Made by a program: the position numbers and the translations under genes
Sequence record: PP496443.1
Length of the DNA: 64,000 nucleotides
Reading direction: 5' to 3' (one strand)
Notes under the pieces: model-generated
What the model saw: only the letters and a program-made list of their open reading frames with translations
Databases searched by the model: none
Told to the model about the DNA's origin: nothing
Shown here: in pieces, positions 1 through 64,000 of the stretch
Numbering within the stretch: position 1 is the stretch's first letter
How the letters are laid out: each line of letters opens with the position of its first letter

Positions 1-1
1 G

Positions 2-319
2 AACGTCCTGATCCGAAGTGGAGACCGGGATGATCAAGCCGCCAGCCAGCGTCTGTGAACCGGCGCGGATTACCCACAGCTTGTTGGAAGCCTGAAGGAA
101 TGTCGCGGCGGAATACATGGCCAGGTCGGCACCAATACGGATACTGGAGTTCTCCGTATAACTTTGAATCAGATCCTGCTCGGAAGTCGTCAACTTCGCT
201 TCTTCCTGCGACCCTCGCGGGGCACCTGGAAGTACGATTGCGCCGTAAACGCCCGGCGAACTCGCAACCGAAGTCGCGAGATTGATTTCCGAGAGGGTTA
301 CCTTTGCTGCACCACTCAT
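2..319 (-). CDS. Tail sheath protein, N-terminal part (runs off the left edge)
   Basis: Not in the ORF track. My translation from ATG at 319: MSGAAKVTLSEINLATSVASSPGVYGAIVLPGAPRGSQEEAKLTTSEQDLIQSY...MYSAATFLQASNKLWVIRAG. This fits the usual contractile sheath N-terminus (E-i-d/n-l, gai-v..a.rG..e.p.l.ts..dl, fl....lwvvR) and lies downstream of the capsid genes. Confidence 0.75.
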   Translation of the reverse strand, partial: MSGAAKVTLSEINLATSVASSPGVYGAIVLPGAPRGSQEEAKLTTSEQDLIQSYTENSSIRIGADLAMYSAATFLQASNKLWVIRAGSQTLAGGLIIPVSTSDQDV

Positions 320-340
320 AGTGATTCCCTCGATGGAGTG

Positions 341-529
341 TTAAGCCTGAACTTGTTCAGTAACCTTGCCCGGCAACGGGTAGGTCAACTGATCACGATC
401 CAGACGTTTCAGGACGCCGAGCGGCGGCAGGGTAACGGAATCTTTTCCCTCTGGACCATAGGCCAGCTGGATGGGGTGCTTCGCCGTCGAATACAGATTG
501 ACGTAAACTTTTTCTTGATCAGACATCAC
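341..529 (-). CDS. Small hypothetical virion-operon protein (62 aa)
   Basis: ORF with RBS-like GGAG, between the tail completion-like gene and the sheath gene. Confidence 0.6.
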   Translation of the reverse strand: MMSDQEKVYVNLYSTAKHPIQLAYGPEGKDSVTLPPLGVLKRLDRDQLTYPLPGKVTEQVQA

Positions 530-544
530 ATCGTCTCCTAACCG

Positions 545-1231
545 TTATGGCGTCGGGGTCAGATCTATTTCCTTGCGGAACAGTACCTCGCCCTTACCGT
601 TTTCACCTTCATCAAGCTGGGCAACGAAGATAATCTTCGAGCTGTTCTTGAGCTTCGTGTCATACTTGCCACCATCACTGGAGACAAAGCCGTGGACAGT
701 AATGTCTACGTTGAACACGAACGCCGATACGTCCTGACCCGCCTTCGACTTGGGAGGCAATGTCAGGTCACCACCGACTTGAGACTCAATCGTGAACGCG
801 ATACCTCGGTACTCCAGCGTGAAATCCAGCAGGCTTAAATGCTGCATGAACTTCGCGTCACTGATGAACTTTAGCGCCTTCAGGTAATCGTCGGTAGCGA
901 ACTCCAGAACCATACCCATTGTAACCGGGATGATACTGATTGCGTACTCTCGATCCCCCTCGTTGACGGCAAAACGATTAACAATCCCTCGCGCTGTCAC
1001 ATTGGGGCGGTGTCGATTGGAATCACCTACGGTGCCGTAAGTCAGATAAGCGAAAGGGAACGTTGGTGCCTTTTCCTTTTTCTGAACGAACACATCGTAA
1101 GCTTCTTCCCGCGTTCGAATCATGACGCTGCCTTTAGCTAGGTCCAGCCCTTCTTCGACACGACGGCATACACCCGCCAAGACGAACACCTCGATGGGCT
1201 TGATCCTTGTACTTGCTGAAGACTTAGCCAT
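545..1231 (-). CDS. Virion structural protein, possible tail completion/terminator
   Basis: 228 aa, between major capsid and sheath; TFPFAYLTYG-like segment typical of tail completion proteins; function inferred from position. Confidence 0.45.
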   Translation of the reverse strand: MAKSSASTRIKPIEVFVLAGVCRRVEEGLDLAKGSVMIRTREEAYDVFVQKKEKAPTFPFAYLTYGTVGDSNRHRPNVTARGIVNRFAVNEGDREYAISIIPVTMGMVLEFATDDYLKALKFISDAKFMQHLSLLDFTLEYRGIAFTIESQVGGDLTLPPKSKAGQDVSAFVFNVDITVHGFVSSDGGKYDTKLKNSSKIIFVAQLDEGENGKGEVLFRKEIDLTPTP

Positions 1232-1242
1232 TTTCTACCTCG

Positions 1243-1278
1243 AAAAAAGGGTGGGTGGGCGGTAACACCCACCCACCC
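1243..1278 (-). terminator. Rho-independent terminator after the major capsid gene
   Basis: Perfect 11-bp inverted repeat GGGTGGGTGGG-N8-CCCACCCACCC with an A6 run on the left (U-tract on the minus strand). Confidence 0.85.
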
Positions 1279-1300
1279 TATATCACCTGACGTGCTGTGG

Positions 1301-2389
1301 TTACTGGCGGATAGCCTTAGTCACAGTGCGAGAGTTGATGATGGACATCGCGGTCAGCTGGCTCATGGTCCAACCACGACCTGGGAAGCGCTCGGTGGTC
1401 TCGTCGATAGGGCGAGCCTCGATGCCATCACGGTCGGAGTACACACCATGGTTCTCTGGCGAGGAAACCACGTACATCTCGCCACGGCCCAGCACCTTGT
1501 GCTGCGAATGACGGAACTGGTCAGTGATCACTTCCAGGCCGTACACGTTGCCGATGTTGCCGGTTTGAATCAGCTCTTCGGCGTACGAGGTGGCGTTGAA
1601 AGTGTTGACCCAGCTTTCTTCGCTGATGATGTCGGTCAGGATGTCCGACGAGATCAACCAGAATGCCGCTGGCAGTCCCCACTGGGTGATGTTACTCACC
1701 ATGTTGGCCAGAGCGCGGGTGGTCACTTGACCGGCGAGGATGGTCTGCTCGTTGGCTACGCCGACCGACGCATCGGCCAGACGTTTCCACAGGCGGTCTT
1801 CCGCAACCATGAACGCTTCCAGCGTGGAGATGTACGTACGGTCGAGCAGAGTGGCCGGGCCGCGAGCCAGGTCTTTCTGTTCGATGTACGGACGCGCTTG
1901 GAGGTAAAACTCTTGCGGGTAGTACACGTTGTCGCGAACCAGGTGGGTCGCAACTTGGGCAGGACCAGTCGAGAGGACCGCGACGGACTGCTTCATGTCC
2001 ACGGTGACTTTCGGCTCTTGGCCTTGTTCCAGTTCCATGCGTTGCAGCAGACGACGTGCGAAGCCGTCACGGTTGCCGGTCACTTGCATCTCGGCGGCGA
2101 ACACTTCGCCCAGTGCAACCAGCTCTTCCTTGCTGGCGAATGCGGCTTCAACCATCTCGCGCTTGCGAGCGGCAGCAGCCGAAGCAGTTTCAACCTGCTT
2201 CTCGGTGGTCAGCTGGTGACCACTCTTGGCCGCAGCTGCGAGGGTCTGGAGCATGCCGAAAAGTTCTTTGTTCGAACTGGCGTTGAACTCGCCGTTCTGG
2301 CCAACCAGCTTACCGCCGCCTGCCATGGACAGTTCGGTGATGATGCTCGGACGGCTGACGGACAGCCCTTTAAGTTGCAATGCTTTCAT
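1301..2389 (-). CDS. Major capsid protein (HK97-fold, inferred)
   Basis: 362 aa, strongly biased codons, followed by a terminator; C-terminal G.igxvyGlxvitd...GW.m.q..am.i.N..v pattern typical of major capsid proteins; order scaffold-decoration-capsid. Confidence 0.7.
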   Translation of the reverse strand: MKALQLKGLSVSRPSIITELSMAGGGKLVGQNGEFNASSNKELFGMLQTLAAAAKSGHQLTTEKQVETASAAAARKREMVEAAFASKEELVALGEVFAAEMQVTGNRDGFARRLLQRMELEQGQEPKVTVDMKQSVAVLSTGPAQVATHLVRDNVYYPQEFYLQARPYIEQKDLARGPATLLDRTYISTLEAFMVAEDRLWKRLADASVGVANEQTILAGQVTTRALANMVSNITQWGLPAAFWLISSDILTDIISEESWVNTFNATSYAEELIQTGNIGNVYGLEVITDQFRHSQHKVLGRGEMYVVSSPENHGVYSDRDGIEARPIDETTERFPGRGWTMSQLTAMSIINSRTVTKAIRQ

Positions 2390-2452
2390 GAGGTTTTAAT
2401 CCTGTGCAGGAAAATCAGAAGACCTTGTCTGTATTGATAAGGCTAACTAGCC

Positions 2453-3160
2453 TTACAGCAGGACCAGTTTCAGGAACGGATAGCCTTCATCCGGGCCTTT
2501 CAGAACAGCGACGCCTTGCAGCACGGTGCCGTTGCCACCGCTGGTGAACAGGCCGTTCGCGCCGAGGGTGACCACGGTCTCAGGGGACCAGTCAACGTTG
2601 GTGTCGAATTCGGAAGTCGCCAGCTCGCCTTTGGTGATGGCGGTGGTAATACCGAGGAAAGCAGCGGCGGTACGACCGGCAGACTGTTCGCCTTGCAGCG
2701 AAGCAGCTTCTACGACGGTCGGGGTGTAGCGATAGCCAGCCTGAATCGCTTGGTCTTTCTGTGCAGCGTTCAGCGTGACGGTCTTGCCGTCCGACGCGAG
2801 GCTGAACTTGCCAGCAGTGGCAGCATCACCAGCGGTCAGGGTGGTCTTGGTGCCGTTGGCAGCAGTAGCTACCAGACGCAGCGAACCGGCGTCGGCGACA
2901 GCCTTGTCCAGCACCAGAGTAGTGCTGTTACGGTTGGCTTCGAAACCTTGCAGCTTCGGCAGGAAGTCCGGGAACTGGGTCTGGTTGATGTTGATGCCGA
3001 AGAAGCGCTCACCGGCAACACCAGTGGAGGGCTTGACTGCCAACTCACCGTCAGCGCCGGTAGTGATAACCAGAGCGCAACCTTCGTTGGTCAATTCGAT
3101 CCCTTCCGCCACTTGGACAGGTTGGGATTCGCGCAGATGAACGACGTCGAAACTGAGCAT
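2453..3160 (-). CDS. Head decoration/structural protein
   Basis: 235 aa, Gly/Ala/Thr-rich and beta-strand-like, directly upstream of the capsid gene. Confidence 0.55.
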   Translation of the reverse strand: MLSFDVVHLRESQPVQVAEGIELTNEGCALVITTGADGELAVKPSTGVAGERFFGININQTQFPDFLPKLQGFEANRNSTTLVLDKAVADAGSLRLVATAANGTKTTLTAGDAATAGKFSLASDGKTVTLNAAQKDQAIQAGYRYTPTVVEAASLQGEQSAGRTAAAFLGITTAITKGELATSEFDTNVDWSPETVVTLGANGLFTSGGNGTVLQGVAVLKGPDEGYPFLKLVLL

Positions 3161-3221
3161 GGTACGTTCCTCAAAGGAAGGATAGATAAAAACGGATGAC
3201 TGTCTCGGGTTGAATCAACCC

Positions 3222-4751
3222 TTAACTGATGCGGAACAGTCCGCCTTGAGCGAGTTCACGCACACGCGAGTTACCCTTCTGAACAGGTTCATTCAGGAAG
3301 GAAGCGGTGGTTACCTGGCGCAACGGGGTCTCGAGTTGGTTTTCCAGCTGCGCAGTAGAAGCCTGACGGCCAGTGCTGCGAGTCGAGGAACCTACCGGAG
3401 TAGTGGACGCGATGGTTTCCGCCAGATCATTCAGGCTGCTCGGATCACGGGCTGCCAGTGTCTGAGCCAGCGCGAGGACGTTTTGGTTATGTTCGTCTTC
3501 GGTTTCGGCCAAAGCGCTCTCAACCATGGCTTGCGCGTTCTGTACACCGGCGGTGGTCAGATCGGCAATCAGGCGTTCCTTCACTTTGTGTGGGGTGTTA
3601 CGGAAGAACCCACGGGTCATACCAGCTGTCGCCAGCTGAAGGCCATGCAGCAGTCGTTCGGTCTGATCGCCAACGGTGTCGGCGACTTCGGCGGCAGCGA
3701 CAGCCTTAGCCTTTTCTTGCACGAATGCCATCGCCATCGCGGCAGGGGCCTTGAAGCTGTTACGCTGGAAGCCGTAGCTAGCCAGAGTTGCGTCCAAGCC
3801 GTCCTTGTTGAACGTCTGGGCGATTGCTTCCATGTAAGCTGGCTCGCCGAAGATATCGGCGTTGGCGGTTTCTGCGGTCTTGTGCAGGACAGCCACGGTC
3901 TGATCGTTGACGTTAGCCAAGATCTTGCCGTTCAGCGGGATGAATTCAGCAGTCGCGTTTTCACTCAGGCCAACCGAGGACAGCGCTTCGAGAACGTCGA
4001 TGTTCATATCTTCGGGCTCGTCACATTGGTCGGGATTCTGCGTGGACTGGATGACTTCGGCTTCTTCAACCGGTTCGTCTTCCGACTCCTCTTCTTCCTC
4101 GTCATCAGCTTCGGCGGATGCAACCACCGGCTTCTGCTTCGGCATGATGATCATCGGATTGTCCTCGGCGGAAGCTTCTTCCTCCAAGTCCTCGTCAGAC
4201 TCATTCGATTCGTCGTCTTCCAGTTCTTCGTCGTCGGCGCTGGTGTCGTCATCGCTTAGATCCGAATCGTCTTCCGACTCTTCTTCATCATCGGCGCTGG
4301 CTTCTTCGGCGGGTTGATCGCCGTCCCATGCCCAATCGGCGTTCGCGTCTTCTTCGTCGGTAGCAGTGGTATCATCCTCTGCACCCGCGAGAGTTACGCT
4401 GGGGTTCAGTACCATCCCCGTACCGCATTCAACACAGCAGATCTCTACGTGGCCTTCTTTGTTCACCGGCATTTGCGCCAGCTCTTCATCGAACATCACG
4501 TTAGCCACGGTGCACTGACGGCACTGCGCGCTGGTAAGGCTATCTTCTTCCGACTGGTTAAAGACGGAAGCAGTGATTGCCTCAGCACGCTGTTTCATGG
4601 CTGGACTGCCGCAGTGACCGCAGAACGGATCGCACCCCGCCAACGCTACCGTTTCCTCTTTGCAGTGACCGCACTGGTATGAAGCCAGTACAGCTTGCTT
4701 GAGGCTACGCATGGTTGGGGCGTGAGAAGCGATCATGGTGAGCTTCGGCAT
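3222..4751 (-). CDS. Probable prohead scaffold/core protein with N-terminal Cys-rich Zn-ribbons and a long acidic linker
   Basis: Start re-placed at ATG 4751 (MPKLTM; GAGGA RBS upstream). CGHC, FCGHC, CRQC and CCVEC motifs, a D/E-rich tract and an Ala-rich helical C-terminus; position before decoration/capsid genes. Confidence 0.55.
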   Translation of the reverse strand: MPKLTMIASHAPTMRSLKQAVLASYQCGHCKEETVALAGCDPFCGHCGSPAMKQRAEAITASVFNQSEEDSLTSAQCRQCTVANVMFDEELAQMPVNKEGHVEICCVECGTGMVLNPSVTLAGAEDDTTATDEEDANADWAWDGDQPAEEASADDEEESEDDSDLSDDDTSADDEELEDDESNESDEDLEEEASAEDNPMIIMPKQKPVVASAEADDEEEEESEDEPVEEAEVIQSTQNPDQCDEPEDMNIDVLEALSSVGLSENATAEFIPLNGKILANVNDQTVAVLHKTAETANADIFGEPAYMEAIAQTFNKDGLDATLASYGFQRNSFKAPAAMAMAFVQEKAKAVAAAEVADTVGDQTERLLHGLQLATAGMTRGFFRNTPHKVKERLIADLTTAGVQNAQAMVESALAETEDEHNQNVLALAQTLAARDPSSLNDLAETIASTTPVGSSTRSTGRQASTAQLENQLETPLRQVTTASFLNEPVQKGNSRVRELAQGGLFRIS

Positions 4752-5078
4752 GCGAAGTGCTCCTCTTGCTGTCAATGGGCTGCTACACACTATAAGCATG
4801 AGCAGATCTTCGAGCAGGCCACCTCGACGGCCCCTGCTACGGTAAACTCGGATTAACCCCTCCACGCGTATATAACGTTTTGGGAACAATTCAAATTACA
4901 TACGACCAGAGTGCCATGGTGTCCATACCTGCGTCAAAACGCCCGTTTGCCATCATGTCGGGATATGCCCAGCCATATGAGTGCTAAGTCATTGATTACC
5001 TTGACAATTTATTAGGGGGTATGTGGCCCCCTAATTCATGGAAATTCAGGTATTTTGGCTATATCTGCGTCAAAGTGC

Positions 5079-5107
5079 TTGACAAACGCTGCCAGGCCCT
5101 GTATACT
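5079..5107 (+). promoter_or_regulatory. Sigma70-type promoter
   Basis: TTGACA (5079-5084)-N17-TATACT (5102-5107), upstream of the SWIM gene. Confidence 0.85.
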
Positions 5108-5170
5108 GCACGGGCGAGCTACTATTCCAGCCCGCTACGTCCATGCCCACCGGGGCACGAAGGAACCAAC

Positions 5171-5647
5171 ATGAAGAGCATGATTCGCCGCAAAGATGGG
5201 TTTTACACGGAGTTGTTGGCCGGTGCTAAAGACCCTGTCGCCCTTTCCAAGACTGCATTCAACCGTGGACTGACCCGGATCGTTGCATCTATTACGAGCA
5301 GTGTTAAGCTGCGGTACGTAGTAGATTCCGAAACCGGTGATGCGGAATACCGGGTGAGAGTGAAGTTTCAGAAAAGCCAGTTGACCCGCAAGGGTACTCC
5401 GGCTATCAAGGTGGGACGGGTACTGGTTCCTGTTGATCTCGACAGCATTGCAGTACATTGCACGTGTCAGGACTTTCGATTCACCTGGTACACCTATTTG
5501 AAGAACTCTGGGCACGCTGCCGGTTGGTTCAAGCAGGTGGAGTTGAAAGGATCTGGCCGCACTCGGGAAGCTGACCACGCAGGTTGCTGCAAACACGTCG
5601 CCGGTGTACTGGCAATGGTTGAGCAGAACGTTATCGTCAAGCTGTGA
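5171..5647 (+). CDS. SWIM zinc-finger protein
   Basis: HCTCQDFRF...CCKHVAGV matches SWIM CxCx(n)CxH; ATG 5171 preceded by GAAGGA. Confidence 0.75.
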   Translation: MKSMIRRKDGFYTELLAGAKDPVALSKTAFNRGLTRIVASITSSVKLRYVVDSETGDAEYRVRVKFQKSQLTRKGTPAIKVGRVLVPVDLDSIAVHCTCQDFRFTWYTYLKNSGHAAGWFKQVELKGSGRTREADHAGCCKHVAGVLAMVEQNVIVKL

Positions 5648-5681
5648 CCCAGATGCAGTGAGTGTTACATGATAGAGAAAA

Positions 5682-5719
5682 TAAAACCCCACCGGTTCGC
5701 GCCGTGTGGGGTTTTTTAT
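5682..5719. terminator. Bidirectional Rho-independent terminator
   Basis: AAAACCCCAC...GTGGGGTTTTTT between two convergent genes. Confidence 0.8.
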
Positions 5720-5734
5720 GTCTGAAATTCAATC

Positions 5735-8521
5735 TTAGGTAAAGTCTTTCTGTGCCAGCACCAGTGGAACGCCGACAGTATCCAGTGCTATCTGTGTGAA
5801 CTCCTTCAATTCTGATCTGGTAAGCTTCCGGCTCAGCATCACCCCATCGTGCTCTTGTGCTACCACGATGTCTTTGTGTCGCATGTTGAACTCTATCATC
5901 ACCGCTTGCTCCATACCGCAGGTGATGAAGTGCAGCAGCTTCGACTTCTCCTTTTGTGTCGTCCACCCATTCAGCAGCTTGTCCGTGTAGAAGAATGCAA
6001 CGGACCCCAGAGCATTGCGTACGCTCACTGCGCTGGCGGTAGCATTGTCTGGATCAAGCCCCGCATCCTTGATTGATCTGGACAGCGACTTGTACAGGAA
6101 GTAGTTCTGCTTGGCGATCAGGTCTCGATTGACCGGCAGCTTGACGTGTTCAGTTACCTTGTAGTCCGGGTGTACAAGGATCATGCTGGGCAGTGCCTGC
6201 ATCGTCCTGATCACGGGGAAGATCAACCGGTTGGTGGTGTAGATCAAAGCGATTGCCAGCTCCATCATCTTAATCTTGAGGGCTTGCACGTGGCTCTCGT
6301 TCAACTCCAGTTCAATCGGTGCAACCAGACCACGGATCAGTTTGTCTATGGTGTCGGGCACCACGGAAGATTTCAGGATGGACTCATGCGATGTCTTGAG
6401 GCTGGACCCGTACATGACAGAGAGGAACATCAGCTTACAGACTCCGTCGATAACCCGGATGAACTCCTTCTCCTTGCGCCACGTCTGGCCGAGCGTTTCC
6501 CCCGCGCTTTTCCATACCTGATGCAGCGCCAGTCGGTCATTCCATCTTGACTCACTTCCAGACCACTTGGGTGATCCGAACACCCCAGCTCTCCATGGGT
6601 TCCGTACCATGACCAGCGCCGACTCCAGCAGGCCTTTGAATCCGGAGTCTTCCATCTCAGTCAGCACATGATCCGTCCACGTCTTGGATTCGTACATGCC
6701 GAAGATGGTCAACGCGCTGTCCACGTCCCGGTCCGTGAGAAACACCTTCCCGTATTCGTCTATCGTCTCAACCAGTTCCTTGCGATACCTCTTAACCAGC
6801 CCACCGATCAACATCGGGTGGCAAGACTTGACATCGTAGTTGACGTATCCACTCTTGGTGAGGATCACCTGCTTGAGTTGGTTGGGCAGCGAACCAAAGC
6901 CCACCGGGGAGTTTATCCGGGGCGAGCGCAAGGTGGTGAAGTGATGTGCACGGTGCATGACGATCTGGTTGTGGCGGTCGCTGCTCCCTTGCTGGCAACC
7001 CAAGTTCTCCGGGTTGATCATGCGGGCCAGCGTGCGGAAGGCCCCGGAGGATATAGCTTCACCTGAGGTGTGGTGCATCCAGCTAAGCTCCGCAAGCAGG
7101 TCATTGACGGGTAGGCGTACGCTCTTGGTGGACAGCATGCGGATGTAGGACTTCACGTTGACCGGGACAACGGGCCGGGTCGAAAGGTTTATGTTGTCGC
7201 TGATCTCCTTGTACGTCGGGTTGTTCACCACACAAGATTGCACCATGGAGACACGGCGTAACATCGTGCACGCCTTGATCGGCACGTTCTTATCATGGAA
7301 CATGTACAGCTTGCCCGGCTGGCCGGTCAGGTTATCGTTCGCCACCAGAGACTCACCGTAGGGCAGCTGAGAACTGAATACCATAACAGCCTGCCCTCGT
7401 TCCGCGAACGCGTAGATCGCATTGGGCAGTACCCGGTTGCTACCCTTCAGATTGGTTAGCCAGCGGCCCAGCGGTTTAACGTCACGAGGCCGGCCCATCA
7501 AACGCCCATGCAGGTAGGCATCAACCTTATCCATGTACGAGTCAACGAACTGTGTGACCACGGGACCAGGTTCGAACGTGAACGTCTTGTGCTTCCAGTA
7601 GTCTGCCTCCGTGGTCACGGCCATCAGCCCCATGGTCTCCAGCACAGCGCGCACGGTGTCCCAGTGATACGTCATCTGACCTTTCTTCGATCCTTCGATG
7701 TTTCGCCAGTTGATCAGGTTGTTGAACCTCTTTTCACCTTGATGCGAGCCGAGCCCGTAGCCTTCCTTGACCTGATCCTTCTTGATCGCGAACTGGGTAT
7801 CGTGGCTGTGATCCAGATCAACATGCAGGAACCGGGATACAGACCGAGCATGGTTCAGTTCCATGGGGAACGCCAGCTTGTTGGTCAGGTCCTTGGGGTT
7901 GAACGCAGGGTTCCATTGAAAGCCGTCCTTCGAGGTTCCCTTGTGCACGGCGGACACCAGATGTCGGGCCATTGAGTCGCGGGAGTCGAAGTGGCCTTTG
8001 TCGTTCACCTTATCCAGCAGCATGGGGTACGCCACGACAAGGCGAGCGATCAGGAAGGCAAAGCAGTAGGCAGCAGACGGGCCGGGCGCACAGTTGCGCT
8101 CCGCCATCTTCTGGAGGAATGTCTCGTACTGATCAAGGATGAAGTAGCCCAGACCGGGGGTGACGGCTACCGGCAGGCCAACGACGCGGCTGTCCAGCCA
8201 GCTCTTGCCACTGGGGTACAGGTTGTGCTTGGGGTTCAGCGAAGGTTCAACCACCATCATCCGCACATAGGGGACGTAGGACTGCACCCATTCAACGTTG
8301 GATTGATCTTTAGCTTCGGGGAAGTCACGGGTTACCTTTCCCACTTTGGCAATGAGATCAGTATTGAACCGCCCTACATCCTTGACCTCGGGGGCCAGCG
8401 TAGGGTTCAACCGGGCGGTAGCCTTGATGATGGGTACTTGGTCATACACTGGATACAAGTCTAGGGGCTTGGACAGTATGCCTGCATATTCCTTTTCCGA
8501 GAGTGGGGTGTAATCAGCCAT
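5735..8521 (-). CDS. Large protein with a divergent family-A-like polymerase palm in its C-terminal half
   Basis: 928 aa. YVNYDVKSCHP (motif A-like Asp), RVIDGVCKLMFLSVMYG (motif B-like K...YG), GMEQAVM, VAQEHDGVML (motif C-like HD); no recognisable exonuclease motifs. Confidence 0.55.
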   Translation of the reverse strand: MADYTPLSEKEYAGILSKPLDLYPVYDQVPIIKATARLNPTLAPEVKDVGRFNTDLIAKVGKVTRDFPEAKDQSNVEWVQSYVPYVRMMVVEPSLNPKHNLYPSGKSWLDSRVVGLPVAVTPGLGYFILDQYETFLQKMAERNCAPGPSAAYCFAFLIARLVVAYPMLLDKVNDKGHFDSRDSMARHLVSAVHKGTSKDGFQWNPAFNPKDLTNKLAFPMELNHARSVSRFLHVDLDHSHDTQFAIKKDQVKEGYGLGSHQGEKRFNNLINWRNIEGSKKGQMTYHWDTVRAVLETMGLMAVTTEADYWKHKTFTFEPGPVVTQFVDSYMDKVDAYLHGRLMGRPRDVKPLGRWLTNLKGSNRVLPNAIYAFAERGQAVMVFSSQLPYGESLVANDNLTGQPGKLYMFHDKNVPIKACTMLRRVSMVQSCVVNNPTYKEISDNINLSTRPVVPVNVKSYIRMLSTKSVRLPVNDLLAELSWMHHTSGEAISSGAFRTLARMINPENLGCQQGSSDRHNQIVMHRAHHFTTLRSPRINSPVGFGSLPNQLKQVILTKSGYVNYDVKSCHPMLIGGLVKRYRKELVETIDEYGKVFLTDRDVDSALTIFGMYESKTWTDHVLTEMEDSGFKGLLESALVMVRNPWRAGVFGSPKWSGSESRWNDRLALHQVWKSAGETLGQTWRKEKEFIRVIDGVCKLMFLSVMYGSSLKTSHESILKSSVVPDTIDKLIRGLVAPIELELNESHVQALKIKMMELAIALIYTTNRLIFPVIRTMQALPSMILVHPDYKVTEHVKLPVNRDLIAKQNYFLYKSLSRSIKDAGLDPDNATASAVSVRNALGSVAFFYTDKLLNGWTTQKEKSKLLHFITCGMEQAVMIEFNMRHKDIVVAQEHDGVMLSRKLTRSELKEFTQIALDTVGVPLVLAQKDFT

Positions 8522-8570
8522 TGGATAGCTCGCGTATTACCGGAGTGAATGGAATTGGACGTTATCAGCC

Positions 8571-8577
8571 CATTTAC
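8571..8577 (-). promoter_or_regulatory. GTAAATR box (putative phage-specific promoter)
   Basis: CATTTAC on the plus strand, about 50 bp upstream of the 928-aa gene start; motif recurs upstream of many genes. Confidence 0.55.
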
Positions 8578-9308
8578 CAGACTATATACAGAGTATCTTA
8601 TGGGGGTTAAAAAGGACCATCTTGCAATTATTTGGGTCATTAATTCCCTTTCATACCCTAAACCTCTATCTGTGAATACGGGGGTAGTTAGCCCTAGATA
8701 CATCCCTATTACCTGTGTATATTGCCCATGTAGACTCTATTCCCCTATCGGGAAGTATAACCTCGAAAAAGGTTCCTAGCTTGCATGGGCTGGCCCACCC
8801 ACCCCCGTGGCCCACCCGACCGCCCGGTTAAGGCCATACCTAGGGATTCCTTTCTCCCAGAGGGACCCCCAGCCGCCCATCCTTCCCCTGCTCCTCCCTT
8901 TCCTTCATCATCTACACCCACCCAGCTATTGACTTACCATCTAGTGATCCTCCTTCCTCCAGCTTCTACATAGGCAGTTAGTTTCCCCATGCCTCTAAGT
9001 CCCTACGCTTCATCATGCACTTATGCTCTGTAGTACTGATTCCCCCACATGCCCGTGACTTATGCTCTGGTGTCAGTATTCCCAGCCTCCCAGGTGAAAA
9101 GGGTGACCCGGCTTCCTGCTATGGGTATGGGGTTGTCCGGGGAATAGCGCCCGTGAATAGGGCTTCCAGGCGTGCGATATGGGGAGTTTTTCGGGGATGG
9201 ATGAGTCAGTATGGCGGGGAATGGGGAATGTAGCGCCTGCGAGCTTGTAGGAGCCCGTGGTTATTGACTGGATATGCGGGACTGGGGCGGGGGTTTCCTG
9301 CGGAGGTG

Positions 9309-9343
9309 AAAAAGCCCGCACGGCTTGGGACCGATACGGGCTC
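9309..9343 (-). terminator. Rho-independent terminator
   Basis: AAAAAGCCCG...CGGGCT, just downstream of the gene ending at 9349. Confidence 0.75.
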
Positions 9344-9348
9344 TGGTA

Positions 9349-9639
9349 TTACTTGACGTACTCGGGATGTCTCACTTGCGGGTGACACACGAAGTCAATG
9401 GACTGCACGGGTAAGATGAGTGGCACCGTACCCTTATACTTGCGGATCAGCTGGGCGTATATCTCACCGTCCCACTTGCCCAGCTCATTCGCTTGACTAA
9501 CTCTCTCATCTAGGGAGAGCCGGGTTGCCGCTGACCAGCAGTCTGACTTGGCTGTGGGTCCGTCGAACGTCTGGATCGGCGTGTAGCCGTTGTGCAACGC
9601 GGTGAAGACCGCGAGCATCAGGAAGTAACCCGTGTTCAT
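9349..9639 (-). CDS. Hypothetical protein with hydrophobic N-terminus (96 aa)
   Basis: ORF overlapping the upstream stop (ATGA), followed by a terminator. Confidence 0.6.
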   Translation of the reverse strand: MNTGYFLMLAVFTALHNGYTPIQTFDGPTAKSDCWSAATRLSLDERVSQANELGKWDGEIYAQLIRKYKGTVPLILPVQSIDFVCHPQVRHPEYVK

Positions 9640-10475
9640 TTTAGTATCTCGATAGGTGGCTTCTTGGCGTTGGGGTTCGGACGGGGTTTACTGTCAGGGT
9701 TCAGGGTCGCCGGTTCCCTCCATTCGTACCTCGCCGGTCTTTCCTCTGTGCCCACGGTGTCGTCACCCGGCAATTCATCTATCAGCTTGTAGTAGCCAGT
9801 GGCCTGATCAATCGTGGGTTCCACATAGATCTTGGTGTGGATGGCCCCTTGCCTACTGACACATAACCTGCGAATGACCGGGTGTTCCTTAGTGCCGAAC
9901 CTCGGCCCTCCAACCAGACTGGCTGTGTAATACGTCGGCCCCTCCGGTGGAATCTCTACGTATGTGCCGGGTACGTTCCCGTGATATAGCGGGGGATTAG
10001 TCTGCGTGCTGCCCGGCGTCACCGCATCTGGTCCGTCCGGCGTGCCTTTCATCTTCATGCGATACACGCGGATCATCTCATGCAGTTCGCCGCCCGGCTT
10101 TAACGCATCTGGGTCATCCGCGTGAATGAAGGCCAGCATGTCGATAGCGTCTACTTCAAAGCCTATCGCCTCAAACGGGATCAGCTGGAACTCCTGATAC
10201 ACGCCGGGGATCGGATCTTGCGGTCGGTACAACGCGACCACTCTTCCTTTGCCCGGCTCGACGCCGAGTACGCTTTCGTCTCGACCCACCCACATCTCAC
10301 GTGATCCCGGCACACTAGCTGGCACGTGTTCGATAGTACCTTTCGGGTAGTGCGCGTTGAACGTGGCAGTGAAGCACCGCAGGTTGCCCTTGTAGCAGCG
10401 GAACGGTTTGGTCTCTCTGGCGTGGCGGGTCAGTGGGTTGCTCAATGGTGTAGATTGTTTGACGATCAGGCTCAT
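9636..10475 (-). CDS. Hypothetical protein (279 aa, Pro-rich)
   Basis: ORF with GAGGA RBS; no motif recognised. Confidence 0.7.
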   Translation of the reverse strand: MSLIVKQSTPLSNPLTRHARETKPFRCYKGNLRCFTATFNAHYPKGTIEHVPASVPGSREMWVGRDESVLGVEPGKGRVVALYRPQDPIPGVYQEFQLIPFEAIGFEVDAIDMLAFIHADDPDALKPGGELHEMIRVYRMKMKGTPDGPDAVTPGSTQTNPPLYHGNVPGTYVEIPPEGPTYYTASLVGGPRFGTKEHPVIRRLCVSRQGAIHTKIYVEPTIDQATGYYKLIDELPGDDTVGTEERPARYEWREPATLNPDSKPRPNPNAKKPPIEILK

Positions 10476-10511
10476 GGTGTATGTTCCTCTTCGGGGTAGT
10501 GGGTGCTGCGG

Positions 10512-10832
10512 TTAGTCGTTGAACTCTGCTGGATCGAAGCCGAAACGTTCGCACCAGTCCCGGCGGCGCTCTACAATTTCACGTGCCTGCTCTTTGGAGT
10601 AGATGGCACAGCGGATCAGATCACGGATATCCCCCATGCGCTTCCACATGTGGAACCCTTGATAGAAATCATCAAGTGCCTGCGTGTGTTCCTTGATCAG
10701 CGACGTGATGTGGAAAGACGGTTGGGTCAGCTTCATCAGCTCGGCGTGGTCTTTCGCGAACTGGGCCAGCTTGTTGCTCACCCAGATGTCGGCTTTGACT
10801 TGCAGCAGGGCGTAGTTGGTGTCAGTGTTCAT
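10512..10832 (-). CDS. Hypothetical helical protein
   Basis: Start re-placed at ATG 10832 (MNTDTN) after GAGGT RBS. Confidence 0.65.
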   Translation of the reverse strand: MNTDTNYALLQVKADIWVSNKLAQFAKDHAELMKLTQPSFHITSLIKEHTQALDDFYQGFHMWKRMGDIRDLIRCAIYSKEQAREIVERRRDWCERFGFDPAEFND

Positions 10833-10856
10833 GGTGTACCTCATTGGGGTAGTGGA

Positions 10857-11390
10857 TTATTTCTTCATGCCTTGGCGCACGAACGTGAGTGGTTCGAAGG
10901 GTGGTCTCTCAAACCACGATACGGGGTTTGCTCTCTCCAATCCGGCACGCCACCCCAGATAAAAACTGGCGGTGACGATGGACTGACGACGGTTAGTTAT
11001 CTCGATCCTTCCAGTTGCCATCAGCGTCTTGATGTCCACGAAACCCGTACGCTCGACCTCGATGTCAACTTTGCTCCAGTGCTCCTTCGTCTTAGCGAAG
11101 TCGGATACAGCTTTCGGTTTGAACAATTTCTTGTCGGTGAAATACACGACGGGGTTGGTGATCTTACCCAGTGCACGATCTGAGCGGCTGGTGTGATACC
11201 AAGCCTCATGAACTACGCTGGCAATGTCTCCCACCCCGATACGCGCAGCCAGGCATTGCCATACGGTCGGGGCAAAGCACACACGCAGCGTCTCAGCGCA
11301 TTCGTCGCGGTTCCTGCCGATTGGCACCTTGGCCTTCAGGATGACGTGCTTGCCTAGATCTTTCACGGACACGTGATAAAAGCGGGGCAT
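10857..11390 (-). CDS. Hypothetical protein, possible ADP-ribosyltransferase-like fold
   Basis: FYHVS...RVCFAPTVWQCLAA...TKEHW pattern (H..S, aromatic strand, late E); directly downstream of a sigma70 promoter. Confidence 0.4.
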   Translation of the reverse strand: MPRFYHVSVKDLGKHVILKAKVPIGRNRDECAETLRVCFAPTVWQCLAARIGVGDIASVVHEAWYHTSRSDRALGKITNPVVYFTDKKLFKPKAVSDFAKTKEHWSKVDIEVERTGFVDIKTLMATGRIEITNRRQSIVTASFYLGWRAGLERANPVSWFERPPFEPLTFVRQGMKK

Positions 11391-11437
11391 GGTGTGGCTT
11401 CCTATTGGACAGTGGGGCGGCAGTGTGCCGCACGTGC

Positions 11438-11467
11438 ATGATATCAGATGGGAACCATGGGTGTCAA
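11438..11467 (-). promoter_or_regulatory. Sigma70-type promoter with extended -10
   Basis: Minus strand TTGACA-N18-TATCAT with TG upstream of the -10. Confidence 0.7.
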
Positions 11468-11486
11468 CACCCGACCGACGCAGGTG

Positions 11487-11520
11487 AAAAAGCCCACGCA
11501 GCGGCTAGGCAGGTGGGCTT
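11487..11520 (-). terminator. Rho-independent terminator
   Basis: AAAAAGCCCAC...GTGGGCTT downstream of the gene ending at 11525. Confidence 0.75.
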
Positions 11521-11524
11521 GAGG

Positions 11525-11815
11525 TCAAACGAGCTTCAATACTGGCCTTGGTTTTTCACCTACGTCAACGGACGCATGTAGTTCCAGATCAAGTGCGAGC
11601 CGTATTAAGTCCGAGTAGGGCTCTCGTGAGTGTGCCCAAACGTCTGGCAGTGTCGTGCGGTAGACGTGGACAACCGTGTGCAGCTCTTCCTTGGCGTAAA
11701 CACCTGCCCGCATCAACTGAGTAACCCGTGCACGCACCTTGGGTGTGATCCACGTGATCAGATCCTCATACGTTCCGGTCCAGATCATCACCTGATGATT
11801 AACGCGCTTCGCCAC
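11525..11815 (-). CDS. Hypothetical protein (paralog of 13624-13956)
   Basis: GTG start; MIWTGTYEDLITWIT resembles MTWMGSVESLTTFLT. Confidence 0.6.
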   Translation of the reverse strand: MAKRVNHQVMIWTGTYEDLITWITPKVRARVTQLMRAGVYAKEELHTVVHVYRTTLPDVWAHSREPYSDLIRLALDLELHASVDVGEKPRPVLKLV

Positions 11816-12140
11816 TGGACACCTCTTTGTTGGTCAGTATCCAGCCGATGCTCAGGACCAGACGTGGCCCATGGCACATAACCCTGTGTCGGTTGATGTC
11901 AGGACGGAACAGGTTGAAGCGACCCTTGATCACGGCTTCTGGGCATTGGAACGCGGACGTTGATCCCTTGAGCACGATGTTCAGACGCCAGTGCCGTTTA
12001 CCTTCCACTGGATCAACGTGCCACGCGATGCCTTGCTTGTCCATGTACCGGATCAGATAACAATCACCAGAGCGCCATTGGAACAGCAGCATCTTGCGGT
12101 ATTGCCCGGCACGACCTTGAACCCACTTGGGCCAGTTCAT
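11799..12140 (-). CDS. Hypothetical protein (113 aa, Trp/Arg-rich)
   Basis: ORF overlapping both neighbours. Confidence 0.6.
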   Translation of the reverse strand: MNWPKWVQGRAGQYRKMLLFQWRSGDCYLIRYMDKQGIAWHVDPVEGKRHWRLNIVLKGSTSAFQCPEAVIKGRFNLFRPDINRHRVMCHGPRLVLSIGWILTNKEVSSGEAR

Positions 12141-12469
12141 TCCGAAGACTCCGCCAGTGGCTTTCCTGATACAACAAACCAGAAGCCGCTTTCCTCATCC
12201 ACTTCGAACTCAGTCAGCGTGCCTTTGCTATTGGTCAGTAGAGAGACTCTACGAATAAGGTTAGTACGATCGAAGAACACCTTAAGATAAGGCCCGTTAT
12301 TGTCCGTGATCAACATAGGCCTGTCATAGTCGAACGGGATTATCACACCTGAAAGGGCGGAGCCTACATGAAGAGGGTAATGCTCAGGACCTTTATAGTC
12401 CTCGGGAGGATTGGTAGTTTCTTCAGGTACGTAGTAACCGAATCTACCTTTAACTACCTTGATTGACAT
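12137..12469 (-). CDS. Hypothetical protein
   Basis: Start re-placed at ATG 12469 (MSIKVV) after GGAGG. Confidence 0.6.
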   Translation of the reverse strand: MSIKVVKGRFGYYVPEETTNPPEDYKGPEHYPLHVGSALSGVIIPFDYDRPMLITDNNGPYLKVFFDRTNLIRRVSLLTNSKGTLTEFEVDEESGFWFVVSGKPLAESSE

Positions 12470-12794
12470 TACCGCCTCCGGATACTGACTCGATGGCAAT
12501 GATCTCTGCACCGATGAGCAGGCTCTTCAGCCATTCTTCACCACGTTCCTCTTCGTCCTCGATTCGGACGTCTCCCATCATAATGAATGGGCAGTCATTG
12601 TGCGTCTCGAGCTTGTCAAAGACTGTGTTTACGGCGGCGTCGATAACATCCCAGCCAGTACAATTGCCGCCGATCTTCACTTCCATGACGGCGCGAAGCA
12701 ATCCCGATGCGAAGGTCAATATAACGGTTTGGGTAACCTTGCCGCCGAACATTGCGAGAAAAGATCCGAGCTGTTCGTGATCATAGTTCAACAT
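12450..12794 (-). CDS. Hypothetical acidic protein (114 aa)
   Basis: ORF coupled to the GNAT gene stop. Confidence 0.6.
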   Translation of the reverse strand: MLNYDHEQLGSFLAMFGGKVTQTVILTFASGLLRAVMEVKIGGNCTGWDVIDAAVNTVFDKLETHNDCPFIMMGDVRIEDEEERGEEWLKSLLIGAEIIAIESVSGGGNVNQGS

Positions 12795-13618
12795 TAGTCT
12801 GTCCTCTTGATATTACCGGGTAGGGTGTAGGACCACGGCTTGACATAATCTGCCGGGCGGGTGTAGCCTATCAGGTCTTCACCTTCGTAGGGGCCGTGCT
12901 TCCACGGGTCAGTAATCTCTGCGCGTTCAAACCCGATGGACTCGTATAGCTTGATCGCACCTTCGTTGTCCGGGTCCACGTTGAGATGGTGGGGCAAACC
13001 TTGGGTCAGTTCCCAAGACAGCAGGAATTCTAGCATGCCTGTGGCAACACCGCGACGGCGGTAATCAGGGTCAACGCTGATCTCCTTGACAAAGCACGCG
13101 TCCACCTTCTCGCTGTCCTCGTCTTCTTTGAACATCACAACGTCCATCAGCCCAACGACCTTGTTGTGCGCGGTCACGGTCACCCGTACCTCTTCCTGAT
13201 CCGGCATATCCCCGCTCCAGCCATTCCATCGGGCCATGGTCACCGTGTACAGATGGTGTTGCCCGTCGTGCTTGGGGCCGTGCACCTGATGCAGTGCACG
13301 TGCATTCTTCAACTCCATCTTGGCGCCGGGCTTGATGACCGGGAATTCCAGATGCTTGATTTCCTTTTCAAGCATGATACCAATCTCGGAGTCTTTCGCT
13401 TTCTTGTCTTTGATGGTGGCTCGGTACACTGTGTCTGTGTCCGTGTTGTAAACACCCACCTTATCCGTCATCACCGTAATAGACGGCACAGCGGACCAGA
13501 TGTACTCTTTGCAATGAGCTTTATCCGGGAATGCGAAGCCAACGGACTTGCCGTCTACAATGACCAGCCACGGGCAATGGCCGGGATGCGGAAACCGAAG
13601 GATCTTTTGTGTGGGCAT
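12794..13618 (-). CDS. GNAT (RimI-like) acetyltransferase with N-terminal extension
   Basis: EISVDPDYRRRGVATGML (acetyl-CoA motif A) and VDPDNEGAIKLYESIGF (motif B). Confidence 0.85.
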   Translation of the reverse strand: MPTQKILRFPHPGHCPWLVIVDGKSVGFAFPDKAHCKEYIWSAVPSITVMTDKVGVYNTDTDTVYRATIKDKKAKDSEIGIMLEKEIKHLEFPVIKPGAKMELKNARALHQVHGPKHDGQHHLYTVTMARWNGWSGDMPDQEEVRVTVTAHNKVVGLMDVVMFKEDEDSEKVDACFVKEISVDPDYRRRGVATGMLEFLLSWELTQGLPHHLNVDPDNEGAIKLYESIGFERAEITDPWKHGPYEGEDLIGYTRPADYVKPWSYTLPGNIKRTD

Positions 13619-13623
13619 GACAC

Positions 13624-13956
13624 TTACCTCGAAGGGGCAGGGGATTTGATTGGTGTCACCCGCTTAAGACCGGTCGAACTGGCATTAAGACGTGGGACCG
13701 GGTTGATGGTCATCTTGGTCAACGGTGTCAATCCCAGCACACGGACTACTTCTTCCGGCAGCTCGGCACGCGTCCACACAACTACGTCTGGAGACACAGT
13801 GGACATCACGTAGATGGGCAAGTCATTGATCGCCCGTGCTTCCACTCGGTGCACGGTCTTCAGCCGGTCCAGTGCTTCTTTGGTCAGAAAGGTGGTGAGT
13901 GACTCGACGCTACCCATCCAGGTCATGATGGGGATGTTGCGACTAGTAGAATTCAT
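13624..13956 (-). CDS. Hypothetical protein (paralog of 11525-11815)
   Basis: Shared W.G..E.L..(W/F).T and PDV...(S/T)R.E segments. Confidence 0.6.
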   Translation of the reverse strand: MNSTSRNIPIMTWMGSVESLTTFLTKEALDRLKTVHRVEARAINDLPIYVMSTVSPDVVVWTRAELPEEVVRVLGLTPLTKMTINPVPRLNASSTGLKRVTPIKSPAPSR

Positions 13957-14162
13957 TGTTCAATCCCTTGATCGAGTGGAGTTTCAAGTCTGGCGATAAC
14001 CGAGTTCAACCAGATGATGCGGTTGTTGTAGCGCTGTTTCAGACGGCCTACCGGTGGATTATTCCCTTGCAGCACCCCGCACATTCTTTGCAGCTCAAGG
14101 CGAAGGGAAGCAATAGCCTGCTCGACGTGATTGCGGTCAGGATTAGAGTTCTCAGTGCTCAT
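13953..14162 (-). CDS. Small hypothetical coiled-coil protein
   Basis: 69 aa ORF with AAGGA RBS, overlapping the next start. Confidence 0.55.
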   Translation of the reverse strand: MSTENSNPDRNHVEQAIASLRLELQRMCGVLQGNNPPVGRLKQRYNNRIIWLNSVIARLETPLDQGIEQ

Positions 14163-14176
14163 GTATCTTTCCTTTA

Positions 14177-14503
14177 TTACGGTTGGGTCAATGCAGATTC
14201 AAGTTTCTTGTAGCATGCTGCGACGATGCCTCTGGACATGCGGTCAGCCGCCCAAGAGTTTTGTAGCAGCAAGTGACTGTAGTGGAACAGATCACCTTGG
14301 AGCAACAAGTCGGACAGCTCCATCCGGTTGGCCAGATGAATAGAATAGTCCTCGTCTGCCAGATCCGCCACCTTCGGACCCCACGTGGCAATCACAGCAT
14401 CGAGATTGGTTGGAACGACGGCCAGTGTCAGCACCGTCTCTCCCTTCACAACACGCAGTCCCGCCAGCGTCTTGCTCACATACCGTTCAATGGTGATGCT
14501 CAT
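14177..14503 (-). CDS. Hypothetical protein
   Basis: Start re-placed at ATG 14503 (MSITIE), adjacent to the upstream stop. Confidence 0.6.
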   Translation of the reverse strand: MSITIERYVSKTLAGLRVVKGETVLTLAVVPTNLDAVIATWGPKVADLADEDYSIHLANRMELSDLLLQGDLFHYSHLLLQNSWAADRMSRGIVAACYKKLESALTQP

Positions 14504-14504
14504 A

Positions 14505-15134
14505 TCAGATGTCCGCAATGATCTTCAGGATGAACGAACGTGCTGCTTCGTTCAGTGTCTCGATACCCTCCAGTGCTTTCTTCTTGGCTGGCTTATACGG
14601 TGACAGACGTTGCTCGTCTACGTGTTCTATTGCACCGTCATAGTCGAAGTCGATGAACTCTGCTGACAGCAACCAATAGGCACACGCACGAGACGCAGCG
14701 AAGTGGAACTCCAAGAGTCCAGCAGGGTATTCTCTCATAACACCCTGACCCTCATCATCGTGAAGACAGTACAGAGTATTGTAATCTTTGGGGCCGCCGG
14801 TGGTGAACTGGAAGGTGCGTTCCCCGATGTCCATCTTTTCGAACTCGGCAAAATCTGCTTCGTTGAACGGCCAGTCAACGGCCTCGATGGATTGAACGAC
14901 GCCACCTATAGTCCAAGTATAGGTTATTATTGGCGAGTCACCCATCTTATTTATGCTGCCCTTGGAAACGGTCAGGACAGATACGTCTGGGTGCTGCATG
15001 GTCAGGAACAGGTTGCCGGTTTGCACATGAGACGGAACAAGTCCGATCTGCATGGCACGCTGATATTCGTGGCGGCAGTCCAACCTGATGTGCAGTTTCG
15101 GTTTGGGTTTGCGTACCGGGGCCTTAGGTGGCAT
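14505..15134 (-). CDS. Hypothetical protein (209 aa)
   Basis: ORF with GAGGA RBS and an upstream GTAAATG box. Confidence 0.7.
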   Translation of the reverse strand: MPPKAPVRKPKPKLHIRLDCRHEYQRAMQIGLVPSHVQTGNLFLTMQHPDVSVLTVSKGSINKMGDSPIITYTWTIGGVVQSIEAVDWPFNEADFAEFEKMDIGERTFQFTTGGPKDYNTLYCLHDDEGQGVMREYPAGLLEFHFAASRACAYWLLSAEFIDFDYDGAIEHVDEQRLSPYKPAKKKALEGIETLNEAARSFILKIIADI

Positions 15135-15196
15135 GGTGTCTTCCTCGTTGGGTCAGTGGGCGGCGGCTTAGTGGCGCCGTGCTACCAGTATGGACT

Positions 15197-15203
15197 CATT
15201 TAC
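15197..15203 (-). promoter_or_regulatory. GTAAATR box
   Basis: CATTTAC between a terminator and the start at 15134. Confidence 0.55.
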
Positions 15204-15222
15204 CCAGTCTGTCAAGTCCAAC

Positions 15223-15256
15223 AAAAAGCCCACCGCCGGTTAGGGTCAGTGGGCTC
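15223..15256 (-). terminator. Rho-independent terminator after RNase H
   Basis: AAAAAGCCCAC...GTGGGCT. Confidence 0.75.
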
Positions 15257-15259
15257 AGG

Positions 15260-15922
15260 TCAAAACAAACTGTTCTTCGGTACACGTTGCGTCAATGCCT
15301 GCAATTCATCAAACGTAAATTGGAACCACTCATGATCTCCGGATACCAGACTATCCGTGGGCTTGGCCTTCTTAGCCTGCTTCAAGATCAGCTTTCGCTG
15401 TTCCCCGGCCAGCACATCTGCCCGTTCATTCCCTACGTTGCCTTTGTGACCACGCACCCATGACACCTTGGCATTGGTCTTCTCTTTCAACGCTTTGGCA
15501 CATAACCATAGGTCGAAGTTGGCGACTGCCTCTCCATTAGCTTTGAGCCCACCTCGACGCATCCAGCCATCCAGATGATCAGTGAATCCCTTCTGCACGT
15601 ATTGGCTGTCGGTTATCACCTGAACGGGTCGTGGCACTTGCCCGAAGATCTGTCGGTGCAGCATGTTGTAGCGGAAGGCGTCAGCCATGGCTGCAATAAC
15701 ACCTGACAGTTCCATGCGTGAGATCGTGGTGTCGTTGTATCCGGCGGCACGGTGACTGACCTCCAATACGTTAGTCAGGTCATTGAACTGTGCACGCAGT
15801 GGAGATAACACGGGGGCATTCAGGTCCACCATGCGGACAGCAGCCCAACCGCCAATACGGTCTTTCGATCCACAAGACCCATCGGTGTAGTACGTCAACG
15901 GTATGTTCTTCTTGCCACGCAT
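15260..15922 (-). CDS. rnhA: Ribonuclease HI
   Basis: YTDGSC...GGWAAV, TISRMELSGVI, ITDSQYV, WVRGHKGNVGNERADVLA: complete D-E-D-H-D set. Confidence 0.93.
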   Translation of the reverse strand: MRGKKNIPLTYYTDGSCGSKDRIGGWAAVRMVDLNAPVLSPLRAQFNDLTNVLEVSHRAAGYNDTTISRMELSGVIAAMADAFRYNMLHRQIFGQVPRPVQVITDSQYVQKGFTDHLDGWMRRGGLKANGEAVANFDLWLCAKALKEKTNAKVSWVRGHKGNVGNERADVLAGEQRKLILKQAKKAKPTDSLVSGDHEWFQFTFDELQALTQRVPKNSLF

Positions 15923-15931
15923 GGTAGGACC

Positions 15932-16666
15932 TTACTTGGTGATTATCTTGTAGGTGAACAGTGCGTCGGACAAGATGCGATGAACCCCGTCGGCTTTGTT
16001 TACGAACAGGTCAGCGATAGCTTCCGCATTGAGTGCCGGGTCGATCTGCCGAACGGCGCCATCACCCATCACGTAGCCTTGATCCTGATCGCGGGTGCGT
16101 TCCTTGTCTTTCAGGATAGACAGGTGGATCACGCTACCGTAACGGAACATGATCTGTGCACGTCCGTGCGCGGTGCTCTGGATACGATCAACGCTGTCCA
16201 CTACCACCTGACCGTACGTCTGTGCGGCTTCCATAACGTGAGCAATCATCGGAGACGCATAACCGGGAGTGCACGCATAACTAGAGCACTTCTGACCCAA
16301 GGTATGTTTCAGTGGATTGAACAACTGGAAGGCGGGCAAAGTCTTACCCATCGAATGTAGGCCGTTGTGAACATCAGTCTTGTCCGCCATCACGTGCCAG
16401 TTGCGCAGGAAGATCTGGCTACTGGAATGGACAAGATACGGGAGTCGCATCAGATCCTCCATCCGGTCCACGAACAAGTGAACGTCGATGATGAACTTGT
16501 TCTCCACCTTAGTCCACCGACCGGGATTGGTACGCTCGATCTCGAGGAACCCGGTTAGGGTCAGGGCCTCTAGAATTACACCCTTGGCAAGCAGTGCGTC
16601 CCGGTCGGTCAGGTTGAACAGGGATTCGGAATGATCCCGGTCGGTGATTAAGGTAATGTAATTCAT
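15932..16666 (-). CDS. Hypothetical protein (244 aa)
   Basis: ORF in a tight operon; no motif recognised. Confidence 0.7.
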   Translation of the reverse strand: MNYITLITDRDHSESLFNLTDRDALLAKGVILEALTLTGFLEIERTNPGRWTKVENKFIIDVHLFVDRMEDLMRLPYLVHSSSQIFLRNWHVMADKTDVHNGLHSMGKTLPAFQLFNPLKHTLGQKCSSYACTPGYASPMIAHVMEAAQTYGQVVVDSVDRIQSTAHGRAQIMFRYGSVIHLSILKDKERTRDQDQGYVMGDGAVRQIDPALNAEAIADLFVNKADGVHRILSDALFTYKIITK

Positions 16667-16684
16667 GGTAGGGTACCTGGGTGC

Positions 16685-16993
16685 TTACAACTTCTGAGGA
16701 CTGACGGTGACAACGCGGATGTCGGCGACGCCCGCACTGATCTGTAGTTCGACTTTGATGAACAGGCTCTTGTCCTCGTTGGTGTAGTAATACACCGCGT
16801 TGGTACGCTTGAGGAAGAACTTTCCTTTGTTCTCACTGCGGTACACAGTGAAGTCTTCCATGTTGTCTTTCTTGAACGTGGTGAAGATCAGTTCACTGGT
16901 GATCTTGGCGACGGCTTTGGTGCCGAGGTCATCCAAGTCCCACTTTATCCCTACACCGGTGGACTGTTGCACGAAGCTCGCGAGGGTAGTCAT
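16685..16993 (-). CDS. Hypothetical protein (102 aa)
   Basis: ORF coupled (ATGA) to the upstream gene. Confidence 0.65.
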   Translation of the reverse strand: MTTLASFVQQSTGVGIKWDLDDLGTKAVAKITSELIFTTFKKDNMEDFTVYRSENKGKFFLKRTNAVYYYTNEDKSLFIKVELQISAGVADIRVVTVSPQKL

Positions 16994-17466
16994 TTGGTCT
17001 CCAACACCCGAATGAAGTCGAGTGGATCTTTAATGATGGGGAAGAAGCAGTGTATTACCTTTTCTAATCCGGTCTGTGACGGGTGAGGATCATGGATAAT
17101 CTTGCCGTCGTACATCACGACCATGTGCTGGCATCCACGCTTCGACGGCCCACCGGCTAGGTACAACGTAGGGAGTGCCAGATGAGTATCCCGCTGGGAC
17201 AGGTGCATGCCACGGGATTCAAATGCCTCCTCCAAGTTGCACCAGAACGAATAGGAGCGTTCATCCTCGGCCACCGTTGTATCATCTACACTCGGGTAGA
17301 ACTTACCTATCTGTTCCAGTGACAGACCGAACAAAGTAGCCACACAGGCCTCTGTGCAGTTACCCGAACCGGGACTACTGGAATCGAAGAGGGTAGTCTG
17401 ATTGACCCGGCGGGCCATGGGCAGCAAAGCCACCGCGTCTTCCTTGCAATAGAAATCTACGCTCAT
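16990..17466 (-). CDS. Hypothetical protein, possible papain/C39-like Cys-His fold
   Basis: GNCTEACVATLFG...GCQHMVVMYDGKIIHDP: Cys at a helix start, His before a beta strand, downstream Asp; start re-placed at 17466. Confidence 0.45.
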   Translation of the reverse strand: MSVDFYCKEDAVALLPMARRVNQTTLFDSSSPGSGNCTEACVATLFGLSLEQIGKFYPSVDDTTVAEDERSYSFWCNLEEAFESRGMHLSQRDTHLALPTLYLAGGPSKRGCQHMVVMYDGKIIHDPHPSQTGLEKVIHCFFPIIKDPLDFIRVLETK

Positions 17467-17615
17467 CGCACCAACATCCATAGGCAGGTTGAAAAGCTGA
17501 ATGTATCCCGGCAGTCAGACCACGTGAAGTATTCCCAGGTGAAAGCTGCAATGATGATTGCGGCGATTGCGAGTAACCCCAGATTAGTAGTTAGCGCTGT
17601 ATCCTTCTTACTCAT
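17463..17615 (-). CDS. Small membrane protein (50 aa)
   Basis: Not in the ORF track: MSKKDTALTTNLGLLAIAAIIIAAFTWEYFTWSDCRDTFSFSTCLWMLVR; GGAGG RBS; overlaps both neighbours. Confidence 0.6.
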   Translation of the reverse strand: MSKKDTALTTNLGLLAIAAIIIAAFTWEYFTWSDCRDTFSFSTCLWMLVR

Positions 17616-17802
17616 GGTTGCCTCCCGCGTTGGCCGCGTCCAGAATGCGGCGGGCGAAACCTTTGCGCTCTGCCATGCGCTTCATAGCTTTGCCGATGGC
17701 ACGACCGAACAGGGTTAATCCAATACGGCTACGCATCTCTGCCCGTAGCCGGGGTGTGGCACGCTGTGGAATCTTCAAACCCCACCGATCTACCTTAGTC
17801 AT
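17608..17802 (-). CDS. Small basic hypothetical protein (64 aa)
   Basis: Arg/Lys-rich ORF coupled to its neighbours. Confidence 0.55.
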   Translation of the reverse strand: MTKVDRWGLKIPQRATPRLRAEMRSRIGLTLFGRAIGKAMKRMAERKGFARRILDAANAGGNHE

Positions 17803-18017
17803 GACTTATCTCCAGTCAGGGGTGTGACTCCCAGGTAATTGCCGATGCGCGGAATGAACAATGGGCAGGCAGTTACACAGACCCAAGCAACGGACATGGG
17901 GAACACTACCCCTTGCAACATCGACCAGCCACATGCAAACAGGATGATCAGACTAAGTACTGCGTAGTACGCGGACCAGATGATCAACCACCAAGCCTTA
18001 CGGGACACGTTCTTCAT
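17799..18017 (-). CDS. Small two-helix membrane protein
   Basis: Start at 18017 (MKNVSRKAWWLIIWS...) overlapping the helicase stop; two hydrophobic stretches. Confidence 0.6.
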   Translation of the reverse strand: MKNVSRKAWWLIIWSAYYAVLSLIILFACGWSMLQGVVFPMSVAWVCVTACPLFIPRIGNYLGVTPLTGDKS

Positions 18018-19621
18018 TTGTTCCACTCCTTGCGAGCCTTTAGCTGGGCTTCGGTAGGGGCCACCCGGAATCGTGTGTTCTGGGGCGACAAGTTCTTGAG
18101 CAGTGTGGTGGTCACACATTCGTGCGGCGTGATATGCAGCAGCAGGTCACTGGCTCGGGTATACGACACGTATTGAACGTGGGGCAGCTGGCCGTCTTCA
18201 CAGTCGAACCAGTCGTCGATCACCGCGACTCGTTCACTCTCCATCCCCTTCGCACCCCATGAGGTGTTAAGTTCCACACCTTTGCCGTGGTCATTGGCAA
18301 TGATCTTGGTGATGAACGTCTTCACTTCGGCAGCGCTACCAAGGTCCCAGTTGGTGACGATGTACAACGCAGCGTCTGCGGCATCCTTGATCAGTGGCTC
18401 CTTGGACTCCTTACGCAAATCATCCAAGGCCTTAACGAAGTCAAGAGTGGACTTGCGGCCGCAGCGCATGGCGACACCAATCACCTGTTCCAGCACCTTG
18501 GCTTTCTTGAAGGTAACCTCCAGTCCACGATCCATGTATTCCAGCGCGATGCGGATCAGATGCTTGTTACGGGCGCTGACCACGCGTTGCACGTCGAACT
18601 TAATCATGCTCTTGATGCGGTACGGATCCTTCTTGGTGTGCGCCGTCAGCATCTTGACTTGCCCACCCTCGGCGAAGGCTTCAAGCGGCACATCGGGGAA
18701 TCGACCCTTGACGAACTCGACGATCTTCGATTTGGACCGGTACGTGGTGGTAGACGGCAATCTCTTAGCGTTGAACTCCTTGAACATGTCAGCCATGCCC
18801 GCGCTCAACCCACCTCGGAACGCATAGATGGCCTGCCATGGATCACCGACGAAGACGAACAACATGCCCGGCTTCAACCGGCGGAACAGGCGAAGCGTGT
18901 CGTGCTGCACAAGGTTGAAGTCTTGGAACTCATCGACGAACAACACGTCCGGCAGGATCTTCGCCAGCGTGGCGTACTGCGTGCGGATAAAGCTGTTGGC
19001 CAGAACCATGCGGCTCATGTCGTTGAAGTCTACCGACGACGTGGTCTCATCACTGGCTTCCAGCGCCTCACATATTTCAGGAAGCAGTGGCACCACCTTC
19101 TCATGGGGAATCAAGAAGCGGTACTTGCCGGTGATCAGTTCCTTGATCTGCTTGGGGTCGCTGTAGGGAATGCCCAATTCACGGATACGCTCTCCGTGCC
19201 AGCGGATGTCCTTGTTCACACGAGGCCCGTCTTGGGGGAACAGTGCGTCCACCACCTGGAACCACTTGTCGAACATGATCGGTACGGCCTTGGCACCCGT
19301 CAACGTCTTGAACAACTCCAGCCCGTAGCTGTGCATGGTGGAACTGGAGACCGCCCGATCCTTAATACGCTGATCGAACACCTTGGCGTTGTCCGTGTTG
19401 AACACGATGGCGCGCATGGTCAGCTTCGGGCACTCTTTACGAATGCGGCGGATAGTCTCGATGATCAGGGTGGTCTTACCCGATCCGGCACCGGCGTCGA
19501 TGCCCACTGCGTCTTGTGGCTTGCCGGTGTACAAGTCTTTAGGCATCGACTTGGCTTTCTTCAAGATCTCGTTGAAGATGTCATTCTGTTGCTTGGACCA
19601 AACTCTTTCAGTAGTGGACAT
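18014..19621 (-). CDS. SF1A UvrD/Rep-like DNA helicase
   Basis: AGAGSGKT (Walker A), VDEFQD (Walker B), GDPWQAIYAFRG, TTYRS, WGAKGMES, YVSYTRA. Confidence 0.93.
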   Translation of the reverse strand: MSTTERVWSKQQNDIFNEILKKAKSMPKDLYTGKPQDAVGIDAGAGSGKTTLIIETIRRIRKECPKLTMRAIVFNTDNAKVFDQRIKDRAVSSSTMHSYGLELFKTLTGAKAVPIMFDKWFQVVDALFPQDGPRVNKDIRWHGERIRELGIPYSDPKQIKELITGKYRFLIPHEKVVPLLPEICEALEASDETTSSVDFNDMSRMVLANSFIRTQYATLAKILPDVLFVDEFQDFNLVQHDTLRLFRRLKPGMLFVFVGDPWQAIYAFRGGLSAGMADMFKEFNAKRLPSTTTYRSKSKIVEFVKGRFPDVPLEAFAEGGQVKMLTAHTKKDPYRIKSMIKFDVQRVVSARNKHLIRIALEYMDRGLEVTFKKAKVLEQVIGVAMRCGRKSTLDFVKALDDLRKESKEPLIKDAADAALYIVTNWDLGSAAEVKTFITKIIANDHGKGVELNTSWGAKGMESERVAVIDDWFDCEDGQLPHVQYVSYTRASDLLLHITPHECVTTTLLKNLSPQNTRFRVAPTEAQLKARKEWNK

Positions 19622-19652
19622 GGGTTTACCTTAACGCTTCACGGTTTCCATC

Positions 19653-19686
19653 CATTTACACGAGGCCTATGCGCGTGGGGTAAATG
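19653..19686. promoter_or_regulatory. Back-to-back GTAAATG boxes at the strand-switch point
   Basis: CATTTAC at 19653-19659 (minus) and GTAAATG at 19680-19686 (plus), between divergent genes. Confidence 0.6.
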
Positions 19687-19748
19687 AGCGTATAGCAATC
19701 GAATACGTGGAATTAGCCCTTAACGGCGTCCCCACTAGCGGAGAACAC

Positions 19749-21227
19749 ATGAAATCTGTAGCCGTTGACTACCAAAAGATAGCCAAGGAATGCCAGTGTA
19801 CCGAGCTGCCTTCTAAGGTAAGAGTTACGCGTGCACGGGTCTATCCAAACTTGAGGACGTGTCTACTCTTCCTCAAGTACGATGCCAAAGGTGAACTGGT
19901 ACAAGCCGAGATCACTGCGCCGTACGACACGTCCACTGAGCCAAAGGTGAGGGTGCTCAAGCACCCGGATAAGAAGTCCGACTTCCTTTCATTATATAGA
20001 GCGCTGATCCGCCACCAGATCATACCCGAGTCTATTCCGAAGAAAGGTAACGGGATTGCACCAACGCTGGAGGTCATCGGCACACTGGTGAGCCTGCTGC
20101 CGGAACGGGATGTCGAAACCTTCCGTACGCTGACCCCGGCCATCCAGACGGGCAGCGTCATGTACGTCCCTCTGGTTACGTCCCGGCCAATGCCCATGGT
20201 GCAACACTGGATACCCGTTGACCAGCATTCAGAGCTGGGCATGATCGAGCTGGTCGATACGGATAGCAAGCCTTTCCTTAATCAGTGGGTCAACAGGTTG
20301 AGCAACACCGCCACCGGTTATGTGATCTACACCCCGGAAGGCTCACACGGTCAGGAACTCGCCTGCTTCCGGGTGCCCAATGTACAAGGGGAGGAACTGT
20401 GTGTGGTCAAGAAGGTTGACTTCACCCTGACTGTTGCTCGCACACTCAAGCCGGTACTGACTGTATCCACCAAGAGTACTCGGGCAGTGTCCCGCATTCC
20501 CCTACCCCACTATCTGATGCTGCGCAATCACCACATCAAGGTGGGCACGGTTATTTCCCTGCGTCGTAACGACCGAGGTGGGTTGGTGTACCATGAGACG
20601 GTGGCCGAGGAAGGCATGACGCCCCTGCCGCTGTGTCCACACTGCCACAGTGGTTCTGTGCTGCGAGGTAGTAGCAATGACGTGTACTGCAATAACGATT
20701 CATGCCGAGGCCTAGCCATTGTGCGACTTCGTTATGTCTTGAACAACAAGCTGGACGTCAAGTACCTGAGCGACAATAAGGTAACAGCGCTGATCAATGA
20801 CAAGCAGGACCTGTTCAGCTTGCTTAAGACACCGACGCACCAGTTACGGCACAGACCTGGCTTTGGTGCACGTACCGTGGACGCACTGGAGGAGAAGCTT
20901 AACACTATTGCCGGTCTTCCACTGCACACACTGGCCGAGATGTCCTGCGCTTTCTACAACGTGGGCGTGCCCCCACTGGATGAGATGGTGTTCAAGAAGA
21001 TCTTTTCCGTTATGTCGATTGACTACCTGAAAGCGCTGCCGTCTACCGGCAAGATGTACAGTCAGCTGCTCGACATCGAAGGTATCCGCAACAACCGCGC
21101 AGTGGCTTTCCTTGCCGGCTGGCCTGCATTTCAACAGTGGATGATAGACCTGAACGCTGCCCTACAGTCTCGTAGCGCAATCTCCTCCACGGTAAATAAC
21201 CCGAAACAAATTCGAGGTGTGAAATGA
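19749..21227 (+). CDS. Catalytically degenerate NAD-dependent DNA ligase (LigA) homolog
   Basis: OB-fold, Zn finger (CPHC...YCNNDSC) and HhH repeats (GFGARTVDAL, IEGIRNNRA) retained; adenylation motifs substituted (KxDG->PNLRT, EVRGE->EVIGT, DGVVIK->TGYVIY); no BRCT. Start re-placed at ATG 19749. Confidence 0.75.
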   Translation: MKSVAVDYQKIAKECQCTELPSKVRVTRARVYPNLRTCLLFLKYDAKGELVQAEITAPYDTSTEPKVRVLKHPDKKSDFLSLYRALIRHQIIPESIPKKGNGIAPTLEVIGTLVSLLPERDVETFRTLTPAIQTGSVMYVPLVTSRPMPMVQHWIPVDQHSELGMIELVDTDSKPFLNQWVNRLSNTATGYVIYTPEGSHGQELACFRVPNVQGEELCVVKKVDFTLTVARTLKPVLTVSTKSTRAVSRIPLPHYLMLRNHHIKVGTVISLRRNDRGGLVYHETVAEEGMTPLPLCPHCHSGSVLRGSSNDVYCNNDSCRGLAIVRLRYVLNNKLDVKYLSDNKVTALINDKQDLFSLLKTPTHQLRHRPGFGARTVDALEEKLNTIAGLPLHTLAEMSCAFYNVGVPPLDEMVFKKIFSVMSIDYLKALPSTGKMYSQLLDIEGIRNNRAVAFLAGWPAFQQWMIDLNAALQSRSAISSTVNNPKQIRGVK

Positions 21228-21988
21228 ACAATCAAAACAGAACTCGTATCGCTGTGCTTGTCGGCGGCGGTCTGGACTCACATGCGTACATGGTATTGAA
21301 AGCCGACCAGCCTCAGACAGACTTCATTCATGTGGACTACGGCCAGCGGGTTGCAGTAGCCGAGAGAAACGCCGTGTTGCAAATGGCTGAGAAGCTGGGC
21401 ATTGCCCGCAGCCGGGTGTACACGCTGATCTGCAACAAGAAGAATCACATGCGCAAGGTCAATGACGGTGTGGGTGTGTTGTTTGGCACCGGCCCGGTCG
21501 AGATGGACAATGCGTTTGTTAAGGGGCGTAACCTGTTCCTGATTCAGAAGGCCATCGAGCTGGGCTACGGTCACGTGCACTTGACGCTGACCCAAGAGCG
21601 TGGCCGGATGTTCCCCGATGCCGATCTGGCATTCGTCCAGCTGGTTGACAACCTGATGCACCGCAGTTATGACGTGAGGGTATCCGCCCCCTACATCATG
21701 GAAGACAAGCATCGGGTGATGTTCAAGGCGTATCGGCATTGCCCCGAGTTCCTCGATATGTCTTTCACGTGCTGGGTAGGTCCTTATGTGGAATGTGGCA
21801 CGTGCCCGCACTGCGTCAAGAAGGAAAAGATTCGAGCCGAGATGATCGTTGAGAAGATTGAATACGATCTCAGCAAGGATGAACGTGAGGCGCAGTGGGA
21901 GCAAGTCAAGGCAGGCTACGGCGACGCGTTGAAGCCCGCTGAGACCATCAACATGAACATTCAGGTTGTTGACGGGGAAATGAAATGA
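21224..21988 (+). CDS. queC: QueC-like ATP-pyrophosphatase (paralog 1)
   Basis: GGGLDS PP-loop, VDYGQR, FVKGRN, FPDAD, SFTCW...CGTCPHC zinc site. Confidence 0.8.
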   Translation: MNNQNRTRIAVLVGGGLDSHAYMVLKADQPQTDFIHVDYGQRVAVAERNAVLQMAEKLGIARSRVYTLICNKKNHMRKVNDGVGVLFGTGPVEMDNAFVKGRNLFLIQKAIELGYGHVHLTLTQERGRMFPDADLAFVQLVDNLMHRSYDVRVSAPYIMEDKHRVMFKAYRHCPEFLDMSFTCWVGPYVECGTCPHCVKKEKIRAEMIVEKIEYDLSKDEREAQWEQVKAGYGDALKPAETINMNIQVVDGEMK

Positions 21989-22746
21989 ACAAGTTCTTAT
22001 GTTGGTTCAATCGTCTGCTGGGTAAGGAGCAAAAGGCGGTAACGATGACAATGACCGACGCCAGTGGCAAGTTGGTCACCATTCATATACCTAAAGGTGC
22101 CGGGGTTGAGTACACCTTGTCGAAGTCGGGTGCCCACTTGAACGTCTCGGTCAAGGACGACATCTTCGTATTGAGCACGAACGGTGCTGGAGGCGGTGGG
22201 GGTGGCCGCGGTAGATCCAAACCTGGTGGCCCCGGCCATCCGCCCGTGCATCCGCGCCAAACCGTCCCAGTGGGTCCAGGCGCCCCGAACATGGGTTGCG
22301 CTGGGGACGCACCGAGTGGAGCAGGTGTAACGTCGCCAGTGGGCGCTCAAGCTTCGTTCCCTATCGGTGCCCGAGCCACTGTTTCTAGTGGTGGCCGCGT
22401 TGGTGGTCTGGCGGGTGACGGACGGGAACACAGAGAACTAGGAGGTGCACCCGGTCCCGGCGGAGATAGCTTCGTTCCCTCTCCAATCCGTAGTAGTGAC
22501 CGAGCCTATCGCATCCGCGGTCTGTACTACGTCATTACGACTCGAAAGCTTACAGGTGAGGAGTACCCGACCCACGAACTTCTGCACTGGGGCCTTCGAG
22601 ACATAGAACTCATGGGCAAGTTCTCAACGGTCCGTGAAGCTATCGACGAACTCAAGAGTAAGCTGGGTATCGTGTTAGACGATATTACGGACTATCAGGT
22701 TGACTCCATTCCCAAACGGATGTGCAAACCACCGCACAAATCTTGA
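21985..22746 (+). CDS. Gly/Pro-rich low-complexity protein
   Basis: 253 aa with GAGGGGGGRGRSKPGGPGHPP and further GP/GA repeats between folded termini; ATGA-coupled to QueC-1. Confidence 0.65.
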   Translation: MNKFLCWFNRLLGKEQKAVTMTMTDASGKLVTIHIPKGAGVEYTLSKSGAHLNVSVKDDIFVLSTNGAGGGGGGRGRSKPGGPGHPPVHPRQTVPVGPGAPNMGCAGDAPSGAGVTSPVGAQASFPIGARATVSSGGRVGGLAGDGREHRELGGAPGPGGDSFVPSPIRSSDRAYRIRGLYYVITTRKLTGEEYPTHELLHWGLRDIELMGKFSTVREAIDELKSKLGIVLDDITDYQVDSIPKRMCKPPHKS

Positions 22747-22750
22747 GCGG

Positions 22751-22757
22751 GTAAATG
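22751..22757 (+). promoter_or_regulatory. GTAAATR box
   Basis: GTAAATG, 28 bp before the QueC-2 start. Confidence 0.55.
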
Positions 22758-22784
22758 GCTCGCAACTAATCCGGAGACACTAGC

Positions 22785-23603
22785 ATGACCACTACACCCC
22801 CTAAGATTATCGTCGCATTCAGCGCTGGCACAGATTCAACCACAGCGGCCTATTACTATCGCAAGCTCGGGTATCAGGTTACGCTGGCTGTCTTCGATGA
22901 TGGCCCCTGCAACGATCCAAAGGATCCTCTGTACGATCCTAACAAGCCGGAAGATCTTACCAATTTCTCCGACGAGTTCTACGATTACGTACGAATCCAT
23001 CAAGAACACACTGAGGGTCACCTGCAGTTCGACTTTGTGGAGATCCGTTACCCACAGCTCCCGTTGTTGGAAGCCAACAAGACGGCTAAACCTGGTCGGG
23101 ACAACGCGGCGGCAGCCGAAGCTGACGGCTTGGGGTTCTGGGTAGGCTTCAAAGGTCTGATGGCGATGATGCTGATGAGCCACGGCGCGGCCAACGGTTA
23201 CGAGGCTGTAGTCTTCGGCCACATGCCGTACAACAACCATTACGAAGATGAGCTGCCGCAGAACTTCGAGCTGCTGCGCCAGTACATGGTTACGGCCTAT
23301 GGCAGCCGAGTGGAAATTCCTCAGATCTACCACCCGTTCTATCGACCGAATTTCGATACCAAGGAAAAGGTTATTGAGCTGGCGCAGGCAATCGGCGTGC
23401 CCTTGCGAGATACCTATTCGTGCCGCCGAGGTGAAGTAGAAACCCGAGGTATCCTATTGCCACTTCTGCGTGGTGGTAAATCCAACTACGTGAGCCCCAC
23501 CTACCGCTGGAAGCATTGTGGTACGTGTGAGAACTGTGTCGAACGCAAGCGAGCCTTCGCGGCGCTGGGCATGAAAGATCCTGCCCCTTATATGGAACAT
23601 TGA
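22785..23603 (+). CDS. QueC-like ATP-pyrophosphatase (paralog 2, divergent)
   Basis: AFSAGTDS PP-loop, TKEKVI, DTYSC...HCGTCENCVERKRAF...DPAPY; lacks the YGQ and PxRN motifs. Confidence 0.75.
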   Translation: MTTTPPKIIVAFSAGTDSTTAAYYYRKLGYQVTLAVFDDGPCNDPKDPLYDPNKPEDLTNFSDEFYDYVRIHQEHTEGHLQFDFVEIRYPQLPLLEANKTAKPGRDNAAAAEADGLGFWVGFKGLMAMMLMSHGAANGYEAVVFGHMPYNNHYEDELPQNFELLRQYMVTAYGSRVEIPQIYHPFYRPNFDTKEKVIELAQAIGVPLRDTYSCRRGEVETRGILLPLLRGGKSNYVSPTYRWKHCGTCENCVERKRAFAALGMKDPAPYMEH

Positions 23604-23604
23604 T

Positions 23605-24594
23605 ATGGCCCTTTCAACCTGGCCGCTGACCGAAGGTGAACTCGGTCAGGGCCTCGTCAACGAACTGAATCGTACCAGCAAGGCGCTGGTGAACCGGAGT
23701 ATGTGGTCTTTGCCATTGCTCCGGCGTTTGTTTTATCGGCGCACCGAGATTGGTGTCCCGGAGCTACTCCACGTCTGTACCAGCATTCATCGGGGCAAGA
23801 CTTACTTCTGCCTGTTGGTGAACTTCCGAGACGTGGTGATGGGCAATCCCGACCAGTATGGCTGGGATCTGGCGGGCCGCTGGTTGTTCTACGACGTTGA
23901 CCTGCTGGACACCCCGCCGTTCAAAGCGGTGAAGAAGTCCATTGAGTCCCGTGCCACCAAGACCGAAGTGTCGTACGGTCAGGCTTTCCTCCCTTACGAG
24001 AAGAGCGATGAGGAATACGTCAAGTCCCTCAAGGGCAACTACAAGCCCCACATCTTCGGCGAGAAGTCCAAGCAGTATCGCGTCTTATCGTACTTCGGGC
24101 TGGCAGCGGTAGCCCCCTTCGCTCAAGCTCTGATGTGCTTCGGCATTCAGCGCGCCGAAAGGTTTATGGCCGAAGGGCAGAACGATGTCCTCCCCGAGTT
24201 GTACGACCTGCCACTGCAACTGGCGGGGCTCGGCAATGTCTCGAACACCCGCATCGGCTGCGTGACCATTGAAGTAGAAGGTACGATGGTAGGTGCTATC
24301 AGCATGTATGCTCAAGGTGCACTGGGCGACGCGGACATGCTGTATCTGCACGAGATCCTCATCGACCCGGACCCCAAGTGGAAGAGCTTGTCGCTGGCTA
24401 CTCTGCTGCACATTCATGCCGTCCTGTACTATCGCCGATCCCTCCAGAAAGACATAGTGTTCAACCTGGGCTATAACTTCGCCGATGGGTATCAAGGTTA
24501 CAAGGATGTCTTCCGTCCCAACGCCAACGCCTTCAACGTGTACACCGAGATGGACACCGAGCCCGGCGTACCACTGTCCTGTTTCAAGGGGTAA
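23605..24594 (+). CDS. Fem/BioF2-type GNAT-fold transferase 1
   Basis: C-terminal VGAISM...LYLHEILID...SLATLL...FNLG...YQGYKDVF pattern of Fem-like GNATs. Confidence 0.6.
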   Translation: MALSTWPLTEGELGQGLVNELNRTSKALVNRSMWSLPLLRRLFYRRTEIGVPELLHVCTSIHRGKTYFCLLVNFRDVVMGNPDQYGWDLAGRWLFYDVDLLDTPPFKAVKKSIESRATKTEVSYGQAFLPYEKSDEEYVKSLKGNYKPHIFGEKSKQYRVLSYFGLAAVAPFAQALMCFGIQRAERFMAEGQNDVLPELYDLPLQLAGLGNVSNTRIGCVTIEVEGTMVGAISMYAQGALGDADMLYLHEILIDPDPKWKSLSLATLLHIHAVLYYRRSLQKDIVFNLGYNFADGYQGYKDVFRPNANAFNVYTEMDTEPGVPLSCFKG

Positions 24595-24597
24595 GAC

Positions 24598-25599
24598 ATG
24601 TACACTCCGTATTCCCAAAACAGCCTTATGCAGTCGATCCCTCTGGATGACCAAGGTACATTCGCCCATCCACCGTACACGATGGAAGGAGAGTTCACCG
24701 ACGTGTGGACGAATCCCAGCCTGTACGGGTTTGTTAGCTTGTTGAACGGTCAGAGCAATAGCCGGGCATATCGAGACTGGATGACCACCCACAATCTTCC
24801 AGCCCTGTTCCTCGGTCCGCACCATGAAGACAACTTCTGGTTTGAATTCAGCACTGGTCTCGATTCCAACTGCACGCTGGATTACAACGAGATCAACGTC
24901 CAAGGCAACCTGCAGGACTTCCTTGGGAGATTGACGTCATCTCGCCGTCGCTCCGTGCTCAAGGCAAAGGAAACGGATACAATGATCCACAAGGCAGGCT
25001 CGGTAGCCAACTTCAACCTGTATCATCCGGTAGAGGGTAGGCTGTATAGTCTGACCGTGATTCACGAACGCCGGGTGATGAAAGATATTTCCGAGTTTAT
25101 CGAATCGAAACTCTGGAGTATGAAGCATACGCCTACTGACCTCACGTACGGTGCATTCACCACTCTGATGGACTACATCCGGTTGAAGCAGCGAGATGAC
25201 ACGCCGCTGGGCCACCGGTTGCGCAACGTACAGCTCTTGATTATCCGAGATGAACGCTCCGGGTTTATCGTGTCGGTACACCTGGTGGCGATCAACACGT
25301 TGAAAGATGAGTCCATGAACCCCATCAAGACGTACATGCACTCCTTCGCACGCATCACTGTTCTCCCTGCACGTATCGCCTTACTTGCGTTGATCAAGGC
25401 GGTTCAAGAGTTAAACGTCACCAGTCAGTATGCGTCCCGTGCACTGGCGAAGATCGACTATCTTGATGTGAGCAACGTGGTGCTGTCCGAGCGAGAGCAG
25501 TACAAGTCGGACTTCTTCACCGGCAAATGCCAAGTGCGTGCGTGGGCATCCCCGGCGCTGCTGGAACGGCAGTTACCTTTCGTTACGCCGATCCCGTAA
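24598..25599 (+). CDS. Fem/BioF2-type GNAT-fold transferase 2
   Basis: LQDFLGRLTSSRRRSVLKA helix motif, FIVSVHLV strand, YLDVS...EQYKSDF terminal motif. Confidence 0.6.
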   Translation: MYTPYSQNSLMQSIPLDDQGTFAHPPYTMEGEFTDVWTNPSLYGFVSLLNGQSNSRAYRDWMTTHNLPALFLGPHHEDNFWFEFSTGLDSNCTLDYNEINVQGNLQDFLGRLTSSRRRSVLKAKETDTMIHKAGSVANFNLYHPVEGRLYSLTVIHERRVMKDISEFIESKLWSMKHTPTDLTYGAFTTLMDYIRLKQRDDTPLGHRLRNVQLLIIRDERSGFIVSVHLVAINTLKDESMNPIKTYMHSFARITVLPARIALLALIKAVQELNVTSQYASRALAKIDYLDVSNVVLSEREQYKSDFFTGKCQVRAWASPALLERQLPFVTPIP

Positions 25600-25603
25600 C
25601 TCT

Positions 25604-25610
25604 GTAAATG
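25604..25610 (+). promoter_or_regulatory. GTAAATR box followed by a start-codon-sequestering hairpin
   Basis: GTAAATG, then ATGGGAAC (25611-25618) complementary to GTTCCCAT (25648-25655), which covers the ATG at 25654. Confidence 0.55.
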
Positions 25611-25653
25611 ATGGGAACAGCCCCACCATCACTTCATCTCTAGGGTAGTTCCC

Positions 25654-26706
25654 ATGCAAGACTTCGATAAGATAATGATCGATAGTAGTTTGACATCCAA
25701 TCTGGTGTACGCAGGGTTGGGTAACTTGATCACGCCCCGCGCACTTGACCTGCTGATCGAACATCAGGCTGCACTGGAAAACGTATACGCCAATCTGGAA
25801 ACGGCCTATCAGATTACCCCACCCTTCCCCTGTGAAGCTGCATTCAATTCCCCTGACAAAGATCCTGTGCTGGTCGCCGACTATCTGAATGCTACTCCCG
25901 CCATCCGTTGCGGAGAGCTGGCTGGATTCGAGGCAAAGCCCGGCAGTTACTACCATGCGCCCGCCGCTGGTATCTCCCCGGAACATCGCATCGACGTACG
26001 TGGTATGTCTTTGCGTGAGTTCGACCACTATCTGGTTGAGCGTAAGGAGGTATCCCGTATCACTACCAATCTGGTGGCCGACAAGTTCCGCTGTGAGACG
26101 CATGTGTACAAAGTGGATGAAGATCATATCCTGATCCATGACGCCGAACGAGTTGGGATCAGCCAGACGGACTTCCGCCGCATGTGGGCGCAGACCCGCC
26201 GCCGGGAAATCGCTGAAAACTATCTGCAGTACATGCCCATCGAAGACTCCGCCAAGGATGATCAGGTGGTGCGCCTGATCAACGAAGACGTAGCACGGGT
26301 GTTCGCCCAGAACGTCGACTACGACCGCATGATTCCGCCCGAGCTGATCTTCGATGGTCAGGGCAAGCCGGTGCTGACCGTGCTGAAAGATTGCAACGCC
26401 AAGGTGTTGGGCATTGGTGTGTACGTCATCTACAAGTCAGCTGACCCAGAGAATGACAGCGAACTGCACTGGCGTGGCGCTTTCTACGATCACGAAGATC
26501 CTCGCGTAGCATCCATGGGCATTGAACACGCTCTGGTTGCCAGCGCACTGCATACAGCGTACGCCTGCAACGCGGTCCTCTATCTGACCAAGGCACCTAA
26601 GTCCGTGTGCGACGCATGGAAGACGGAAGTGCACCAAGGTTACGGTCTGGTCCGTAATGCGATGCCGGAACTGTCTGACACCCCTTACATTCTGGCTATC
26701 CAGTAA
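25654..26706 (+). CDS. GNAT-fold transferase-like protein 3
   Basis: VLGIGVYV...LHWRGAFYD...SMGIEHALVASALHTA...LYL...WK resembles the Fem-like GNAT C-terminal half. Confidence 0.5.
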   Translation: MQDFDKIMIDSSLTSNLVYAGLGNLITPRALDLLIEHQAALENVYANLETAYQITPPFPCEAAFNSPDKDPVLVADYLNATPAIRCGELAGFEAKPGSYYHAPAAGISPEHRIDVRGMSLREFDHYLVERKEVSRITTNLVADKFRCETHVYKVDEDHILIHDAERVGISQTDFRRMWAQTRRREIAENYLQYMPIEDSAKDDQVVRLINEDVARVFAQNVDYDRMIPPELIFDGQGKPVLTVLKDCNAKVLGIGVYVIYKSADPENDSELHWRGAFYDHEDPRVASMGIEHALVASALHTAYACNAVLYLTKAPKSVCDAWKTEVHQGYGLVRNAMPELSDTPYILAIQ

Positions 26707-26719
26707 ATAGCCGGTAACT
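26703..26719 (+). promoter_or_regulatory. GTAAATR box (extended copy)
   Basis: GTAAATAGCCGGTAACT, 16/17 identical to GTAAATAGCCGGTGACT at 55744. Confidence 0.6.
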
Positions 26720-26739
26720 CCATCCATTGAGGTACTTCC

Positions 26740-28824
26740 ATGAAATCCGTGAACCCCATCTTCAAGCACGTTCCCCAGTTCGACTGGCCTGTCATTCCCC
26801 GTGCGCAGTGGGAAGAGATCATCAAGGGAAAAGAGCATGTTATGTTCGACTCCTTCTCGCAGCTCGCTCAAGTGTTGGCTATCCCGGTGAGCAGTTACCA
26901 GTTCTACTTCGAAGATGGGTCCACGTTGTTCGCCGGTCCCGAAGCAACCTTCACCGCCGCGCCGTACCCGCTGTATCAGGACCTTGAATTCGTCCTGACC
27001 CCTGACGAGACGTTGGTACCGGGTCTTGCACTGGATACCAAACCGTGGGGCCTGTACACCGACGAATGGGTGGACAACTACGAAGGTGCGGACAAGGAAG
27101 ACATCGGCAACAAGACCGGGTTCGAATTCATTCCGCTGTCGGACGCCTTGAAACTGGTGGTCCTCAACACGGAGACCATGCAGCTCCAGTACACTGCCAT
27201 CGAGAGCTTCACGTACGACGGCGTGACTTACGTATACCTGCTGGCCGATGGCGTGTGCTGGGTACTGGCGGGCAAGTCCGGTGGTCTGGTTGCCAGCGAG
27301 CATGACAAAGGTGCTGCGTTCATCATGGTGTCCCATCCCGAGTTCGCCGGGTGCAGCGTAGACAACATGTACCCAAGTGAGTTCGGTGAAGCGGAAGCGA
27401 CGTTCTACGTTCAAGACGAGGAACACAATTACCTGGACGCGGCTAACCGCATCTTCGAGGAAGCCAAGGACGTAGGCGCTGGCACTTTCCTGACCATTGA
27501 GACCGGGGATGGACTGCCGACGGCACTGGCCTACAACCTGCGGTACAGTGACGTGGCCCACGTTAACCTGCCGATGCACAACATCCACCAGTTCACGTCT
27601 CTGCACGTACGACTGGGCGAGACGCCTAACTTCTCCGAGGCCCCGGAAGCGTGCCGTATGAAAGAGGTGATGGAGTATCTGGCGGACCCTGAGTCCCCGG
27701 TAGATCATTACTGGTCGGCCATCATGGTACTGGAGAAGAACTTCCCCGGTTTCGCCGACGCCCTGAAAGACTCCAGTGTCCCGACCCGTGACATCGTGCA
27801 CTCCAAACAGGCGTTCAGCTTGGAGATCGATCGCCAGTTCGGCAAGGAAGTGGCAAGCAAGATCGGCCTGAACACTGGCGTATTCGCCCAAGTGAAAGAC
27901 CGTGATGAGTGGCTGACCCGTCAAGACGATTTTCCTACCGACAAGGTGGCCGTTAAGTACAACACCAAACACTTCATCGGCATCTTCGACAAGGACGAGG
28001 TATCGAATTCCATCAACATGTGGCTGGCCGGTCAACCCGGAGAGTCGCTGATGATCGAAGAGTACTTCGGTGAGGGCAATCAGGAATTCAACCTGTGCTA
28101 TGTGATCAACGAAGAGTTCGTGCAGCCGACGCTGTTCCTGTGCGAAGTCAACAAGATCCTCGGTAATGACACCGGCGGCAAAGGTGGCAACACGCTGGCC
28201 TGCCATGATGCTCGTATTAACAAGTACCCTGAGTTCTTCGAGCCGGTCAATAATGCGCTTGCTAACCTGCATGAGCACGTGGAAGGTGTGAAGGGCTGGG
28301 TTGACCTGAGCTTCATGGTCCGCGACGGCATCCCTTACTTCACAGAGTGGTGCATTCGCATCGGCTGCTCCAACAACGCCACCATCGTGCGCCAGATGGA
28401 GACCCCGCTCGACGTTCTTTTGACTAACGTGGTTAACAAGGTGCATACCGAGCTGTCTTGGAAGCACTCCATGTCTGTTAGCGTGGACATCTACAGCATG
28501 CCGCTGTCCGCAGGCAATGATGCCAACATGCAGTTCACCGACTCGCTGACCACTCCGGTAGAGATGGTGTCCCCACTCAATCTGGAATTGGCAGCGGAGA
28601 GTTTCTTCGACCCGATTGATTCGGCCTGGAACGCGGTGTACGACGGCTACATTGTCGAGGCGTACAACCGATATGGCACCGTATCGGGGTATTCCACCAA
28701 CTGGAACTTCGCCTGCAATGCGGCGTACAATCACTTGAAAGATCAGTCGGTGTTGTACGGGGCATACCGCGAAGCGCCTGCCCACCACGACCCACTGACT
28801 CTGTTCCCTTTCCTCAAGGCGTAA
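26740..28824 (+). CDS. PurD-like ATP-grasp amide ligase with a long N-terminal extension
   Basis: EIDRQFGKEVASKIGLNT, VAVKYN, LMIEEYFGEGNQEF, NKILGNDTGGKGGNT, GWVDLSFM...FTEWCIRIG align with PurD ATP-grasp motifs; about 250 extra N-terminal aa. Confidence 0.75.
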   Translation: MKSVNPIFKHVPQFDWPVIPRAQWEEIIKGKEHVMFDSFSQLAQVLAIPVSSYQFYFEDGSTLFAGPEATFTAAPYPLYQDLEFVLTPDETLVPGLALDTKPWGLYTDEWVDNYEGADKEDIGNKTGFEFIPLSDALKLVVLNTETMQLQYTAIESFTYDGVTYVYLLADGVCWVLAGKSGGLVASEHDKGAAFIMVSHPEFAGCSVDNMYPSEFGEAEATFYVQDEEHNYLDAANRIFEEAKDVGAGTFLTIETGDGLPTALAYNLRYSDVAHVNLPMHNIHQFTSLHVRLGETPNFSEAPEACRMKEVMEYLADPESPVDHYWSAIMVLEKNFPGFADALKDSSVPTRDIVHSKQAFSLEIDRQFGKEVASKIGLNTGVFAQVKDRDEWLTRQDDFPTDKVAVKYNTKHFIGIFDKDEVSNSINMWLAGQPGESLMIEEYFGEGNQEFNLCYVINEEFVQPTLFLCEVNKILGNDTGGKGGNTLACHDARINKYPEFFEPVNNALANLHEHVEGVKGWVDLSFMVRDGIPYFTEWCIRIGCSNNATIVRQMETPLDVLLTNVVNKVHTELSWKHSMSVSVDIYSMPLSAGNDANMQFTDSLTTPVEMVSPLNLELAAESFFDPIDSAWNAVYDGYIVEAYNRYGTVSGYSTNWNFACNAAYNHLKDQSVLYGAYREAPAHHDPLTLFPFLKA

Positions 28825-28827
28825 TCC

Positions 28828-29991
28828 ATGAGCACTCCATTCCAAGAGTTCACCCTAGAAGGGTGGATTCGCTACATGAGAGATGAAAGCATCATCTGGC
28901 GCGCGTACGCTGATGGTCATCCGGATAAGGTCGAGTTCAGCCCGAAGTGGCGTGACGAGATGTATCGGTTGATGGTGCAGTTCAAAGATCTGCTGCCGAT
29001 GTCGTTTTCCAATCCGGTGTACGGCTTCACTGAAGGTTGGCTGGAAGGGCTCGGACTCCAGCCCTTTTATGGCGATGATCCGTTCAATCCGATGGTGCAA
29101 CCTCTTAGCCACCCTCTGGTGCATGTGGGGCTTCCGTTTACTCTGAGCGAGCTGACGGCGGGCGTATGGGACTGGCAGTCCCTGAGCGCGCACCTAGGGC
29201 GTCCGCTGCTGGTCGATACATTCGAACCGATCCCAGTGCCATCTATTAGCCTGGACGCTTACAAAGCCGTCCTGACCGTACGGGACCGGGAAGAGATCGT
29301 GATGAGTGCGGGAACCCCGGTGAACTACTTCCTCTGGTTGAATAGTCCGATCACCGAACTCAAAGACGACTTCGACGTTTATCTGGCCAGCCTGACGAAG
29401 AAGCGCCGCTACAAAGTGAAGCAGGCACTGGCGACAGTGGGCACCGAAGAGAACCCGGCTATCAGCGTCAGTACTGGATCTCGTTTCGGCGAAGGGTTGT
29501 TGTCCGATCAGGTGAACAGCATCCTCGCGACTTTCGAAGATCCGGTGGACATCGAGTGCATGCTTCTTCAGCTGCTGTTCGGGGTGGCAACCTGCAATAC
29601 CCATCCGCATCTTGTCGATCTGGTTTGTGCAGACCAGCAGTTGGGGATCTTCATCAAGCGTAACGGCCATACGATGAACTTCCTCTACAACCGTGACCCT
29701 GACAACCGCGCTGACTCAGGCATCAACCTGCTGACCCAGTACGTGCGCCATCTGCACATGAACCGCCCGGAAGGTGTGATGTACGTGGACCCGACATGTC
29801 GATATCGGCCTGACGAGGACAGTATGAACACCTACAAGCGGGTGATCACCAACGAGAACCGGTATCACCCAATGCCGTTCGTCTCGGCTGACCCTGCGCA
29901 TATCGAAGGTGTGATTACCCCGGCGTTCATTGCAGGTCATTGGCAGATGTCGGCGTCCAATGGCCCGGCCAATCCTGAGATGATGGAGTAA
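28828..29991 (+). CDS. Fem/BioF2-type GNAT-fold transferase 4
   Basis: DDFDVYLASLTKKRRYKVKQAL (typical BioF2/Fem motif), SGINLLTQYV, YVDPTC...TYKRVI. Confidence 0.65.
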   Translation: MSTPFQEFTLEGWIRYMRDESIIWRAYADGHPDKVEFSPKWRDEMYRLMVQFKDLLPMSFSNPVYGFTEGWLEGLGLQPFYGDDPFNPMVQPLSHPLVHVGLPFTLSELTAGVWDWQSLSAHLGRPLLVDTFEPIPVPSISLDAYKAVLTVRDREEIVMSAGTPVNYFLWLNSPITELKDDFDVYLASLTKKRRYKVKQALATVGTEENPAISVSTGSRFGEGLLSDQVNSILATFEDPVDIECMLLQLLFGVATCNTHPHLVDLVCADQQLGIFIKRNGHTMNFLYNRDPDNRADSGINLLTQYVRHLHMNRPEGVMYVDPTCRYRPDEDSMNTYKRVITNENRYHPMPFVSADPAHIEGVITPAFIAGHWQMSASNGPANPEMME

Positions 29992-29993
29992 CC

Positions 29994-30941
29994 ATGGCAA
30001 AGCACAAGGTCAAAAGGTTGGAAATCAACCACATCTACGACTTCTACCCGTTGTATCAGGTGATGTACGGGCGTGGCATGGAGACCAAAGCGTTCGAGGT
30101 CTCCAAGTTCGCCAAGATGGTGCTGGACTTCGAAGCATCAACCAGTACTCGCCGGAAGTGGGACGTGCTGGAACCTTTCAGCGGTATCAGCGAGCATGAA
30201 CACTTCTTCGCTGCTACTGGCCTGAACATCGAGCACTACACCGGCATGGACATCGTGGTTCCAGATGGGGCCAAAAACGTCATTCAAGGTGACATCATCA
30301 CCGACACCCTTCCGTTTCACGTCAACGCGGTGTTCGCCTTCTACTACAGCTTGCAGAATGTACGGGACGCCAAGACTGGCATGCACACGCGGGAAAAGCT
30401 GGTGGAGTTCTTCGACAACATCCTCGGCCATCTGCAAGTCAATGCGAACAAGAGCCGTATGCCCGCAGTGTTCGCTTTCCACCTTGACCAGCCTGAAGAC
30501 CCTAATTACTATCTGACGTCCCGTGCCGACGTTGGAGGTGAACAGTCATGGACCGCACCCGCGTGTGGTCTGCTGGGGCAGTGGGTCAAGTGCAAGCCTA
30601 CTGATACTCTGGAAGTGAAGTGCAATCTGGACACCTGGTACAACCGTGTGCAGTGCACCGCGTACGATCAGGCGGAGGATATCCAGATTCTGGTAAATGG
30701 GCGAGTAGTGGCTACCGTTGAGATCGAACAGCCGTTCACCCATCGGGTCTGGACCGAGCACGAGGTTATCGATATCCTGCGTGGTCTGGACTACAATCTG
30801 CACTTCCACATGTACAACGGCACCATCTCCAATTACGACTTCTTGATGACCCGTTTGGAAGACAAGCCCGTTCCCGGCGATGAAGAGGCTAATACTAATC
30901 AGATGACAACTGATATGCTGGTTGTCGTTAATCCGAGGTAA
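29994..30941 (+). CDS. Class I SAM-dependent methyltransferase-fold protein 1
   Basis: DVLEPFSG (motif I variant), YTGMDI, VIQGDI, VNAVFAFYYSL. Confidence 0.65.
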   Translation: MAKHKVKRLEINHIYDFYPLYQVMYGRGMETKAFEVSKFAKMVLDFEASTSTRRKWDVLEPFSGISEHEHFFAATGLNIEHYTGMDIVVPDGAKNVIQGDIITDTLPFHVNAVFAFYYSLQNVRDAKTGMHTREKLVEFFDNILGHLQVNANKSRMPAVFAFHLDQPEDPNYYLTSRADVGGEQSWTAPACGLLGQWVKCKPTDTLEVKCNLDTWYNRVQCTAYDQAEDIQILVNGRVVATVEIEQPFTHRVWTEHEVIDILRGLDYNLHFHMYNGTISNYDFLMTRLEDKPVPGDEEANTNQMTTDMLVVVNPR

Positions 30942-30943
30942 GA

Positions 30944-31861
30944 ATGGCTAAGCCCAAGATCCCTACACGAACCATCCCCACGTTGTACCAAGACTGGGGG
31001 TTGTACAGCGCCATCTGCGAACTGCCGCAGGAGACGATGCTGATGATGTCGCGCTTCGTGGCAGACCGGACTATAGAGCATGCTAATAGGCATGACATAG
31101 ATCGTGTGTCGATCATGGAACCTTTCAGTGGTCCTATCCCGTATTACGAACCTGATATCGACAGTTTCCTTACTAGAGCTGGCATAGGTTTAGACACGTA
31201 TGATCATGTGGAATACCTGGATCACGGCAAACTATCGGAAGACAACGGCATCATCATCGGTGACATCACCACCATCGATCTGAAGCAGAAGTACGACGTC
31301 ATCTACGGCAGTTACGGCAGCTTGGCCTGCCTGCTGCTGGATCAGACGCACAACAAAGCTTACGAGAAGTCGCACGCGGCGCTGGTCAACATCCGCAACC
31401 ACCTGAAACCCAACGGCATCTTCGTCCTGAACGCCAACGGATCCAGCGAAAGCCTGCTGAATAACCTGTTGAACTCCGATGAGCCGGATCAGGAGATTCG
31501 CGTCCGTCCGGGATCGCAGTTGGGTAAGGCGTTCCGAATCAAACCAGACAGTAACGCGCTGCTTCGCTTCACCTATCATGTGGAGTACGACCGGCGCACC
31601 ACCTGCACCATGTGCCACTACAGCGATATGGTGCTGTCTGTAAATGGAGTTGACATCCAGCGCTGGGAGGTGGAATCCCCGACGTATCTTGCGCCGCTGG
31701 ACGAACCCGAACTAATTCGAATGGCAGGTATGGCAGGTTTCAATCTGGACAACACTGAGTTTTACGGATTGGACACCACCGGTTATCCTGCCTTCTTCAA
31801 AATGGATACGGTCTGCGACGGGTCATGGTCACCCGCCGAGTTCGTAGTCTTTCGCACCTAA
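30944..31861 (+). CDS. Class I SAM-dependent methyltransferase-fold protein 2 (paralog)
   Basis: SIMEPFSG, IIIGDI, KYDVIYGSYGSL, NIRNHLKPNGIFVL. Confidence 0.75.
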   Translation: MAKPKIPTRTIPTLYQDWGLYSAICELPQETMLMMSRFVADRTIEHANRHDIDRVSIMEPFSGPIPYYEPDIDSFLTRAGIGLDTYDHVEYLDHGKLSEDNGIIIGDITTIDLKQKYDVIYGSYGSLACLLLDQTHNKAYEKSHAALVNIRNHLKPNGIFVLNANGSSESLLNNLLNSDEPDQEIRVRPGSQLGKAFRIKPDSNALLRFTYHVEYDRRTTCTMCHYSDMVLSVNGVDIQRWEVESPTYLAPLDEPELIRMAGMAGFNLDNTEFYGLDTTGYPAFFKMDTVCDGSWSPAEFVVFRT

Positions 31862-31871
31862 CGAGGTTACT

Positions 31872-33107
31872 ATGAGCGTTATCATCCCCACCGTAGCGAT
31901 GGAGAGTGGTCAGCCAGACATGATCATTCAAGGCTGTTCCACTGGTCGCGTCTCTATGGCCGAGCCTAACGAGAGCGCCAAACCTAAGTCTTCCAAGAAG
32001 CTGTACGAACGTGAAGACCTGATGGCGTACGACAGCGAGTCGGAGCACTGGCAGAAGCAGTTGGCCCGCCGCTACGCTCACCACGGTGAGATGGTCGGTG
32101 TGTTGAACAACGTCGAGGTGGTGCCGGAAGCCACCTATCAGAACTTCGACATGAAGATCACCCCGTACACCGCGCAGTTGATGGACCAGAACGACCCCAA
32201 CTGCCCGATCCGTTTGCAGTACATGCCGACCAACAAAGAGCTGGAGTCGATTCAGCGCGAAGAGACCATGCACAACGAGCTGGGCGAGGAAGAGGACACC
32301 ATCCCCGGTACCTCGGTCGTGCATCGCTACCCGCGTCGCGTCTTGTTCCTGACCACTACCCAATGCGCCAGCTTCTGCCGTTACTGCACCCGTGCACGCA
32401 TCGTCTCCCACGGCGGCGAAGCGGCGATCACCAAGAAGCACCTTGACGCCAGCATCGACTACATCGCCGGGAACAAGGACATCGAAGACGTGCTGCTGTC
32501 CGGCGGTGACCCGTTCATCCTCCCAGACAACAAGCTCGACGAGATCCTCGGTCGTATCCGTGCTGAAGCACCTCACGTTCGCTTCCTGCGTATTGGTAGC
32601 CGACTGCCGGTCCAGATGCCGACTCGTATCACTCCAGAGCTGTGCGAGATTCTGGAACGCCACAACGTCAACATGGTCAACATCCATGTGAACCACCCGA
32701 AAGAGGTTACCCCTCTGCTGGCCTCCCGGTTGAAGATGCTGCGTAAAGCGGGCGTCATGCTGGGCAATCAGGCGGTCCTGCTGAAAGGCGTGAACGACTC
32801 CATCGAGGTGATGACCGAGCTGTGCTTGCGCATGGTCGAGATGGGTGTGCGTCCGTACTACGTCTACTCCAACGATCCGGTTGCGCAGGCCGCACACTTC
32901 ACCGTCTCGCTCCGTGATATGCTGGACATCAACGAAGGCATGCGTGGCTTCCTGTCCGGCCCGGCAATGCCCACCTTCGTGGTGGATGGCGTCGGTGGCT
33001 TGGGCAAGATGCCCGTGCAGAAAGAGTACGTATCAATGCTGGGCAGTGGTAAGATCTGGGCCACCAACTTCGAAGGAATGACCACCCGCATGCCCCATCT
33101 GGAGTAA
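31872..33107 (+). CDS. kamA: KamA/EpmB-family radical SAM PLP-dependent aminomutase (lysine 2,3-aminomutase-like)
   Basis: HRYPRRVL, CASFCRYC (CxxxCxxC), LLSGGDP, RIGSRLPV, HVNHPKE, NQAVLLKGVND, PYY, PTFVVDGVGGLGK (PLP lysine). Confidence 0.93.
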   Translation: MSVIIPTVAMESGQPDMIIQGCSTGRVSMAEPNESAKPKSSKKLYEREDLMAYDSESEHWQKQLARRYAHHGEMVGVLNNVEVVPEATYQNFDMKITPYTAQLMDQNDPNCPIRLQYMPTNKELESIQREETMHNELGEEEDTIPGTSVVHRYPRRVLFLTTTQCASFCRYCTRARIVSHGGEAAITKKHLDASIDYIAGNKDIEDVLLSGGDPFILPDNKLDEILGRIRAEAPHVRFLRIGSRLPVQMPTRITPELCEILERHNVNMVNIHVNHPKEVTPLLASRLKMLRKAGVMLGNQAVLLKGVNDSIEVMTELCLRMVEMGVRPYYVYSNDPVAQAAHFTVSLRDMLDINEGMRGFLSGPAMPTFVVDGVGGLGKMPVQKEYVSMLGSGKIWATNFEGMTTRMPHLE

Positions 33108-33171
33108 GCGTTCCCAGACACTCCCTAGTTCCATTGTACAAGCTTCAAATGCCCCATTTGCGCTAGGTCCT

Positions 33172-33178
33172 GTAAATG
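33172..33178 (+). promoter_or_regulatory. GTAAATR box
   Basis: GTAAATG in the 3' arm of the CCCCATTT...AAATGGGG hairpin, upstream of 33259. Confidence 0.5.
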
Positions 33179-33258
33179 GGGTTGCTTATCAGCGTTGCAA
33201 TGTGTTACGCTGGATTGGACCCATTTTATTCCGATAACCGAAACCCCGAGGTATCACC

Positions 33259-33690
33259 ATGAGCTTCACAGTAACCGTAGCTGCACAGACCATCGCTGCC
33301 CCTGAGTCGCTGGGTAGCCCGAAAGGCATCAGCGTCCTCGAAGCCAACGAAGGCTTTGCTGTCATCGAATTCCAACGTCCTCGCGCCTCGAAGCGTGACC
33401 AGATCGCCGTCCCTCGCGTCCAGATCCTTTCCCTGAGCCACGGCAGCGCCGACGGCGACAGCGGTTACCTGATCGCTCAAGGCATGGCCGGTGTGGCCGA
33501 CGAATTCGAAGCCGCAAGCTTCACCATCGAAGGCAACGTTGCCACGTTCGTGACCGCTGAAGGCGCCACTATCGAAACCGACGCACGTCTGACCCGTATC
33601 CTCGCTTACGGCGTGGAAGAGGGCGAAAACAGCCTGCTGGGTAAGCCGGAAAAGAAAGTAAAACCGAAAGCAAGCACCAAGAAGAAGTAA
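33259..33690 (+). CDS. Hypothetical protein with basic C-terminal tail (143 aa)
   Basis: GAGGT RBS, biased codons, followed by a terminator. Confidence 0.75.
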   Translation: MSFTVTVAAQTIAAPESLGSPKGISVLEANEGFAVIEFQRPRASKRDQIAVPRVQILSLSHGSADGDSGYLIAQGMAGVADEFEAASFTIEGNVATFVTAEGATIETDARLTRILAYGVEEGENSLLGKPEKKVKPKASTKKK

Positions 33691-33720
33691 TCAACACGGC
33701 CCGCGCCGGTTGAGATTGTA

Positions 33721-33752
33721 AAAAGCCCCTTCCGTTCGGTTGGGGCTTTTTC
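33721..33752 (+). terminator. Rho-independent terminator
   Basis: AAAAGCCCC...GGGGCTTTTT. Confidence 0.8.
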
Positions 33753-33770
33753 GTTATACCGAGGTGTCCC

Positions 33771-34091
33771 ATGGCTAAAGACAGATTCCTGATCTACTCC
33801 AAAAACTGCTTAGGGTGTAAACACCTCGTTGATGGAGCCAAGAAGACCTACACTGCGTGTCACTACAGTGAAGGCAACGAACGCTGCCCCGCGCAGTACG
33901 TCCAGATTATTACGGGTGTGGATATCCATGCCTTGGCTACTGAGTTGGCAGACGCCATCAGGGCTAACAATTCCAAGAAGTACGATCGGGTGAATGCCAA
34001 GATCGGTAAATTGGACACTGTGATTGCCAGTAGTGTGAAGCTGGCCGCAGACAACCTAATAGCAGGGGCCGGTGATGGCGAAGGTAAATAG
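33771..34091 (+). CDS. Hypothetical protein with Cys motifs (106 aa)
   Basis: CLGCKH...C...C; GAGGT RBS; overlaps the gyrB-like start. Confidence 0.65.
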   Translation: MAKDRFLIYSKNCLGCKHLVDGAKKTYTACHYSEGNERCPAQYVQIITGVDIHALATELADAIRANNSKKYDRVNAKIGKLDTVIASSVKLAADNLIAGAGDGEGK

Positions 34092-36045
34092 TAAGCAGGA
34101 AGGTTACAGCGCCGACAGCGTTCGGGCGCTGACCGGCCTGGAAGTAATCCGCAACAACATATCGATGTACATCGGGTCCACTGACTCTGACGCACTGTTC
34201 ACTCTGGCCCGCGAACCGCTGGACAACGCGGTGGACGAGGCGCTGGCTGGTCGTAACGACGAAGTGTTCTTCCGTGCACACGGCACATGGAAAGGTTCAG
34301 CGTTCACGCCGACCGTCATGCTGATCGCAGACAATGGCACCGGTATCCCGATTGAGAAGCCGAAGGGTGAGACGCGTTCCGCACTGGAGATCGTGACCAG
34401 TCACGTGCACGGCGGCGGCAAGTTCAAAGACGCTGGTGCCTACGCTGCATCGATCGGTACGCACGGGGTGGGTATCAAGGCAACCAACGCCCTGTCCTCG
34501 TCGTTCTCGGCGTACACGTTCCGCAACAAGAAGTGGCACGTGATTCACTACAAAGATTCCAAGCTGGTCAAGCCGCCATCGGAAGCCAGCGCGCTAGAGC
34601 TGAAGTCACTGTGGGGTGAACTGGGCGAGACCCGGAAGCGGGGCACCGTCATCCGCTTCTCCCCGGACTACGGCTTCCTCGACAAAGGTTCGGCACTTTC
34701 CATCGCTGACCTGACCCACTGGTTCGAACTGCGCGCCTACTTCAACTCAGGCATCAAGTTCCGCATGGAGTACGCCCAAGCCAAGAAGGAAGACTTCAAG
34801 GCGTTGGAGTTCTACCACGATGATGGTCTGAACGACTACATGAAAATGCGCTTGAAAGAACTCAAGTGCGAGCTGATGACCGACAGTCACTTCTCTATCC
34901 ACACGCCGCATCTGGACGTGATCCTCGCATTCAGTGATACCGACGGATGTAAGGTGGACAGCTACACCAACACCATGTACAACTCTGTCGGCGGCAACCA
35001 CCAGCGGTCCACTTTCACCCTGATCTCCGACGCGTTGGCCCCGTACGCGGGCAAGAATGAATTCCACAAGGACGACATTCGGGAAGGCGTGGTCGGCCTG
35101 ATCAACTTCAAGATCGATACGCCGAAGTTCGCCAGCCAGACCAAAGAACGCTTGGCTGACCCCCGCTTTGAGATCCTGTGCACTGAGGAACTGGAAGAGG
35201 CGCTCTCCAAGTTCTTCAAGAAGAACAAGGATCTGGCAAAGCAACTGTGTGAACGTGCGGCTCGCCTGCGTGATCTCAAGGACAAGTTCAGCCTGACCAA
35301 GAAGGCGGCTACCGCCCTCAAGAAGTTGCGTTCAGGCGGATCTCTGCTGCCGGGCAAGCTGACCGAGGTTAAGGACTGCTCCGTAGAAGAGCGTGAGCTG
35401 TTCACGGTGGAAGGTGACTCGGCGGGCGGTACGGCCAAAGGCGCTCGTATGCAGGAACCGTACCGCTATCAGGAAACGCTGGCCCTCAAGGGTAAGATCC
35501 TGAACGTGATCAAGGAAGTGGAAAAGGGCAAAGGCGACGCCATCTGGGACTCCCACGAAGTGCAATGCATCTTGACTTCCCTCGGCTACAAGCCCGAAGC
35601 CAAAGACCCACTCAAGGAACTGCGCGTGGGCAAGATGATCCTTATGGCCGATGCCGACGATGACGGTGCCCACATCGCCATGCTTCAGATCGCGCTGATC
35701 GCCAAGTTCCTCCCAGGCATGTTCGACATGGGCATGGTGTATATCGCCGATCTTCCCAAGCGTATGTGCACGGTGAAGGAGAAGGGCCGGAATAAGATGT
35801 ACTTCGGCAACACGGTCGATGAGATCAAAGCCCAGATCCCACACGTCAAGGAACCGCCGATTGTTTATCTGAAAGGTCTGGGTGAGATGAACGCTGACGC
35901 ATTGCGTTACACCGCCTTCGATCCGACCACCCGCAAGTTGATCAAGATTATGCCGCCGTCCGCCGCTGACTTGCTGGACATCGACCGGCTTATGGGTGTG
36001 TCCACGGCTGAGCGTAAGCGCTTGCTGGGCATCGAGACCGAGTAA
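34072..36045 (+). CDS. gyrB: Type IIA topoisomerase subunit B (GyrB/ParE-like)
   Basis: GHKL motifs EPLDNAVDE, DNGTGIP, HGGGKF, GTHGVG; TOPRIM motifs VEGDSAGG, LKGKILN, ADADDDGAHI, KGLGEM. Confidence 0.95.
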   Translation: MMAKVNSKQEGYSADSVRALTGLEVIRNNISMYIGSTDSDALFTLAREPLDNAVDEALAGRNDEVFFRAHGTWKGSAFTPTVMLIADNGTGIPIEKPKGETRSALEIVTSHVHGGGKFKDAGAYAASIGTHGVGIKATNALSSSFSAYTFRNKKWHVIHYKDSKLVKPPSEASALELKSLWGELGETRKRGTVIRFSPDYGFLDKGSALSIADLTHWFELRAYFNSGIKFRMEYAQAKKEDFKALEFYHDDGLNDYMKMRLKELKCELMTDSHFSIHTPHLDVILAFSDTDGCKVDSYTNTMYNSVGGNHQRSTFTLISDALAPYAGKNEFHKDDIREGVVGLINFKIDTPKFASQTKERLADPRFEILCTEELEEALSKFFKKNKDLAKQLCERAARLRDLKDKFSLTKKAATALKKLRSGGSLLPGKLTEVKDCSVEERELFTVEGDSAGGTAKGARMQEPYRYQETLALKGKILNVIKEVEKGKGDAIWDSHEVQCILTSLGYKPEAKDPLKELRVGKMILMADADDDGAHIAMLQIALIAKFLPGMFDMGMVYIADLPKRMCTVKEKGRNKMYFGNTVDEIKAQIPHVKEPPIVYLKGLGEMNADALRYTAFDPTTRKLIKIMPPSAADLLDIDRLMGVSTAERKRLLGIETE

Positions 36046-36104
36046 TCCACCCCATTGCATACCCCGATCCGTTGCGCACCGCCTGGAGCGTTATACGCGG
36101 TCGG

Positions 36105-36111
36105 GTAAATG
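36105..36111 (+). promoter_or_regulatory. GTAAATR box
   Basis: GTAAATG, 20 bp before the start at 36131. Confidence 0.55.
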
Positions 36112-36130
36112 CTGGGTAGTGAGGTGATTC

Positions 36131-36346
36131 ATGCGCAACACAATGATGAAGTCGGTCAAGTGCACGACATGCCGAGGTGAAGGGTTCACGGTGGATACGT
36201 CTCGGTCCAAAGGATCGATGGACGAACAGATAGACCGATGCCACACGTGCAAGGGCCAAAAGGTGGTGATCGTTAAGATCTTTGACCCGTCCCCGGAAGA
36301 CCAAGCCAATCAGTACGCTGCCCTATACGAACAGGATAAGAAGTAA
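36131..36346 (+). CDS. Small DnaJ-type zinc-finger protein
   Basis: CTTCRGEG...CHTCKGQK (CxxCxGxG repeats). Confidence 0.65.
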   Translation: MRNTMMKSVKCTTCRGEGFTVDTSRSKGSMDEQIDRCHTCKGQKVVIVKIFDPSPEDQANQYAALYEQDKK

Positions 36347-37854
36347 TGGCTAAGACAATCAGCAAGACTCGGGCTGCCAAAGTTAAAGCGGGAATCGCAG
36401 CAGACGTAAACATCCGGGAAGTTCCCATTCTGGAATGGTCTATCGAGGCGTACATCGATACATACGCTAAGATGACTCTGGAAGACCGGGCCATCCCCGA
36501 CGTGATCGACGGACTGATGCCTTCTGAACGCCGTACTATCTGGGCAGCTCACGTCCTGAATGCCCACCACGAAGGCAAGTTCTACAAAGCCGCCCGTATC
36601 GTCGGTGACGTGATCGGCAAGTTCCACCCTCACGGTGACACGTCGGCGTATGGTACGCTGGTCAAGAGCGTGATGCATCTGTGCCACCCGTATTTCCTCG
36701 GACAAGGTAACTGGGGTACGGTCGAGGAACCCAAGAAGTTCGCGGCCATGCGATACACTGAGACGAAGCTGTCCAAGTACAGCGGACTGGTCTTGCTGGA
36801 CAAGGACTACTTGGCTGTGACCGAGATGGTGCCCACGTACGACGGCTCGTTGCGAGAACCATTCGTGCTTCCGGCGCTGCTCCCTAACCTACTGATCAAC
36901 GGCACGTACGGCGTGGCGACAGGCGCTACCACGTATTGCCCGTCGTTCAAAATCGAAGGGGTTATTGCGCTGGTACAGAAGGCCCTTAAAGGTTCGAAGC
37001 TCCGTGCACGTGACTGCCATAACCTGCTGGAGTTCAACACCCCGTACGGCGGCTATGCTGTCGTAGACGAGGACGATGAAGAAGAGGTGGCGGAACTCAC
37101 CAGCATCTTCGAGACGGGGGTGGGTCGAGTCTACTATGCCTGCGACTACGAACTACTGGAAGACAAGCATGCGGCACTGGTGACCGGGTTCGTACCTTAT
37201 CAGTCGGTCACCGCAGCCGTCCTCAAGATCGGTGAGGACGAACGCGTTGCCGAAGTTAAAGACGTATCGGGTATCAACGAGGCGGGTGATGTTGAGATCG
37301 CCTACCAGATCACGTTCAAGCGCAGCGTCAGCAAGATGATGTTGCAGGAAGTGGCCGACGAAGTACTGTCTGCATTCGACCGGGTTCAAAACTTCAAGAT
37401 GAACGTCAACCAGCGGCGCTGGAACGAGATGGACGGTAAAGCTAACTCGACGTTTGGCAGTACCGGCGTGCTCGGTGTAGTAGAGACGTGGGTGGCATGG
37501 CGGCTGGCGCTGGAGCAACGGTACCTGGAGTACAAGAACTCGAAGCTGGAGCAACGCAACTGGGCCATCAATACCCTGCTGCTCGCGGCCAATGCGCTGG
37601 ATGTTATCATGGCAGGCTTGAAGCGGGACGATACCGAGGCCTACATCAAGTCCAAGCTCAAGATCACTGATGAGCAGGTCGAGTATATCCTTGACCGTCA
37701 AGTGCGGTCCCTGAAGAAGCTTAATCAGGATCGACTCAAGTCTGAGCTGAAAGAAAACCTGGCGACCATCAAACACCACAAGGAAATGATCAAGACTCCA
37801 GAGGTTCCTGTGGCGGCACAACTAAAAGACTTCGCCAAGACACTGGCTGAGTAA
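36346..37854 (+). CDS. gyrA: Type IIA topoisomerase subunit A (GyrA/ParC-like, no C-terminal pinwheel)
   Basis: RAIPDVIDGL, KAARIVGDVIGKFHPHGD, GQGNWG, AAMRYTE catalytic Tyr, LPNLLING; ends at 502 aa. Confidence 0.95.
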   Translation: MAKTISKTRAAKVKAGIAADVNIREVPILEWSIEAYIDTYAKMTLEDRAIPDVIDGLMPSERRTIWAAHVLNAHHEGKFYKAARIVGDVIGKFHPHGDTSAYGTLVKSVMHLCHPYFLGQGNWGTVEEPKKFAAMRYTETKLSKYSGLVLLDKDYLAVTEMVPTYDGSLREPFVLPALLPNLLINGTYGVATGATTYCPSFKIEGVIALVQKALKGSKLRARDCHNLLEFNTPYGGYAVVDEDDEEEVAELTSIFETGVGRVYYACDYELLEDKHAALVTGFVPYQSVTAAVLKIGEDERVAEVKDVSGINEAGDVEIAYQITFKRSVSKMMLQEVADEVLSAFDRVQNFKMNVNQRRWNEMDGKANSTFGSTGVLGVVETWVAWRLALEQRYLEYKNSKLEQRNWAINTLLLAANALDVIMAGLKRDDTEAYIKSKLKITDEQVEYILDRQVRSLKKLNQDRLKSELKENLATIKHHKEMIKTPEVPVAAQLKDFAKTLAE

Positions 37855-37881
37855 CCCAATCCGAAACATGAGGCACATCCC

Positions 37882-38574
37882 ATGGCGAGCACGCTGGGCA
37901 TTAAAGAAGCACAAGACATACTGGGGCTGGAACCGGGCGCTGACCTTGCCGACGTCAAAAAGGCGGTGCGCAAGCTGTGCCAAAGGTTCCACCCGGACAA
38001 GGAAGGCGGTGACCCTGAGATGTTCCGACGTGTACGGGAAGCTGGGGAGTTGCTGGAGGAGATTCTGGCGGATCACGACATCATCCCGAATGAGGAATAC
38101 CTGGACGCGCTCAACTACGTCATCACCATGCTCGGCCAGAAGTACGTGGCGGCTGAGATGGACGGGATGAATGCCAGGCGTCGTGTCGCGATCAAGATGA
38201 CCAACGACGTTTTCAGCTTCCACAACCTGCAGCAAGCGGCCTTCGCAGCGGCAGCCCCGCCCAGTGCAGAGTCCTACGTGTTGAACGAACTCGAACAGGA
38301 GATCAAAGTCAACATCGATGAGTTCAATTCATCTATCGAACGGCACTCTGTTCAGGGTAAAGGGCTGCGCATGTTGATGCAAAACATGAAAGCGCCGAAG
38401 ATGGCCTACTCCGTGTGGCAAGACGCTCGGGATTCCTTGGCGCAGGCTATTCGCCAGCAACGCAACAACATCCGCATGGCGAAGATCCGGCTGCAAGCAC
38501 TGGAAGAGTTCGAAGCCATCCAGCACAAGCGCAAGCAGGAAGCCATTCGTCTGGCCCATGGGGTGCGCTCATGA
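37882..38574 (+). CDS. J-domain (DnaJ-like) co-chaperone
   Basis: AQDILGLEPGADLADVKKAVRKLCQRFHPDKEGGDPEMFRRVREA, with intact HPD motif. Confidence 0.9.
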   Translation: MASTLGIKEAQDILGLEPGADLADVKKAVRKLCQRFHPDKEGGDPEMFRRVREAGELLEEILADHDIIPNEEYLDALNYVITMLGQKYVAAEMDGMNARRRVAIKMTNDVFSFHNLQQAAFAAAAPPSAESYVLNELEQEIKVNIDEFNSSIERHSVQGKGLRMLMQNMKAPKMAYSVWQDARDSLAQAIRQQRNNIRMAKIRLQALEEFEAIQHKRKQEAIRLAHGVRS

Positions 38575-39182
38575 TCTCGGAGCAAATGTTGCACTGGTTG
38601 AAGACCGCAGCTCCGTGGAAGCCCGTGCTGATCGTGGATATCGACGGTGTGATCTTGAACAACGAACATCGCCTGCATCACATCGTGCACACGGTGGACG
38701 GCGTTCAGGTGAACCGTACGGATGCGGACTGGGAGGCCTTCCATGCCAAAGGCTCCATGGATACGCCGGGCGCGGCGGCAGCGTTCATTGAGGCAGCTTA
38801 CAACACGTTCACTCCGATCTTCGTTACGGCCCGTGTGGCCTTTGGTGAGCAGCGCAAGCACGTGCACCAGATGCTTGAGAAGACGTTGCCCAAGATCAAG
38901 GACATCAACTGGCGTACAGGTTGCCCGTCCAAGGATGAGATATTTCCATTGTTCATGCGGGCGCCCAACGAGAACTGGGACACACAGAAGGTGGGCGGTG
39001 GGGACGCCATCGTGCACCACTCTGATTACAAGCGAGTGGCGATCCAGTGGCTTCGGGCTCAAGGTATAAATCCCATGGCTGGTCTGGATGACTCCCTTAC
39101 CATTTGCAAGATGTTCGCGGAGGAAGGCCTCCTGAGCTTGCGAGTTCACAACCACGTAGCAGACGCGGCGCTGATGCGCTGA
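38571..39182 (+). CDS. HAD-family phosphatase (polynucleotide 3'-phosphatase-like)
   Basis: VDIDGVIL (motif I), FVTAR (II), DYK (III), GLDD (IV); start re-placed at 38571. Confidence 0.85.
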   Translation: MISEQMLHWLKTAAPWKPVLIVDIDGVILNNEHRLHHIVHTVDGVQVNRTDADWEAFHAKGSMDTPGAAAAFIEAAYNTFTPIFVTARVAFGEQRKHVHQMLEKTLPKIKDINWRTGCPSKDEIFPLFMRAPNENWDTQKVGGGDAIVHHSDYKRVAIQWLRAQGINPMAGLDDSLTICKMFAEEGLLSLRVHNHVADAALMR

Positions 39183-39192
39183 GGATAAGAAC

Positions 39193-39573
39193 ATGAAGAC
39201 TGAACAAGAAATGCAGCGCGCCAAGGTTTCCCAATCGATGGCCGCGCTTCTTAACGATGCCGTCGGTGGATCGATAGGACCTTCGTTGCGTGACCTGGGC
39301 AATGCGGTCATGGGTAAACCTGAAGCAGCTCACGAAGGTGGTATGTCCGCCACCATGCGACAGGAGAAAGAGTCGCTGGAAAAGTTCGGTGATAACTACC
39401 TCACCATGATGAGCAGACCTAAACACAAGCGCAAGGTGGTGAACCGAGCGATCAAGCGGGTCAATGCCATCGTCTCCAAACACGGCGTGTGCCCAAAGGT
39501 TCTGGCGCCGGTCCGCTTCGTGTCGTCCAAGAAGGACGTGTTCAACCTGGCTAAGATCAAATCGATCTGCTAA
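39193..39573 (+). CDS. Hypothetical basic protein (126 aa)
   Basis: GAGGA RBS; ORF in the operon. Confidence 0.65.
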   Translation: MKTEQEMQRAKVSQSMAALLNDAVGGSIGPSLRDLGNAVMGKPEAAHEGGMSATMRQEKESLEKFGDNYLTMMSRPKHKRKVVNRAIKRVNAIVSKHGVCPKVLAPVRFVSSKKDVFNLAKIKSIC

Positions 39574-39587
39574 TCGAGGGCAAGACC

Positions 39588-39728
39588 ATGAATGACTATC
39601 CCGTGTATCCGTACCACTCTGCACAGGCAAAAGATTTTCGTAAGAACTTCGCAGAGGCACGTGCCGCTGGACTCCCTGAGTTCACGTGGGAAGGTCGACG
39701 TTACACCACCAAACGAGCAGACGATTAA
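39588..39728 (+). CDS. Small hypothetical protein (46 aa)
   Basis: Not in the ORF track: MNDYPVYPYHSAQAKDFRKNFAEARAAGLPEFTWEGRRYTTKRADD; GAGGG RBS; followed by a hairpin at 39732-39757. Confidence 0.65.
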   Translation: MNDYPVYPYHSAQAKDFRKNFAEARAAGLPEFTWEGRRYTTKRADD

Positions 39729-39765
39729 ACCAATGCCCGGCCTAACCGTCGGGCATTGTCGCCTG

Positions 39766-39795
39766 TTGACATCCCGCTTCGACGTGTGGCATACT
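39766..39795 (+). promoter_or_regulatory. Sigma70-type promoter with extended -10
   Basis: TTGACA-N18-CATACT with TG upstream of the -10. Confidence 0.6.
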
Positions 39796-39864
39796 GGCAC
39801 CATGGGGCTACCATGGCCCCGGAAATGCTGGACCGACCAGCCACTGTCCTAAGAGGAATGCACC

Positions 39865-40287
39865 ATGTCCAAGCCCGTACCGACCCTGTTCATGAAGGCC
39901 CCGTTCGAACTCGTCTGGGGTAAACCGGAGGATGGCAACGAACTGCCGGGATCTCCGTTTGACGGCATCAACGTCAAAGGCAATGACTACGCTGCCAGCG
40001 CACAAGATCTGATGCTGCTGCACACGATGGTCGATGACTGGGCCTTCGTTCGCTTCACCGTGTTCGGCTTCGAGTTGACTCTGGATCAGATGCTGATGCT
40101 TTGCTGGTGGGAAGACAAGTGCCCGGCACACTGGTCAATGGCAGAGCATGTGGACAATCCCCAGGTTAATACTGCCAGTCATAATGAGGCAACTCTCGCC
40201 CAGCGCTGTGCCCAGATTCTTTCAGTGGCATTGGGTAGCGCGGGAAATTGCATTCTTGATATCGAGTCAAATCCCAGCAAGGTCTAA
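39865..40287 (+). CDS. Hypothetical protein (140 aa)
   Basis: GAGGA RBS, downstream of the promoter. Confidence 0.7.
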   Translation: MSKPVPTLFMKAPFELVWGKPEDGNELPGSPFDGINVKGNDYAASAQDLMLLHTMVDDWAFVRFTVFGFELTLDQMLMLCWWEDKCPAHWSMAEHVDNPQVNTASHNEATLAQRCAQILSVALGSAGNCILDIESNPSKV

Positions 40288-40343
40288 TTCACACACGGAC
40301 CTTTCGGGGTCCGTTCACTTTCTGTCCCAAAGAGGAATGTAAC

Positions 40344-40697
40344 ATGAGCCGTGCACCCGTCCGCAACCAGGTCTACACCTATGGCGAAATCATCGACGAT
40401 CTGTTCCTGCGTGACACCCCGTGTCTGATGGTGTACGTCGGTGATGGGGGTAGCCCGATCAAGAGCTACTATCCCGTCAACTCTGATCTCACTTACGAGG
40501 AACTGCGTAAGCTGCCGGGCTGGGAAGACAGCCGCTGGACGTTCGTTCGTGAGACCAGTGAATGGATTCCAGTCTTCCACTGGGACAATGATCAAGGTAG
40601 CCCGACGCAACTGGTGCAGGTGAACCGTAGTGAGTACTACGATCTGGATCACACGTCCATGGATCGTCTTATCGTAACACCGAAAGAGGTAGTCTGA
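40344..40697 (+). CDS. Hypothetical protein (117 aa)
   Basis: GAGGA RBS. Confidence 0.7.
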   Translation: MSRAPVRNQVYTYGEIIDDLFLRDTPCLMVYVGDGGSPIKSYYPVNSDLTYEELRKLPGWEDSRWTFVRETSEWIPVFHWDNDQGSPTQLVQVNRSEYYDLDHTSMDRLIVTPKEVV

Positions 40698-40698
40698 A

Positions 40699-41163
40699 AT
40701 GATCCAGATGGCACGTGACATTGACTTTTCCCTTCCGCACTCCAGCTCCAACTCGGTCAATTTTATCTTGCGTGTGGGCAAGATAAAGAACGGTGAGCGT
40801 GTGGATTCCTTCGCGTCAGACGAGTTGAAGCTTACACTCGAATCCACCAATCTAGAAGGGGTGCTTATCAGCCTGTTGGCTAAAGCGTCCAACTTAGAGC
40901 TACCTACCGTTGCGTGGGCCGGACTTGAGTATCTTATCGAGCGTGTCCAGCGGCAGTACGATTATGCTGTTATCGAGAACAGCTTCTACCGAACCATTCA
41001 AGGCTCTGATAGTAAGGGTACGGGTATTCGCCGTAATAAGCAGGTGACCGGCAACCGGGAGTACACGTTGAAAGAGTGGGCAGCGTGCTTCCTCCGGGGC
41101 CAAGGTGCCTACCCTGAGTACGAGCGTGAGTTCTTGTCGAGCCCTTGCCCACCCCAATTCTGA
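40699..41163 (+). CDS. Hypothetical protein (154 aa)
   Basis: GAGGT RBS, tight spacing. Confidence 0.65.
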   Translation: MIQMARDIDFSLPHSSSNSVNFILRVGKIKNGERVDSFASDELKLTLESTNLEGVLISLLAKASNLELPTVAWAGLEYLIERVQRQYDYAVIENSFYRTIQGSDSKGTGIRRNKQVTGNREYTLKEWAACFLRGQGAYPEYEREFLSSPCPPQF

Positions 41164-41172
41164 GTAACCGAT

Positions 41173-41667
41173 ATGAAGATCCAACGGATTGAAAAGACCA
41201 CGATAACTGATCTGATGCTTCGGGCATTGAGTCAGGGCTTCTTAGTCAACGCGTACCACGACAATAAGAAAAGACCAGTGGTCATGGTGGTGCGTATCCA
41301 TGAAGACAAGGTGAAGCTGGTCAGCCATACGACCGGTAAGAAGTACGTCCACATGCTGGCTCAATCTCTTGCCGATGCCCACGCATTGTTCCCCGGAGTT
41401 CGTGCCGTAGACGAACCAGTGGCAAAGAAAGACCTTACTCCCTTGCTAGTGCAGGCAATGGAACGCGGGTTCCGTATCCATGGAAGCGGGCCAAGAGAGA
41501 AGGGAGAGACTACTCACTCGGTGATGATCTCAAAGGACACCGACACTGAAATACTGGTGCTGGGCGCAGCCACCGAAGAAGATCACTGTGATGCACTGGA
41601 GAAGGTGTTGAAACTGGCGCTGGAGCGCTTCGGCCAGGTAGTCCCGATCACCAAAAATAAAGTTTGA
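41173..41667 (+). CDS. Hypothetical protein (164 aa, internal duplication of an L..A...GF.+ segment)
   Basis: LMLRALSQGFLV and LLVQAMERGFRI halves. Confidence 0.65.
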   Translation: MKIQRIEKTTITDLMLRALSQGFLVNAYHDNKKRPVVMVVRIHEDKVKLVSHTTGKKYVHMLAQSLADAHALFPGVRAVDEPVAKKDLTPLLVQAMERGFRIHGSGPREKGETTHSVMISKDTDTEILVLGAATEEDHCDALEKVLKLALERFGQVVPITKNKV

Positions 41668-41692
41668 CAGCCAAAACTGGCTCTGATACAAT
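41664..41692 (+). promoter_or_regulatory. Sigma70-type promoter
   Basis: TTGACA (41664-41669)-N17-TACAAT (41687-41692). Confidence 0.8.
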
Positions 41693-41742
41693 GTATGTGC
41701 CGCGCCGTAAAGCGGCACACTACCCGAAGTGAAGGAACCGAG

Positions 41743-42645
41743 ATGACCAAAACATTAGCGCTGGCTCCTATGGAGAAAGCAAATCTGATACAGGACGCTG
41801 AGTTCGCCGCGACCGCCATCAAAGAGTTGCTGACCCTGCTAATCGAGACCACTACCGAGTTGAAGAAAGAGCACGAAGACCCAATGTCTGCGGCCAAAGC
41901 TCGGTGTGATGAGTTGCATAAGACGGTGACCAAGATCGTGTCGTCGCACAACGCCAAGAACCCTGAATTCATGTTGGCTATCGAGTCTTCGACCCGAGTG
42001 ACCAACCATACCGTCTCAATCATGGACTTGACCAAGCGTCGAGGATTGAGAGTCGGTAAACCCTATCTACTAAGCTACAAGAAAGAGCTGGCTGACAAGC
42101 TGGTTCAACTCGTAGACTTTCATCAGTTCTCAAAAGGACTGCCCGTAAAAGGGACGAAAGACGCCTTGTCTGATACCGTGGTAGCACTCGCCGCCGATGC
42201 CGACAGCATCGATGAAAAGGTGAAGGCTAGCTCGGACAACTCCAAGAACCCTGTGTTCATGATGGAGATGAATATCGTCCCGCCGTTCAACTACTTCTAC
42301 GTACAACCCCGCAAGTTCCTGCTCCACAAGCTCGCCTTCGACCGCATCGGCAAAGGTGACAACAGCGACTTCATCGTGCTGAAGAAGCAAAAGGTTCTGG
42401 TGGTGGACAACGTTGCCGCCGAGAACTACAAGATGGAACCGCTGGAGCTGGCCGCTACGCTGATCGAAGCCATCAATCTGAAACGCCCCGCTGGCACATC
42501 AGAGCTGGCGATGGTGATGGAAGAACATGCGTCACTCAAAGGCAGTTCAGGCTACACGTTCTACTGGGTGGTTCCTCTGCCCACGCTTCACGTGCTGCAA
42601 CCCATCATCGGCCAAGGTACCCTCGCTTGGGGCTTGGCAGTCTAA
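41743..42645 (+). CDS. Hypothetical protein (about 300 aa)
   Basis: Start re-placed at 41743 after GAAGGA; helical N-terminus. Confidence 0.75.
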   Translation: MTKTLALAPMEKANLIQDAEFAATAIKELLTLLIETTTELKKEHEDPMSAAKARCDELHKTVTKIVSSHNAKNPEFMLAIESSTRVTNHTVSIMDLTKRRGLRVGKPYLLSYKKELADKLVQLVDFHQFSKGLPVKGTKDALSDTVVALAADADSIDEKVKASSDNSKNPVFMMEMNIVPPFNYFYVQPRKFLLHKLAFDRIGKGDNSDFIVLKKQKVLVVDNVAAENYKMEPLELAATLIEAINLKRPAGTSELAMVMEEHASLKGSSGYTFYWVVPLPTLHVLQPIIGQGTLAWGLAV

Positions 42646-42675
42646 TCCGTTCACCCACCATAAAGAGTAATTGAA

Positions 42676-43209
42676 ATGGCAAAAGGTAAAACCCCGCTGT
42701 ATCTGAGCTACATTGACACCATCAATGGTCTGCTCAACTCCATCAAGTTCTCGGCAGAACTGCCGGTGCACAAGAAGTCCATCGACCGTTCGGGTCGTAA
42801 CGTTGAGTGGTTGCGCAAGGGGATCAAGCGTGGTAAGCTGACCATCCCCGGCGTTGATATCGGCAACGAGTTCTGGAAGCTGGCTCAACTGCTGGAGGTG
42901 GAAGCACCCGCCTACGGCAATGTCAGTGCCTTAGGCATGGTTCAGACGGTTCATGTCAAGATCGGAGAGACGGTTACTCTGAACGCTGAAGGTTGGTCGC
43001 CGAGTAGCATTGAGCAACGTGAGAGTCGGATGGACCGTAAGCAACCGGAAGTGCAGGAAGAAGTTCATCCCGTAGACCTGGCACTGCGTGGTTCCACCCC
43101 GAACCGGGCACGTCAGATCAGCAAGAACCGTAACTTCGCTGAGAACTATGGCACCAATGCAGACGTGACGGACAGTACCAAGACGCTCGACAAGTATGAA
43201 ACCCGCTAA
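42676..43209 (+). CDS. Hypothetical protein (177 aa)
   Basis: ORF in the operon. Confidence 0.7.
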   Translation: MAKGKTPLYLSYIDTINGLLNSIKFSAELPVHKKSIDRSGRNVEWLRKGIKRGKLTIPGVDIGNEFWKLAQLLEVEAPAYGNVSALGMVQTVHVKIGETVTLNAEGWSPSSIEQRESRMDRKQPEVQEEVHPVDLALRGSTPNRARQISKNRNFAENYGTNADVTDSTKTLDKYETR

Positions 43210-43687
43210 TCTCAAAGCTCTCGGGATCGACACCAAACCCGGAGCGATGAACATTCCAGATGGAAGGTGCTGGGTGTGCCCGGCGGTAGCGGGGCTGGAA
43301 GACCATCACATCATCCCGCGACACTGCGGGGGCGAAGGTGGGCCACAAGTCAGACTATGCGGCGTATGCCATACGTCGATCCACAATCTGGCCAACAACA
43401 AGAAAGTGCTGGCGCAAGAGATTGAACCGCTGGAGATCCATGAGTACAACAAGGCTTGGTCCGATGCGCTGATGCTGCGCAAAGGTCATGCACTGGCGTA
43501 TGTCATCGCTAAGTCCAACAAGGTGACGAAGGGGGACGCCAACAGGAAGGTTAAGTTCGCCACCACGTTCGACGGACTCACCAGCAGGCAGTTGAAGCAA
43601 CTCAAGAAGAGCATGGGCTGCACAAGCCTTGACCAAACAATAGTGACGTTGATAAAACAGGCCCACGGGCGACTGTTTAGGGGATAG
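43196..43687 (+). CDS. HNH endonuclease-family protein
   Basis: CWVC...LEDHHIIPRHCGG...VRLCGVCHTSIH. Confidence 0.85.
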   Translation: MKPANLKALGIDTKPGAMNIPDGRCWVCPAVAGLEDHHIIPRHCGGEGGPQVRLCGVCHTSIHNLANNKKVLAQEIEPLEIHEYNKAWSDALMLRKGHALAYVIAKSNKVTKGDANRKVKFATTFDGLTSRQLKQLKKSMGCTSLDQTIVTLIKQAHGRLFRG

Positions 43688-43689
43688 AG

Positions 43690-44613
43690 ATGACCAAAAG
43701 TACTTCAGCTAACCAGAAGCAATTGAAAGACGTAGTTAGCTCACCGAAGCCATTCAATACAAAGCTAGAGCTGTATGTAGAAGATCATTTGTATTTCGAT
43801 ACGAAGAAGCCGTCGATCAAGGCGTCTTTCTCCGAGCTGGGGTTACAGCCGTTCGCCAAGGCACCGTCCAAAGGGTTCATCCCTAATCTGTCCAAGCTGG
43901 CCCGCTCCACCAACGGACCCGAACTGTTCCAGCATCTGGGCTCCCTCACCCAGAACCTAGATGCCAGCCAACTACGGCTGCTGTCCGTGGTGTTCAACAA
44001 CATGGCGAAGATGGAAGCCCATGGCTTGAACTTCGGCCAGAAGGTGTACGTCAACGTTTCAAGCCCGCGCATCGAGTTCGTCGAGTGCTACGTCGAGGCC
44101 ATTGTGATCGGCGTCGAGTCGGAACATCCAGAGTCCCCGGTGTTCCTGAGCGTAGCCTTCGAGAAGATGGCGGCAGATGCTCCGATGTGTTGGTCAATGC
44201 CCACCAGTTCTTTCCTGACCGAACGCCAGTTCCGGCTGCTGCGTAAGAGGCTGCGTGCGGAAGGCAAGACCAGTGTACCGGACAAGATTCGCAAGGAACA
44301 CTTGTGCTGGGAACGCGAGAACTTCGGTAAGCCGTCGAACCGGTTGTCCGTTGACGAGACTGTTCAAACCATCGACACCGTCTCGGAGGACTGGCTCAAC
44401 AGCAACGTCCTCTCTCTGCTCGATCCGTATGTGGATCCGACAGCACTGGAAGAGACCGAAGTGGCCGATGTCGAAGTGGTTGAAGAGAAGAAGACGCGAA
44501 CCCGTGGTCCACGGAATCGTCGTGCAGAAGATAAGCAGACGCTTAGCCAAACTAAGGTCAAGTCGTCTGGTTCAGTGAAGATGAGCAACAACAGCATCTC
44601 CATCGTTCACTGA
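43690..44613 (+). CDS. Hypothetical protein (307 aa)
   Basis: ORF in the operon; no motif recognised. Confidence 0.75.
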   Translation: MTKSTSANQKQLKDVVSSPKPFNTKLELYVEDHLYFDTKKPSIKASFSELGLQPFAKAPSKGFIPNLSKLARSTNGPELFQHLGSLTQNLDASQLRLLSVVFNNMAKMEAHGLNFGQKVYVNVSSPRIEFVECYVEAIVIGVESEHPESPVFLSVAFEKMAADAPMCWSMPTSSFLTERQFRLLRKRLRAEGKTSVPDKIRKEHLCWERENFGKPSNRLSVDETVQTIDTVSEDWLNSNVLSLLDPYVDPTALEETEVADVEVVEEKKTRTRGPRNRRAEDKQTLSQTKVKSSGSVKMSNNSISIVH

Positions 44614-44677
44614 TACCGATCCGCTGTATACCTTAAGTTGCTTATACCTTCAATACAACGAACCGAGATTCTGATAC

Positions 44678-45757
44678 ATGAAGATTACAAATGTGCATTC
44701 CACCCTACTCAATCTTGGAGTTAACCGATCACTGCTGGAGCAAGCGGTTCAGGTTACATTGAGTGCGTTGATGCGACTGATCTCAGTTGACGCATACTGT
44801 AAGAAGATGAAGAAAGACTTCGGCATCGTGATGAACACTCAAGTGTTCAACGACACCTTCGACAACGGCTACTATCTGAAACATGTCAAGCTTTATCTGG
44901 CGTGGTGTGTCGGCAAGAAGCTGACGGACAGCATCGACATCCGCCGGGCAGGTCGCCAGTTCGAACTGGACGCCAAAGATCGGCAGCTAATCAATCTGAT
45001 GAAACCCGCCGACCGCAAGATGGTACTGAGCAAGATCAATCCGGAAGTCGAACTGTACGCGTCTCCCAAGGTGATGGACATCAAGATTGGTGCGGCCATC
45101 GACTCGCTGACAGATCACATCGGCAAGTTCACCAACAAGAAGTTGACCTTCACCACGAAGGGTACTGGCCGGGATAAGGATGACGTGCACAGTGATCTTC
45201 GTATCGCCGCGTTGCGTGCCGCCTACAAGACCTACCCGTTCCAGCTGTGTGACTTGCATCTCATCAACTCGATGAAGTCTGCCATCCACAACGTCGGCAT
45301 CAACCTGATCCAGTCCGCCACGACCAAGAGTCGTCAAGTGATGGTCAAGGAAGATGATGAGTTCATCATGCTGCGCGAGAACTTCGACTTCTACGGCAGC
45401 CATAACGACGTGGCGTCGGTCGTGAGCAGTTGCGGGCTGGACGGGGGCGCCGCTATGGGCTCAGGCGGGTGTTCCACCACTGACAGCATTACGTATCAGC
45501 AGTTGGTGTCCCAAGTCAAAGGCCGGGCAGCACAGTTCCTCGTAATGCTGGCCGGTCACTACTCGGAAAGGTTCTCCGCGTACTTGCGACAGATCGGCAT
45601 CAACAAAGACAATGATGAATGGTCCCAAGCAGTTCTCACCGGTCGGCGCACGTCCATCCAGCGCTACTGTGAGATCATCGCAGACTATTGCAAAGTCCCC
45701 CACGAGATTGCCAACAAACTGCTAGCAGGTTATCGCCAGCAGATGGCTGTAATGTAA
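44678..45757 (+). CDS. Putative divergent sigma70-family factor
   Basis: DKDDVHSDLRIAALRAAYKTYP...LHLINSMKSAIHNVGINLIQSATTKSRQ resembles sigma region 2.2-2.4 spacing. Confidence 0.45.
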   Translation: MKITNVHSTLLNLGVNRSLLEQAVQVTLSALMRLISVDAYCKKMKKDFGIVMNTQVFNDTFDNGYYLKHVKLYLAWCVGKKLTDSIDIRRAGRQFELDAKDRQLINLMKPADRKMVLSKINPEVELYASPKVMDIKIGAAIDSLTDHIGKFTNKKLTFTTKGTGRDKDDVHSDLRIAALRAAYKTYPFQLCDLHLINSMKSAIHNVGINLIQSATTKSRQVMVKEDDEFIMLRENFDFYGSHNDVASVVSSCGLDGGAAMGSGGCSTTDSITYQQLVSQVKGRAAQFLVMLAGHYSERFSAYLRQIGINKDNDEWSQAVLTGRRTSIQRYCEIIADYCKVPHEIANKLLAGYRQQMAVM

Positions 45758-45768
45758 GGAGAGCTGTC

Positions 45769-45984
45769 ATGCCCCGTATCGTATTGCACCCCTCTGCAAG
45801 TAGTTGGTTCAACGGTCTGAAGTTCGCTGAGCGTCTGTATATCAGCGATGGATATACGCTCGATCAGATCGAGCACCACCTTGCCACAGAGAGAAATATC
45901 ATCCTGCTGGATGCAGAGTACCTACGGGGCGTTGATGACTATCTGGGATACGCCCGTGAAAATCTCCGGGCTGTCCATCACTAA
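45769..45984 (+). CDS. Small hypothetical protein (71 aa)
   Basis: AGGAG RBS, ATG at 45769. Confidence 0.65.
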   Translation: MPRIVLHPSASSWFNGLKFAERLYISDGYTLDQIEHHLATERNIILLDAEYLRGVDDYLGYARENLRAVHH

Positions 45985-46001
45985 TCAAAGAGGAAACGAC
46001 C

Positions 46002-46139
46002 ATGCGTCGAGCCCAACGTACGTCTCAAGGCTTCAAGAATGGTTCCCACAATCGCAAGATGAAGGACCACCGTAAACAACTCAACCAACCTCAAACCGAA
46101 GTACCGAAGGTTTGGGAAGCACTGGCGGAACTGGCATGA
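46002..46139 (+). CDS. Small basic protein (45 aa)
   Basis: Not in the ORF track: MRRAQRTSQGFKNGSHNRKMKDHRKQLNQPQTEVPKVWEALAELA; GAGGA RBS; ATGA overlap with the next gene. Confidence 0.55.
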   Translation: MRRAQRTSQGFKNGSHNRKMKDHRKQLNQPQTEVPKVWEALAELA

Positions 46140-46825
46140 AAGACTACACACTTATCGTAATCTCCGGCACGCATCGCACCGGCAAGACCACCATGATGCA
46201 GGAGTTCGTCAAACAGAACCCTGAGTTCCAGATACTGCCGTTCACTGTGACCAAAGTTTGGCACGACGTGTTTGGCGACCGCCCGTACACCATGGATCTT
46301 CACCCAGCAGACCGAGTGTTGTTCCAGTACGGGGTGCTCAATGCGTGGCATAAGTGTGTAGCAGAACATGTCTTACGTAATGGCAAGTGGGTTGTTGACC
46401 GAGGCCCCCTCGACTTCGCCACGTATATGCGCCTTGGACTGATCGACTGCATGGATCACGAAGTAAACCTGCAAGCAGAGCATTTCGTGCTCAACTGCAT
46501 CCAGGCCACGGCGGGGCTTGTCAGTTACGAAATCTTGGTCAGTCCTGTGCTGCACCGGATCAACGGGGATATGGTAGAGGATGACGTCACGAAGCTCACC
46601 GGCAAGGTGGGGTTGATGAACCAGACGGTGTTCCATTCCATCCTGCGCGACGTGGCCCAAGACACCATCCGGTCCAGCATCTGCAGCGGGTACTCGGTCG
46701 GGCAACTGATCAACTTGCAAGAGTTGCCTACTGAGATTGTTAATCTGGGTGATCGTGTCAATTGGCTGCGGGAGGTGATCGATGCCAAACAAAAAGGAAA
46801 GGCCCGCCTACAGCCAACCCGCTAA
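46136..46825 (+). CDS. P-loop nucleotide kinase-like protein (AAA_28/NadR-type)
   Basis: ISGTHRTGKTT Walker A; VVDRGPLDFATY. Confidence 0.8.
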   Translation: MKDYTLIVISGTHRTGKTTMMQEFVKQNPEFQILPFTVTKVWHDVFGDRPYTMDLHPADRVLFQYGVLNAWHKCVAEHVLRNGKWVVDRGPLDFATYMRLGLIDCMDHEVNLQAEHFVLNCIQATAGLVSYEILVSPVLHRINGDMVEDDVTKLTGKVGLMNQTVFHSILRDVAQDTIRSSICSGYSVGQLINLQELPTEIVNLGDRVNWLREVIDAKQKGKARLQPTR

Positions 46826-48317
46826 GGCGTTCTCCGTCGGCGTACGGTTACTGGGGCGCCTGTGGTGGGAGCCTGCCAGCGGCAAGCATCGGCGGTTCGC
46901 CACAGTCAATCTGCCCCACGCCGCGCTCACGCTGTACATGGCAGATAGTGCGGGTGGTACGCAACTGAGTGTGACCACTCGTCTGAGCCGCCGCACATCC
47001 AAGAAAGATAAGAAGCCCAAGTCCGCATACATCAATCTTGGCCATTATCTAGACTACCAACATGCCAGCAATTCAGCGCTCGGGAAGCTCAAAGAGTTTC
47101 TCGACAATAATCCGGAGCACTGTGTCATGCCTGAAGTCAACACCGCAACAAAGCTGGACATCACGCTGGATCAGATGAAGTCGTTACTCGACGCTGCCGG
47201 GGTGAAAGAACATACTGCTGACACCCTGTGCCGCGTGTTCATGCCGGTCCCAATCAAAGGTGATCCTACCGATGGTCAGTCCAAACTCTCCATTGCGCTG
47301 GCAAAGCTGACCGACGACATCGACGCGATCTCCGGGATGTTCGACGCGGCAGAAGGTTTTACCGCCATGGACTTCTGTCAGGCGGACGTGGCCTTCCAGA
47401 AGTTAATGCGACTGATCAACATCAAACCCCATGACCTGGACTCGGGTGGCGAAGAGATCAGCAAGTCGATCAATCGTTTGGTCACCAGCATGTGGCGGTT
47501 CAAGATTGATCCGGCACCCTATCTGCTGGAACTAGGTTTGGACCCAGATCAGTCCACTGTGCTTGCCATGGAGAAGAAGCTGGTGGAAGTGTACGACGAT
47601 GTTGAACCTGAGTTCACGCAGATGATGGAGTCCCAGTTGTCTAAGGCAGACATAGTTCGGGCTAACCAGCTTCGGTGGGGTTCAACAGACCTGAAACGTT
47701 ACTTGCGAGACAACGGGTTACATATCCGTATGATCTTTAGCGACCCCGACAAAACCCCCTACGTAAAACGGTCCGTGTTCGTGTGCGATCTTGATGTCGT
47801 CAGCGTGGACGCGTTGGTAGATTCAGGTATTCTTTCGGCTAGTACCACTGAGCCTGATCTCATGTACCGAGCTTTCAACAGTCAGACGTGGAACCGTAAG
47901 CAAGCTCGTTACCTAGTCATCCAGAAAGAGACGTGGGATTTCCTTGATGCCAAAGGGTTAGAGTCCTTGGAAATTGAGGTAGCAGGATTACAACCGCATG
48001 TACTGGAAGGGTATGTTACACCGGAAAATGGAGAGTGGCCGGAAGATGTTGCCAACTATTTGGTAGACCTGGGATTCCGGAAACACGGGCATGCAGGTAG
48101 TGAATGTTACGTCATGCGACAACCATCTGGGATTAGCAAGAACGATTTCATTCGTAATCTGATCGACGCCCGTATACTTCGGGTCGACGGTACAGGGCAC
48201 TATGCCAAAGTACGAGCCTTCACCGACGGTTTCAAGTCGAAGATTTACAAGTCCGACATCGATGAGTATCTGATCCTCCACGTTGACAACTGGCAGACGT
48301 CGTCCACGGCGCGCTGA
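46782..48317 (+). CDS. Hypothetical protein (511 aa)
   Basis: Long ORF followed by a terminator; no motif recognised. Confidence 0.75.
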   Translation: MPNKKERPAYSQPAKAFSVGVRLLGRLWWEPASGKHRRFATVNLPHAALTLYMADSAGGTQLSVTTRLSRRTSKKDKKPKSAYINLGHYLDYQHASNSALGKLKEFLDNNPEHCVMPEVNTATKLDITLDQMKSLLDAAGVKEHTADTLCRVFMPVPIKGDPTDGQSKLSIALAKLTDDIDAISGMFDAAEGFTAMDFCQADVAFQKLMRLINIKPHDLDSGGEEISKSINRLVTSMWRFKIDPAPYLLELGLDPDQSTVLAMEKKLVEVYDDVEPEFTQMMESQLSKADIVRANQLRWGSTDLKRYLRDNGLHIRMIFSDPDKTPYVKRSVFVCDLDVVSVDALVDSGILSASTTEPDLMYRAFNSQTWNRKQARYLVIQKETWDFLDAKGLESLEIEVAGLQPHVLEGYVTPENGEWPEDVANYLVDLGFRKHGHAGSECYVMRQPSGISKNDFIRNLIDARILRVDGTGHYAKVRAFTDGFKSKIYKSDIDEYLILHVDNWQTSSTAR

Positions 48318-48330
48318 CCGAGTGACCAAG

Positions 48331-48361
48331 AGCCCTGTGCCAGTACGGACGGGGCTTTTTT
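48331..48361 (+). terminator. Rho-independent terminator
   Basis: AGCCC...GGGCTTTTTT. Confidence 0.75.
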
Positions 48362-48378
48362 GCATCTGAAAATAAATG

Positions 48379-48408
48379 TTGCACGCCGTAATGCCCATGT
48401 GCTATACT
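48379..48408 (+). promoter_or_regulatory. Sigma70-type promoter with extended -10
   Basis: TTGCAC-N18-TATACT with TG upstream of the -10. Confidence 0.65.
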
Positions 48409-48453
48409 GGAATCACGGGAACTCCCCGCCACTATCCCACTGAGGAAAACGCC

Positions 48454-48717
48454 ATGACTACTACCCAGATGAAAGCCCCAGCCCGCCCGGTCCAGTATCA
48501 GGTCGCTGTCGCCATTTTCATTACGTGCACCGCAATCTCCGTCGTGATCGGTTTGCACCACTTGTTCTGGATGATGGTGTTCGGCTTCACCCCGGCAGGT
48601 GTGGTTGACTTTTCTTCACCGATCATCTTCGGCCATGCCAACGTCACCGCCCCACTCCTGATCGTCACGGCTCTGGTTGCCGTGTTCACTTGGCAGCTCG
48701 TTGACGTGGAGGCTTGA
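48454..48717 (+). CDS. Small two-TM membrane protein
   Basis: GAGGA RBS; two hydrophobic helices. Confidence 0.7.
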   Translation: MTTTQMKAPARPVQYQVAVAIFITCTAISVVIGLHHLFWMMVFGFTPAGVVDFSSPIIFGHANVTAPLLIVTALVAVFTWQLVDVEA

Positions 48718-48719
48718 TC

Positions 48720-49061
48720 ATGGGCCATCGCAGCAAGTTCCCCTCGCTGGACAAGCAGGCCCGTGAACTGGAAGCCATGCGCAAGTATCTGGGCTTGGGT
48801 ACATCGGTCGTCACCCCGCTAGTCGAACAGAATCTGGGTCCAGTCACCACTGTTAAGCGGGCAGGTTGGAACGTGAGCATGTGGATCATGCCGAAAGATG
48901 GATACGTCCCCGAGTTTCTGGAAGTGTTCATTACCCTCATGGACAGACAGCTCGCTTGGGACTCGGCGATTCAGTCGATCCCTAAGACCCACAAGCTGCA
49001 CTTCATCGTTGACTGCATCTACGTTTACGAAGTCAAAGAATGGCACCCGGAGAACAACTGA
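48720..49061 (+). CDS. Hypothetical protein
   Basis: GGAGG RBS; tight operon. Confidence 0.65.
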   Translation: MGHRSKFPSLDKQARELEAMRKYLGLGTSVVTPLVEQNLGPVTTVKRAGWNVSMWIMPKDGYVPEFLEVFITLMDRQLAWDSAIQSIPKTHKLHFIVDCIYVYEVKEWHPENN

Positions 49062-49318
49062 TGAATGCCCAAGAAAGAGCTGCACCCAAGTTCGTGATTA
49101 AGAAGGACGGCAAGTATCACGCCGGTTCTTCTTACGCCACGGGGTACGGCTACCGCAACAGCTGGAGCAAGACGATCGAGGCTGCACGAATCTTCGTCCC
49201 GGCAAACTCCCGTGTTAACAGTGACGCCGGTGCGCTTGAGAACATCGCCGCCCGGCTGAAAGGCAAGATCATTCAAGTTACCCTCAATGCAGCTAACCGA
49301 TACGTAGAGGTCCTCTAA
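49061..49318 (+). CDS. Hypothetical protein (85 aa)
   Basis: TGATG overlap with the upstream stop. Confidence 0.65.
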   Translation: MNAQERAAPKFVIKKDGKYHAGSSYATGYGYRNSWSKTIEAARIFVPANSRVNSDAGALENIAARLKGKIIQVTLNAANRYVEVL

Positions 49319-49319
49319 C

Positions 49320-49748
49320 ATGCAACTGACCAATCAGCAACTGACTGCCCGTGAAAAAGATTACTGCGTGAACCGCTTGAAAGGTTACCGCAATGAGATC
49401 AAGACGCTGCGCAACTGGGAGCATCGGGACAAGGTCAAGCGGCCGCATCGCGTCCCTAGTCTTCGTGCACAGCGCATCAATGACATCCGCCGGGCGGTGT
49501 TCTACCGAGGCATCCTGCGCGGCACCGTTGAACTGCCGCTTGCCAATCTGGGCCACAACCGATTCATCACGCCCGCCGTGCCACTCGGATACACCATCAT
49601 CCAGAACCGAGACGGCGTGTGGGGATGGGAGTCCGCCACTGCCCCCGAGTCGCATCGCAAGTCTGGCTTCGATATGTATCTAGTGGCGCTGATGGATTGC
49701 GTCCGGGCACAAGGTCCAACCTACGCGGCTGCTGCCGTATCGTACTAA
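49320..49748 (+). CDS. Hypothetical basic protein (142 aa)
   Basis: GAGGT RBS; followed by a terminator. Confidence 0.65.
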   Translation: MQLTNQQLTAREKDYCVNRLKGYRNEIKTLRNWEHRDKVKRPHRVPSLRAQRINDIRRAVFYRGILRGTVELPLANLGHNRFITPAVPLGYTIIQNRDGVWGWESATAPESHRKSGFDMYLVALMDCVRAQGPTYAAAAVSY

Positions 49749-49754
49749 CAGACA

Positions 49755-49785
49755 GCCCATGCGGTTTCGGCCCATGGGCTTTTTC
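49755..49785 (+). terminator. Rho-independent terminator
   Basis: AGCCCATG...CATGGGCTTTTT. Confidence 0.8.
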
Positions 49786-49791
49786 CTCTTT

Positions 49792-49798
49792 GTAAATA
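49792..49798 (+). promoter_or_regulatory. GTAAATR box
   Basis: GTAAATAGC directly after the terminator, before the start at 49827. Confidence 0.55.
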
Positions 49799-49826
49799 GC
49801 CCGCACAACCCAACTAGGTACACACA

Positions 49827-50318
49827 ATGAAATTTCCCACGACTAACGATGTAGTAGATATGCTGACCAACTCTGAATGGTATGTGATGACCATTGGCTG
49901 GGTACTCGTATTTTGGCTGTGTTGGACGGTCTCGTGGATCCTCTGGAATGTGGCGCTCCGCTTCCTCAAGTGTTATGCCAGAGGGTTTAGCTTTGGACTA
50001 CTGAAGGCTTACGTGGCCGTACTCTCTGGTGCGCCAATCCAGTACGTCCTGTTCTATCTCTTCGTTCAAGCTCTCTTAACTGACCCTTTCCATTTTATCC
50101 GAGAGGAAATGTTCGCCAGCACCCATTACTCCAGTATGACTCTGGCCAACGGCGGCACATGGTCCGGTACCTTCCAGTGGTACATCCGTAAGGGGATCAC
50201 CCGCAACAGCTGGAATGAGTGGGAAGCAGAGCGGCTGGTTAAGAAAGCCAAGCAAGCAGAAATAGATCGCCGCAACCGCGAAGACTATCTGCGTGATCCT
50301 GACAACTTCGACGTGTGA
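49827..50318 (+). CDS. Membrane protein (163 aa)
   Basis: Two to three hydrophobic helices and a charged C-terminus. Confidence 0.7.
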   Translation: MKFPTTNDVVDMLTNSEWYVMTIGWVLVFWLCWTVSWILWNVALRFLKCYARGFSFGLLKAYVAVLSGAPIQYVLFYLFVQALLTDPFHFIREEMFASTHYSSMTLANGGTWSGTFQWYIRKGITRNSWNEWEAERLVKKAKQAEIDRRNREDYLRDPDNFDV

Positions 50319-50327
50319 GACTGATCC

Positions 50328-50678
50328 ATGGATATCTCTTACCGCACTATCAGCTTCTCCACCCGCTTCCCCGACAGCGGCGGACCGATCAAGTTCTACT
50401 TCCTTGTGGTCGGCAAGGTGACCCGTGCCGACTTCACCGTGAGGTTCACGTACGAGTGCAAGCGTAATCGTGTGCGCCCAACTCTGAAGTTCCATGACAG
50501 CGTGTTCCTCGACATTCAAGGGCAAGGATTCCCTACGGGAGTCGGACTAGACGATACTGAGGAACGGCGACTCCAGAACATGTTCACGGAGCTGGCGCGT
50601 GAGATAAAGCTGCAAGTCACCCAGCGACTCAAGCAAGAGCTGCTGGAACACGTCAACGCTATCGAGATGCCTGTGTGA
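50328..50678 (+). CDS. Hypothetical protein (116 aa)
   Basis: ORF overlapping the next GTG start. Confidence 0.65.
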   Translation: MDISYRTISFSTRFPDSGGPIKFYFLVVGKVTRADFTVRFTYECKRNRVRPTLKFHDSVFLDIQGQGFPTGVGLDDTEERRLQNMFTELAREIKLQVTQRLKQELLEHVNAIEMPV

Positions 50679-51337
50679 ATATATTCTTCGTCCACGCTGA
50701 TCCTGTTATTGCCGCAAGCATGCTCTGCGACCAGCATGTGACCAAGATGATCACCGAGTCAATCCAGATGCTGTGTACGGCACATCGGTTCTTCGGTAAC
50801 GACAATATGCCTTACGAGTCGATGAACCCGAACCATCGGTGCAACATCTGGGTCCGGGAGTCCACTGAGAACTATCGGTGGTTGTGGCGCCACGCCCACG
50901 CGCTGGCGCTGGTGGCAGCGTCCCGATACGGGGCTGTACGCTCGCAGGCGGTGACTTTGTTGTCCCGACTGATCGATGCCCCGGCTGGCGTCGAACGCGG
51001 CGCCTTGACGATCCCAGCGGCTGCTATCAGTGAGCCGCCCGGTTCCCCAATCCCACCGGAGTACTTGCAAGCATGGCGTGAGAGTGTTGTGTGCTTCGAG
51101 TCTGCCGTCGTTGCTTATCGCCAATTCTATATTCAGCAGAAGTCTACATTCGCACGCTGGTCTGGATCAGCACCCGCATGGTATATCCAAGGTTTGCGGC
51201 AGTACAGACTTATGCACCGACTTCGTGAACGAGACCCTAAGCAACCGTGGCCGCGAGGTATGACCAAACCCGATACCCGTCTGCAGTTCCGGTCGCACCC
51301 TACCCTAAGTGATTGGAGGCACTTCCCTAATGAATAA
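50675..51337 (+). CDS. Pyrimidine-dimer DNA glycosylase (DenV/endonuclease V-like) family protein
   Basis: MNIF...AASMLCDQHVTKMITESIQMLCTAH...NHRCNIWVRES..NYRWL signature. Confidence 0.8.
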   Translation: MNIFFVHADPVIAASMLCDQHVTKMITESIQMLCTAHRFFGNDNMPYESMNPNHRCNIWVRESTENYRWLWRHAHALALVAASRYGAVRSQAVTLLSRLIDAPAGVERGALTIPAAAISEPPGSPIPPEYLQAWRESVVCFESAVVAYRQFYIQQKSTFARWSGSAPAWYIQGLRQYRLMHRLRERDPKQPWPRGMTKPDTRLQFRSHPTLSDWRHFPNE

Positions 51338-51348
51338 GAGGATCTTGT

Positions 51349-51624
51349 ATGACGACCCCATTGACTGACTCTGAACTTCAGATGCTGGTTACGGCTGCAC
51401 GTGATCAGATGGCTGACGTGATCACCCGACACTTGCGCACCGTACTGCTGCCCCAGCATACCGGAACAGAGGCGGAACAAGCTCGTATCGTGGCAGAGGA
51501 CTCCGGGATCGATCTGATCCAACTGGTGTTCCTCCTGAATGGAGATTCGGCCAAACTGTCCACGCATAAGCTGCTTGAGATTGCCATTCGACTCCGCTTG
51601 CGTCCCGTGTTCACCCTGACCTGA
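51349..51624 (+). CDS. Small XRE/HTH-like DNA-binding protein
   Basis: QARIVAEDSGIDLIQLVFLLNGDSAKLSTHKLLEIAIRL resembles HigA2-type HTH. Confidence 0.5.
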   Translation: MTTPLTDSELQMLVTAARDQMADVITRHLRTVLLPQHTGTEAEQARIVAEDSGIDLIQLVFLLNGDSAKLSTHKLLEIAIRLRLRPVFTLT

Positions 51625-51638
51625 TCTAGCGTCACCCT

Positions 51639-51675
51639 AACCCCGCCCGGCCATTGTGCTGCGCGGGGTTTTTTC
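51639..51675 (+). terminator. Rho-independent terminator
   Basis: AACCCCGC...GCGGGGTTTTTT. Confidence 0.8.
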
Positions 51676-51700
51676 GTCTCCACCATTCACTTTCGCTCTG

Positions 51701-51707
51701 GTAAATA
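51701..51707 (+). promoter_or_regulatory. GTAAATR box
   Basis: GTAAATAGC between the terminator and polA. Confidence 0.55.
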
Positions 51708-51747
51708 GCACGCATGAAAGTCCCCGTTTTTGAAGAGGGTAACCTGT

Positions 51748-54700
51748 GTGTTAATATCCAGAGCGTCATTAGAGAAGTTTGATTTCGGAAGTCTGTTTGA
51801 TGATCACGTCAACAACGTCGGCAAACCGTACAAGGTACAGTCAGTAAGATCCACCGATTGGTTCCAGTCCAAGGAACGTCTGCTGGTGATCATGGGTCGT
51901 CCCAACTACCGGGATGCCAAAGACGAAGTGCGCTGCATGATGGGCGCAGATGAAACCCGCATGGTGTTCGATAACCTGCTGGACTTGGCTGCGTCCAACG
52001 CTGAGGTTTATGCGAAGAAGGCGGGAATCAAGCTACGGTCCCGTAACAAGCACGCGATCATGGTCACCAACTTCCAGATTGCTGACCTGAGTTCCGCGTC
52101 GGAGGAAACAGAGTCCATCGCCAACCACGCAGCGGCGAATCGCGTCTCCATGCTGATCCACGTTACCCGGCCCACCAAGGTATTGATCGTCGGGCTGTAC
52201 GCCGAGTCGTACCTGATGGAACGCTCGGGCATCGAGTACCCGGCCAAGAAGCGCGGCAACCCGCATCAGGTTGAGTTCAAGGTTGAGTTCAAGCCCAACG
52301 AGAAAGAACTCAAGCGTATGCAGTCACTGGAAAAGATGCGATCCAAGGCGTTGGTACGGGAACTGGAGAGCAACGAGTACCACCCATGGGTCAACTTCTT
52401 TCTTGAGGAAGTGGCGCACGAAGGTGCCAAGCTGGCTGACTTCGCCAAGAAGGGTGGAACCTACTCGCTGAGCAACACGGTCCAGACGTTCTCCACCATC
52501 GACTATGATCGGGCGTTCACCAGTGGTTCCGGCGAGAGCGACCTCGATGATGACGCGGTAGTGGAAGCCAACCTGCTCGGGTATGTGAGCCGGAACATCG
52601 CCAACTGCCTGCTCGGCTGCAACCCATTCAGCCTACGTCATCTGTTCAGTGAGAAGCAACCGTCGGGTCCGAAAGGTAAACCCACGATCCAGTGCCACTA
52701 CGTTGATACGCTGAAGAAGTTCGATGCGTTGTGGGACAAGGTGATGGATGCTGATCTGGTGTCCCTCGACGTTGAGACGACCGGCTTCTACCCGCACACT
52801 AACCGGTTGCTGTCACTTCAGGTAGCCACTCGTAAGGAGGAAGGTTTCTTCGTCCCGCTCTATCACAAGGACACCCCGTTCACCAAGAAGGAACTGGAGC
52901 ACATCCGTCTGCGCGTCAAAGCGTTGCTGGAACTCAAGGTTACCTATCACAAGAACCAGCGCCGCAAGCGCATGATGCTCGGCCAGAACTTCGGCTTCGA
53001 CAAGAAGTGGCTGATGCACTGGTGCGACGTACGCTATCTGTACTGGCCGGTGTGGGACACTATCGCTGGTGAGTTCTGCCTTGACGACAACCTCAAGGGT
53101 CTGGTGGGTAAGGCACTCGGCTACAAGTACACCCCGTTCTCGTTGGACTCCATTGTGGCGTCGTACGAGAACTACCACTATCTGGAATCGGAGTTCGGCA
53201 AGGAAGACCGGACCACCATCGAGCATGCCAAGTTCGGTCCAGGTGAACCGGTTGTCACCTACGGTTGCATGGACGTTGTCTTCCCCATCGCCGCCATGGA
53301 ACAGCAACTGAACCGTGCAGAGTGTGAGCACTGGCCGACCGGTAACTACCGAGACACCATGTTCAACTTCATGCTGGCCCAGATGTCGAACATGATCAAG
53401 GTGCAGTCGGGTATGTCGCACCGAGGCATCATGATGGACCAAGGTTACATGGAGTTCCAGCTGAGCGAAGAAGGTGTGTTTGCCAAGGACGTGGAACGCC
53501 TGACCCGCGAGTTGTACGCGTCCAAGAACGTGAAGAAAGCATCCGAGATGCTCAGGGGAAAGAAAGGTATCCCTCAAGGTTCCCTGTTCGGTAATGCGGA
53601 TGGCGGCGGGGATGCTGCAGGTTTCAACCATGCCAAGCAGGAACACTTGGAGATCCTGTTCTTCGACGTGCTCAAACTGGCGCCGGTCAACGTCAAGAAG
53701 GAAACGGACAAGCGCTCGCTGGACGATGACTTCAAGAAGGCGTACAAAGCCGTACCAGAGGTTGCATGCTGGGCGCAGATGGGTAAGATGCAGCGGTTGC
53801 TCGACACGTTCATCCGCGCCATCTACAACCACATGAACAACGATCCAGATTACTCGGTGCACAACAGGCTCCATCCCGGCTACGGATTCAAGGAGGTTGT
53901 GACCGGTCGATCCAACAGTAGCAAACCGTCGCTCCAGCAGATCCCGGTTCACAGTGCCGAGGCTAAGTACGTCAAGCGGCAGTTCGTGGCTCCGATGTGG
54001 ACCTTGTTCGACGATGCTGACTATAGCTCTCATGAGGTTCGCTGCGCGGGTATCACGGCGTTCGACGAAGCCTCCTGCTCGGGCTTCCGTAAGATTCACA
54101 ACATCGTACTGGATCACAGGCTATATCCGTCGAAGGACAACAAGATCGTCCTGCTCACAGCGGGCGACAGTCACAAGCAGAACTACTCCCGCTTCACCGG
54201 TCTGGATATCAAGGAGTGGATCACCTTCGACTTGACCGAGGAAGGCAAGAAGAAGGCAAAGGCACTGCGACAAATCGCCAAGACCATCGTGTTCGGTGCG
54301 ATCTATGGTAAGTCAGCCCCGTCGCTGGCGGCAGAGCTGGGTATCAGCGTCGAGGAAGCCGAAGAACTGCTGTTCAACTTCTTCAAGGAGTTCGCGGACC
54401 TCAAGGACTGGCTGGAGTGGACCAAAGACTATTCCAACAAGCACTTGTACACCTTCGGCCCCCACGGTCGCAAGCGCCGTCTGTTCGGCTACATCACCGG
54501 CATCAAGCGTACCCAGTCTGCGATGGAACGTCGTGCGCAGAACTCACCAATTCAAGGCTTCGCATCGGACGTTATGTTCGACGCCGCCGAGATGTATGCG
54601 CAAAAGCAGCATGAGGTGTACGCACTGATAGAAGCCAACCGTAGCCTGCGCAAGATGCTGAGCAAGGAGCTGGAGATTGTCAATCAGTTCCCTACTGGCG

Positions 54701-55155
54701 CCAACGTTCTGGTGCACGACTCCAGCAAGTCAGAGTCACCGTTCAACTTCCTGCTGATGAACATGCACATCAAAGAGTGGTGTATGACCACGGGCGTCCA
54801 GAACTATCTGGAGTCCAACTTCGACATGCAGTTCTTGACCCCGTTCGGTATCGACTTCGACATCGGCGCATCGTGGGCAGACATGGAAGGCTGGGACTTC
54901 AACCCGACCACCCTGATCGGACCTCAGCCCAAGGACAAAGACGGCAAGCCGGGTATGGGCATCATCGAGACGGCACTGGAGAACAGCCAGAAGATTCACA
55001 ACTACTCGTTCAACACCGACAAGGTGGCGCAGGGTATGTTCACCAGCTACCACATGCTGCGAGACGAGCTGAAGCTGGATGAACTCTTCCCGTTGAACAT
55101 GAAGTACTGCGTGGACAAGGACTGGCAGGTGCCTACCCCGAAACTTCCAAAGTGA
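51748..55155 (+). CDS. polA: Family A DNA polymerase with 3'-5' exonuclease and an N-terminal UDG-like domain
   Basis: Exo: SLDVETTG, GQNFGFD, YGCMDV. Pol: TGRSNSSKPSLQQIP, DADYSSHEVR, RQIAKTIVFGAIYG, NSPIQGFASD, VLVHDS. Start placed at GTG 51748 (GAGGGT RBS); TTG 51730 is the alternative. Confidence 0.95.
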   Translation: MLISRASLEKFDFGSLFDDHVNNVGKPYKVQSVRSTDWFQSKERLLVIMGRPNYRDAKDEVRCMMGADETRMVFDNLLDLAASNAEVYAKKAGIKLRSRNKHAIMVTNFQIADLSSASEETESIANHAAANRVSMLIHVTRPTKVLIVGLYAESYLMERSGIEYPAKKRGNPHQVEFKVEFKPNEKELKRMQSLEKMRSKALVRELESNEYHPWVNFFLEEVAHEGAKLADFAKKGGTYSLSNTVQTFSTIDYDRAFTSGSGESDLDDDAVVEANLLGYVSRNIANCLLGCNPFSLRHLFSEKQPSGPKGKPTIQCHYVDTLKKFDALWDKVMDADLVSLDVETTGFYPHTNRLLSLQVATRKEEGFFVPLYHKDTPFTKKELEHIRLRVKALLELKVTYHKNQRRKRMMLGQNFGFDKKWLMHWCDVRYLYWPVWDTIAGEFCLDDNLKGLVGKALGYKYTPFSLDSIVASYENYHYLESEFGKEDRTTIEHAKFGPGEPVVTYGCMDVVFPIAAMEQQLNRAECEHWPTGNYRDTMFNFMLAQMSNMIKVQSGMSHRGIMMDQGYMEFQLSEEGVFAKDVERLTRELYASKNVKKASEMLRGKKGIPQGSLFGNADGGGDAAGFNHAKQEHLEILFFDVLKLAPVNVKKETDKRSLDDDFKKAYKAVPEVACWAQMGKMQRLLDTFIRAIYNHMNNDPDYSVHNRLHPGYGFKEVVTGRSNSSKPSLQQIPVHSAEAKYVKRQFVAPMWTLFDDADYSSHEVRCAGITAFDEASCSGFRKIHNIVLDHRLYPSKDNKIVLLTAGDSHKQNYSRFTGLDIKEWITFDLTEEGKKKAKALRQIAKTIVFGAIYGKSAPSLAAELGISVEEAEELLFNFFKEFADLKDWLEWTKDYSNKHLYTFGPHGRKRRLFGYITGIKRTQSAMERRAQNSPIQGFASDVMFDAAEMYAQKQHEVYALIEANRSLRKMLSKELEIVNQFPTGANVLVHDSSKSESPFNFLLMNMHIKEWCMTTGVQNYLESNFDMQFLTPFGIDFDIGASWADMEGWDFNPTTLIGPQPKDKDGKPGMGIIETALENSQKIHNYSFNTDKVAQGMFTSYHMLRDELKLDELFPLNMKYCVDKDWQVPTPKLPK

Positions 55156-55162
55156 GACAACC

Positions 55163-55423
55163 ATGAACTTCATCTACAAAGAGGACTTCAACCCTGCTGA
55201 CGTAGAGTTGTATCGCCAAGTCCAGATAATCACGCCGACTGACCCAACGGAGGACCTGATGATGCTGTGGTTCTCCTTCCGCTACATTGCGCTGCGCCAG
55301 TCCATCCTCCGGGGAAAGACATTGACCCCGGCTACCAACTGGTCGAACGAGATATTCGACGAAGCGGTGGATTCCTTGCTGGAAGACACATTGGGACTAA
55401 AGCGCCCACCCATGGAGGCGTGA
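55163..55423 (+). CDS. Small hypothetical protein (paralog of 55428-55751)
   Basis: C-terminus FDEAVDSLLEDTLGLKRP. Confidence 0.65.
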   Translation: MNFIYKEDFNPADVELYRQVQIITPTDPTEDLMMLWFSFRYIALRQSILRGKTLTPATNWSNEIFDEAVDSLLEDTLGLKRPPMEA

Positions 55424-55427
55424 CGCC

Positions 55428-55751
55428 ATGATAGGTAACGGTCAAGCTTTCAATGTAAGTCAGGAGCTGAAAGACGCTACTGCTGAATATCTGGATATTT
55501 ATCGCCATGGCACTTCAGGTGACATCGAACTAGCGTGGACAGTCGTGCGCTACGAGTTCCTCAAGGCACAAGCCACGTGCGACGCGGAGGCAATTATCGA
55601 AGGGGGACTAGCACCACGAAGACAAGTCGGTTCTAATTTCTGGTATGACTTGAAGATGCGCGTTCCCGCAGCAACAGTTTCCGAAAGCTTCGATGATGCT
55701 GTAGACTTGTGGCTGGAAACGCTGCTAGACGTCAAGCGACCGGGTAAATAG
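55428..55751 (+). CDS. Small hypothetical protein (paralog of 55163-55423)
   Basis: C-terminus FDDAVDLWLETLLDVKRP. Confidence 0.65.
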   Translation: MIGNGQAFNVSQELKDATAEYLDIYRHGTSGDIELAWTVVRYEFLKAQATCDAEAIIEGGLAPRRQVGSNFWYDLKMRVPAATVSESFDDAVDLWLETLLDVKRPGK

Positions 55752-55760
55752 CCGGTGACT
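55744..55760 (+). promoter_or_regulatory. GTAAATR box (extended copy)
   Basis: GTAAATAGCCGGTGACT upstream of queE. Confidence 0.6.
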
Positions 55761-55789
55761 AACTACGTATCTATAGGGATACCGCAAAC

Positions 55790-56761
55790 ATGAAAGATAT
55801 GCGCTATACCGAACTGTTCTATTCCCTCCAAGGTGAGGGTTTACGCGTTGGAGTGCCGTCGGTATTCTTCCGCATGTTCGGTTGCAACTTCGAGTGCAAG
55901 GGATTCTCCAATCCTGAAATGAAAGACCCCAACGTGATCCCGGCAATAAATCTGCTGTCGATCAACGAAGCTGACCTGGAGCTGGGTTGTGACTCTCGTT
56001 ACAGCTGGCACAAGGACTATCGCAACCTGGCTATCAAAGCTGCACCTCATGAGGTGGCCAACACCCTGATCGACTTCACGAAAGAGAAGCACCGGGCGGC
56101 GGTGGCTCGCTGGCCCAAGCGTAACCGTGCAGGCAATGTCGTCCGTTTGACCCCCGGCCAGACTACGAGTGAAATACTCCAGATTGCCACGATGGCTCAT
56201 GTGCCTGACTGGGTCTTCACCGGCGGTGAACCGTTCATGCAGCAAGAGCAACTCGAAGCCCTGCTGCGGCACACCATGTACGTGGTGGATGAAGAACAGG
56301 TGGAGTTCGGCGGCAATGGACTTCCTATGTTGACCTTCGAGACTAACGCCAGCATCAAGATGCGTGACTCTATGGTTAGCTGCCTGCGTGAGTACAATGA
56401 CAACTTCGGGGACTTGCACTTCTCCAACAGCCCCAAGCTGTCGTTCACCGGAGAGCATCGCAGTGCGGCGCTCAAGCCCGAAGTTATCGGCCAGCAAGAG
56501 CAAACGGGTGGATCCAGTTCTTTCAAGTTCGTGGTACGCCCCGCACGTGAAGACTTCGATGAGCTGATGGAGTTCATGCAAGAGTACATGTCGTACACCG
56601 GATCGGGCAATCTGGAAGGCATTTACGTCATGCCGGTCGGTGCCAGCCTACATCAACAGCAGGCCATCGCCACACAGGTTGCCGAGCTGGCACTGGAATA
56701 CGGCCTGTCCTACAGCCCCCGACTCCAGTGTGACCTGTGGGCCAACAAGATAGGGACGTGA
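55790..56761 (+). CDS. queE: 7-carboxy-7-deazaguanine synthase (radical SAM)
   Basis: ELFYSLQGEG..VGVPSVFFRMFGCNFEC...CDS (expanded Cys motif), FTGGEP, FETN, SNSPKL, FKFVV, SPRLQ. Confidence 0.92.
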   Translation: MKDMRYTELFYSLQGEGLRVGVPSVFFRMFGCNFECKGFSNPEMKDPNVIPAINLLSINEADLELGCDSRYSWHKDYRNLAIKAAPHEVANTLIDFTKEKHRAAVARWPKRNRAGNVVRLTPGQTTSEILQIATMAHVPDWVFTGGEPFMQQEQLEALLRHTMYVVDEEQVEFGGNGLPMLTFETNASIKMRDSMVSCLREYNDNFGDLHFSNSPKLSFTGEHRSAALKPEVIGQQEQTGGSSSFKFVVRPAREDFDELMEFMQEYMSYTGSGNLEGIYVMPVGASLHQQQAIATQVAELALEYGLSYSPRLQCDLWANKIGT

Positions 56762-56763
56762 TC

Positions 56764-57108
56764 ATGGATTCCTTTCAAGAGTGGTTCATTTACGACGTGA
56801 TGTTTTGGGTGACGACAGGTGCCATGTTACTCGTTGCCTTGATGAGCTTACTGGTGACACTGGTACTGGTCAAGATGGACCAGCGCATGGTAAATAAAGG
56901 TTACTGGAGTGCACCCCAAAATCGGGGTGATCCGGCCTTCCTGTGGTTCCACATAACCATGACCGTGATCTTCTTTCTCCTTGTCATCACGGACCTCATA
57001 AACGCCAGACTGTTCACTATCATCGGAACCATTGGGTACTGCGCTATCTCTATATACGCGCTGATCCTCAGGTTCCCCACGACTACCAACAAGGACACCC
57101 CGCAATGA
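56764..57108 (+). CDS. Three-TM membrane protein
   Basis: Three hydrophobic helices. Confidence 0.7.
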   Translation: MDSFQEWFIYDVMFWVTTGAMLLVALMSLLVTLVLVKMDQRMVNKGYWSAPQNRGDPAFLWFHITMTVIFFLLVITDLINARLFTIIGTIGYCAISIYALILRFPTTTNKDTPQ

Positions 57109-58331
57109 CGATCAAAGACCGTAACCGCCGAGAGAAACGTAGCAAGCGCGACAGCCGACTGGTCAAGTCTGTCAAGTCCCGTACCTCCAGCTGGAAGTTG
57201 CACATCAACCCCGGAACACTGGTCAAGAGCATGCAGAACGCCCTGACCATGACCAAGAGCGAGCACGTGCTGCTGACTGTCGAGACGTCGCCGGAGGGTA
57301 ACGCCCAGATAGTAATCGTCGCCACGGGTAACGACGTGCAGTTCAAGCAGGTAGTGGTCGGCACCATCGATCAACTGGGTCCAGAGCCGGGGCTGGGGTT
57401 GGACGTTAACGTCTTGACCGGCATTGCACGTGGCCGGAAAGAGATGTGCCTGTTCACCGAACCAGACGATACCCGCATTCACTTCTCGTCGAAGGGCGCC
57501 AATGGCCGGGCCTACTCCGGAGATGTGTGTTCGGTCCCTGATATAGCCTTCGCCGTGGACAGCATCGCCCCGAGTAAAGACGATGTGATCCTCGATCAGA
57601 GCATTCGTACCGCGTTGCAGGCGGCCGTCAACCGTGTGGGACTGACCGACGTGGTGGAAGGCAAGGAGCTGGATCTGTGGGTACAAGCCAACATGAAGGG
57701 CTTGACCGTGGCGTGCTTCGACACTCTGCACGTAGCAACCCTGCATTTCTCCGAACTCAAGGTGAAGCGTGACTTCAACCTGAACTTGCCGCTGTCCACG
57801 TTCACTACCATTCAAGGCCTTACCGAGAGCGGCGAGTTCACCATCGGCATCGCAGACAACACCATCACGGCGTACAGCGACGAGTTCTTCGTGAGCATGC
57901 CGCTGCTGCAAGAGACGGCGCGTACCCAATCGCTGGCCGACGTGTTGAGCCTGCTGCAAACCATCGCCAGCAACGGCAGCCCAGAGGCTAGCTTCACGTG
58001 TTCGGTGGAAGATCTGAACACCGCGCTAGGCTCGACCAACGCGGTCTTTGAAACGGGTGCCAAGACCCGACTGACCGTCGAGAAGAAAACCGGGGTGACG
58101 ATCAACATCAAGACCAGCTACGGTCAAGTAAATGACCAAGTGGCGAACGACAACTTCACAGGCAGCGGCGAATTCGTAATCTCGCAACCGTTGCTGGAAG
58201 ATATCCTGCGGGTGTACAGCGACGACAAGATCACCCTCAAGCTGTATAACGATAAGCCGGCCTCGCTGCTGTCGGCCACGGGTAAGGTAAAGGATTATAC
58301 CTATACCTACATCGCACTGTTGATGGATTGA
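57105..58331 (+). CDS. dnaN: DNA polymerase sliding clamp (beta-clamp-like)
   Basis: About 408 aa, three-fold alpha/beta repeat (IVIVATGND, LTVACFDTLHVA, FVISQPLLEDIL, YIALL); replication context; start re-placed at 57105. Confidence 0.65.
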   Translation: MTIKDRNRREKRSKRDSRLVKSVKSRTSSWKLHINPGTLVKSMQNALTMTKSEHVLLTVETSPEGNAQIVIVATGNDVQFKQVVVGTIDQLGPEPGLGLDVNVLTGIARGRKEMCLFTEPDDTRIHFSSKGANGRAYSGDVCSVPDIAFAVDSIAPSKDDVILDQSIRTALQAAVNRVGLTDVVEGKELDLWVQANMKGLTVACFDTLHVATLHFSELKVKRDFNLNLPLSTFTTIQGLTESGEFTIGIADNTITAYSDEFFVSMPLLQETARTQSLADVLSLLQTIASNGSPEASFTCSVEDLNTALGSTNAVFETGAKTRLTVEKKTGVTINIKTSYGQVNDQVANDNFTGSGEFVISQPLLEDILRVYSDDKITLKLYNDKPASLLSATGKVKDYTYTYIALLMD

Positions 58332-58720
58332 TGAAACCCTCGGACATCAAGCACATACCGTTGCATACGTTCGTCAAGGTGGGAGTGGCCGAATACCTGT
58401 TCCTGAACCGCAGCGCAGTTTCAGGTATCAAGCTGACCACCACCAAGATGGCGTTGGATGAGATTCCGAGCATCCATGTCCACGAGATTACCATGGGTAA
58501 AGACGGCATCCACGTAGGGTATCTGTTCAAGACACCCAAGCGAGTTGCCCACTCGGCGAAGTCGCTGATCTTTGCCCCCGCTATTTCCATAGATGCAGCC
58601 AAGCGATGTGAGGCTGTGTTCCAAGAATTCTTTGTCGGCTTAGACTGCTGGGTGACTTCCGAAGGGGGTACGTTGTTCAACGCCCAGAAGTACGATGCCT
58701 CATTACTCAAACCATTATAA
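58331..58720 (+). CDS. Hypothetical protein
   Basis: TGATG coupling to the clamp gene. Confidence 0.6.
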   Translation: MKPSDIKHIPLHTFVKVGVAEYLFLNRSAVSGIKLTTTKMALDEIPSIHVHEITMGKDGIHVGYLFKTPKRVAHSAKSLIFAPAISIDAAKRCEAVFQEFFVGLDCWVTSEGGTLFNAQKYDASLLKPL

Positions 58721-58729
58721 GGGCCTACC

Positions 58730-59470
58730 ATGGCTATTGATGCACATAAGTATCCGTTGTTGGCGGCGGCTCAAGACCGACTCATCGAGTCTGGTCAGCG
58801 CTATTTTGCGAATGACAATATCCATCCGGTATTTGAATACCTGGACAACATGGCATTGCCTATGCCAGTCGGGGCTCAGACACTGGAGCAGATGAAGGAG
58901 GCTGTTCAAGAGAAGTACGGCGAGCTGCTGGAACTCCTCTTGATCGATTGGGCTGCGGATCATAACTCCGAAGGTACCCCGCGCCGTGTCGCCAAGATGC
59001 TGGTCGAGGAAACCTACAAGGGTCGCTATCAGCCGACGCCGAAGATCACCGCGTTCCCCAACGACAGCAAGCGTACCCAGATGATCGTGATCGGGCCGCT
59101 GCGCGTTGAGAGCCAGTGCAGCCATCACCATCAGAACATCCGGGGCTGGGCATGGGTCGGTGTTATGCCGTCGGAAGATGGTACACTGATCGGTCTGTCG
59201 AAGTTCAGCCGCCTACTTGATCATATCTGCCGCCGTCCTCAGATCCAAGAGGAAATGGTTGCTCAGGTGTGTCACCAGTTGAACGATCTGGTCAAGGACA
59301 ATCTCGGGGTTGCGGTCGTGATCAACGCAGAGCACCAGTGCATGGCCGTTCGGGGTGTTCAAGAGCCGTGTGCCCAAACCGTTACGTCGGAGATGCTGGG
59401 TGCGTTCCTCGAACCTGGTGTTCGTCAGGAGTTCCTGACCTACGTGCAAATGAACCCAGCCCCGTGCTAA
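58730..59470 (+). CDS. folE: GTP cyclohydrolase I
   Basis: TPRRVAKM, ESQCSHH, GLSKFSR, RPQIQEE, AEHQCMAVRGV, TSEMLGAF. Confidence 0.93.
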   Translation: MAIDAHKYPLLAAAQDRLIESGQRYFANDNIHPVFEYLDNMALPMPVGAQTLEQMKEAVQEKYGELLELLLIDWAADHNSEGTPRRVAKMLVEETYKGRYQPTPKITAFPNDSKRTQMIVIGPLRVESQCSHHHQNIRGWAWVGVMPSEDGTLIGLSKFSRLLDHICRRPQIQEEMVAQVCHQLNDLVKDNLGVAVVINAEHQCMAVRGVQEPCAQTVTSEMLGAFLEPGVRQEFLTYVQMNPAPC

Positions 59471-59479
59471 GGTGACATC

Positions 59480-60061
59480 ATGGCAGTCAAGTCCACCCCA
59501 AAGAAACCGGAGAGGCCACCCAAGACGGATCGGGTAGCTCGGGGCTTCTCCGCCAAGACGGAAGATCCGTACAAGGACATCAACTACATCTCCCTCGGGA
59601 AGATCCTCAAGTCGGTGCGGATCGATCCTGCTGGAATGAAAGTGGAGATCCGCCGGATCCACAAGGACCGTAGTTCTCGAAAACTGGTCAGTATCAACGT
59701 GACAGGTGATGAGCTGTCCGCAACGGGTCGCCGGGATAACTCTCGTCGGTCCCGACTGGTGGAGATTGCCAGTGACTGCCGTGAAGCGCGTAACGAAGTG
59801 GCTAAGGCCTATGACGCCGTGCACATGCACATCGCGGTAACCTACGGCAAGACGTACTTCACGGAGTTCAAGGCCATCGCATCGCTCAACTCGGCGGTGT
59901 ACAACATGGAGAACTTCGTGAAGGCAGCTGACCTGCTGGGGACGCTGGACTCGGTTATCCAGATGGCAACCTTCGCCATCGAGGACATCGACAAGTCCGG
60001 CATGAACCTGACCATGGCATTGAAAGCGCTTGAACTGAAAGCGCGAGGGAAGGACTTCTAA
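59480..60061 (+). CDS. Hypothetical helical protein (193 aa)
   Basis: AAGGT RBS; coupled to the helicase gene. Confidence 0.7.
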   Translation: MAVKSTPKKPERPPKTDRVARGFSAKTEDPYKDINYISLGKILKSVRIDPAGMKVEIRRIHKDRSSRKLVSINVTGDELSATGRRDNSRRSRLVEIASDCREARNEVAKAYDAVHMHIAVTYGKTYFTEFKAIASLNSAVYNMENFVKAADLLGTLDSVIQMATFAIEDIDKSGMNLTMALKALELKARGKDF

Positions 60062-61650
60062 TGAGGCGTACTCGGCGGCGGGTGTTCAAGCCGTTCATTG
60101 AGTGCAATGCCATCTGGCTGCCGAAAAGCCAGGTGTACATGAGCACCGTGAAGCGGCTCTTCACGTTGGAGCTGGAGGACAAGCAAGTCAAGTCCAAGAA
60201 GCGTGAAGACCGGATGTACGAAGTGCAGGTGTTCCGTACGAGGAACTGGCACGGGGAGGAGATCGTCGGCCTGCCACTGGGTGACAAGAAGCGTGTGCGT
60301 CAATGTCTGATGGACAAGCACGCGGTCAACGACGCGATAGATATGCGTCCGAAGTTCGACGATGTAAGAATCAAGGCGTGCTCAACCAGTATCGTGCTGC
60401 GGGACTACCAAGATCCCGCCGTTCGCACCTTCACGACAAAGGAAATGGTCAGCGGCGTACTGCGTGCACGCCCTCGTTCCGGCAAAACGGTGATGGGTGT
60501 AGAGATCGCCATCCGTAACCGGGTGAAGACTCTGGTGCTGGTTCACCAGTCCGATCTGCTCAAGCAATTCAAGCGTGACACCTTCGACGCGTTGACTGCT
60601 GCGGGCATGCGCTCCAAGATCTGCAAAACGTGGAAAGACTTTCGGGAAACCGATTTCTGTCTGGCCACGTATCAGTCGTTCCTGAGTCCCGGCGGCAAGA
60701 AGCTACTGCGCCGGATCGCGAACATGTTCGGCCTCGTCCTGACCGATGAGATTCACCGGGCGGCGTCCAAGGAATACAACAACGTTCTCTGTCAGCTGAA
60801 CGCACTCCAGTACATTGGTCTGACCGGTACACCGGATCGTAAAGACGGCAAGTACGACATGATCAACGTGTGCGTAGGTCCTATTCGGATCACGTGCAAG
60901 GCTCCGGCGCTCAAGCCGAAAGTCCAGATGGTGTACACCGATCTTCCGCAGCGGCACTTCGGCGGTAACGGTTGGACCTACATGGTCAAGTACATCGCCA
61001 CCAACAAGGCTCGCAACGAACTGATCGCAGACCATGCGGTCCGGGATATGCTGGCAGGTCATCACGTGGTTATTCCGATCACCATGATCGAACATGGCAA
61101 CCTGTTGGAAGCGCTGATCAGCAAGAAATGGGAGTCCCTTGGCAAGCAATTGCCTGTGGCTGCGCGCTTCGATGGACGACTGCAAGGTAACAAGCGTGAC
61201 GCCGTGCTGGACGACATCCGAGACGGTAAATATGGTTGCACCATTGCCATGCGTTCGATGCTCACAGGCGTCAACGTTCCACGCTGGTCTATGATCTATA
61301 CGGTCATCCCTATTGCCAATGCCCCGACGTACACTCAGGAGGTAACCCGAGTCGGTACTCCAATGGAAGGTAAGAACCGTCCAGTGGTCAAGTGCTTCCT
61401 CGATACCGAGATGACTGCGTGCGTGGCGTGCTTCCGCAAGATGTTCTTTGCGGTCCTCAACATTCGGTCTGACTTCACCGTGTCGTACGGTGTTCTCAAG
61501 TACTTTCACATGTCCGGTCGCACGATTGAGCAGGTGGCGTCAACCCCAGCGTCCAGTGCCCGTGCCCCAAGCTATACCAGAAGCTCGCAGGCCATTACCC
61601 GGACAGCCACTGCTCGGGGTGGGAAGATGCGTGGCTTCGGTGGGAGATAG
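60061..61650 (+). CDS. SF2 DExH helicase (UvsW/XPB-like)
   Basis: ARPRSGKT, TDEIH, LTGTPDRKDG, TGVNVP, QEVTRV. Confidence 0.92.
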   Translation: MRRTRRRVFKPFIECNAIWLPKSQVYMSTVKRLFTLELEDKQVKSKKREDRMYEVQVFRTRNWHGEEIVGLPLGDKKRVRQCLMDKHAVNDAIDMRPKFDDVRIKACSTSIVLRDYQDPAVRTFTTKEMVSGVLRARPRSGKTVMGVEIAIRNRVKTLVLVHQSDLLKQFKRDTFDALTAAGMRSKICKTWKDFRETDFCLATYQSFLSPGGKKLLRRIANMFGLVLTDEIHRAASKEYNNVLCQLNALQYIGLTGTPDRKDGKYDMINVCVGPIRITCKAPALKPKVQMVYTDLPQRHFGGNGWTYMVKYIATNKARNELIADHAVRDMLAGHHVVIPITMIEHGNLLEALISKKWESLGKQLPVAARFDGRLQGNKRDAVLDDIRDGKYGCTIAMRSMLTGVNVPRWSMIYTVIPIANAPTYTQEVTRVGTPMEGKNRPVVKCFLDTEMTACVACFRKMFFAVLNIRSDFTVSYGVLKYFHMSGRTIEQVASTPASSARAPSYTRSSQAITRTATARGGKMRGFGGR

Positions 61651-61652
61651 TT

Positions 61653-61916
61653 ATGCGTATGCTCGTTGTCAAAGGTTACAAGGTCGAGCGTGATATGGAG
61701 GAACTACCCGCGAAGGATAGAGAGTTCGGGGCTAACGATGTCTTCGCCTATTCGTCGGGTCATCCCGGAGATAGCAATATCGAGGCGACTATCAAGGCAG
61801 CGATTGAGTCCCAAGGCTTTACCGAAGCCGACATCATCTCGATCACCATGGTACCATGGCAGGTTAACGGACGTGATCGCGGCAGCAACGACTATCACAT
61901 CTTCCTTCGGGGATAA
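61653..61916 (+). CDS. Small hypothetical protein (87 aa)
   Basis: GGAG RBS; ORF in the operon. Confidence 0.65.
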   Translation: MRMLVVKGYKVERDMEELPAKDREFGANDVFAYSSGHPGDSNIEATIKAAIESQGFTEADIISITMVPWQVNGRDRGSNDYHIFLRG

Positions 61917-61928
61917 GGAAAGCAGGCC

Positions 61929-62576
61929 ATGGCCGTCAATAGCAGTATGATCAAACTCCCCAAGATGGGGAGTGTCACGTTCAAGAAGATGCAAGCGGTC
62001 AACGTGCCGATCCATCGTCTGGCCCAATCCAACATTCAGTTCAACTTGCGAGAGAACTTGCAGGAAGATGTGTTTGTTGAACGCAACAAGGCCAAGGAAG
62101 TAAAAGACATCGTTCGCCACACTGCTGCGTCTCAACTCCGGGCGTGGCAGTTGCTGATGCAAGAACCCTTTGGTGAACCGTACAGCATGTGCGTGTCCAC
62201 CTACGAGTCCGATTTCCTGCCCAAGATGGTAGCCGCCACACTGGTTGCTGCTGCCTTCGATCAGGGCGCCACTGTCAATCAGGTGGCTTGGCACACGATC
62301 ACCGGGGACGCGGTTGACTACATGCTGGTAGATCATCACGCCCGGAAGAAAGATCTGAAGCTGATCGTGCTTGCCAACCTGCCAACGTCCTACGACCACA
62401 CGACCCGGATGGACAGCTCTTTGCTGAAGTATGAGAAGGTGCGGGACATCATCGAGGTGTTCCCCAATGCGGCGGTGTGCGTGGTGTCAACAGGCACCAG
62501 CCCGTCGGACCTGTTTCATAAACTTCAACTTCCTCTGGACATCGCCATCCGCCTGATGGATAAGAGACAACTATGA
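61929..62576 (+). CDS. Possible degenerate DnaC-like helicase loader
   Basis: Directly upstream of and coupled to dnaB; AAA+-like strand order with substituted Walker A (VSTYESDFLPK) and Walker B (LIVLAN). Confidence 0.4.
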   Translation: MAVNSSMIKLPKMGSVTFKKMQAVNVPIHRLAQSNIQFNLRENLQEDVFVERNKAKEVKDIVRHTAASQLRAWQLLMQEPFGEPYSMCVSTYESDFLPKMVAATLVAAAFDQGATVNQVAWHTITGDAVDYMLVDHHARKKDLKLIVLANLPTSYDHTTRMDSSLLKYEKVRDIIEVFPNAAVCVVSTGTSPSDLFHKLQLPLDIAIRLMDKRQL

Positions 62577-64000
62577 AACTGGTTAACCAACCCGCAGAAG
62601 TACGTGCAGTTGTGTCCATCTGTAAGAGCCCAACAAAGCTTCGCTACAAGCTGTTGGCTAACCTCAATGAAACTCACTTCGACTCAGACATCGCCAGCCG
62701 GGCATTCAGTCGTATCTCCACACTGGCCCGGAAGCGCGCCACACTGGTGAGCTGGGAAGACCTGTGTGAAGATCCTACGCTGCCGGACGCCACCAAAGCT
62801 GCGTTGCGTAATGCCAAAGTCAGGCCGATCAAGACCGACAAGGATATGTCCTCGCTGGTAGAGAACCTGACCTACTATCGCAAGTGCCGACTGACCTTCG
62901 AAGCAGCGCAAGCGGCCATCACCTCTTTTCAGACTGATGCGCCGAACGTAGACAACATCGTGGTAAGTCTGGCTAACGCCGTGACTGCTGCTAACACCTC
63001 CATGGCCGTGGACAGCGAGCTGCTCGTCTTCGGTAAGGGCTCCAACTCCAAGGAGATGATCGACGAACTGCTGGACGGGGAGGCACCCGAGGTTATTCCC
63101 TTGGGCTTCTCCGGGTTCGATGACCGCAACGGTGGCCTGTTCCCCGGCTCGCTGGTAATCGTGGCCGGTCCATCTGGTGGGGGTAAGTCGCTGACGGCTG
63201 GTCAGATGGCGATCAACTTCACGGAAGGTGGGTATTCAACCGCTATCGTGCCGTTGGAGATGACCAAGCGTGAGCAGACTGCACGTATCGTCGCAAACCT
63301 TGCGGACATCCCGGTCAACAAGATTCTTACGGGCAAGCTGACGCTCAACGAGAAGAAAAAGATTCGCAAGTCGATGAAGGACTACGAGCGCCGCTGCAAG
63401 AAGCTCGGTTCCTCGTACGCCATCTACGAGCCGGAAGAAGACGTCACCATCGAAAACGTGCTGGGCAACCTTCGCCCGTTCGGCCATCGTGTTGTGATCA
63501 TCGACTACGTGGGTCTGCTGGACGGTGTTGACGGCGATGACTCTTGGAGACAGCTGGGTAAAGCGGCTCGCTACGCCAAGATCTGGGCCAAGCAGAACAA
63601 CGTGCTGGTCATCCTGCTGGCGCAAGCGGCGGAAGATGGTACGCTGCGTTACTCCAAGGTAATGACCGACCATGCCAACAACGCCTTCGTGTGGGTGACC
63701 ACGGAAGAGATGAAGGATCACGGCATCATTCGTGTCATGCAACCTAAGGCACGTAACCATGACCCGGCTCCGTTCTACATCAAGATGCATTGGGGCAGTA
63801 TGAAGTGCGTCGGCCTCACGGATCAGGAAGCCGAGGAACAGATGTCGGCCAGCGGGCATCGCAACGTGGTCAATACGGAACGGCGAGGTGCACGACAAGG
63901 CGGGGATAATTCCGGGAAAGCTGGACGGACCAATAACTTGCGCCGTGAACTGCAAAACCGCAGGCAGCAAATGGGCGGCGGACAGAGACGCGCCGCGTAA
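62573..64000 (+). CDS. dnaB: Replicative DnaB-family helicase
   Basis: AGPSGGGKS Walker A, PLEMTKREQ, VVIIDYVGL, LAQA, KARN; ends exactly at the window end. Confidence 0.92.
   Translation: MKLVNQPAEVRAVVSICKSPTKLRYKLLANLNETHFDSDIASRAFSRISTLARKRATLVSWEDLCEDPTLPDATKAALRNAKVRPIKTDKDMSSLVENLTYYRKCRLTFEAAQAAITSFQTDAPNVDNIVVSLANAVTAANTSMAVDSELLVFGKGSNSKEMIDELLDGEAPEVIPLGFSGFDDRNGGLFPGSLVIVAGPSGGGKSLTAGQMAINFTEGGYSTAIVPLEMTKREQTARIVANLADIPVNKILTGKLTLNEKKKIRKSMKDYERRCKKLGSSYAIYEPEEDVTIENVLGNLRPFGHRVVIIDYVGLLDGVDGDDSWRQLGKAARYAKIWAKQNNVLVILLAQAAEDGTLRYSKVMTDHANNAFVWVTTEEMKDHGIIRVMQPKARNHDPAPFYIKMHWGSMKCVGLTDQEAEEQMSASGHRNVVNTERRGARQGGDNSGKAGRTNNLRRELQNRRQQMGGGQRRAA

Follow-up and report, generated by a model that had tools for sequence, protein, structure and literature searches.

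The eleven-gene cluster g1–g11 of Pseudomonas phage vB_PpuM-Lauda (PP496443.1), a 200-kb phage of Pseudomonas putida, probably encodes the tailoring steps of a pathway that swaps guanine in the phage DNA for a hypermodified 7-deazaguanine with an amino-acid-derived, probably cationic, side chain; we put this reading at about 60%. Judged from sequence, the most likely role of g1–g11 is to add beta-lysine, or other groups derived from amino acids, to 7-deazaguanine in the phage's own DNA. The preliminary description had proposed an assembly line of this kind, and its core idea, a decorated 7-deazaguanine, is supported because the genome encodes a DpdA-type transglycosylase, a marker of 7-deazaguanine DNA modification, together with FolE, a QueD domain and QueE; because g11 keeps its lysine-binding residues; because g8 resembles the streptothricin-family enzyme Sbb17; and because the genes remain together in distant relatives and QueC-family, g8-like and DpdA-like genes co-occur across lineages. 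The proposed enzymology stood in part, with two of four GNAT assignments structurally supported at low confidence and the methyltransferases not confirmed.

The window, which is the whole stretch of DNA analyzed, comprises the final 64 kb of the record. The cluster occupies positions 21224–33107, and its eleven contiguous open reading frames, all on the plus strand, are real, with one 4-bp overlap and every gap between 1 and 54 bp. All eleven are annotated as CDS in PP496443.1 (10 labeled 'hypothetical'), and in comparison with phage Peetri divergence is biased to the third codon position in 11 of 11; every one of the genes evolves as coding sequence. Replication genes encoding a ligase, topoisomerase II and a helicase surround the cluster. 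The features discussed are as follows.

21224..21988, plus strand: g1, QueC-family PP-loop ATPase with Cap9-like motif spacing (Pfam QueC, PDB Cap9 match)
21985..22746, plus strand: g2, Gly/Pro-rich protein, hypervariable between sister phages (coding-type divergence)
22785..23603, plus strand: g3, strongly divergent QueC-family enzyme (Pfam QueC, PP-loop, Zn cluster)
23605..24594, plus strand: g4, candidate tandem-GNAT acyl/aminoacyl transferase of FemX-like architecture (AF2 and Foldseek)
24598..25599, plus strand: g5, orphan protein, possibly GNAT-like (motif in common with g8)
25654..26706, plus strand: g6, protein with a homologue beside a g7-like gene in relative L009
26740..28824, plus strand: g7, PurD-like ATP-grasp, putative amide ligase (TIGR00877, PurD 2xcl profile)
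28828..29991, plus strand: g8, predicted GNAT-fold protein resembling aminoacyl-tRNA-dependent transferases (AF2 and Foldseek)
29994..30941, plus strand: g9, paralogue of g10 (hhalign)
30944..31861, plus strand: g10, paralogue of g9 with a weak methyltransferase-like signal (hhalign, sub-cut-off model matches)
31872..33107, plus strand: g11, lysine 2,3-aminomutase of the KamA family (Radical_SAM, LAM_C, Fer4_12, PDB 2A5H)
55790..56761, plus strand: QueE-like radical SAM enzyme, CDG synthase step (PHROG 2076, Fer4_12)
58730..59470, plus strand: FolE, GTP cyclohydrolase I (Pfam PF01227)
12794..13618, minus strand: Lauda_00171, GNAT acetyltransferase, an uncertain, possibly accessory gene (annotation)

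Both g1 and g3 belong to the QueC family by Pfam PF06508, which matches g1 over almost its entire length (7e-19) and g3 in its C-terminal half (2e-12). The only PDB match of g1 is Cap9 (9nto_B, 2.6e-8), and its motifs (GGGLDS, YGQ(x)5E, RN, FPDAxxxF and PYx4K, plus the Zn cluster) correspond to the Cap9 variant of the signature described in PMC13329287. The g3 protein has an N-terminal PP-loop, SAGTDS, and keeps the Zn cluster; inspection for the canonical substrate motifs YxQxHxxE, VPxRN and YPDC found all of them missing, and a PDB search gave no match. As read from these motifs, neither protein has a complete canonical QueC signature. Cap9 and QatC couple 7-carboxy-7-deazaguanine (CDG) to amines (PMC13329287, PMC13279940), and g1 is a candidate ligase joining CDG to an amine, or alternatively an ADG/preQ0 synthase.

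The precursor genes are present but dispersed. FolE, the first enzyme of 7-deazaguanine synthesis, matches PF01227 at 3.8e-39, the QueE-like protein matches PHROG 2076 'QueE-like' over its full length (1.3e-42), and Lauda_00017, outside the window, carries a QueD/PTPS domain above cut-off. Lauda_00102, also outside the window, is a TGT/DpdA-type transglycosylase (Pfam TGT 4.6e-8, above cut-off) with a DSGGFQ catalytic motif, a CxCxxC...HN zinc site and a long basic tail, the last as expected for nucleic-acid binding. The DpdA-like, QueD-domain, queE and folE genes are all non-adjacent to the cluster. A search of Lauda for QueF, a fully canonical QueC or ArcS2, an enzyme acting on preQ0 in phage DNA (PMC10516641), found none.

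The aminomutase g11 carries Radical_SAM, LAM_C and Fer4_12 domains and matches PDB 2A5H (3.8e-80); the CxxxCxxC motif is preserved, as are the counterparts of D293, D330 and K337. This homology confirms it as a lysine 2,3-aminomutase with intact lysine- and PLP-binding residues, and g11 is likely the source of beta-lysine. A PurD-like ATP-grasp part spans residues ~350–590 of g7, preceded by an N-terminal region; TIGR00877 (purD) matches residues 354–585 at 2.4e-7, far below the family cut-off, and the g7 profile matches PurD 2xcl with the E..R.G motif aligned. Four attributions in the preliminary description are upheld, namely two QueC-like genes, queE and folE elsewhere in the window, a KamA aminomutase and, on weak but consistent support, a PurD-like ATP-grasp enzyme.

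Four Fem/GNAT proteins had also been proposed, of which g8 and g4 have structural matches from poor models, and g5 and g6 have neither family nor fold evidence. The low-confidence AF2 model of g8 (pLDDT 55, pTM 0.58) is most similar to Sbb17, a streptothricin-family aminoacyl-tRNA-dependent peptide synthase (9wqx and 9wqw, prob 1.0, with a weak E-value of 3e-3), followed by MprF and aa-PG synthases, Ate1 and GNATs. The g4 model, likewise of low confidence (pLDDT 53), has two GNAT-like halves, and every Foldseek match (weak E-value, 4.5e-4) is a GNAT, including the tandem GNATs 2ozg and 2wpw and FemX (1xf8, 7z5y and 4ii9). We place g8 and g4 in the GNAT fold with low confidence; on sequence, either may draw on aminoacyl-tRNA or on acyl-CoA. 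The g4 gene is hypervariable, with 66–69% identity between phages that are elsewhere 97–100% identical. The g5 protein shares the motif [FY]LxxLT(S/K)xxRRxVLK with g8, and an hhalign comparison of the two covers this motif alone; g5 had no match in Pfam, PHROG or NCBIfam, and its profile retrieved only itself and one relative from 1.84 billion representative proteins. Family searches with g6 and g2 gave no match. Lauda_00171 is annotated as an acetyltransferase, and one of 47 scanned proteins matches Acetyltransf_1 (5.6e-14); the small GNAT of the L012 cluster matches Lauda_00171 (43% over 56 aa), and that of the Vibrio cluster resembles it at chance level (E 0.5).

The two methyltransferases of the earlier account, g9 and g10, were not confirmed. 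The proteins are paralogues (hhalign 98%), but g9 matched no methyltransferase model, g10 reached only E 0.033 with Methyltransf_31 and 0.032 with a daptide methyltransferase model, both far below cut-offs, and hhalign of either against an E. coli UbiG/BioC/UbiE profile gave a signal no better than controls.

Related clusters vary in content and frequently lie at an identical genomic position. The transglycosylase subfamily, assigned at the BLAST level, is found in nine P. putida phages, Vibrio phages GR7B/GR11A and PhiXhv-type phages of Xanthomonas/Erwinia, all with QueC-family and g8-like genes, and in three more jumbo phages that lay outside the QueC-family/g8-like comparison. Four phage lineages carry all three components together; a further related contig, the fifth, was covered in part. 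In L008, L009 and L015, gene order is conserved at 22–45% identity. L015 has homologues of g3 (45% identical), g4, g5 and g9; L009 has homologues of g5 and, between g5-like and g7-like genes, of g6 (29%); and L008 has one of g9. Homologues of g7 (36–39% identity) occur in the Vibrio phages and L008/L009. The 238-kb scaffold L012 has a cluster of FolE, DpdA-like, GNAT, PurD-like and g8-like genes with a Gat-QueC gene upstream, and its gene at the g7-equivalent position matches GARS_A and GARS_C. In the Vibrio phages the cluster is smaller and rearranged, with a KamA gene 51% identical to g11, and the Xanthomonas version includes a bona fide Leu/Phe-tRNA transferase (PF03588, 2e-29). In Vibrio, Xanthomonas, L012 and L015, homologues of g8 adjoin QueC-family genes; on gene content, g8 is what marks out this cluster family, its signature gene. 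The preliminary description had named synteny in related jumbo phages and co-occurrence with dpdA as checks; the genes are linked in relatives, and QueC-family, g8-like and DpdA-like genes occur together across lineages.

Among the alternatives, an unlikely one is that the product is diffusible, either a 7-deazapurine peptidyl-nucleoside or streptothricin-like compound, or N-acetyl-beta-lysine-type or polyamine-like counter-ions for DNA packaging or host takeover. Streptothricin-type natural-product pathways include enzymes of the KamA, ATP-grasp and aminoacyl-tRNA-dependent GNAT classes, and the Sbb17 structure matching g8 is bound to streptothrisamine. In the Vibrio phages, a small GNAT directly follows the KamA gene, which is the ablA-ablB arrangement that makes N-epsilon-acetyl-beta-lysine. 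However, a DpdA-type transglycosylase accompanies the clusters across lineages and in L012 is itself one of the cluster genes, there is no exporter or resistance gene, and phage 7-deazaguanine pathways studied to date all end in DNA (PMC10516641).

Improbable, too, is protein or peptide deazaguanylation, a scheme in which the QueC-family enzymes place CDG on a phage or host protein, at its amino terminus or on a lysine, in the manner of Cap9 and QatC in defence systems, with the GNAT, ATP-grasp and KamA enzymes acting on the same protein. The Cap9 match and motif spacing of g1 and the missing substrate motifs of g3 would fit, and 10.1101/2025.04.06.647259 describes Cap9 and the TGT-family Cap10 acting together on a protein in type IV CBASS. 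The Gly-rich g2, which is non-enzymatic-looking, sandwiched by both QueC genes and hypervariable (Pori-4 and KoPa-5 have it at 70% identity, against 95–100% for the flanking genes), could serve as substrate or carrier. Yet the clusters of Vibrio, L015, Xanthomonas and L012 lack g2 and retain QueC-family and g8-like genes; the transglycosylase retains its catalytic Asp motif and basic tail; the cluster sits among replication genes; and neither a CD-NTase nor a QatABD-like partner was seen.

There is similarly little probability that the QueC-family and DpdA enzymes make only the known dADG, dPreQ0, dCDG or dG+, with g4–g11 serving an unrelated neighboring function. Together with FolE, QueD and QueE they are the known minimal set (PMC10516641), and for several of the cluster genes no function is assigned. 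Against this, g4-, g5-, g7-, g8- and g9-like genes adjoin QueC-family genes at 22–45% identity in at least five lineages that have otherwise different surroundings, the cluster is tightly packed, and the QueC signatures of g1 and g3 are incomplete. Yokogawa and colleagues reportedly described, in 2019, a preQ0-lysine adduct on the route to archaeosine. Modification of a wobble or D-loop base in host or phage-used tRNA, archaeosine- or queuosine-like and reprogramming translation, is very improbable: tRNA is in principle a possible substrate of a TGT-fold enzyme, Lauda_00102 has as its best PDB match the archaeal tRNA-guanine transglycosylase ArcTGT (1iq8, 1.5e-3) and a preQ0-lysine adduct is an archaeosine intermediate (PMC10516641), but a domain search of Lauda_00102 found no PUA or other tRNA-binding domain, no tRNA genes were found in Lauda, and each phage TGT homologue tested to date acts on DNA (PMC10516641).

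For the preferred reading, hypermodification of 7-deazaguanine in phage DNA, we infer what is modified, what is made and in which order as follows. By homology, FolE, the QueD domain of Lauda_00017 and the QueE-like enzyme would yield CDG, and g11 would convert L-lysine to beta-lysine. The g1 and g3 enzymes may adenylate the 7-carboxylate and couple it to ammonia or, like Cap9 and QatC, to an amine such as beta-lysine, and g7 could form a further amide bond via an acyl-phosphate. Aminoacyl groups from host aminoacyl-tRNA might then be transferred to free amines by g8 and g4, perhaps with g5 and g6, a step for which Sbb17 and FemX, acting on small molecules, and Mom, which uses Gly-tRNA on DNA (PMC13219725), are precedents; g9 and g10 may cap amines. 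Lauda_00102, by homology, can exchange a base in nucleic acid, and tailoring would take place on the free base or in DNA after insertion. No description matching such DNA decoration was found in the searchable literature, and DNA modification goes unmentioned in the CEPEST paper. These clusters are best read as a new and diversifying family of pathways that hypermodify 7-deazaguanine in DNA. If this is true, the likely gain would be phage DNA shielded from nucleases, and perhaps charge neutralization.

The Lauda cluster is, on sequence grounds, a strong candidate for DNA chemistry not described before. Pseudomonas phage vB_PpuM-Lauda (PP496443.1; 201,030 bp) has final 64,000 bases identical to the window, and window coordinates equal record coordinates minus 137,030. 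It is one of nine closely related P. putida phages of ~200 kb that form group 'G3' of the CEPEST collection; for this group, very low DNA yield with a phage DNA kit and a >1000-fold restriction by KT2440 prophages were reported (bioRxiv 10.1101/2024.03.26.586772). DNA modification is mentioned neither in that paper nor in those naming Vibrio phages GR7B and GR11A. The Lauda features relevant here are as follows.

Window 19749-21227: g0 (Lauda_00184), 492 aa, whose stop overlaps the start of g1.
Window 21224-33107, plus strand: the eleven cluster genes, g1 to g11 from 5' to 3'.
Window 55790-60061: queE-folE region, surrounded by genes for DNA polymerase and helicase.
Record 80652-82022, outside the window: Lauda_00102, TGT/DpdA-type gene.

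All eleven plus-strand ORFs of the preliminary description were recovered at the positions it gave, with one 4-bp overlap and gaps of 1-54 bp. Each is an annotated CDS, ten of them as 'hypothetical'. Comparison with phage Peetri (88% nucleotide identity) revealed an excess of third-position changes in every gene, including the Gly/Pro-rich g2, and g1-g11 are therefore all considered real. Promoter- and terminator-like sites were no commoner in the cluster than in shuffled sequence. The upstream gene g0 was set aside as a flank rather than a pathway member, because its CPHC...C..C zinc finger and following HhH-like region have a LigA-type look and it matches the OB_DNA_ligase gene preceding the QueC genes in a related 66-kb contig; it probably represents a degenerate NAD-ligase-like protein. 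The Vibrio phage cluster likewise has a LigA-type gene ahead of it.

Described phage 7-deazaguanine systems combine FolE-QueD-QueE-QueC with DpdA1-4, and their products comprise dPreQ0, dADG, dG+, dPreQ1, mdPreQ1, fdPreQ1, dDG, and dCDG (Hutinet 2019, Cui 2023). Lauda shares with them FolE, a QueD domain, QueE-like, QueC-family, and TGT/DpdA-type genes, whereas seven to nine further genes (KamA, ATP-grasp, GNAT-type, and those of no family) lack a counterpart in the described systems. The queE and folE genes expected elsewhere in the window were confirmed (QueE-like PHROG 2076, 1e-42; FolE, 4e-39), separated by a small membrane-like ORF, a sliding clamp gene, and a 129-aa ORF without family. 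The clamp gene, u231 (57105-58331), was first suspected to be a DpdA because of its position between queE and folE, and was reassigned on its match to PHROG 947 (1.5e-6); u232 and u234 have no assignment. A pooled Pfam scan of 129 Lauda proteins uncovered one protein of the TGT family, Lauda_00102, and, in Lauda_00017, a PTPS (QueD) domain; a dpdA-type gene and a queD-domain gene, the types proposed for a co-occurrence check, are encoded in the Lauda genome, outside the window. The deazaguanine genes are scattered over the genome and do not form one operon.

Lauda_00102 scores 32.9 bits against Pfam TGT (cut-off 26.3), and its alignment with archaeal TGT 1iq8 places the catalytic DSGGFQ and the zinc site PCNCPVC...HN, followed by a long basic C-terminal tail. 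DpdA-type proteins are regarded as a signature of 7-deazaguanine in phage DNA (PMC10516641). By tblastn at 1e-3, Lauda_00102 matched jumbo phages of this group only and none of the classical DpdA phages 9g, CAjan, nt-1, CP220, and phiST. No QueF was found among the 129 scanned proteins; Lauda_00069 was considered for this role and rejected, its motif match being at chance level and without Pfam support. Across the Lauda genome, ArcS2/DUF5591 gave neither a tblastn match nor a PC-x3-KPY motif, and no fully canonical QueC, DpdL, DpdM, or DpdN was detected. Among 82 small Lauda proteins encoded outside the window, weak matches were obtained to nucleoside 2-deoxyribosyltransferase (2e-3), a YfbR-like 5'-deoxynucleotidase, and HD_3, along with a strong match to alginate lyase (5e-39). 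The deoxyribosyltransferase-like match could indicate a route to the modified base at the nucleoside level.

Both genes described earlier as QueC-like, g1 and g3, belong to the QueC family of PP-loop enzymes (Pfam, 7e-19 and 2e-12). Canonical QueC is characterized by SGGxDS, YxQxHxxE, VPxRN, and YPDC together with a C(x)8CxxCxxC zinc site, and the YxQxHxxE, VPxRN, and YPDC motifs are essential for its function (2026 study, PMC13329287). Paralogues with remodelled substrate motifs (QatC) or the Cap9 variant join 7-carboxy-7-deazaguanine (CDG) to a protein amine instead of producing preQ0, and Cap9-type proteins carry Y/FxQ(x)5E, RN, YxDCxxxF, and PF(x)4K besides the zinc site (PMC13329287). In alignments, g1 retains the P-loop (GGGLDS) and zinc site (C(x)7CxxCxxC), with non-canonical substrate motifs: YGQRVAVAE, lacking the His and showing Cap9-type spacing, VKGRN, and FPDA. 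Set against the Cap9 pattern, these read YGQ(x)5E, RN, FPDADLAF (Ala for Cys), and PYIMEDK, and the sole PDB match of g1 was Cap9 (9nto_B, 2.6e-8). The second protein, g3, likewise keeps the P-loop (SAGTDS) and the zinc site (C...CGTCENC, with a long insert), contains none of the three canonical substrate motifs, and had no match in the PDB. With these motifs altered in g1 and absent from g3, neither protein is classed as canonical QueC (preQ0 synthase). PADLOC did not discriminate among QueC-family genes.

Between g1, with its Cap9-like motif pattern, and the Cap9/QatC ligases known from type IV CBASS and QatABCD protein deazaguanylation, the common chemistry would be ATP-dependent CDG-amine coupling. 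However, Cap9 and QatC are bacterial defence proteins acting on a partner protein, whereas g1 and g3 are encoded by a lytic phage, with no CD-NTase or QatABD partner, and are surrounded by amino-acid-handling enzymes, with a DpdA-type gene in the same genome.

The proposed KamA gene was borne out: g11 aligns with lysine 2,3-aminomutase 2A5H over 318 residues (E 3.8e-80), retaining the radical-SAM motif CxxxCxxC and the equivalents of Lys337, Asp293, and Asp330. In 2A5H, Lys337 binds PLP, and Asp293 and Asp330 hold the lysine epsilon-amine. The protein is a clear member of the aminomutase family that includes KamA, EpmB of the EpmB-EpmA system (EF-P beta-lysylation), AblA of AblA-AblB, and the enzymes of streptothricin beta-lysine supply. 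Unlike EpmB, g11 is not accompanied by an EpmA-like ligase, and its phage setting, among QueC, ATP-grasp, and GNAT genes, differs from that of known lysine 2,3-aminomutase systems. Within the phage collection, bacterial-looking entries aside, KamA homologues occurred only in the Lauda group, its Vibrio relatives, and three huge uncultured phages. Those of LR756500.1 and LR756501.1 (462-kb and 735-kb genomes) share 33-41% identity with their Lauda and Vibrio counterparts, and no other cluster gene lies within 14 kb of them.

For g7, the predicted PurD-like ATP-grasp relationship was recovered at residues 354-585 (TIGR00877, 2e-7). The partial-length score of 29.9 bits, against an equivalog cut-off of 288, indicates that g7 is not a PurD orthologue; an E..R.G motif lines up in the weak match that a profile search gave to PurD 2xcl. 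By these profile matches, g7 is ATP-grasp-like and related to PurD in predicted fold over the region ~350-590.

None of the remaining cluster proteins (g2, g4, g5, g6, g8, g9, and g10) had a useful-level match in Pfam, PHROGs, or NCBIfam. The claim of four Fem/GNAT proteins is half supported: the two proteins modelled, g8 and g4, gave low-confidence structures that match GNATs, and sequence searches with g5 and g6 brought no family match. The AlphaFold model of g8, built from six sequences, is poor (pLDDT 55, pTM 0.58), with GNAT topology in its better half. Foldseek returned a coherent set of matches, led by Sbb17, an aminoacyl-tRNA-dependent peptide synthase, with streptothrisamine (prob 1.0, E 2.7e-3) and followed by MprF and aminoacyl-phosphatidylglycerol synthases, Ate1, and plain GNATs. 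The g4 model, also poor (pLDDT 53), comprises two GNAT-like halves, and every match to it is a GNAT, with tandem GNATs and FemX aligned across the full length (best E 4.5e-4). At the level of these models, the closest resemblances would be to Sbb17 of the streptothricin-related BD-12 pathway and MprF for g8, and to tandem GNATs and FemX/FemABX for g4. Against the PDB, profiles built for the g8 and g9/g10 families returned only noise, and Pfam FemAB, Acetyltransf_6, and DUF2156 were absent from g4, g5, g6, and g8 even at E 10; an Acetyltransf_6 match appeared solely in Vibrio GR7B_00116 (E 0.097). A short motif is common to g5 and g8, and g5 has a single relative besides itself among 1.84 billion representative proteins; g6 matched no family.

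Mom of phage Mu, a GNAT that moves glycine from Gly-tRNA to adenine N6 in double-stranded DNA, provides a precedent for a GNAT-fold enzyme that hypermodifies replicated DNA with the help of charged tRNA, the step proposed for g8 and g4. It differs in being a lone enzyme acting on adenine without deazapurine chemistry, and no cluster protein has detectable sequence similarity to it. ARAGORN identified no tRNA or tmRNA gene in the whole 201-kb Lauda genome, so any aminoacyl-tRNA donor must be the host's. Among the nine sister phages, identity is 70% for g2 and 66-69% for g4, and mostly 95-100% for neighbouring genes; in one sublineage, Illi-2, g8 reaches no more than 88%. Such a mosaic is suggestive of recombination, or of diversifying selection acting on components that determine specificity, and the sharp variation of g2, g4, and g8 between near-identical phages hints at an arms race.

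The methyltransferase assignment is putative for both proteins concerned, g9 and g10, which are paralogues (hhalign 98%); g10 showed only weak matches at E~0.03 (Methyltransf_31, 0.033; a daptide methyltransferase model, 0.032), and neither g9 nor the g9/g10 homologues in two related contigs (L008, L015) showed any. In hhalign comparisons with E. coli UbiG/BioC/UbiE, the three-protein profile gave <1%, and the best single-protein value for an E. coli methyltransferase was 5.9%, at the C-terminus, both within the control range. A LEPFSG...GDI..LP pattern was spotted by eye only.

Relatives of the cluster are rare and were found only through the protein index and Logan/ENA contigs; searches with g7 or its alignment against IMG/VR, JGI metagenomes, and GTDB genomes returned none. 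As anticipated for a linked pathway, cluster genes stay adjacent in several phage lineages, with varying content and order. The principal features of these relatives are listed below.

L006:17579-18058 (Vibrio phage GR7B): small classical GNAT directly after KamA.
L007:17586-18053 (Vibrio phage GR11A): small classical GNAT directly after KamA.
L011:11724-21681 (Xanthomonas phage PhiXhv-12, PV764601.1): cluster, present likewise in PhiXhv-15/16, Ep026, and Erwinia Ep032; ~228 kb.
L012:1-11071 (ENA scaffold GROS21-1_SAMEA9560725_METAG-scaffold_22, 238,620 bp): cluster in one run.
L015:13785-17442 (66-kb contig): topoisomerase II large-subunit gene, split into a GyrB part and a Toprim part.

In Vibrio phages GR7B and GR11A, the same genomic position, flanked by a LigA-like gene and topoisomerase II, is occupied by a smaller cluster, in the order ArcS2-like, canonical QueC, QueC-like, GNAT-like, g8-like, g7-like, KamA, and small GNAT. 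We take the last two genes to represent the ablA-ablB order, known for N-epsilon-acetyl-beta-lysine in methanogens. Lauda has no small GNAT after g11, and a GNAT gene is found instead at window 12794-13618. GR7B_00118, one of two QueC-family genes in that phage, is fully canonical, carrying YxQxHxxE, VPxRN, and YPDC, and gene 119 contains DUF5591 (PF17884, 2e-6) with a PCxxxKPY motif, a domain also found in the Xanthomonas phages. Vibrio and Xanthomonas relatives thus resemble the known systems in having ArcS2-like (DUF5591) or Gat-QueC genes. In two Logan contigs, the runs g5-g6-g7-g8 and g7-g8-g9-g10 are preserved at 26-44% identity.

The 66-kb contig (39% GC) encodes a LigA-like protein, g1-, g3-, g4-, and g5-like proteins, three proteins with g8-like domains, a g9-like protein, and topoisomerase II; KamA and ATP-grasp genes are absent from it. 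Its split topoisomerase gene is interrupted by a reverse-strand gene with a Tn7 TnsA-like N-terminal domain and a DUF7487 domain. The 238-kb scaffold encodes Gat-QueC, glycosyltransferase-like, GFO/IDH/MocA-like, spermidine-synthase-N-like, FolE, DpdA-like, small GNAT, PurD-like, and g8-like proteins, the DpdA-like gene (545 aa, 31% identity to Lauda_00102) lying inside the cluster. Beside this run, at L012:11722-15513, an intein-containing gene encodes the large subunit of ribonucleotide reductase (1263 aa), with signatures of Hint/intein, LAGLIDADG, and HNH. The Xanthomonas phage cluster, a candidate for a different deazaguanine hypermodification pathway as judged from its gene content, includes ArcS2-like, g8-like, and GR7B_00116-like proteins, an LmbE-like deacetylase, a glycosyltransferase, a Gat-QueC mis-annotated as GlmS, and a 545-aa protein combining a g8-like domain with a C-terminal GNAT. 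It also encodes a true Leu/Phe-tRNA protein transferase (PF03588, 2e-29).

By tblastn, the Lauda DpdA subfamily is distributed over the P. putida, Vibrio, and Xanthomonas/Erwinia groups and three further jumbo phages. Judged by co-occurrence across the lineages compared, the apparently invariant trio is a QueC-family protein, a g8-like protein, and a member of this DpdA subfamily, the remainder varying by lineage. The cross-lineage linkage with a DpdA-type gene bears directly on the alternatives to a pathway hypermodifying 7-deazaguanine in phage DNA, the explanation preferred here. A free small molecule as the pathway product fits it less well and appears unlikely. Two further explanations, each a little less probable still, meet the same difficulty: deazaguanylation of a protein, and a known simple modification of DNA accompanied by an unrelated neighbouring operon, neither of which accounts as well for the recurrent association. 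Modification of tRNA, a poorer fit on the same ground, is very improbable.

The boldest reading compatible with the data, with a probability of about 40%, is that a clade of phages of ~200 kb and larger carries a rapidly diversifying 'hypermodification island', often located between a LigA-like gene and topoisomerase II genes, in which QueC-family ligases, a lysine aminomutase, an ATP-grasp ligase, and several aminoacyl-tRNA-dependent GNATs would build a peptide-like chain containing beta-lysine on C7 of a 7-deazaguanine in DNA, the side chain differing per lineage. Homology supports three predicted elements of the pathway directly, namely CDG synthesis, beta-lysine synthesis, and a base-exchanging transglycosylase. 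In the steps proposed to follow, g1 and g3 would activate the CDG carboxylate and transfer it to ammonia or an amine, g7 would form an amide, and g8 and g4, possibly with g5 and g6, would move aminoacyl groups from host aminoacyl-tRNA. Precedents for these steps are Cap9/QatC, ArcS/ArcS2, Sbb17/FemX, and Mom on DNA (PMC13219725). Archaeosine synthesis by ArcS/RaSEA and phage ArcS2 similarly links the amine of an amino acid to the substituent at C7 once the 7-deazaguanine is part of a nucleic acid; unlike the archaeosine preQ0-lysine intermediate, the Lauda adduct would be retained and built upon, with no cleavage to an amidine. The ArcS2-like enzyme of the Vibrio and Xanthomonas lineages points to an amidine linkage derived from preQ0, whereas in Lauda, which has neither ArcS2 nor canonical QueC, an amide from CDG is more likely.

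Phage DNA is known to carry eight derivatives of 7-deazaguanine, all with small C7 substituents, and the searchable full-text literature contains no description of an amino-acid conjugate of 7-deazaguanine in DNA or of these clusters. Coupling of beta-lysine or aminoacyl groups to 7-deazaguanine would add a chemically new class to the natural modifications of DNA. If the proposed island is real, it would provide the first deazapurine of any genome to be conjugated with an amino acid or peptide and, after Mom, the second case of charged tRNA modifying DNA, and QueC-family ligases would gain a role beyond defence systems. The joint occurrence of a g8-like protein, a QueC-family protein, and the Lauda DpdA subfamily offers a search handle for more systems, and the cluster enzymes could serve in DNA labelling. 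DNA modified in this way may withstand both restriction enzymes and CRISPR nucleases, and it may purify and sequence oddly, behaviour that would be relevant to work on P. putida phages.

Follow-up and report, generated by a model that had tools for sequence, protein, structure and literature searches.

A KamA-family aminomutase of Pseudomonas phage vB_PpuM-Lauda as a candidate supplier of beta-lysine for a proposed 7-deazaguanine DNA hypermodification

We report that the last gene of a 12-gene operon in Pseudomonas phage vB_PpuM-Lauda encodes a KamA-family protein that, judged from its sequence, is very probably a lysine 2,3-aminomutase. We propose that its product would be the beta-lysine supply for an amino-acid-bearing 7-deazaguanine hypermodification of the phage DNA, a reading for and against which we find the probabilities evenly balanced. 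The gene, Lauda_00195, lies in a 64,000-nucleotide stretch of record PP496443.1 (hereafter the window, to which all coordinates refer), and the record labels its product merely as a "hypothetical protein."

The KamA-family gene

The phage is a jumbo phage, and its host is Pseudomonas putida. Lauda_00195 is a single open reading frame of 411 amino acids that occupies exactly positions 31872-33107 of the + strand, with GAGG preceding the ATG start codon. A preliminary description, made from the DNA letters, had read this stretch as a complete KamA-family aminomutase in which the radical-SAM and PLP motifs, including the GGLGK lysine, are intact, and both points are borne out. The protein belongs to the KamA family by TIGR00238 (271.1 bits against a cut-off of 199.2) and also matches PF04055 (44.2 bits, cut-off 29.5) and the LAM_C domain PF12544 (39.1 bits, cut-off 26.7). 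When it was aligned with the lysine 2,3-aminomutase of Clostridium subterminale (2A5H; E 3.8e-80 over 318 residues), the Fe-S/SAM motif CxxxCxxC of the phage protein (C165-ASF-C169-RY-C172) fell on C125/C129/C132 of 2A5H, and K379, within GGLGK, fell on the PLP Schiff-base lysine K337, which is invariant across all 34 sequences compared. Further, R174, D335, and D372 of the phage protein correspond to R134, D293, and D330 of 2A5H, of which R134 holds the lysine carboxylate and D293 and D330 the epsilon-ammonium group. Each of the phage and proteobacterial homologues that were examined retains all of these residues (C125/129/132, R134, D293, D330, and K337 in 2A5H numbering).

The phage protein differs from the clostridial enzyme in that the zinc ligand Cys268 is replaced by Ser310, in that its short C terminus ends near 2A5H residue 369 and the C-terminal Cys-rich domain is absent, and in that it carries a nonconserved N-terminal extension of ~45 amino acids. 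Both the zinc Cys268 and the C-terminal Cys motif are also missing throughout the proteobacterial KamA clade, and the zinc site is therefore not a defining feature of aminomutase activity.

The operon and its counterparts in other phages

KamA is the last of 12 tightly packed + strand genes, which are separated by -4 to 54 bp, and a 151-bp gap containing a hairpin lies after it, in keeping with the earlier view that it closes a GNAT/ATP-grasp operon. The operon sits in the replication gene block beside topoisomerase II genes and comprises the following genes, which are listed together with the inverted repeat found downstream.

19749..21227, + strand: Lauda_00184, LigA-like protein at the operon head, probably DNA-binding (weak match to the OB/HhH part of 8ak4, E 0.01)
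21224..21988, + strand: Lauda_00185, QueC-like PP-loop ATPase 1 (PF06508, 68.6 bits against a cut-off of 22)
21985..22746, + strand: Lauda_00186, 253 amino acids, between the two QueC genes (no family match)
22785..23603, + strand: Lauda_00187, divergent QueC-like PP-loop ATPase 2, candidate amine-coupling enzyme (PF06508, 47.5 bits)
23605..24594, + strand: Lauda_00188, Fem/Acetyltransf_6-like protein (Protein Atlas structural neighbours)
24598..25599, + strand: Lauda_00189, 333 amino acids, possibly Fem-like (no family match; short motif resemblance)
25654..26706, + strand: Lauda_00190, 350 amino acids, weak GNAT-like signal (poor Atlas model, pLDDT 0.39)
26740..28824, + strand: Lauda_00191, PurD-like ATP-grasp ligase, 694 amino acids, candidate beta-lysine ligase (family profile against the PDB)
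28828..29991, + strand: Lauda_00192, Fem/MprF/Sbb17-like tandem-GNAT protein (AF2 model with pLDDT 88, fold search)
29994..30941, + strand: Lauda_00193, class I SAM methyltransferase-like protein (paralogue of Lauda_00194, E 5e-8)
30944..31861, + strand: Lauda_00194, class I SAM methyltransferase-like paralogue (PF13847, E 0.033; paralogy with Lauda_00193 and profile)
31872..33107, + strand: Lauda_00195, predicted KamA-family L-lysine 2,3-aminomutase, last gene of the operon (TIGR00238, 2A5H alignment, operons of bacterial relatives)
33152..33181, + strand: inverted repeat CCCCATTT-14 nt-AAATGGGG followed by TTGCTTAT, possible operon terminator (read from the sequence)

A promoter/terminator consensus scan did no better than on shuffles, and it missed the repeat at 33152..33181 because the loop is longer than 8 nt. 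Pfam, NCBIfam, and PHROGs gave no match for 8 of the 12 operon proteins, and several assignments come from profile and structural comparisons. The counterpart of Lauda_00184 in the Vibrio phages GR7B/GR11A bears an OB_DNA_ligase domain. Lauda_00185 keeps the PP-loop GGxDS and the C...CGxCxxC cluster; Lauda_00187 keeps the PP-loop and the Cys cluster with family-specific inserts, and among outside relatives it is closest to the QueC halves of Gat-QueC archaeosine synthases. We considered Lauda_00186 as an ArcS2-like protein and rejected this assignment, as it has no detectable similarity to the ArcS2-like gene of phage GR7B; the 318-amino acid gene between the QueC genes of lineage L008 was dropped as an ArcS2-like candidate as well, no likeness being detectable. 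The family profile of the ATP-grasp protein Lauda_00191 matches GAR synthetases (PurD; 2xcl, E 1.4e-19 over ~330 residues), and the ATP-grasp Lys/Glu/Asp/Arg columns are invariant in the family. Lauda_00191 has an additional N-terminal domain of ~240 amino acids, and residues 1-229 have a pLDDT below 50 in the AF2 model. For Lauda_00193, the PDB matches of the family profile are solely SAM methyltransferases (1y8c, E 0.023; 3bxo; 1wzn), and homologues occur in L103, L105, L107, and L007.

Lauda_00192 is, from its predicted structure, a probable aminoacyl-tRNA-dependent aminoacyl transferase. The best Foldseek matches of the model are Sbb17/Sba18, FemX, and MprF (E 8e-7 to 1e-5), and the VIA Z values are 10-11.6 for 23 aminoacyl-tRNA-dependent transferases and at most 9.1 for acyl-CoA GNATs. 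PF13480 is matched by 5 of the 64 members of the Lauda_00192 (g192) family; when the g192 family profile was run against PDB sequences, neuroglobin alone was matched, which we judged to be chance. Lauda_00188 has no Pfam match, and its nearest named clusters in the Protein Atlas are Mig-14/Acetyltransf_6/FemX (TM 0.63-0.65 over ~270 residues). We note that the Fem-like assignment is weak for Lauda_00189, which resembles the g192 family just around LT..RR..V.KA (hhalign E 0.11), and for Lauda_00190, the structural neighbours of which are GNAT families at TM values (0.32-0.37; Atlas) that provide a lead only. Because hhalign comparisons of the g192 family with g188, g189, and g190 were not significant, the description "four Fem paralogues" holds for two genes only.

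The PurD-like ATP-grasp protein is the most constant partner of KamA, and its homologues adjoin KamA in L002, L007, L008, L009, and L103. In six lineages (Lauda, Vibrio phages GR7B/GR11A, L007, L008, L009, and L103), KamA lies at most 3.5 kb from a homologous PurD-like ATP-grasp gene, and when 50,697 phage records were searched, the two proteins hit an identical set of 11 isolate records. In two huge uncultured phages, there is a KamA with no ATP-grasp gene within 12 kb, and the module occurs without KamA in L107. A single-sequence KamA query against IMG/VR gave no match, and an alignment query was used instead; a word-indexed homologue search with the ATP-grasp protein returned just 3 proteins. 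The suggestion in the preliminary description that KamA supplies a beta-amino acid to the cluster gains support from this conserved synteny and shared occurrence, and it is likely, on genomic grounds, that the KamA product feeds the ligases of the operon.

7-Deazaguanine genes and the probable acceptor

Lauda has a complete 7-deazaguanine/DpdA gene set, which had gone unrecognized in the preliminary description. Two of its genes lie downstream of the operon in the window.

55790..56761, + strand: Lauda_00229, QueE-like radical SAM protein of the preQ0 set (record annotation QueE-like; Fer4_12, 33.6 bits)
58730..59470, + strand: Lauda_00233, GTP cyclohydrolase I FolE, first 7-deazaguanine step (PF01227, 134 bits against a cut-off of 27)

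Together with a QueD-like protein (a PTPS domain in Lauda_00017, 33.3 bits against 22.4) and the two QueC proteins of the operon, these make up the preQ0 genes of Lauda. The transglycosylase is represented by Lauda_00102, a DpdA-like TGT recognized by PF01702 (32.9 bits against a cut-off of 26.3) and a CxCxxC zinc motif, whose DpdA-like family is limited to ~20 jumbo-phage records. In Lauda, the DpdA-like gene lies ~76 kb upstream of the operon, and the FolE and QueE genes lie 22-26 kb downstream, so that it is the QueC pair, together with other phages, that carries the genomic link. Each of the four searchable genomes (Lauda, GR7B, G001, and G002) has a DpdA-like TGT, FolE, and two QueC genes side by side, and in G001 the order is contiguous: FolE-DUF7487-DpdA-QueC-x-QueC-Fem-ATP-grasp-x-x-KamA. 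In GR7B/GR11A, an ArcS2-type DUF5591 gene with a PC-x3-KPY motif lies directly before the QueC pair; Lauda, G001, and G002 lack DUF5591. QueF is absent, and hence there is no preQ1 amine handle, which makes a preQ1-amine acceptor for the ATP-grasp enzyme unlikely. Phage ArcS2 together with DpdA acts on DNA, as do the phage TGT homologues tested to date (PMC10516641). Because the cluster is tied to 7-deazaguanine/DpdA genes, we take DNA as the likely final acceptor, and we give a DNA 7-deazaguanine derivative an even chance of being the end product.

We considered whether the operon ligases might instead build beta-lysine into a free small molecule during infection, such as a streptothricin-like compound or a peptidyl 7-deazapurine nucleoside, which we regard as unlikely. 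Peptidyl-nucleoside and streptothricin pathways typically involve beta-lysine, ATP-grasp ligases, and N-methyltransferases, a KamA-type enzyme supplies the beta-lysine of streptothricin, and preQ0 genes also supply deazapurine nucleoside antibiotics. Further, the closest structural matches of Lauda_00192, Sbb17/Sba18, are Fem-like proteins from streptothricin-type antibiotic pathways, and a Fem-like aminoacyl-tRNA-dependent transferase of the kind that carries out tRNA-dependent glycyl transfer in streptothricin/BD-12 synthesis (Orf11/Sbb17) is the best match. However, the latter is a small-molecule antibiotic pathway of Streptomyces that includes NRPS parts and uses an amino-sugar acceptor; nothing of this was seen in Lauda, nor was any exporter or self-resistance gene. 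A DpdA-like transglycosylase is found in every searchable genome and lies within the cluster in G001, and the LigA-like operon head and the position in the replication block beside topoisomerase II genes also argue against a free product.

It is less probable still that the target is RNA or protein, for instance that the TGT-like enzyme acts on tRNA to give a hypermodified deazaguanine, or that a protein of the virion or the host receives a beta-lysyl/peptidyl mark. TGT and ArcS do work on tRNA in cells, and ArcS reportedly attaches lysine to preQ0-tRNA, but neither a PUA nor any other RNA-binding domain was detected, and the phage TGT homologues tested so far are, as described above, DNA-directed. 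A protein target has a precedent in the EF-P system, which attaches beta-lysine to a protein. Against it, an EpmA-type (tRNA-synt_2) gene was found nowhere in the Lauda or GR7B genomes, which extends to the whole phage genome the earlier remark that no EpmA-like ligase is visible. Further, EF-P of P. putida is activated via EarP rhamnosylation of Arg32 and not by beta-lysylation (PMC5615199).

Origin of the aminomutase and a proposed pathway

The nearest relatives of Lauda_00195 are proteobacterial KamAs with 55-67% identity (e.g. those of Undibacterium, Rhodoferax, and Aromatoleum, at 55-62%). The identity runs end to end, and these proteins are of the same length class (~390 amino acids) and share with the phage protein the short C terminus, the absence of the zinc Cys268, and all catalytic and lysine-binding residues. 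Among the 80 closest homologues (55-62% identity) from a collection of 185,579 species genomes, kdd adjoins 75, and kamD, kamE, and kce also adjoin 61-67. Unlike the genes of these kamA-kdd-kamDE-kce operons, the phage copy has neither downstream catabolic genes nor an AsnC regulator and stands behind ligases and transferases instead: kdd, kamD, kamE, and kce are all absent from Lauda, and kamD and kce are absent from all four searchable phage genomes (Lauda, GR7B, G001, and G002). In a tree whose reference groups are EpmB and the proteobacterial KamA clade, the phage copies nest inside the proteobacterial kamA clade, in which they are not clearly monophyletic, and EpmB splits off with 99/99 support. 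In this tree, the bacterial rows L067 and L078 were extracted incorrectly and form a long branch that is an artefact, and L080 was omitted as a truncated sequence. Of the phylogenetic comparison proposed in the preliminary description, the separation of EpmB from the phage/proteobacterial KamA clade is in hand, within those groups.

The same description had likened the short C terminus to that of EpmB. The shortness stands, but it is a trait of the proteobacterial KamA clade and has no link to EpmB. EpmB (YjeK) has the superfamily, the chemistry, and the short C terminus in common with the phage protein, but the two are only ~30% identical and fall in separate clades, EpmB has a Glu at the D330 position, and true EpmB genes adjoin efp. 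We suggest that the Lauda_00195 lineage stems from the kamA found at the head of lysine-fermentation operons in proteobacteria, the downstream catabolic genes having been left behind.

The conserved residues and the catabolic kamA clade at 55-67% identity allow the predicted substrate to be narrowed to L-lysine. Family models discriminate less: the AblA model TIGR03820 is the best-scoring NCBIfam equivalog, yet its 319.3 bits, scored on the phage protein alone, are below the cut-off of 525.4, and the models for glutamate 2,3-aminomutase (TIGR04368; 302 bits against 650), arginine 2,3-aminomutase (TIGR04468; 289.8 against 600), and EpmB (TIGR03821; 222.9 against 369.3) also score below theirs. 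The near-equal AblA, glutamate, and arginine scores (319, 302, and 290 bits) would suit a 2,3-aminomutase for arginine, ornithine, or carrier-bound lysine, in which case the building block would not be free beta-lysine. We consider this improbable, as the phage protein retains R134, D293, and D330, which bind free lysine in 2A5H, and the enzymes with 55-67% identity are embedded in lysine-fermentation operons. In glutamate aminomutases, both Asp residues (D293/D330) are reportedly replaced, by Lys and Asn; no such replacement is found in Lauda_00195, which keeps both. That KamA is a stand-alone auxiliary metabolic gene (an EpmB substitute, the start of lysine catabolism, or a source of the osmolyte N-epsilon-acetyl-beta-lysine) we hold to be very improbable: its ancestors are catabolic kamA genes, and in GR7B/GR11A a small GNAT gene lies directly 3' of KamA, as ablB follows ablA, but the phages have neither kdd, kamD, kamE, and kce nor EpmA, the host makes no use of beta-lysyl-EF-P, the Lauda operon lacks a small GNAT of the AblB type and stands in a DNA-metabolism context, and the ATP-grasp linkage is strict across six lineages.

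We return to a supply of beta-lysine for DNA modification and propose the following pathway. KamA would convert free L-lysine to (3S)-beta-lysine in the phage, and beta-lysine would serve as a building block for the PurD-like ATP-grasp amide ligase, several Fem-like transferases, which probably use aminoacyl-tRNA, and the methyltransferase-like proteins. The final acceptor would most likely be a 7-deazaguanine base of the phage DNA, at its C7 side chain, and coupling could proceed either by formation of an amide from 7-carboxy-7-deazaguanine or by formation of an amidine from preQ0, as with ArcS and lysine on tRNA. The side chain may thus be assembled by QueC/ArcS-type amine coupling, PurD-like ATP-grasp ligation, aminoacyl-tRNA-dependent Fem-like transfer, and N-methylation. 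In its most specific form, in which guanines are replaced by 7-deazaguanine bearing a beta-lysine-containing amino-acid or short peptide chain, the proposal is tentative. The outcome would be a cationic amino-acid/peptidyl hypermodification protecting the phage DNA against nucleases of the host.

In the archaeosine route of ArcS/RaSEA, lysine is added to the nitrile of preQ0, giving a transient tRNA adduct. The likeness to the proposed pathway lies in the placing of a lysine-type amino group on the C7 nitrile of a deazaguanine, and the GR7B cluster has a gene with the DUF5591/ArcS core; the difference is that a beta-lysine adduct would here be elaborated and kept, on DNA, and that Lauda has no DUF5591. 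With the phage 7-deazaguanine systems (DpdA, FolE/QueD/QueE/QueC, and Gat-QueC or ArcS2; dPreQ0, dADG, and dG+), Lauda shares the DpdA-like TGT and the preQ0 genes, but none of the eight described derivatives requires an aminomutase, an ATP-grasp ligase, or Fem-like transferases. Aminomutases, lysine, and ATP-grasp are not mentioned in two key papers on phage 7-deazaguanine modification, and in the literature we found no paper that connects an aminomutase or beta-lysine with phage DNA modification and none that names vB_PpuM-Lauda. We know of no precedent for PurD-like or Fem-like enzymes acting on DNA.

The phage kamA is a clear example of viral capture, in which a catabolic gene has been repurposed as a biosynthetic supply gene. 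To our knowledge, the 7-deazaguanine modifications described in phages go no further than small groups at C7 (nitrile, amide, amidine, and aminomethyl, the last with methyl and formyl forms). A beta-amino-acid supplier, an ATP-grasp ligase, and tRNA-dependent transferases atop the DpdA/QueC toolkit point to a much larger, positively charged DNA appendage. If this is true, it would be the first case of a DNA base modified with the product of a radical-SAM aminomutase and the first with charged tRNAs as building-block donors. The phages are cultured (CEPEST collection, P. putida KT2440/PaW85), and their host is a laboratory strain that is safe to handle, so the case is directly testable. Such an appendage would broaden natural DNA chemistry, provide enzymes for site-specific DNA labelling, and reveal new anti-restriction and anti-CRISPR strategies.

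KamA and the operon that it closes

The window covers the final 64 kb of Pseudomonas phage vB_PpuM-Lauda (record positions in PP496443.1 are window positions + 137030). Lauda is a lytic myovirus of P. putida from the Estonian CEPEST collection, with a 201-kb genome, and the same region is found in eight sister phages at 88-96% DNA identity. Lauda_00195 (31872-33107, + strand), annotated in the record only as a hypothetical protein, is a 411-aa ORF with a GAGG ribosome-binding site. Its product scored 271 bits against TIGR00238 (KamA family), above the curated cut-off of 199, and contains Radical_SAM, Fer4_12, and LAM_C domains. When aligned with Clostridium subterminale lysine 2,3-aminomutase (2A5H; E 3.8e-80), it was found to keep the three cluster cysteines, Arg134, Asp293, Asp330, and the PLP lysine Lys337, to have Ser at the zinc ligand Cys268, and to lack the C-terminal Cys-rich domain. 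ORF, score, and residues agree with the preliminary description of a complete KamA-family aminomutase with intact radical-SAM and PLP motifs.

The gene is the twelfth in a + strand string (19749-33107; intergenic distances -4 to 54 bp). A divergent helicase gene precedes this string, and a 151-bp spacer that contains a hairpin with an 8-bp stem follows it.

Members of the Lauda operon (19749-33107, + strand)
LigA-like protein: OB/HhH part of DNA ligase, weak match
QueC1 and QueC2 (Lauda_00185, Lauda_00187): QueC-like PP-loop ATPases, PP-loop and Cys cluster intact in both
253-aa protein: no family assignment
g188 (Lauda_00188): groups with Acetyltransf_6/FemX/Mig-14 in a protein atlas, TM ~0.64
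g189, g190: weak GNAT hints only
g191 (694 aa): PurD-like ATP-grasp in the C-terminal 450 residues, GAR synthetase E 1.4e-19 (family profile)
g193, g194: paralogues; SAM methyltransferases are the only PDB profile matches, weak

The ATP-grasp catalytic columns are invariant in the g191 family. The g192 family is rare (74 matches among 1.84 billion representatives), and 5 of 64 members reach Acetyltransf_6. The AlphaFold model of g192 (pLDDT 88) matched Sbb17/Sba18, FemX, FemA, and MprF, which are aminoacyl-tRNA-dependent tandem GNATs, at Z 10-11.6, with acyl-CoA GNATs scoring clearly below. The GNAT/ATP-grasp operon described previously therefore stands, with two of its four proposed Fem-like genes supported (g188 by the atlas, g192 by fold) and g189 and g190 not. 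Just past the topoisomerase II genes, a 230-aa protein (37882-38574) has a DnaJ (J) domain at its N-terminus.

7-Deazaguanine genes and a proposed pathway

7-Deazaguanine gene set of Lauda
58730-59470: FolE
55790-56761: QueE-like radical SAM protein
Lauda_00017: PTPS/QueD-domain protein
Lauda_00102: TGT-family (DpdA-like) protein, 32.9 bits vs 26.3, CxCxxC zinc motif

All four searchable genomes (Lauda, Vibrio phage GR7B, and phages G001 and G002) encode a DpdA-like homologue, FolE, and exactly two QueC genes, which adjoin each other, and QueF is absent from these four. In contig G001 the genes form one uninterrupted run (FolE, DUF7487, DpdA-like, QueC, x, QueC, Fem-like, ATP-grasp, x, x, KamA); in G002, 7-12 kb separate KamA from QueE, DpdA, and the QueC pair. 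The closest relative of QueC2 is the QueC half of Gat-QueC archaeosine synthases, and in GR7B and GR11A an ArcS2-type DUF5591 gene with a PC-x3-KPY motif immediately precedes the QueC pair. Archaeal ArcS joins lysine, via an amino group, to the preQ0 nitrile, so a lysine-type adduct on deazaguanine has chemical precedent. Phage ArcS2 together with DpdA yields dG+ in DNA (PMC10516641). With a standard phage DNA kit, DNA yields from the G3 jumbo phages (the Lauda group) were reported as extremely low, different silica columns were required, and cryptic prophages of the host were reported to restrict these phages >1000-fold (PMC7616413); the poor yield, although anecdotal, is compatible with unusual DNA.

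We propose the following pathway, in which the order of the steps, the stage at which the base enters DNA, and the linkage are tentative. CDG and preQ0 would be made by FolE, QueD, QueE, and QueC1; the DpdA-like enzyme would swap guanine in DNA for the deazaguanine; KamA would provide beta-lysine; QueC2 (ArcS2 in the Vibrio phages) would join the C7 carboxyl or nitrile to an amine; the PurD-like ligase would link the carboxylate of an amino acid to an amine in a further amide; Fem-like enzymes would add residues from aminoacyl-tRNAs; and methyltransferases would cap the amines. Set beside the recurrent DpdA-like gene, it seems unlikely that the product is a free peptidyl-deazapurine or streptothricin-like metabolite, and a tRNA or protein as the target is less probable still.

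The DpdA-like gene lies outside the window (PP496443.1 80652-82022; L012:10653-12023, - strand) and is annotated hypothetical. Its family was seen in only ~20 records, all jumbo phages of 195-260 kb: the Pseudomonas Lauda group, Vibrio GR7B/GR11A, Xanthomonas PhiXhv-12/15/16 and Ep026, Erwinia Ep032, NCTB, Achromobacter Motura, and Burkholderia BCSR5. A phage sigma factor adjoins it in Lauda and PhiXhv-15. A second deazaguanine block (55790-60061) comprises the QueE-like gene, ORFs of 114, 408, and 129 aa that lack an assignment, FolE, and an ORF of 193 aa; the first three ORFs gave no Pfam matches and may include further deazaguanine pathway enzymes.

Clade and probable substrate of the phage aminomutase

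The top database relatives of Lauda_00195 are proteobacterial "KamA family" proteins (59-67% identity, ~393 aa), and in Undibacterium the relative is the first gene of a classical lysine-fermentation operon (kamA-kdd-orf-kamD-kamE-thioesterase-kce). Among the 80 best loci (one-genome-per-species contigs), kdd adjoins kamA in 75, and kamD, kamE, and kce are also present in 61-67; most loci without such neighbours are short contigs. Four copies have no neighbouring gene for lysine fermentation (Lysobacter, two Bradyrhizobium, and one short Shewanella contig). The closest bacterial KamA to the phage enzyme (66%), that of Lysobacter niastensis, stands alone, with a lysyl-oxidase gene and a TetR regulator in its vicinity but none of kdd/kamDE/kce; the Bradyrhizobium copies (L092, L094) are likewise outside that operon.

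All compared proteobacterial relatives and all phage copies have the lysine-binding triad and lack Cys268, which argues that the short C-terminus is a trait of the proteobacterial KamA clade. The preliminary description had likened this terminus to EpmB and proposed a phylogeny; the terminus is indeed short, and the EpmB arm of that phylogeny, in which EpmB was compared with the proteobacterial KamA clade, places two true EpmB genes, both adjacent to efp, on a long branch of their own (support 99/99) and so speaks against EpmB kinship. This pair has Glu at the Asp330 position. Lauda_00195 fell below the cut-offs of the equivalog models for EpmB, Glu-aminomutase, and Arg-aminomutase by wide margins. 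The preliminary description saw no EpmA-like ligase in this region; there is no EpmA-type gene in the Lauda or GR7B genomes, and no kamD or kce was found in the four searchable phage genomes. P. putida activates EF-P by EarP rhamnosylation (PMC5615199). Together, clade, operon context, triad, missed models, absent genes, and host EarP indicate that Lauda_00195 is very probably an L-lysine 2,3-aminomutase descended from a catabolic enzyme; that it acts on another basic amino acid is improbable. Judged from sequence, the substrate would be free lysine, and the phage would retain KamA solely for its product, beta-lysine.

More distant KamA homologues, with 33-36% identity and all key residues kept, occur in two uncultured huge phages of 462 and 735 kb (LR756500, L099 11983-13131; LR756501, L100 11887-12927); no ATP-grasp, QueC, or DpdA homologues were found within 12 kb of either.

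Conservation of the ligase module and its meaning

A KamA homologue and a homologous PurD-like ATP-grasp gene are separated by <=3.5 kb in Vibrio GR7B/GR11A and in the IMG/VR jumbo-phage contigs L007, L008, and L009; L103, a metagenomic phage scaffold of 18 kb, has the pair within that distance too. Lauda-type KamA and ATP-grasp matched the identical 11 isolates in a 50,697-record phage collection. This synteny and co-occurrence support the earlier proposal that KamA supplies a beta-amino acid for the cluster product, and that it is an unconnected metabolic gene is very improbable. Genes like g192 and g193 accompany the pair in several lineages. The metagenomic phage contig L107 (3772-11564) has QueC-QueC-Fem-x-ATP-grasp-Fem-methyltransferase (g193-like) without KamA, followed by a 2OG-Fe(II) oxygenase, which may represent another choice of amino-acid tailoring. 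From this gene order and the linkage elsewhere, KamA appears to serve a conserved ligase module as an exchangeable source of precursor.

GR11A (L106) has three additions: an ArcS2-type DUF5591 gene (6335-7297), a small GNAT (PF00583; 14385-14852) directly 3' of KamA, an arrangement that resembles AblA/AblB, and, nearby, a gene for a SET-domain protein (1132-1542). In L009, a SET-domain gene (9415-9843) is immediately 5' of KamA. In L008, the ORF directly 3' of KamA (11123-12538) carries an intein splicing domain (PF14890, E 3e-14). DUF7487 proteins are encoded beside the DpdA-like gene in L008 (442-1548) and beside topoisomerase genes in L009 (969-2534), at the place taken by the LigA-like protein in Lauda and GR7B.

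The key phage 7-deazaguanine literature makes no mention of aminomutases, lysine, or ATP-grasp enzymes, and our literature searches found no paper that ties beta-lysine to phage DNA. Lauda_00195 itself is an addition to a known enzyme family; the pathway that it feeds seems to be a new version of the deazaguanine modification systems and, should the tRNA-dependent peptidyl decoration prove real, might amount to chemistry of a categorically new kind.
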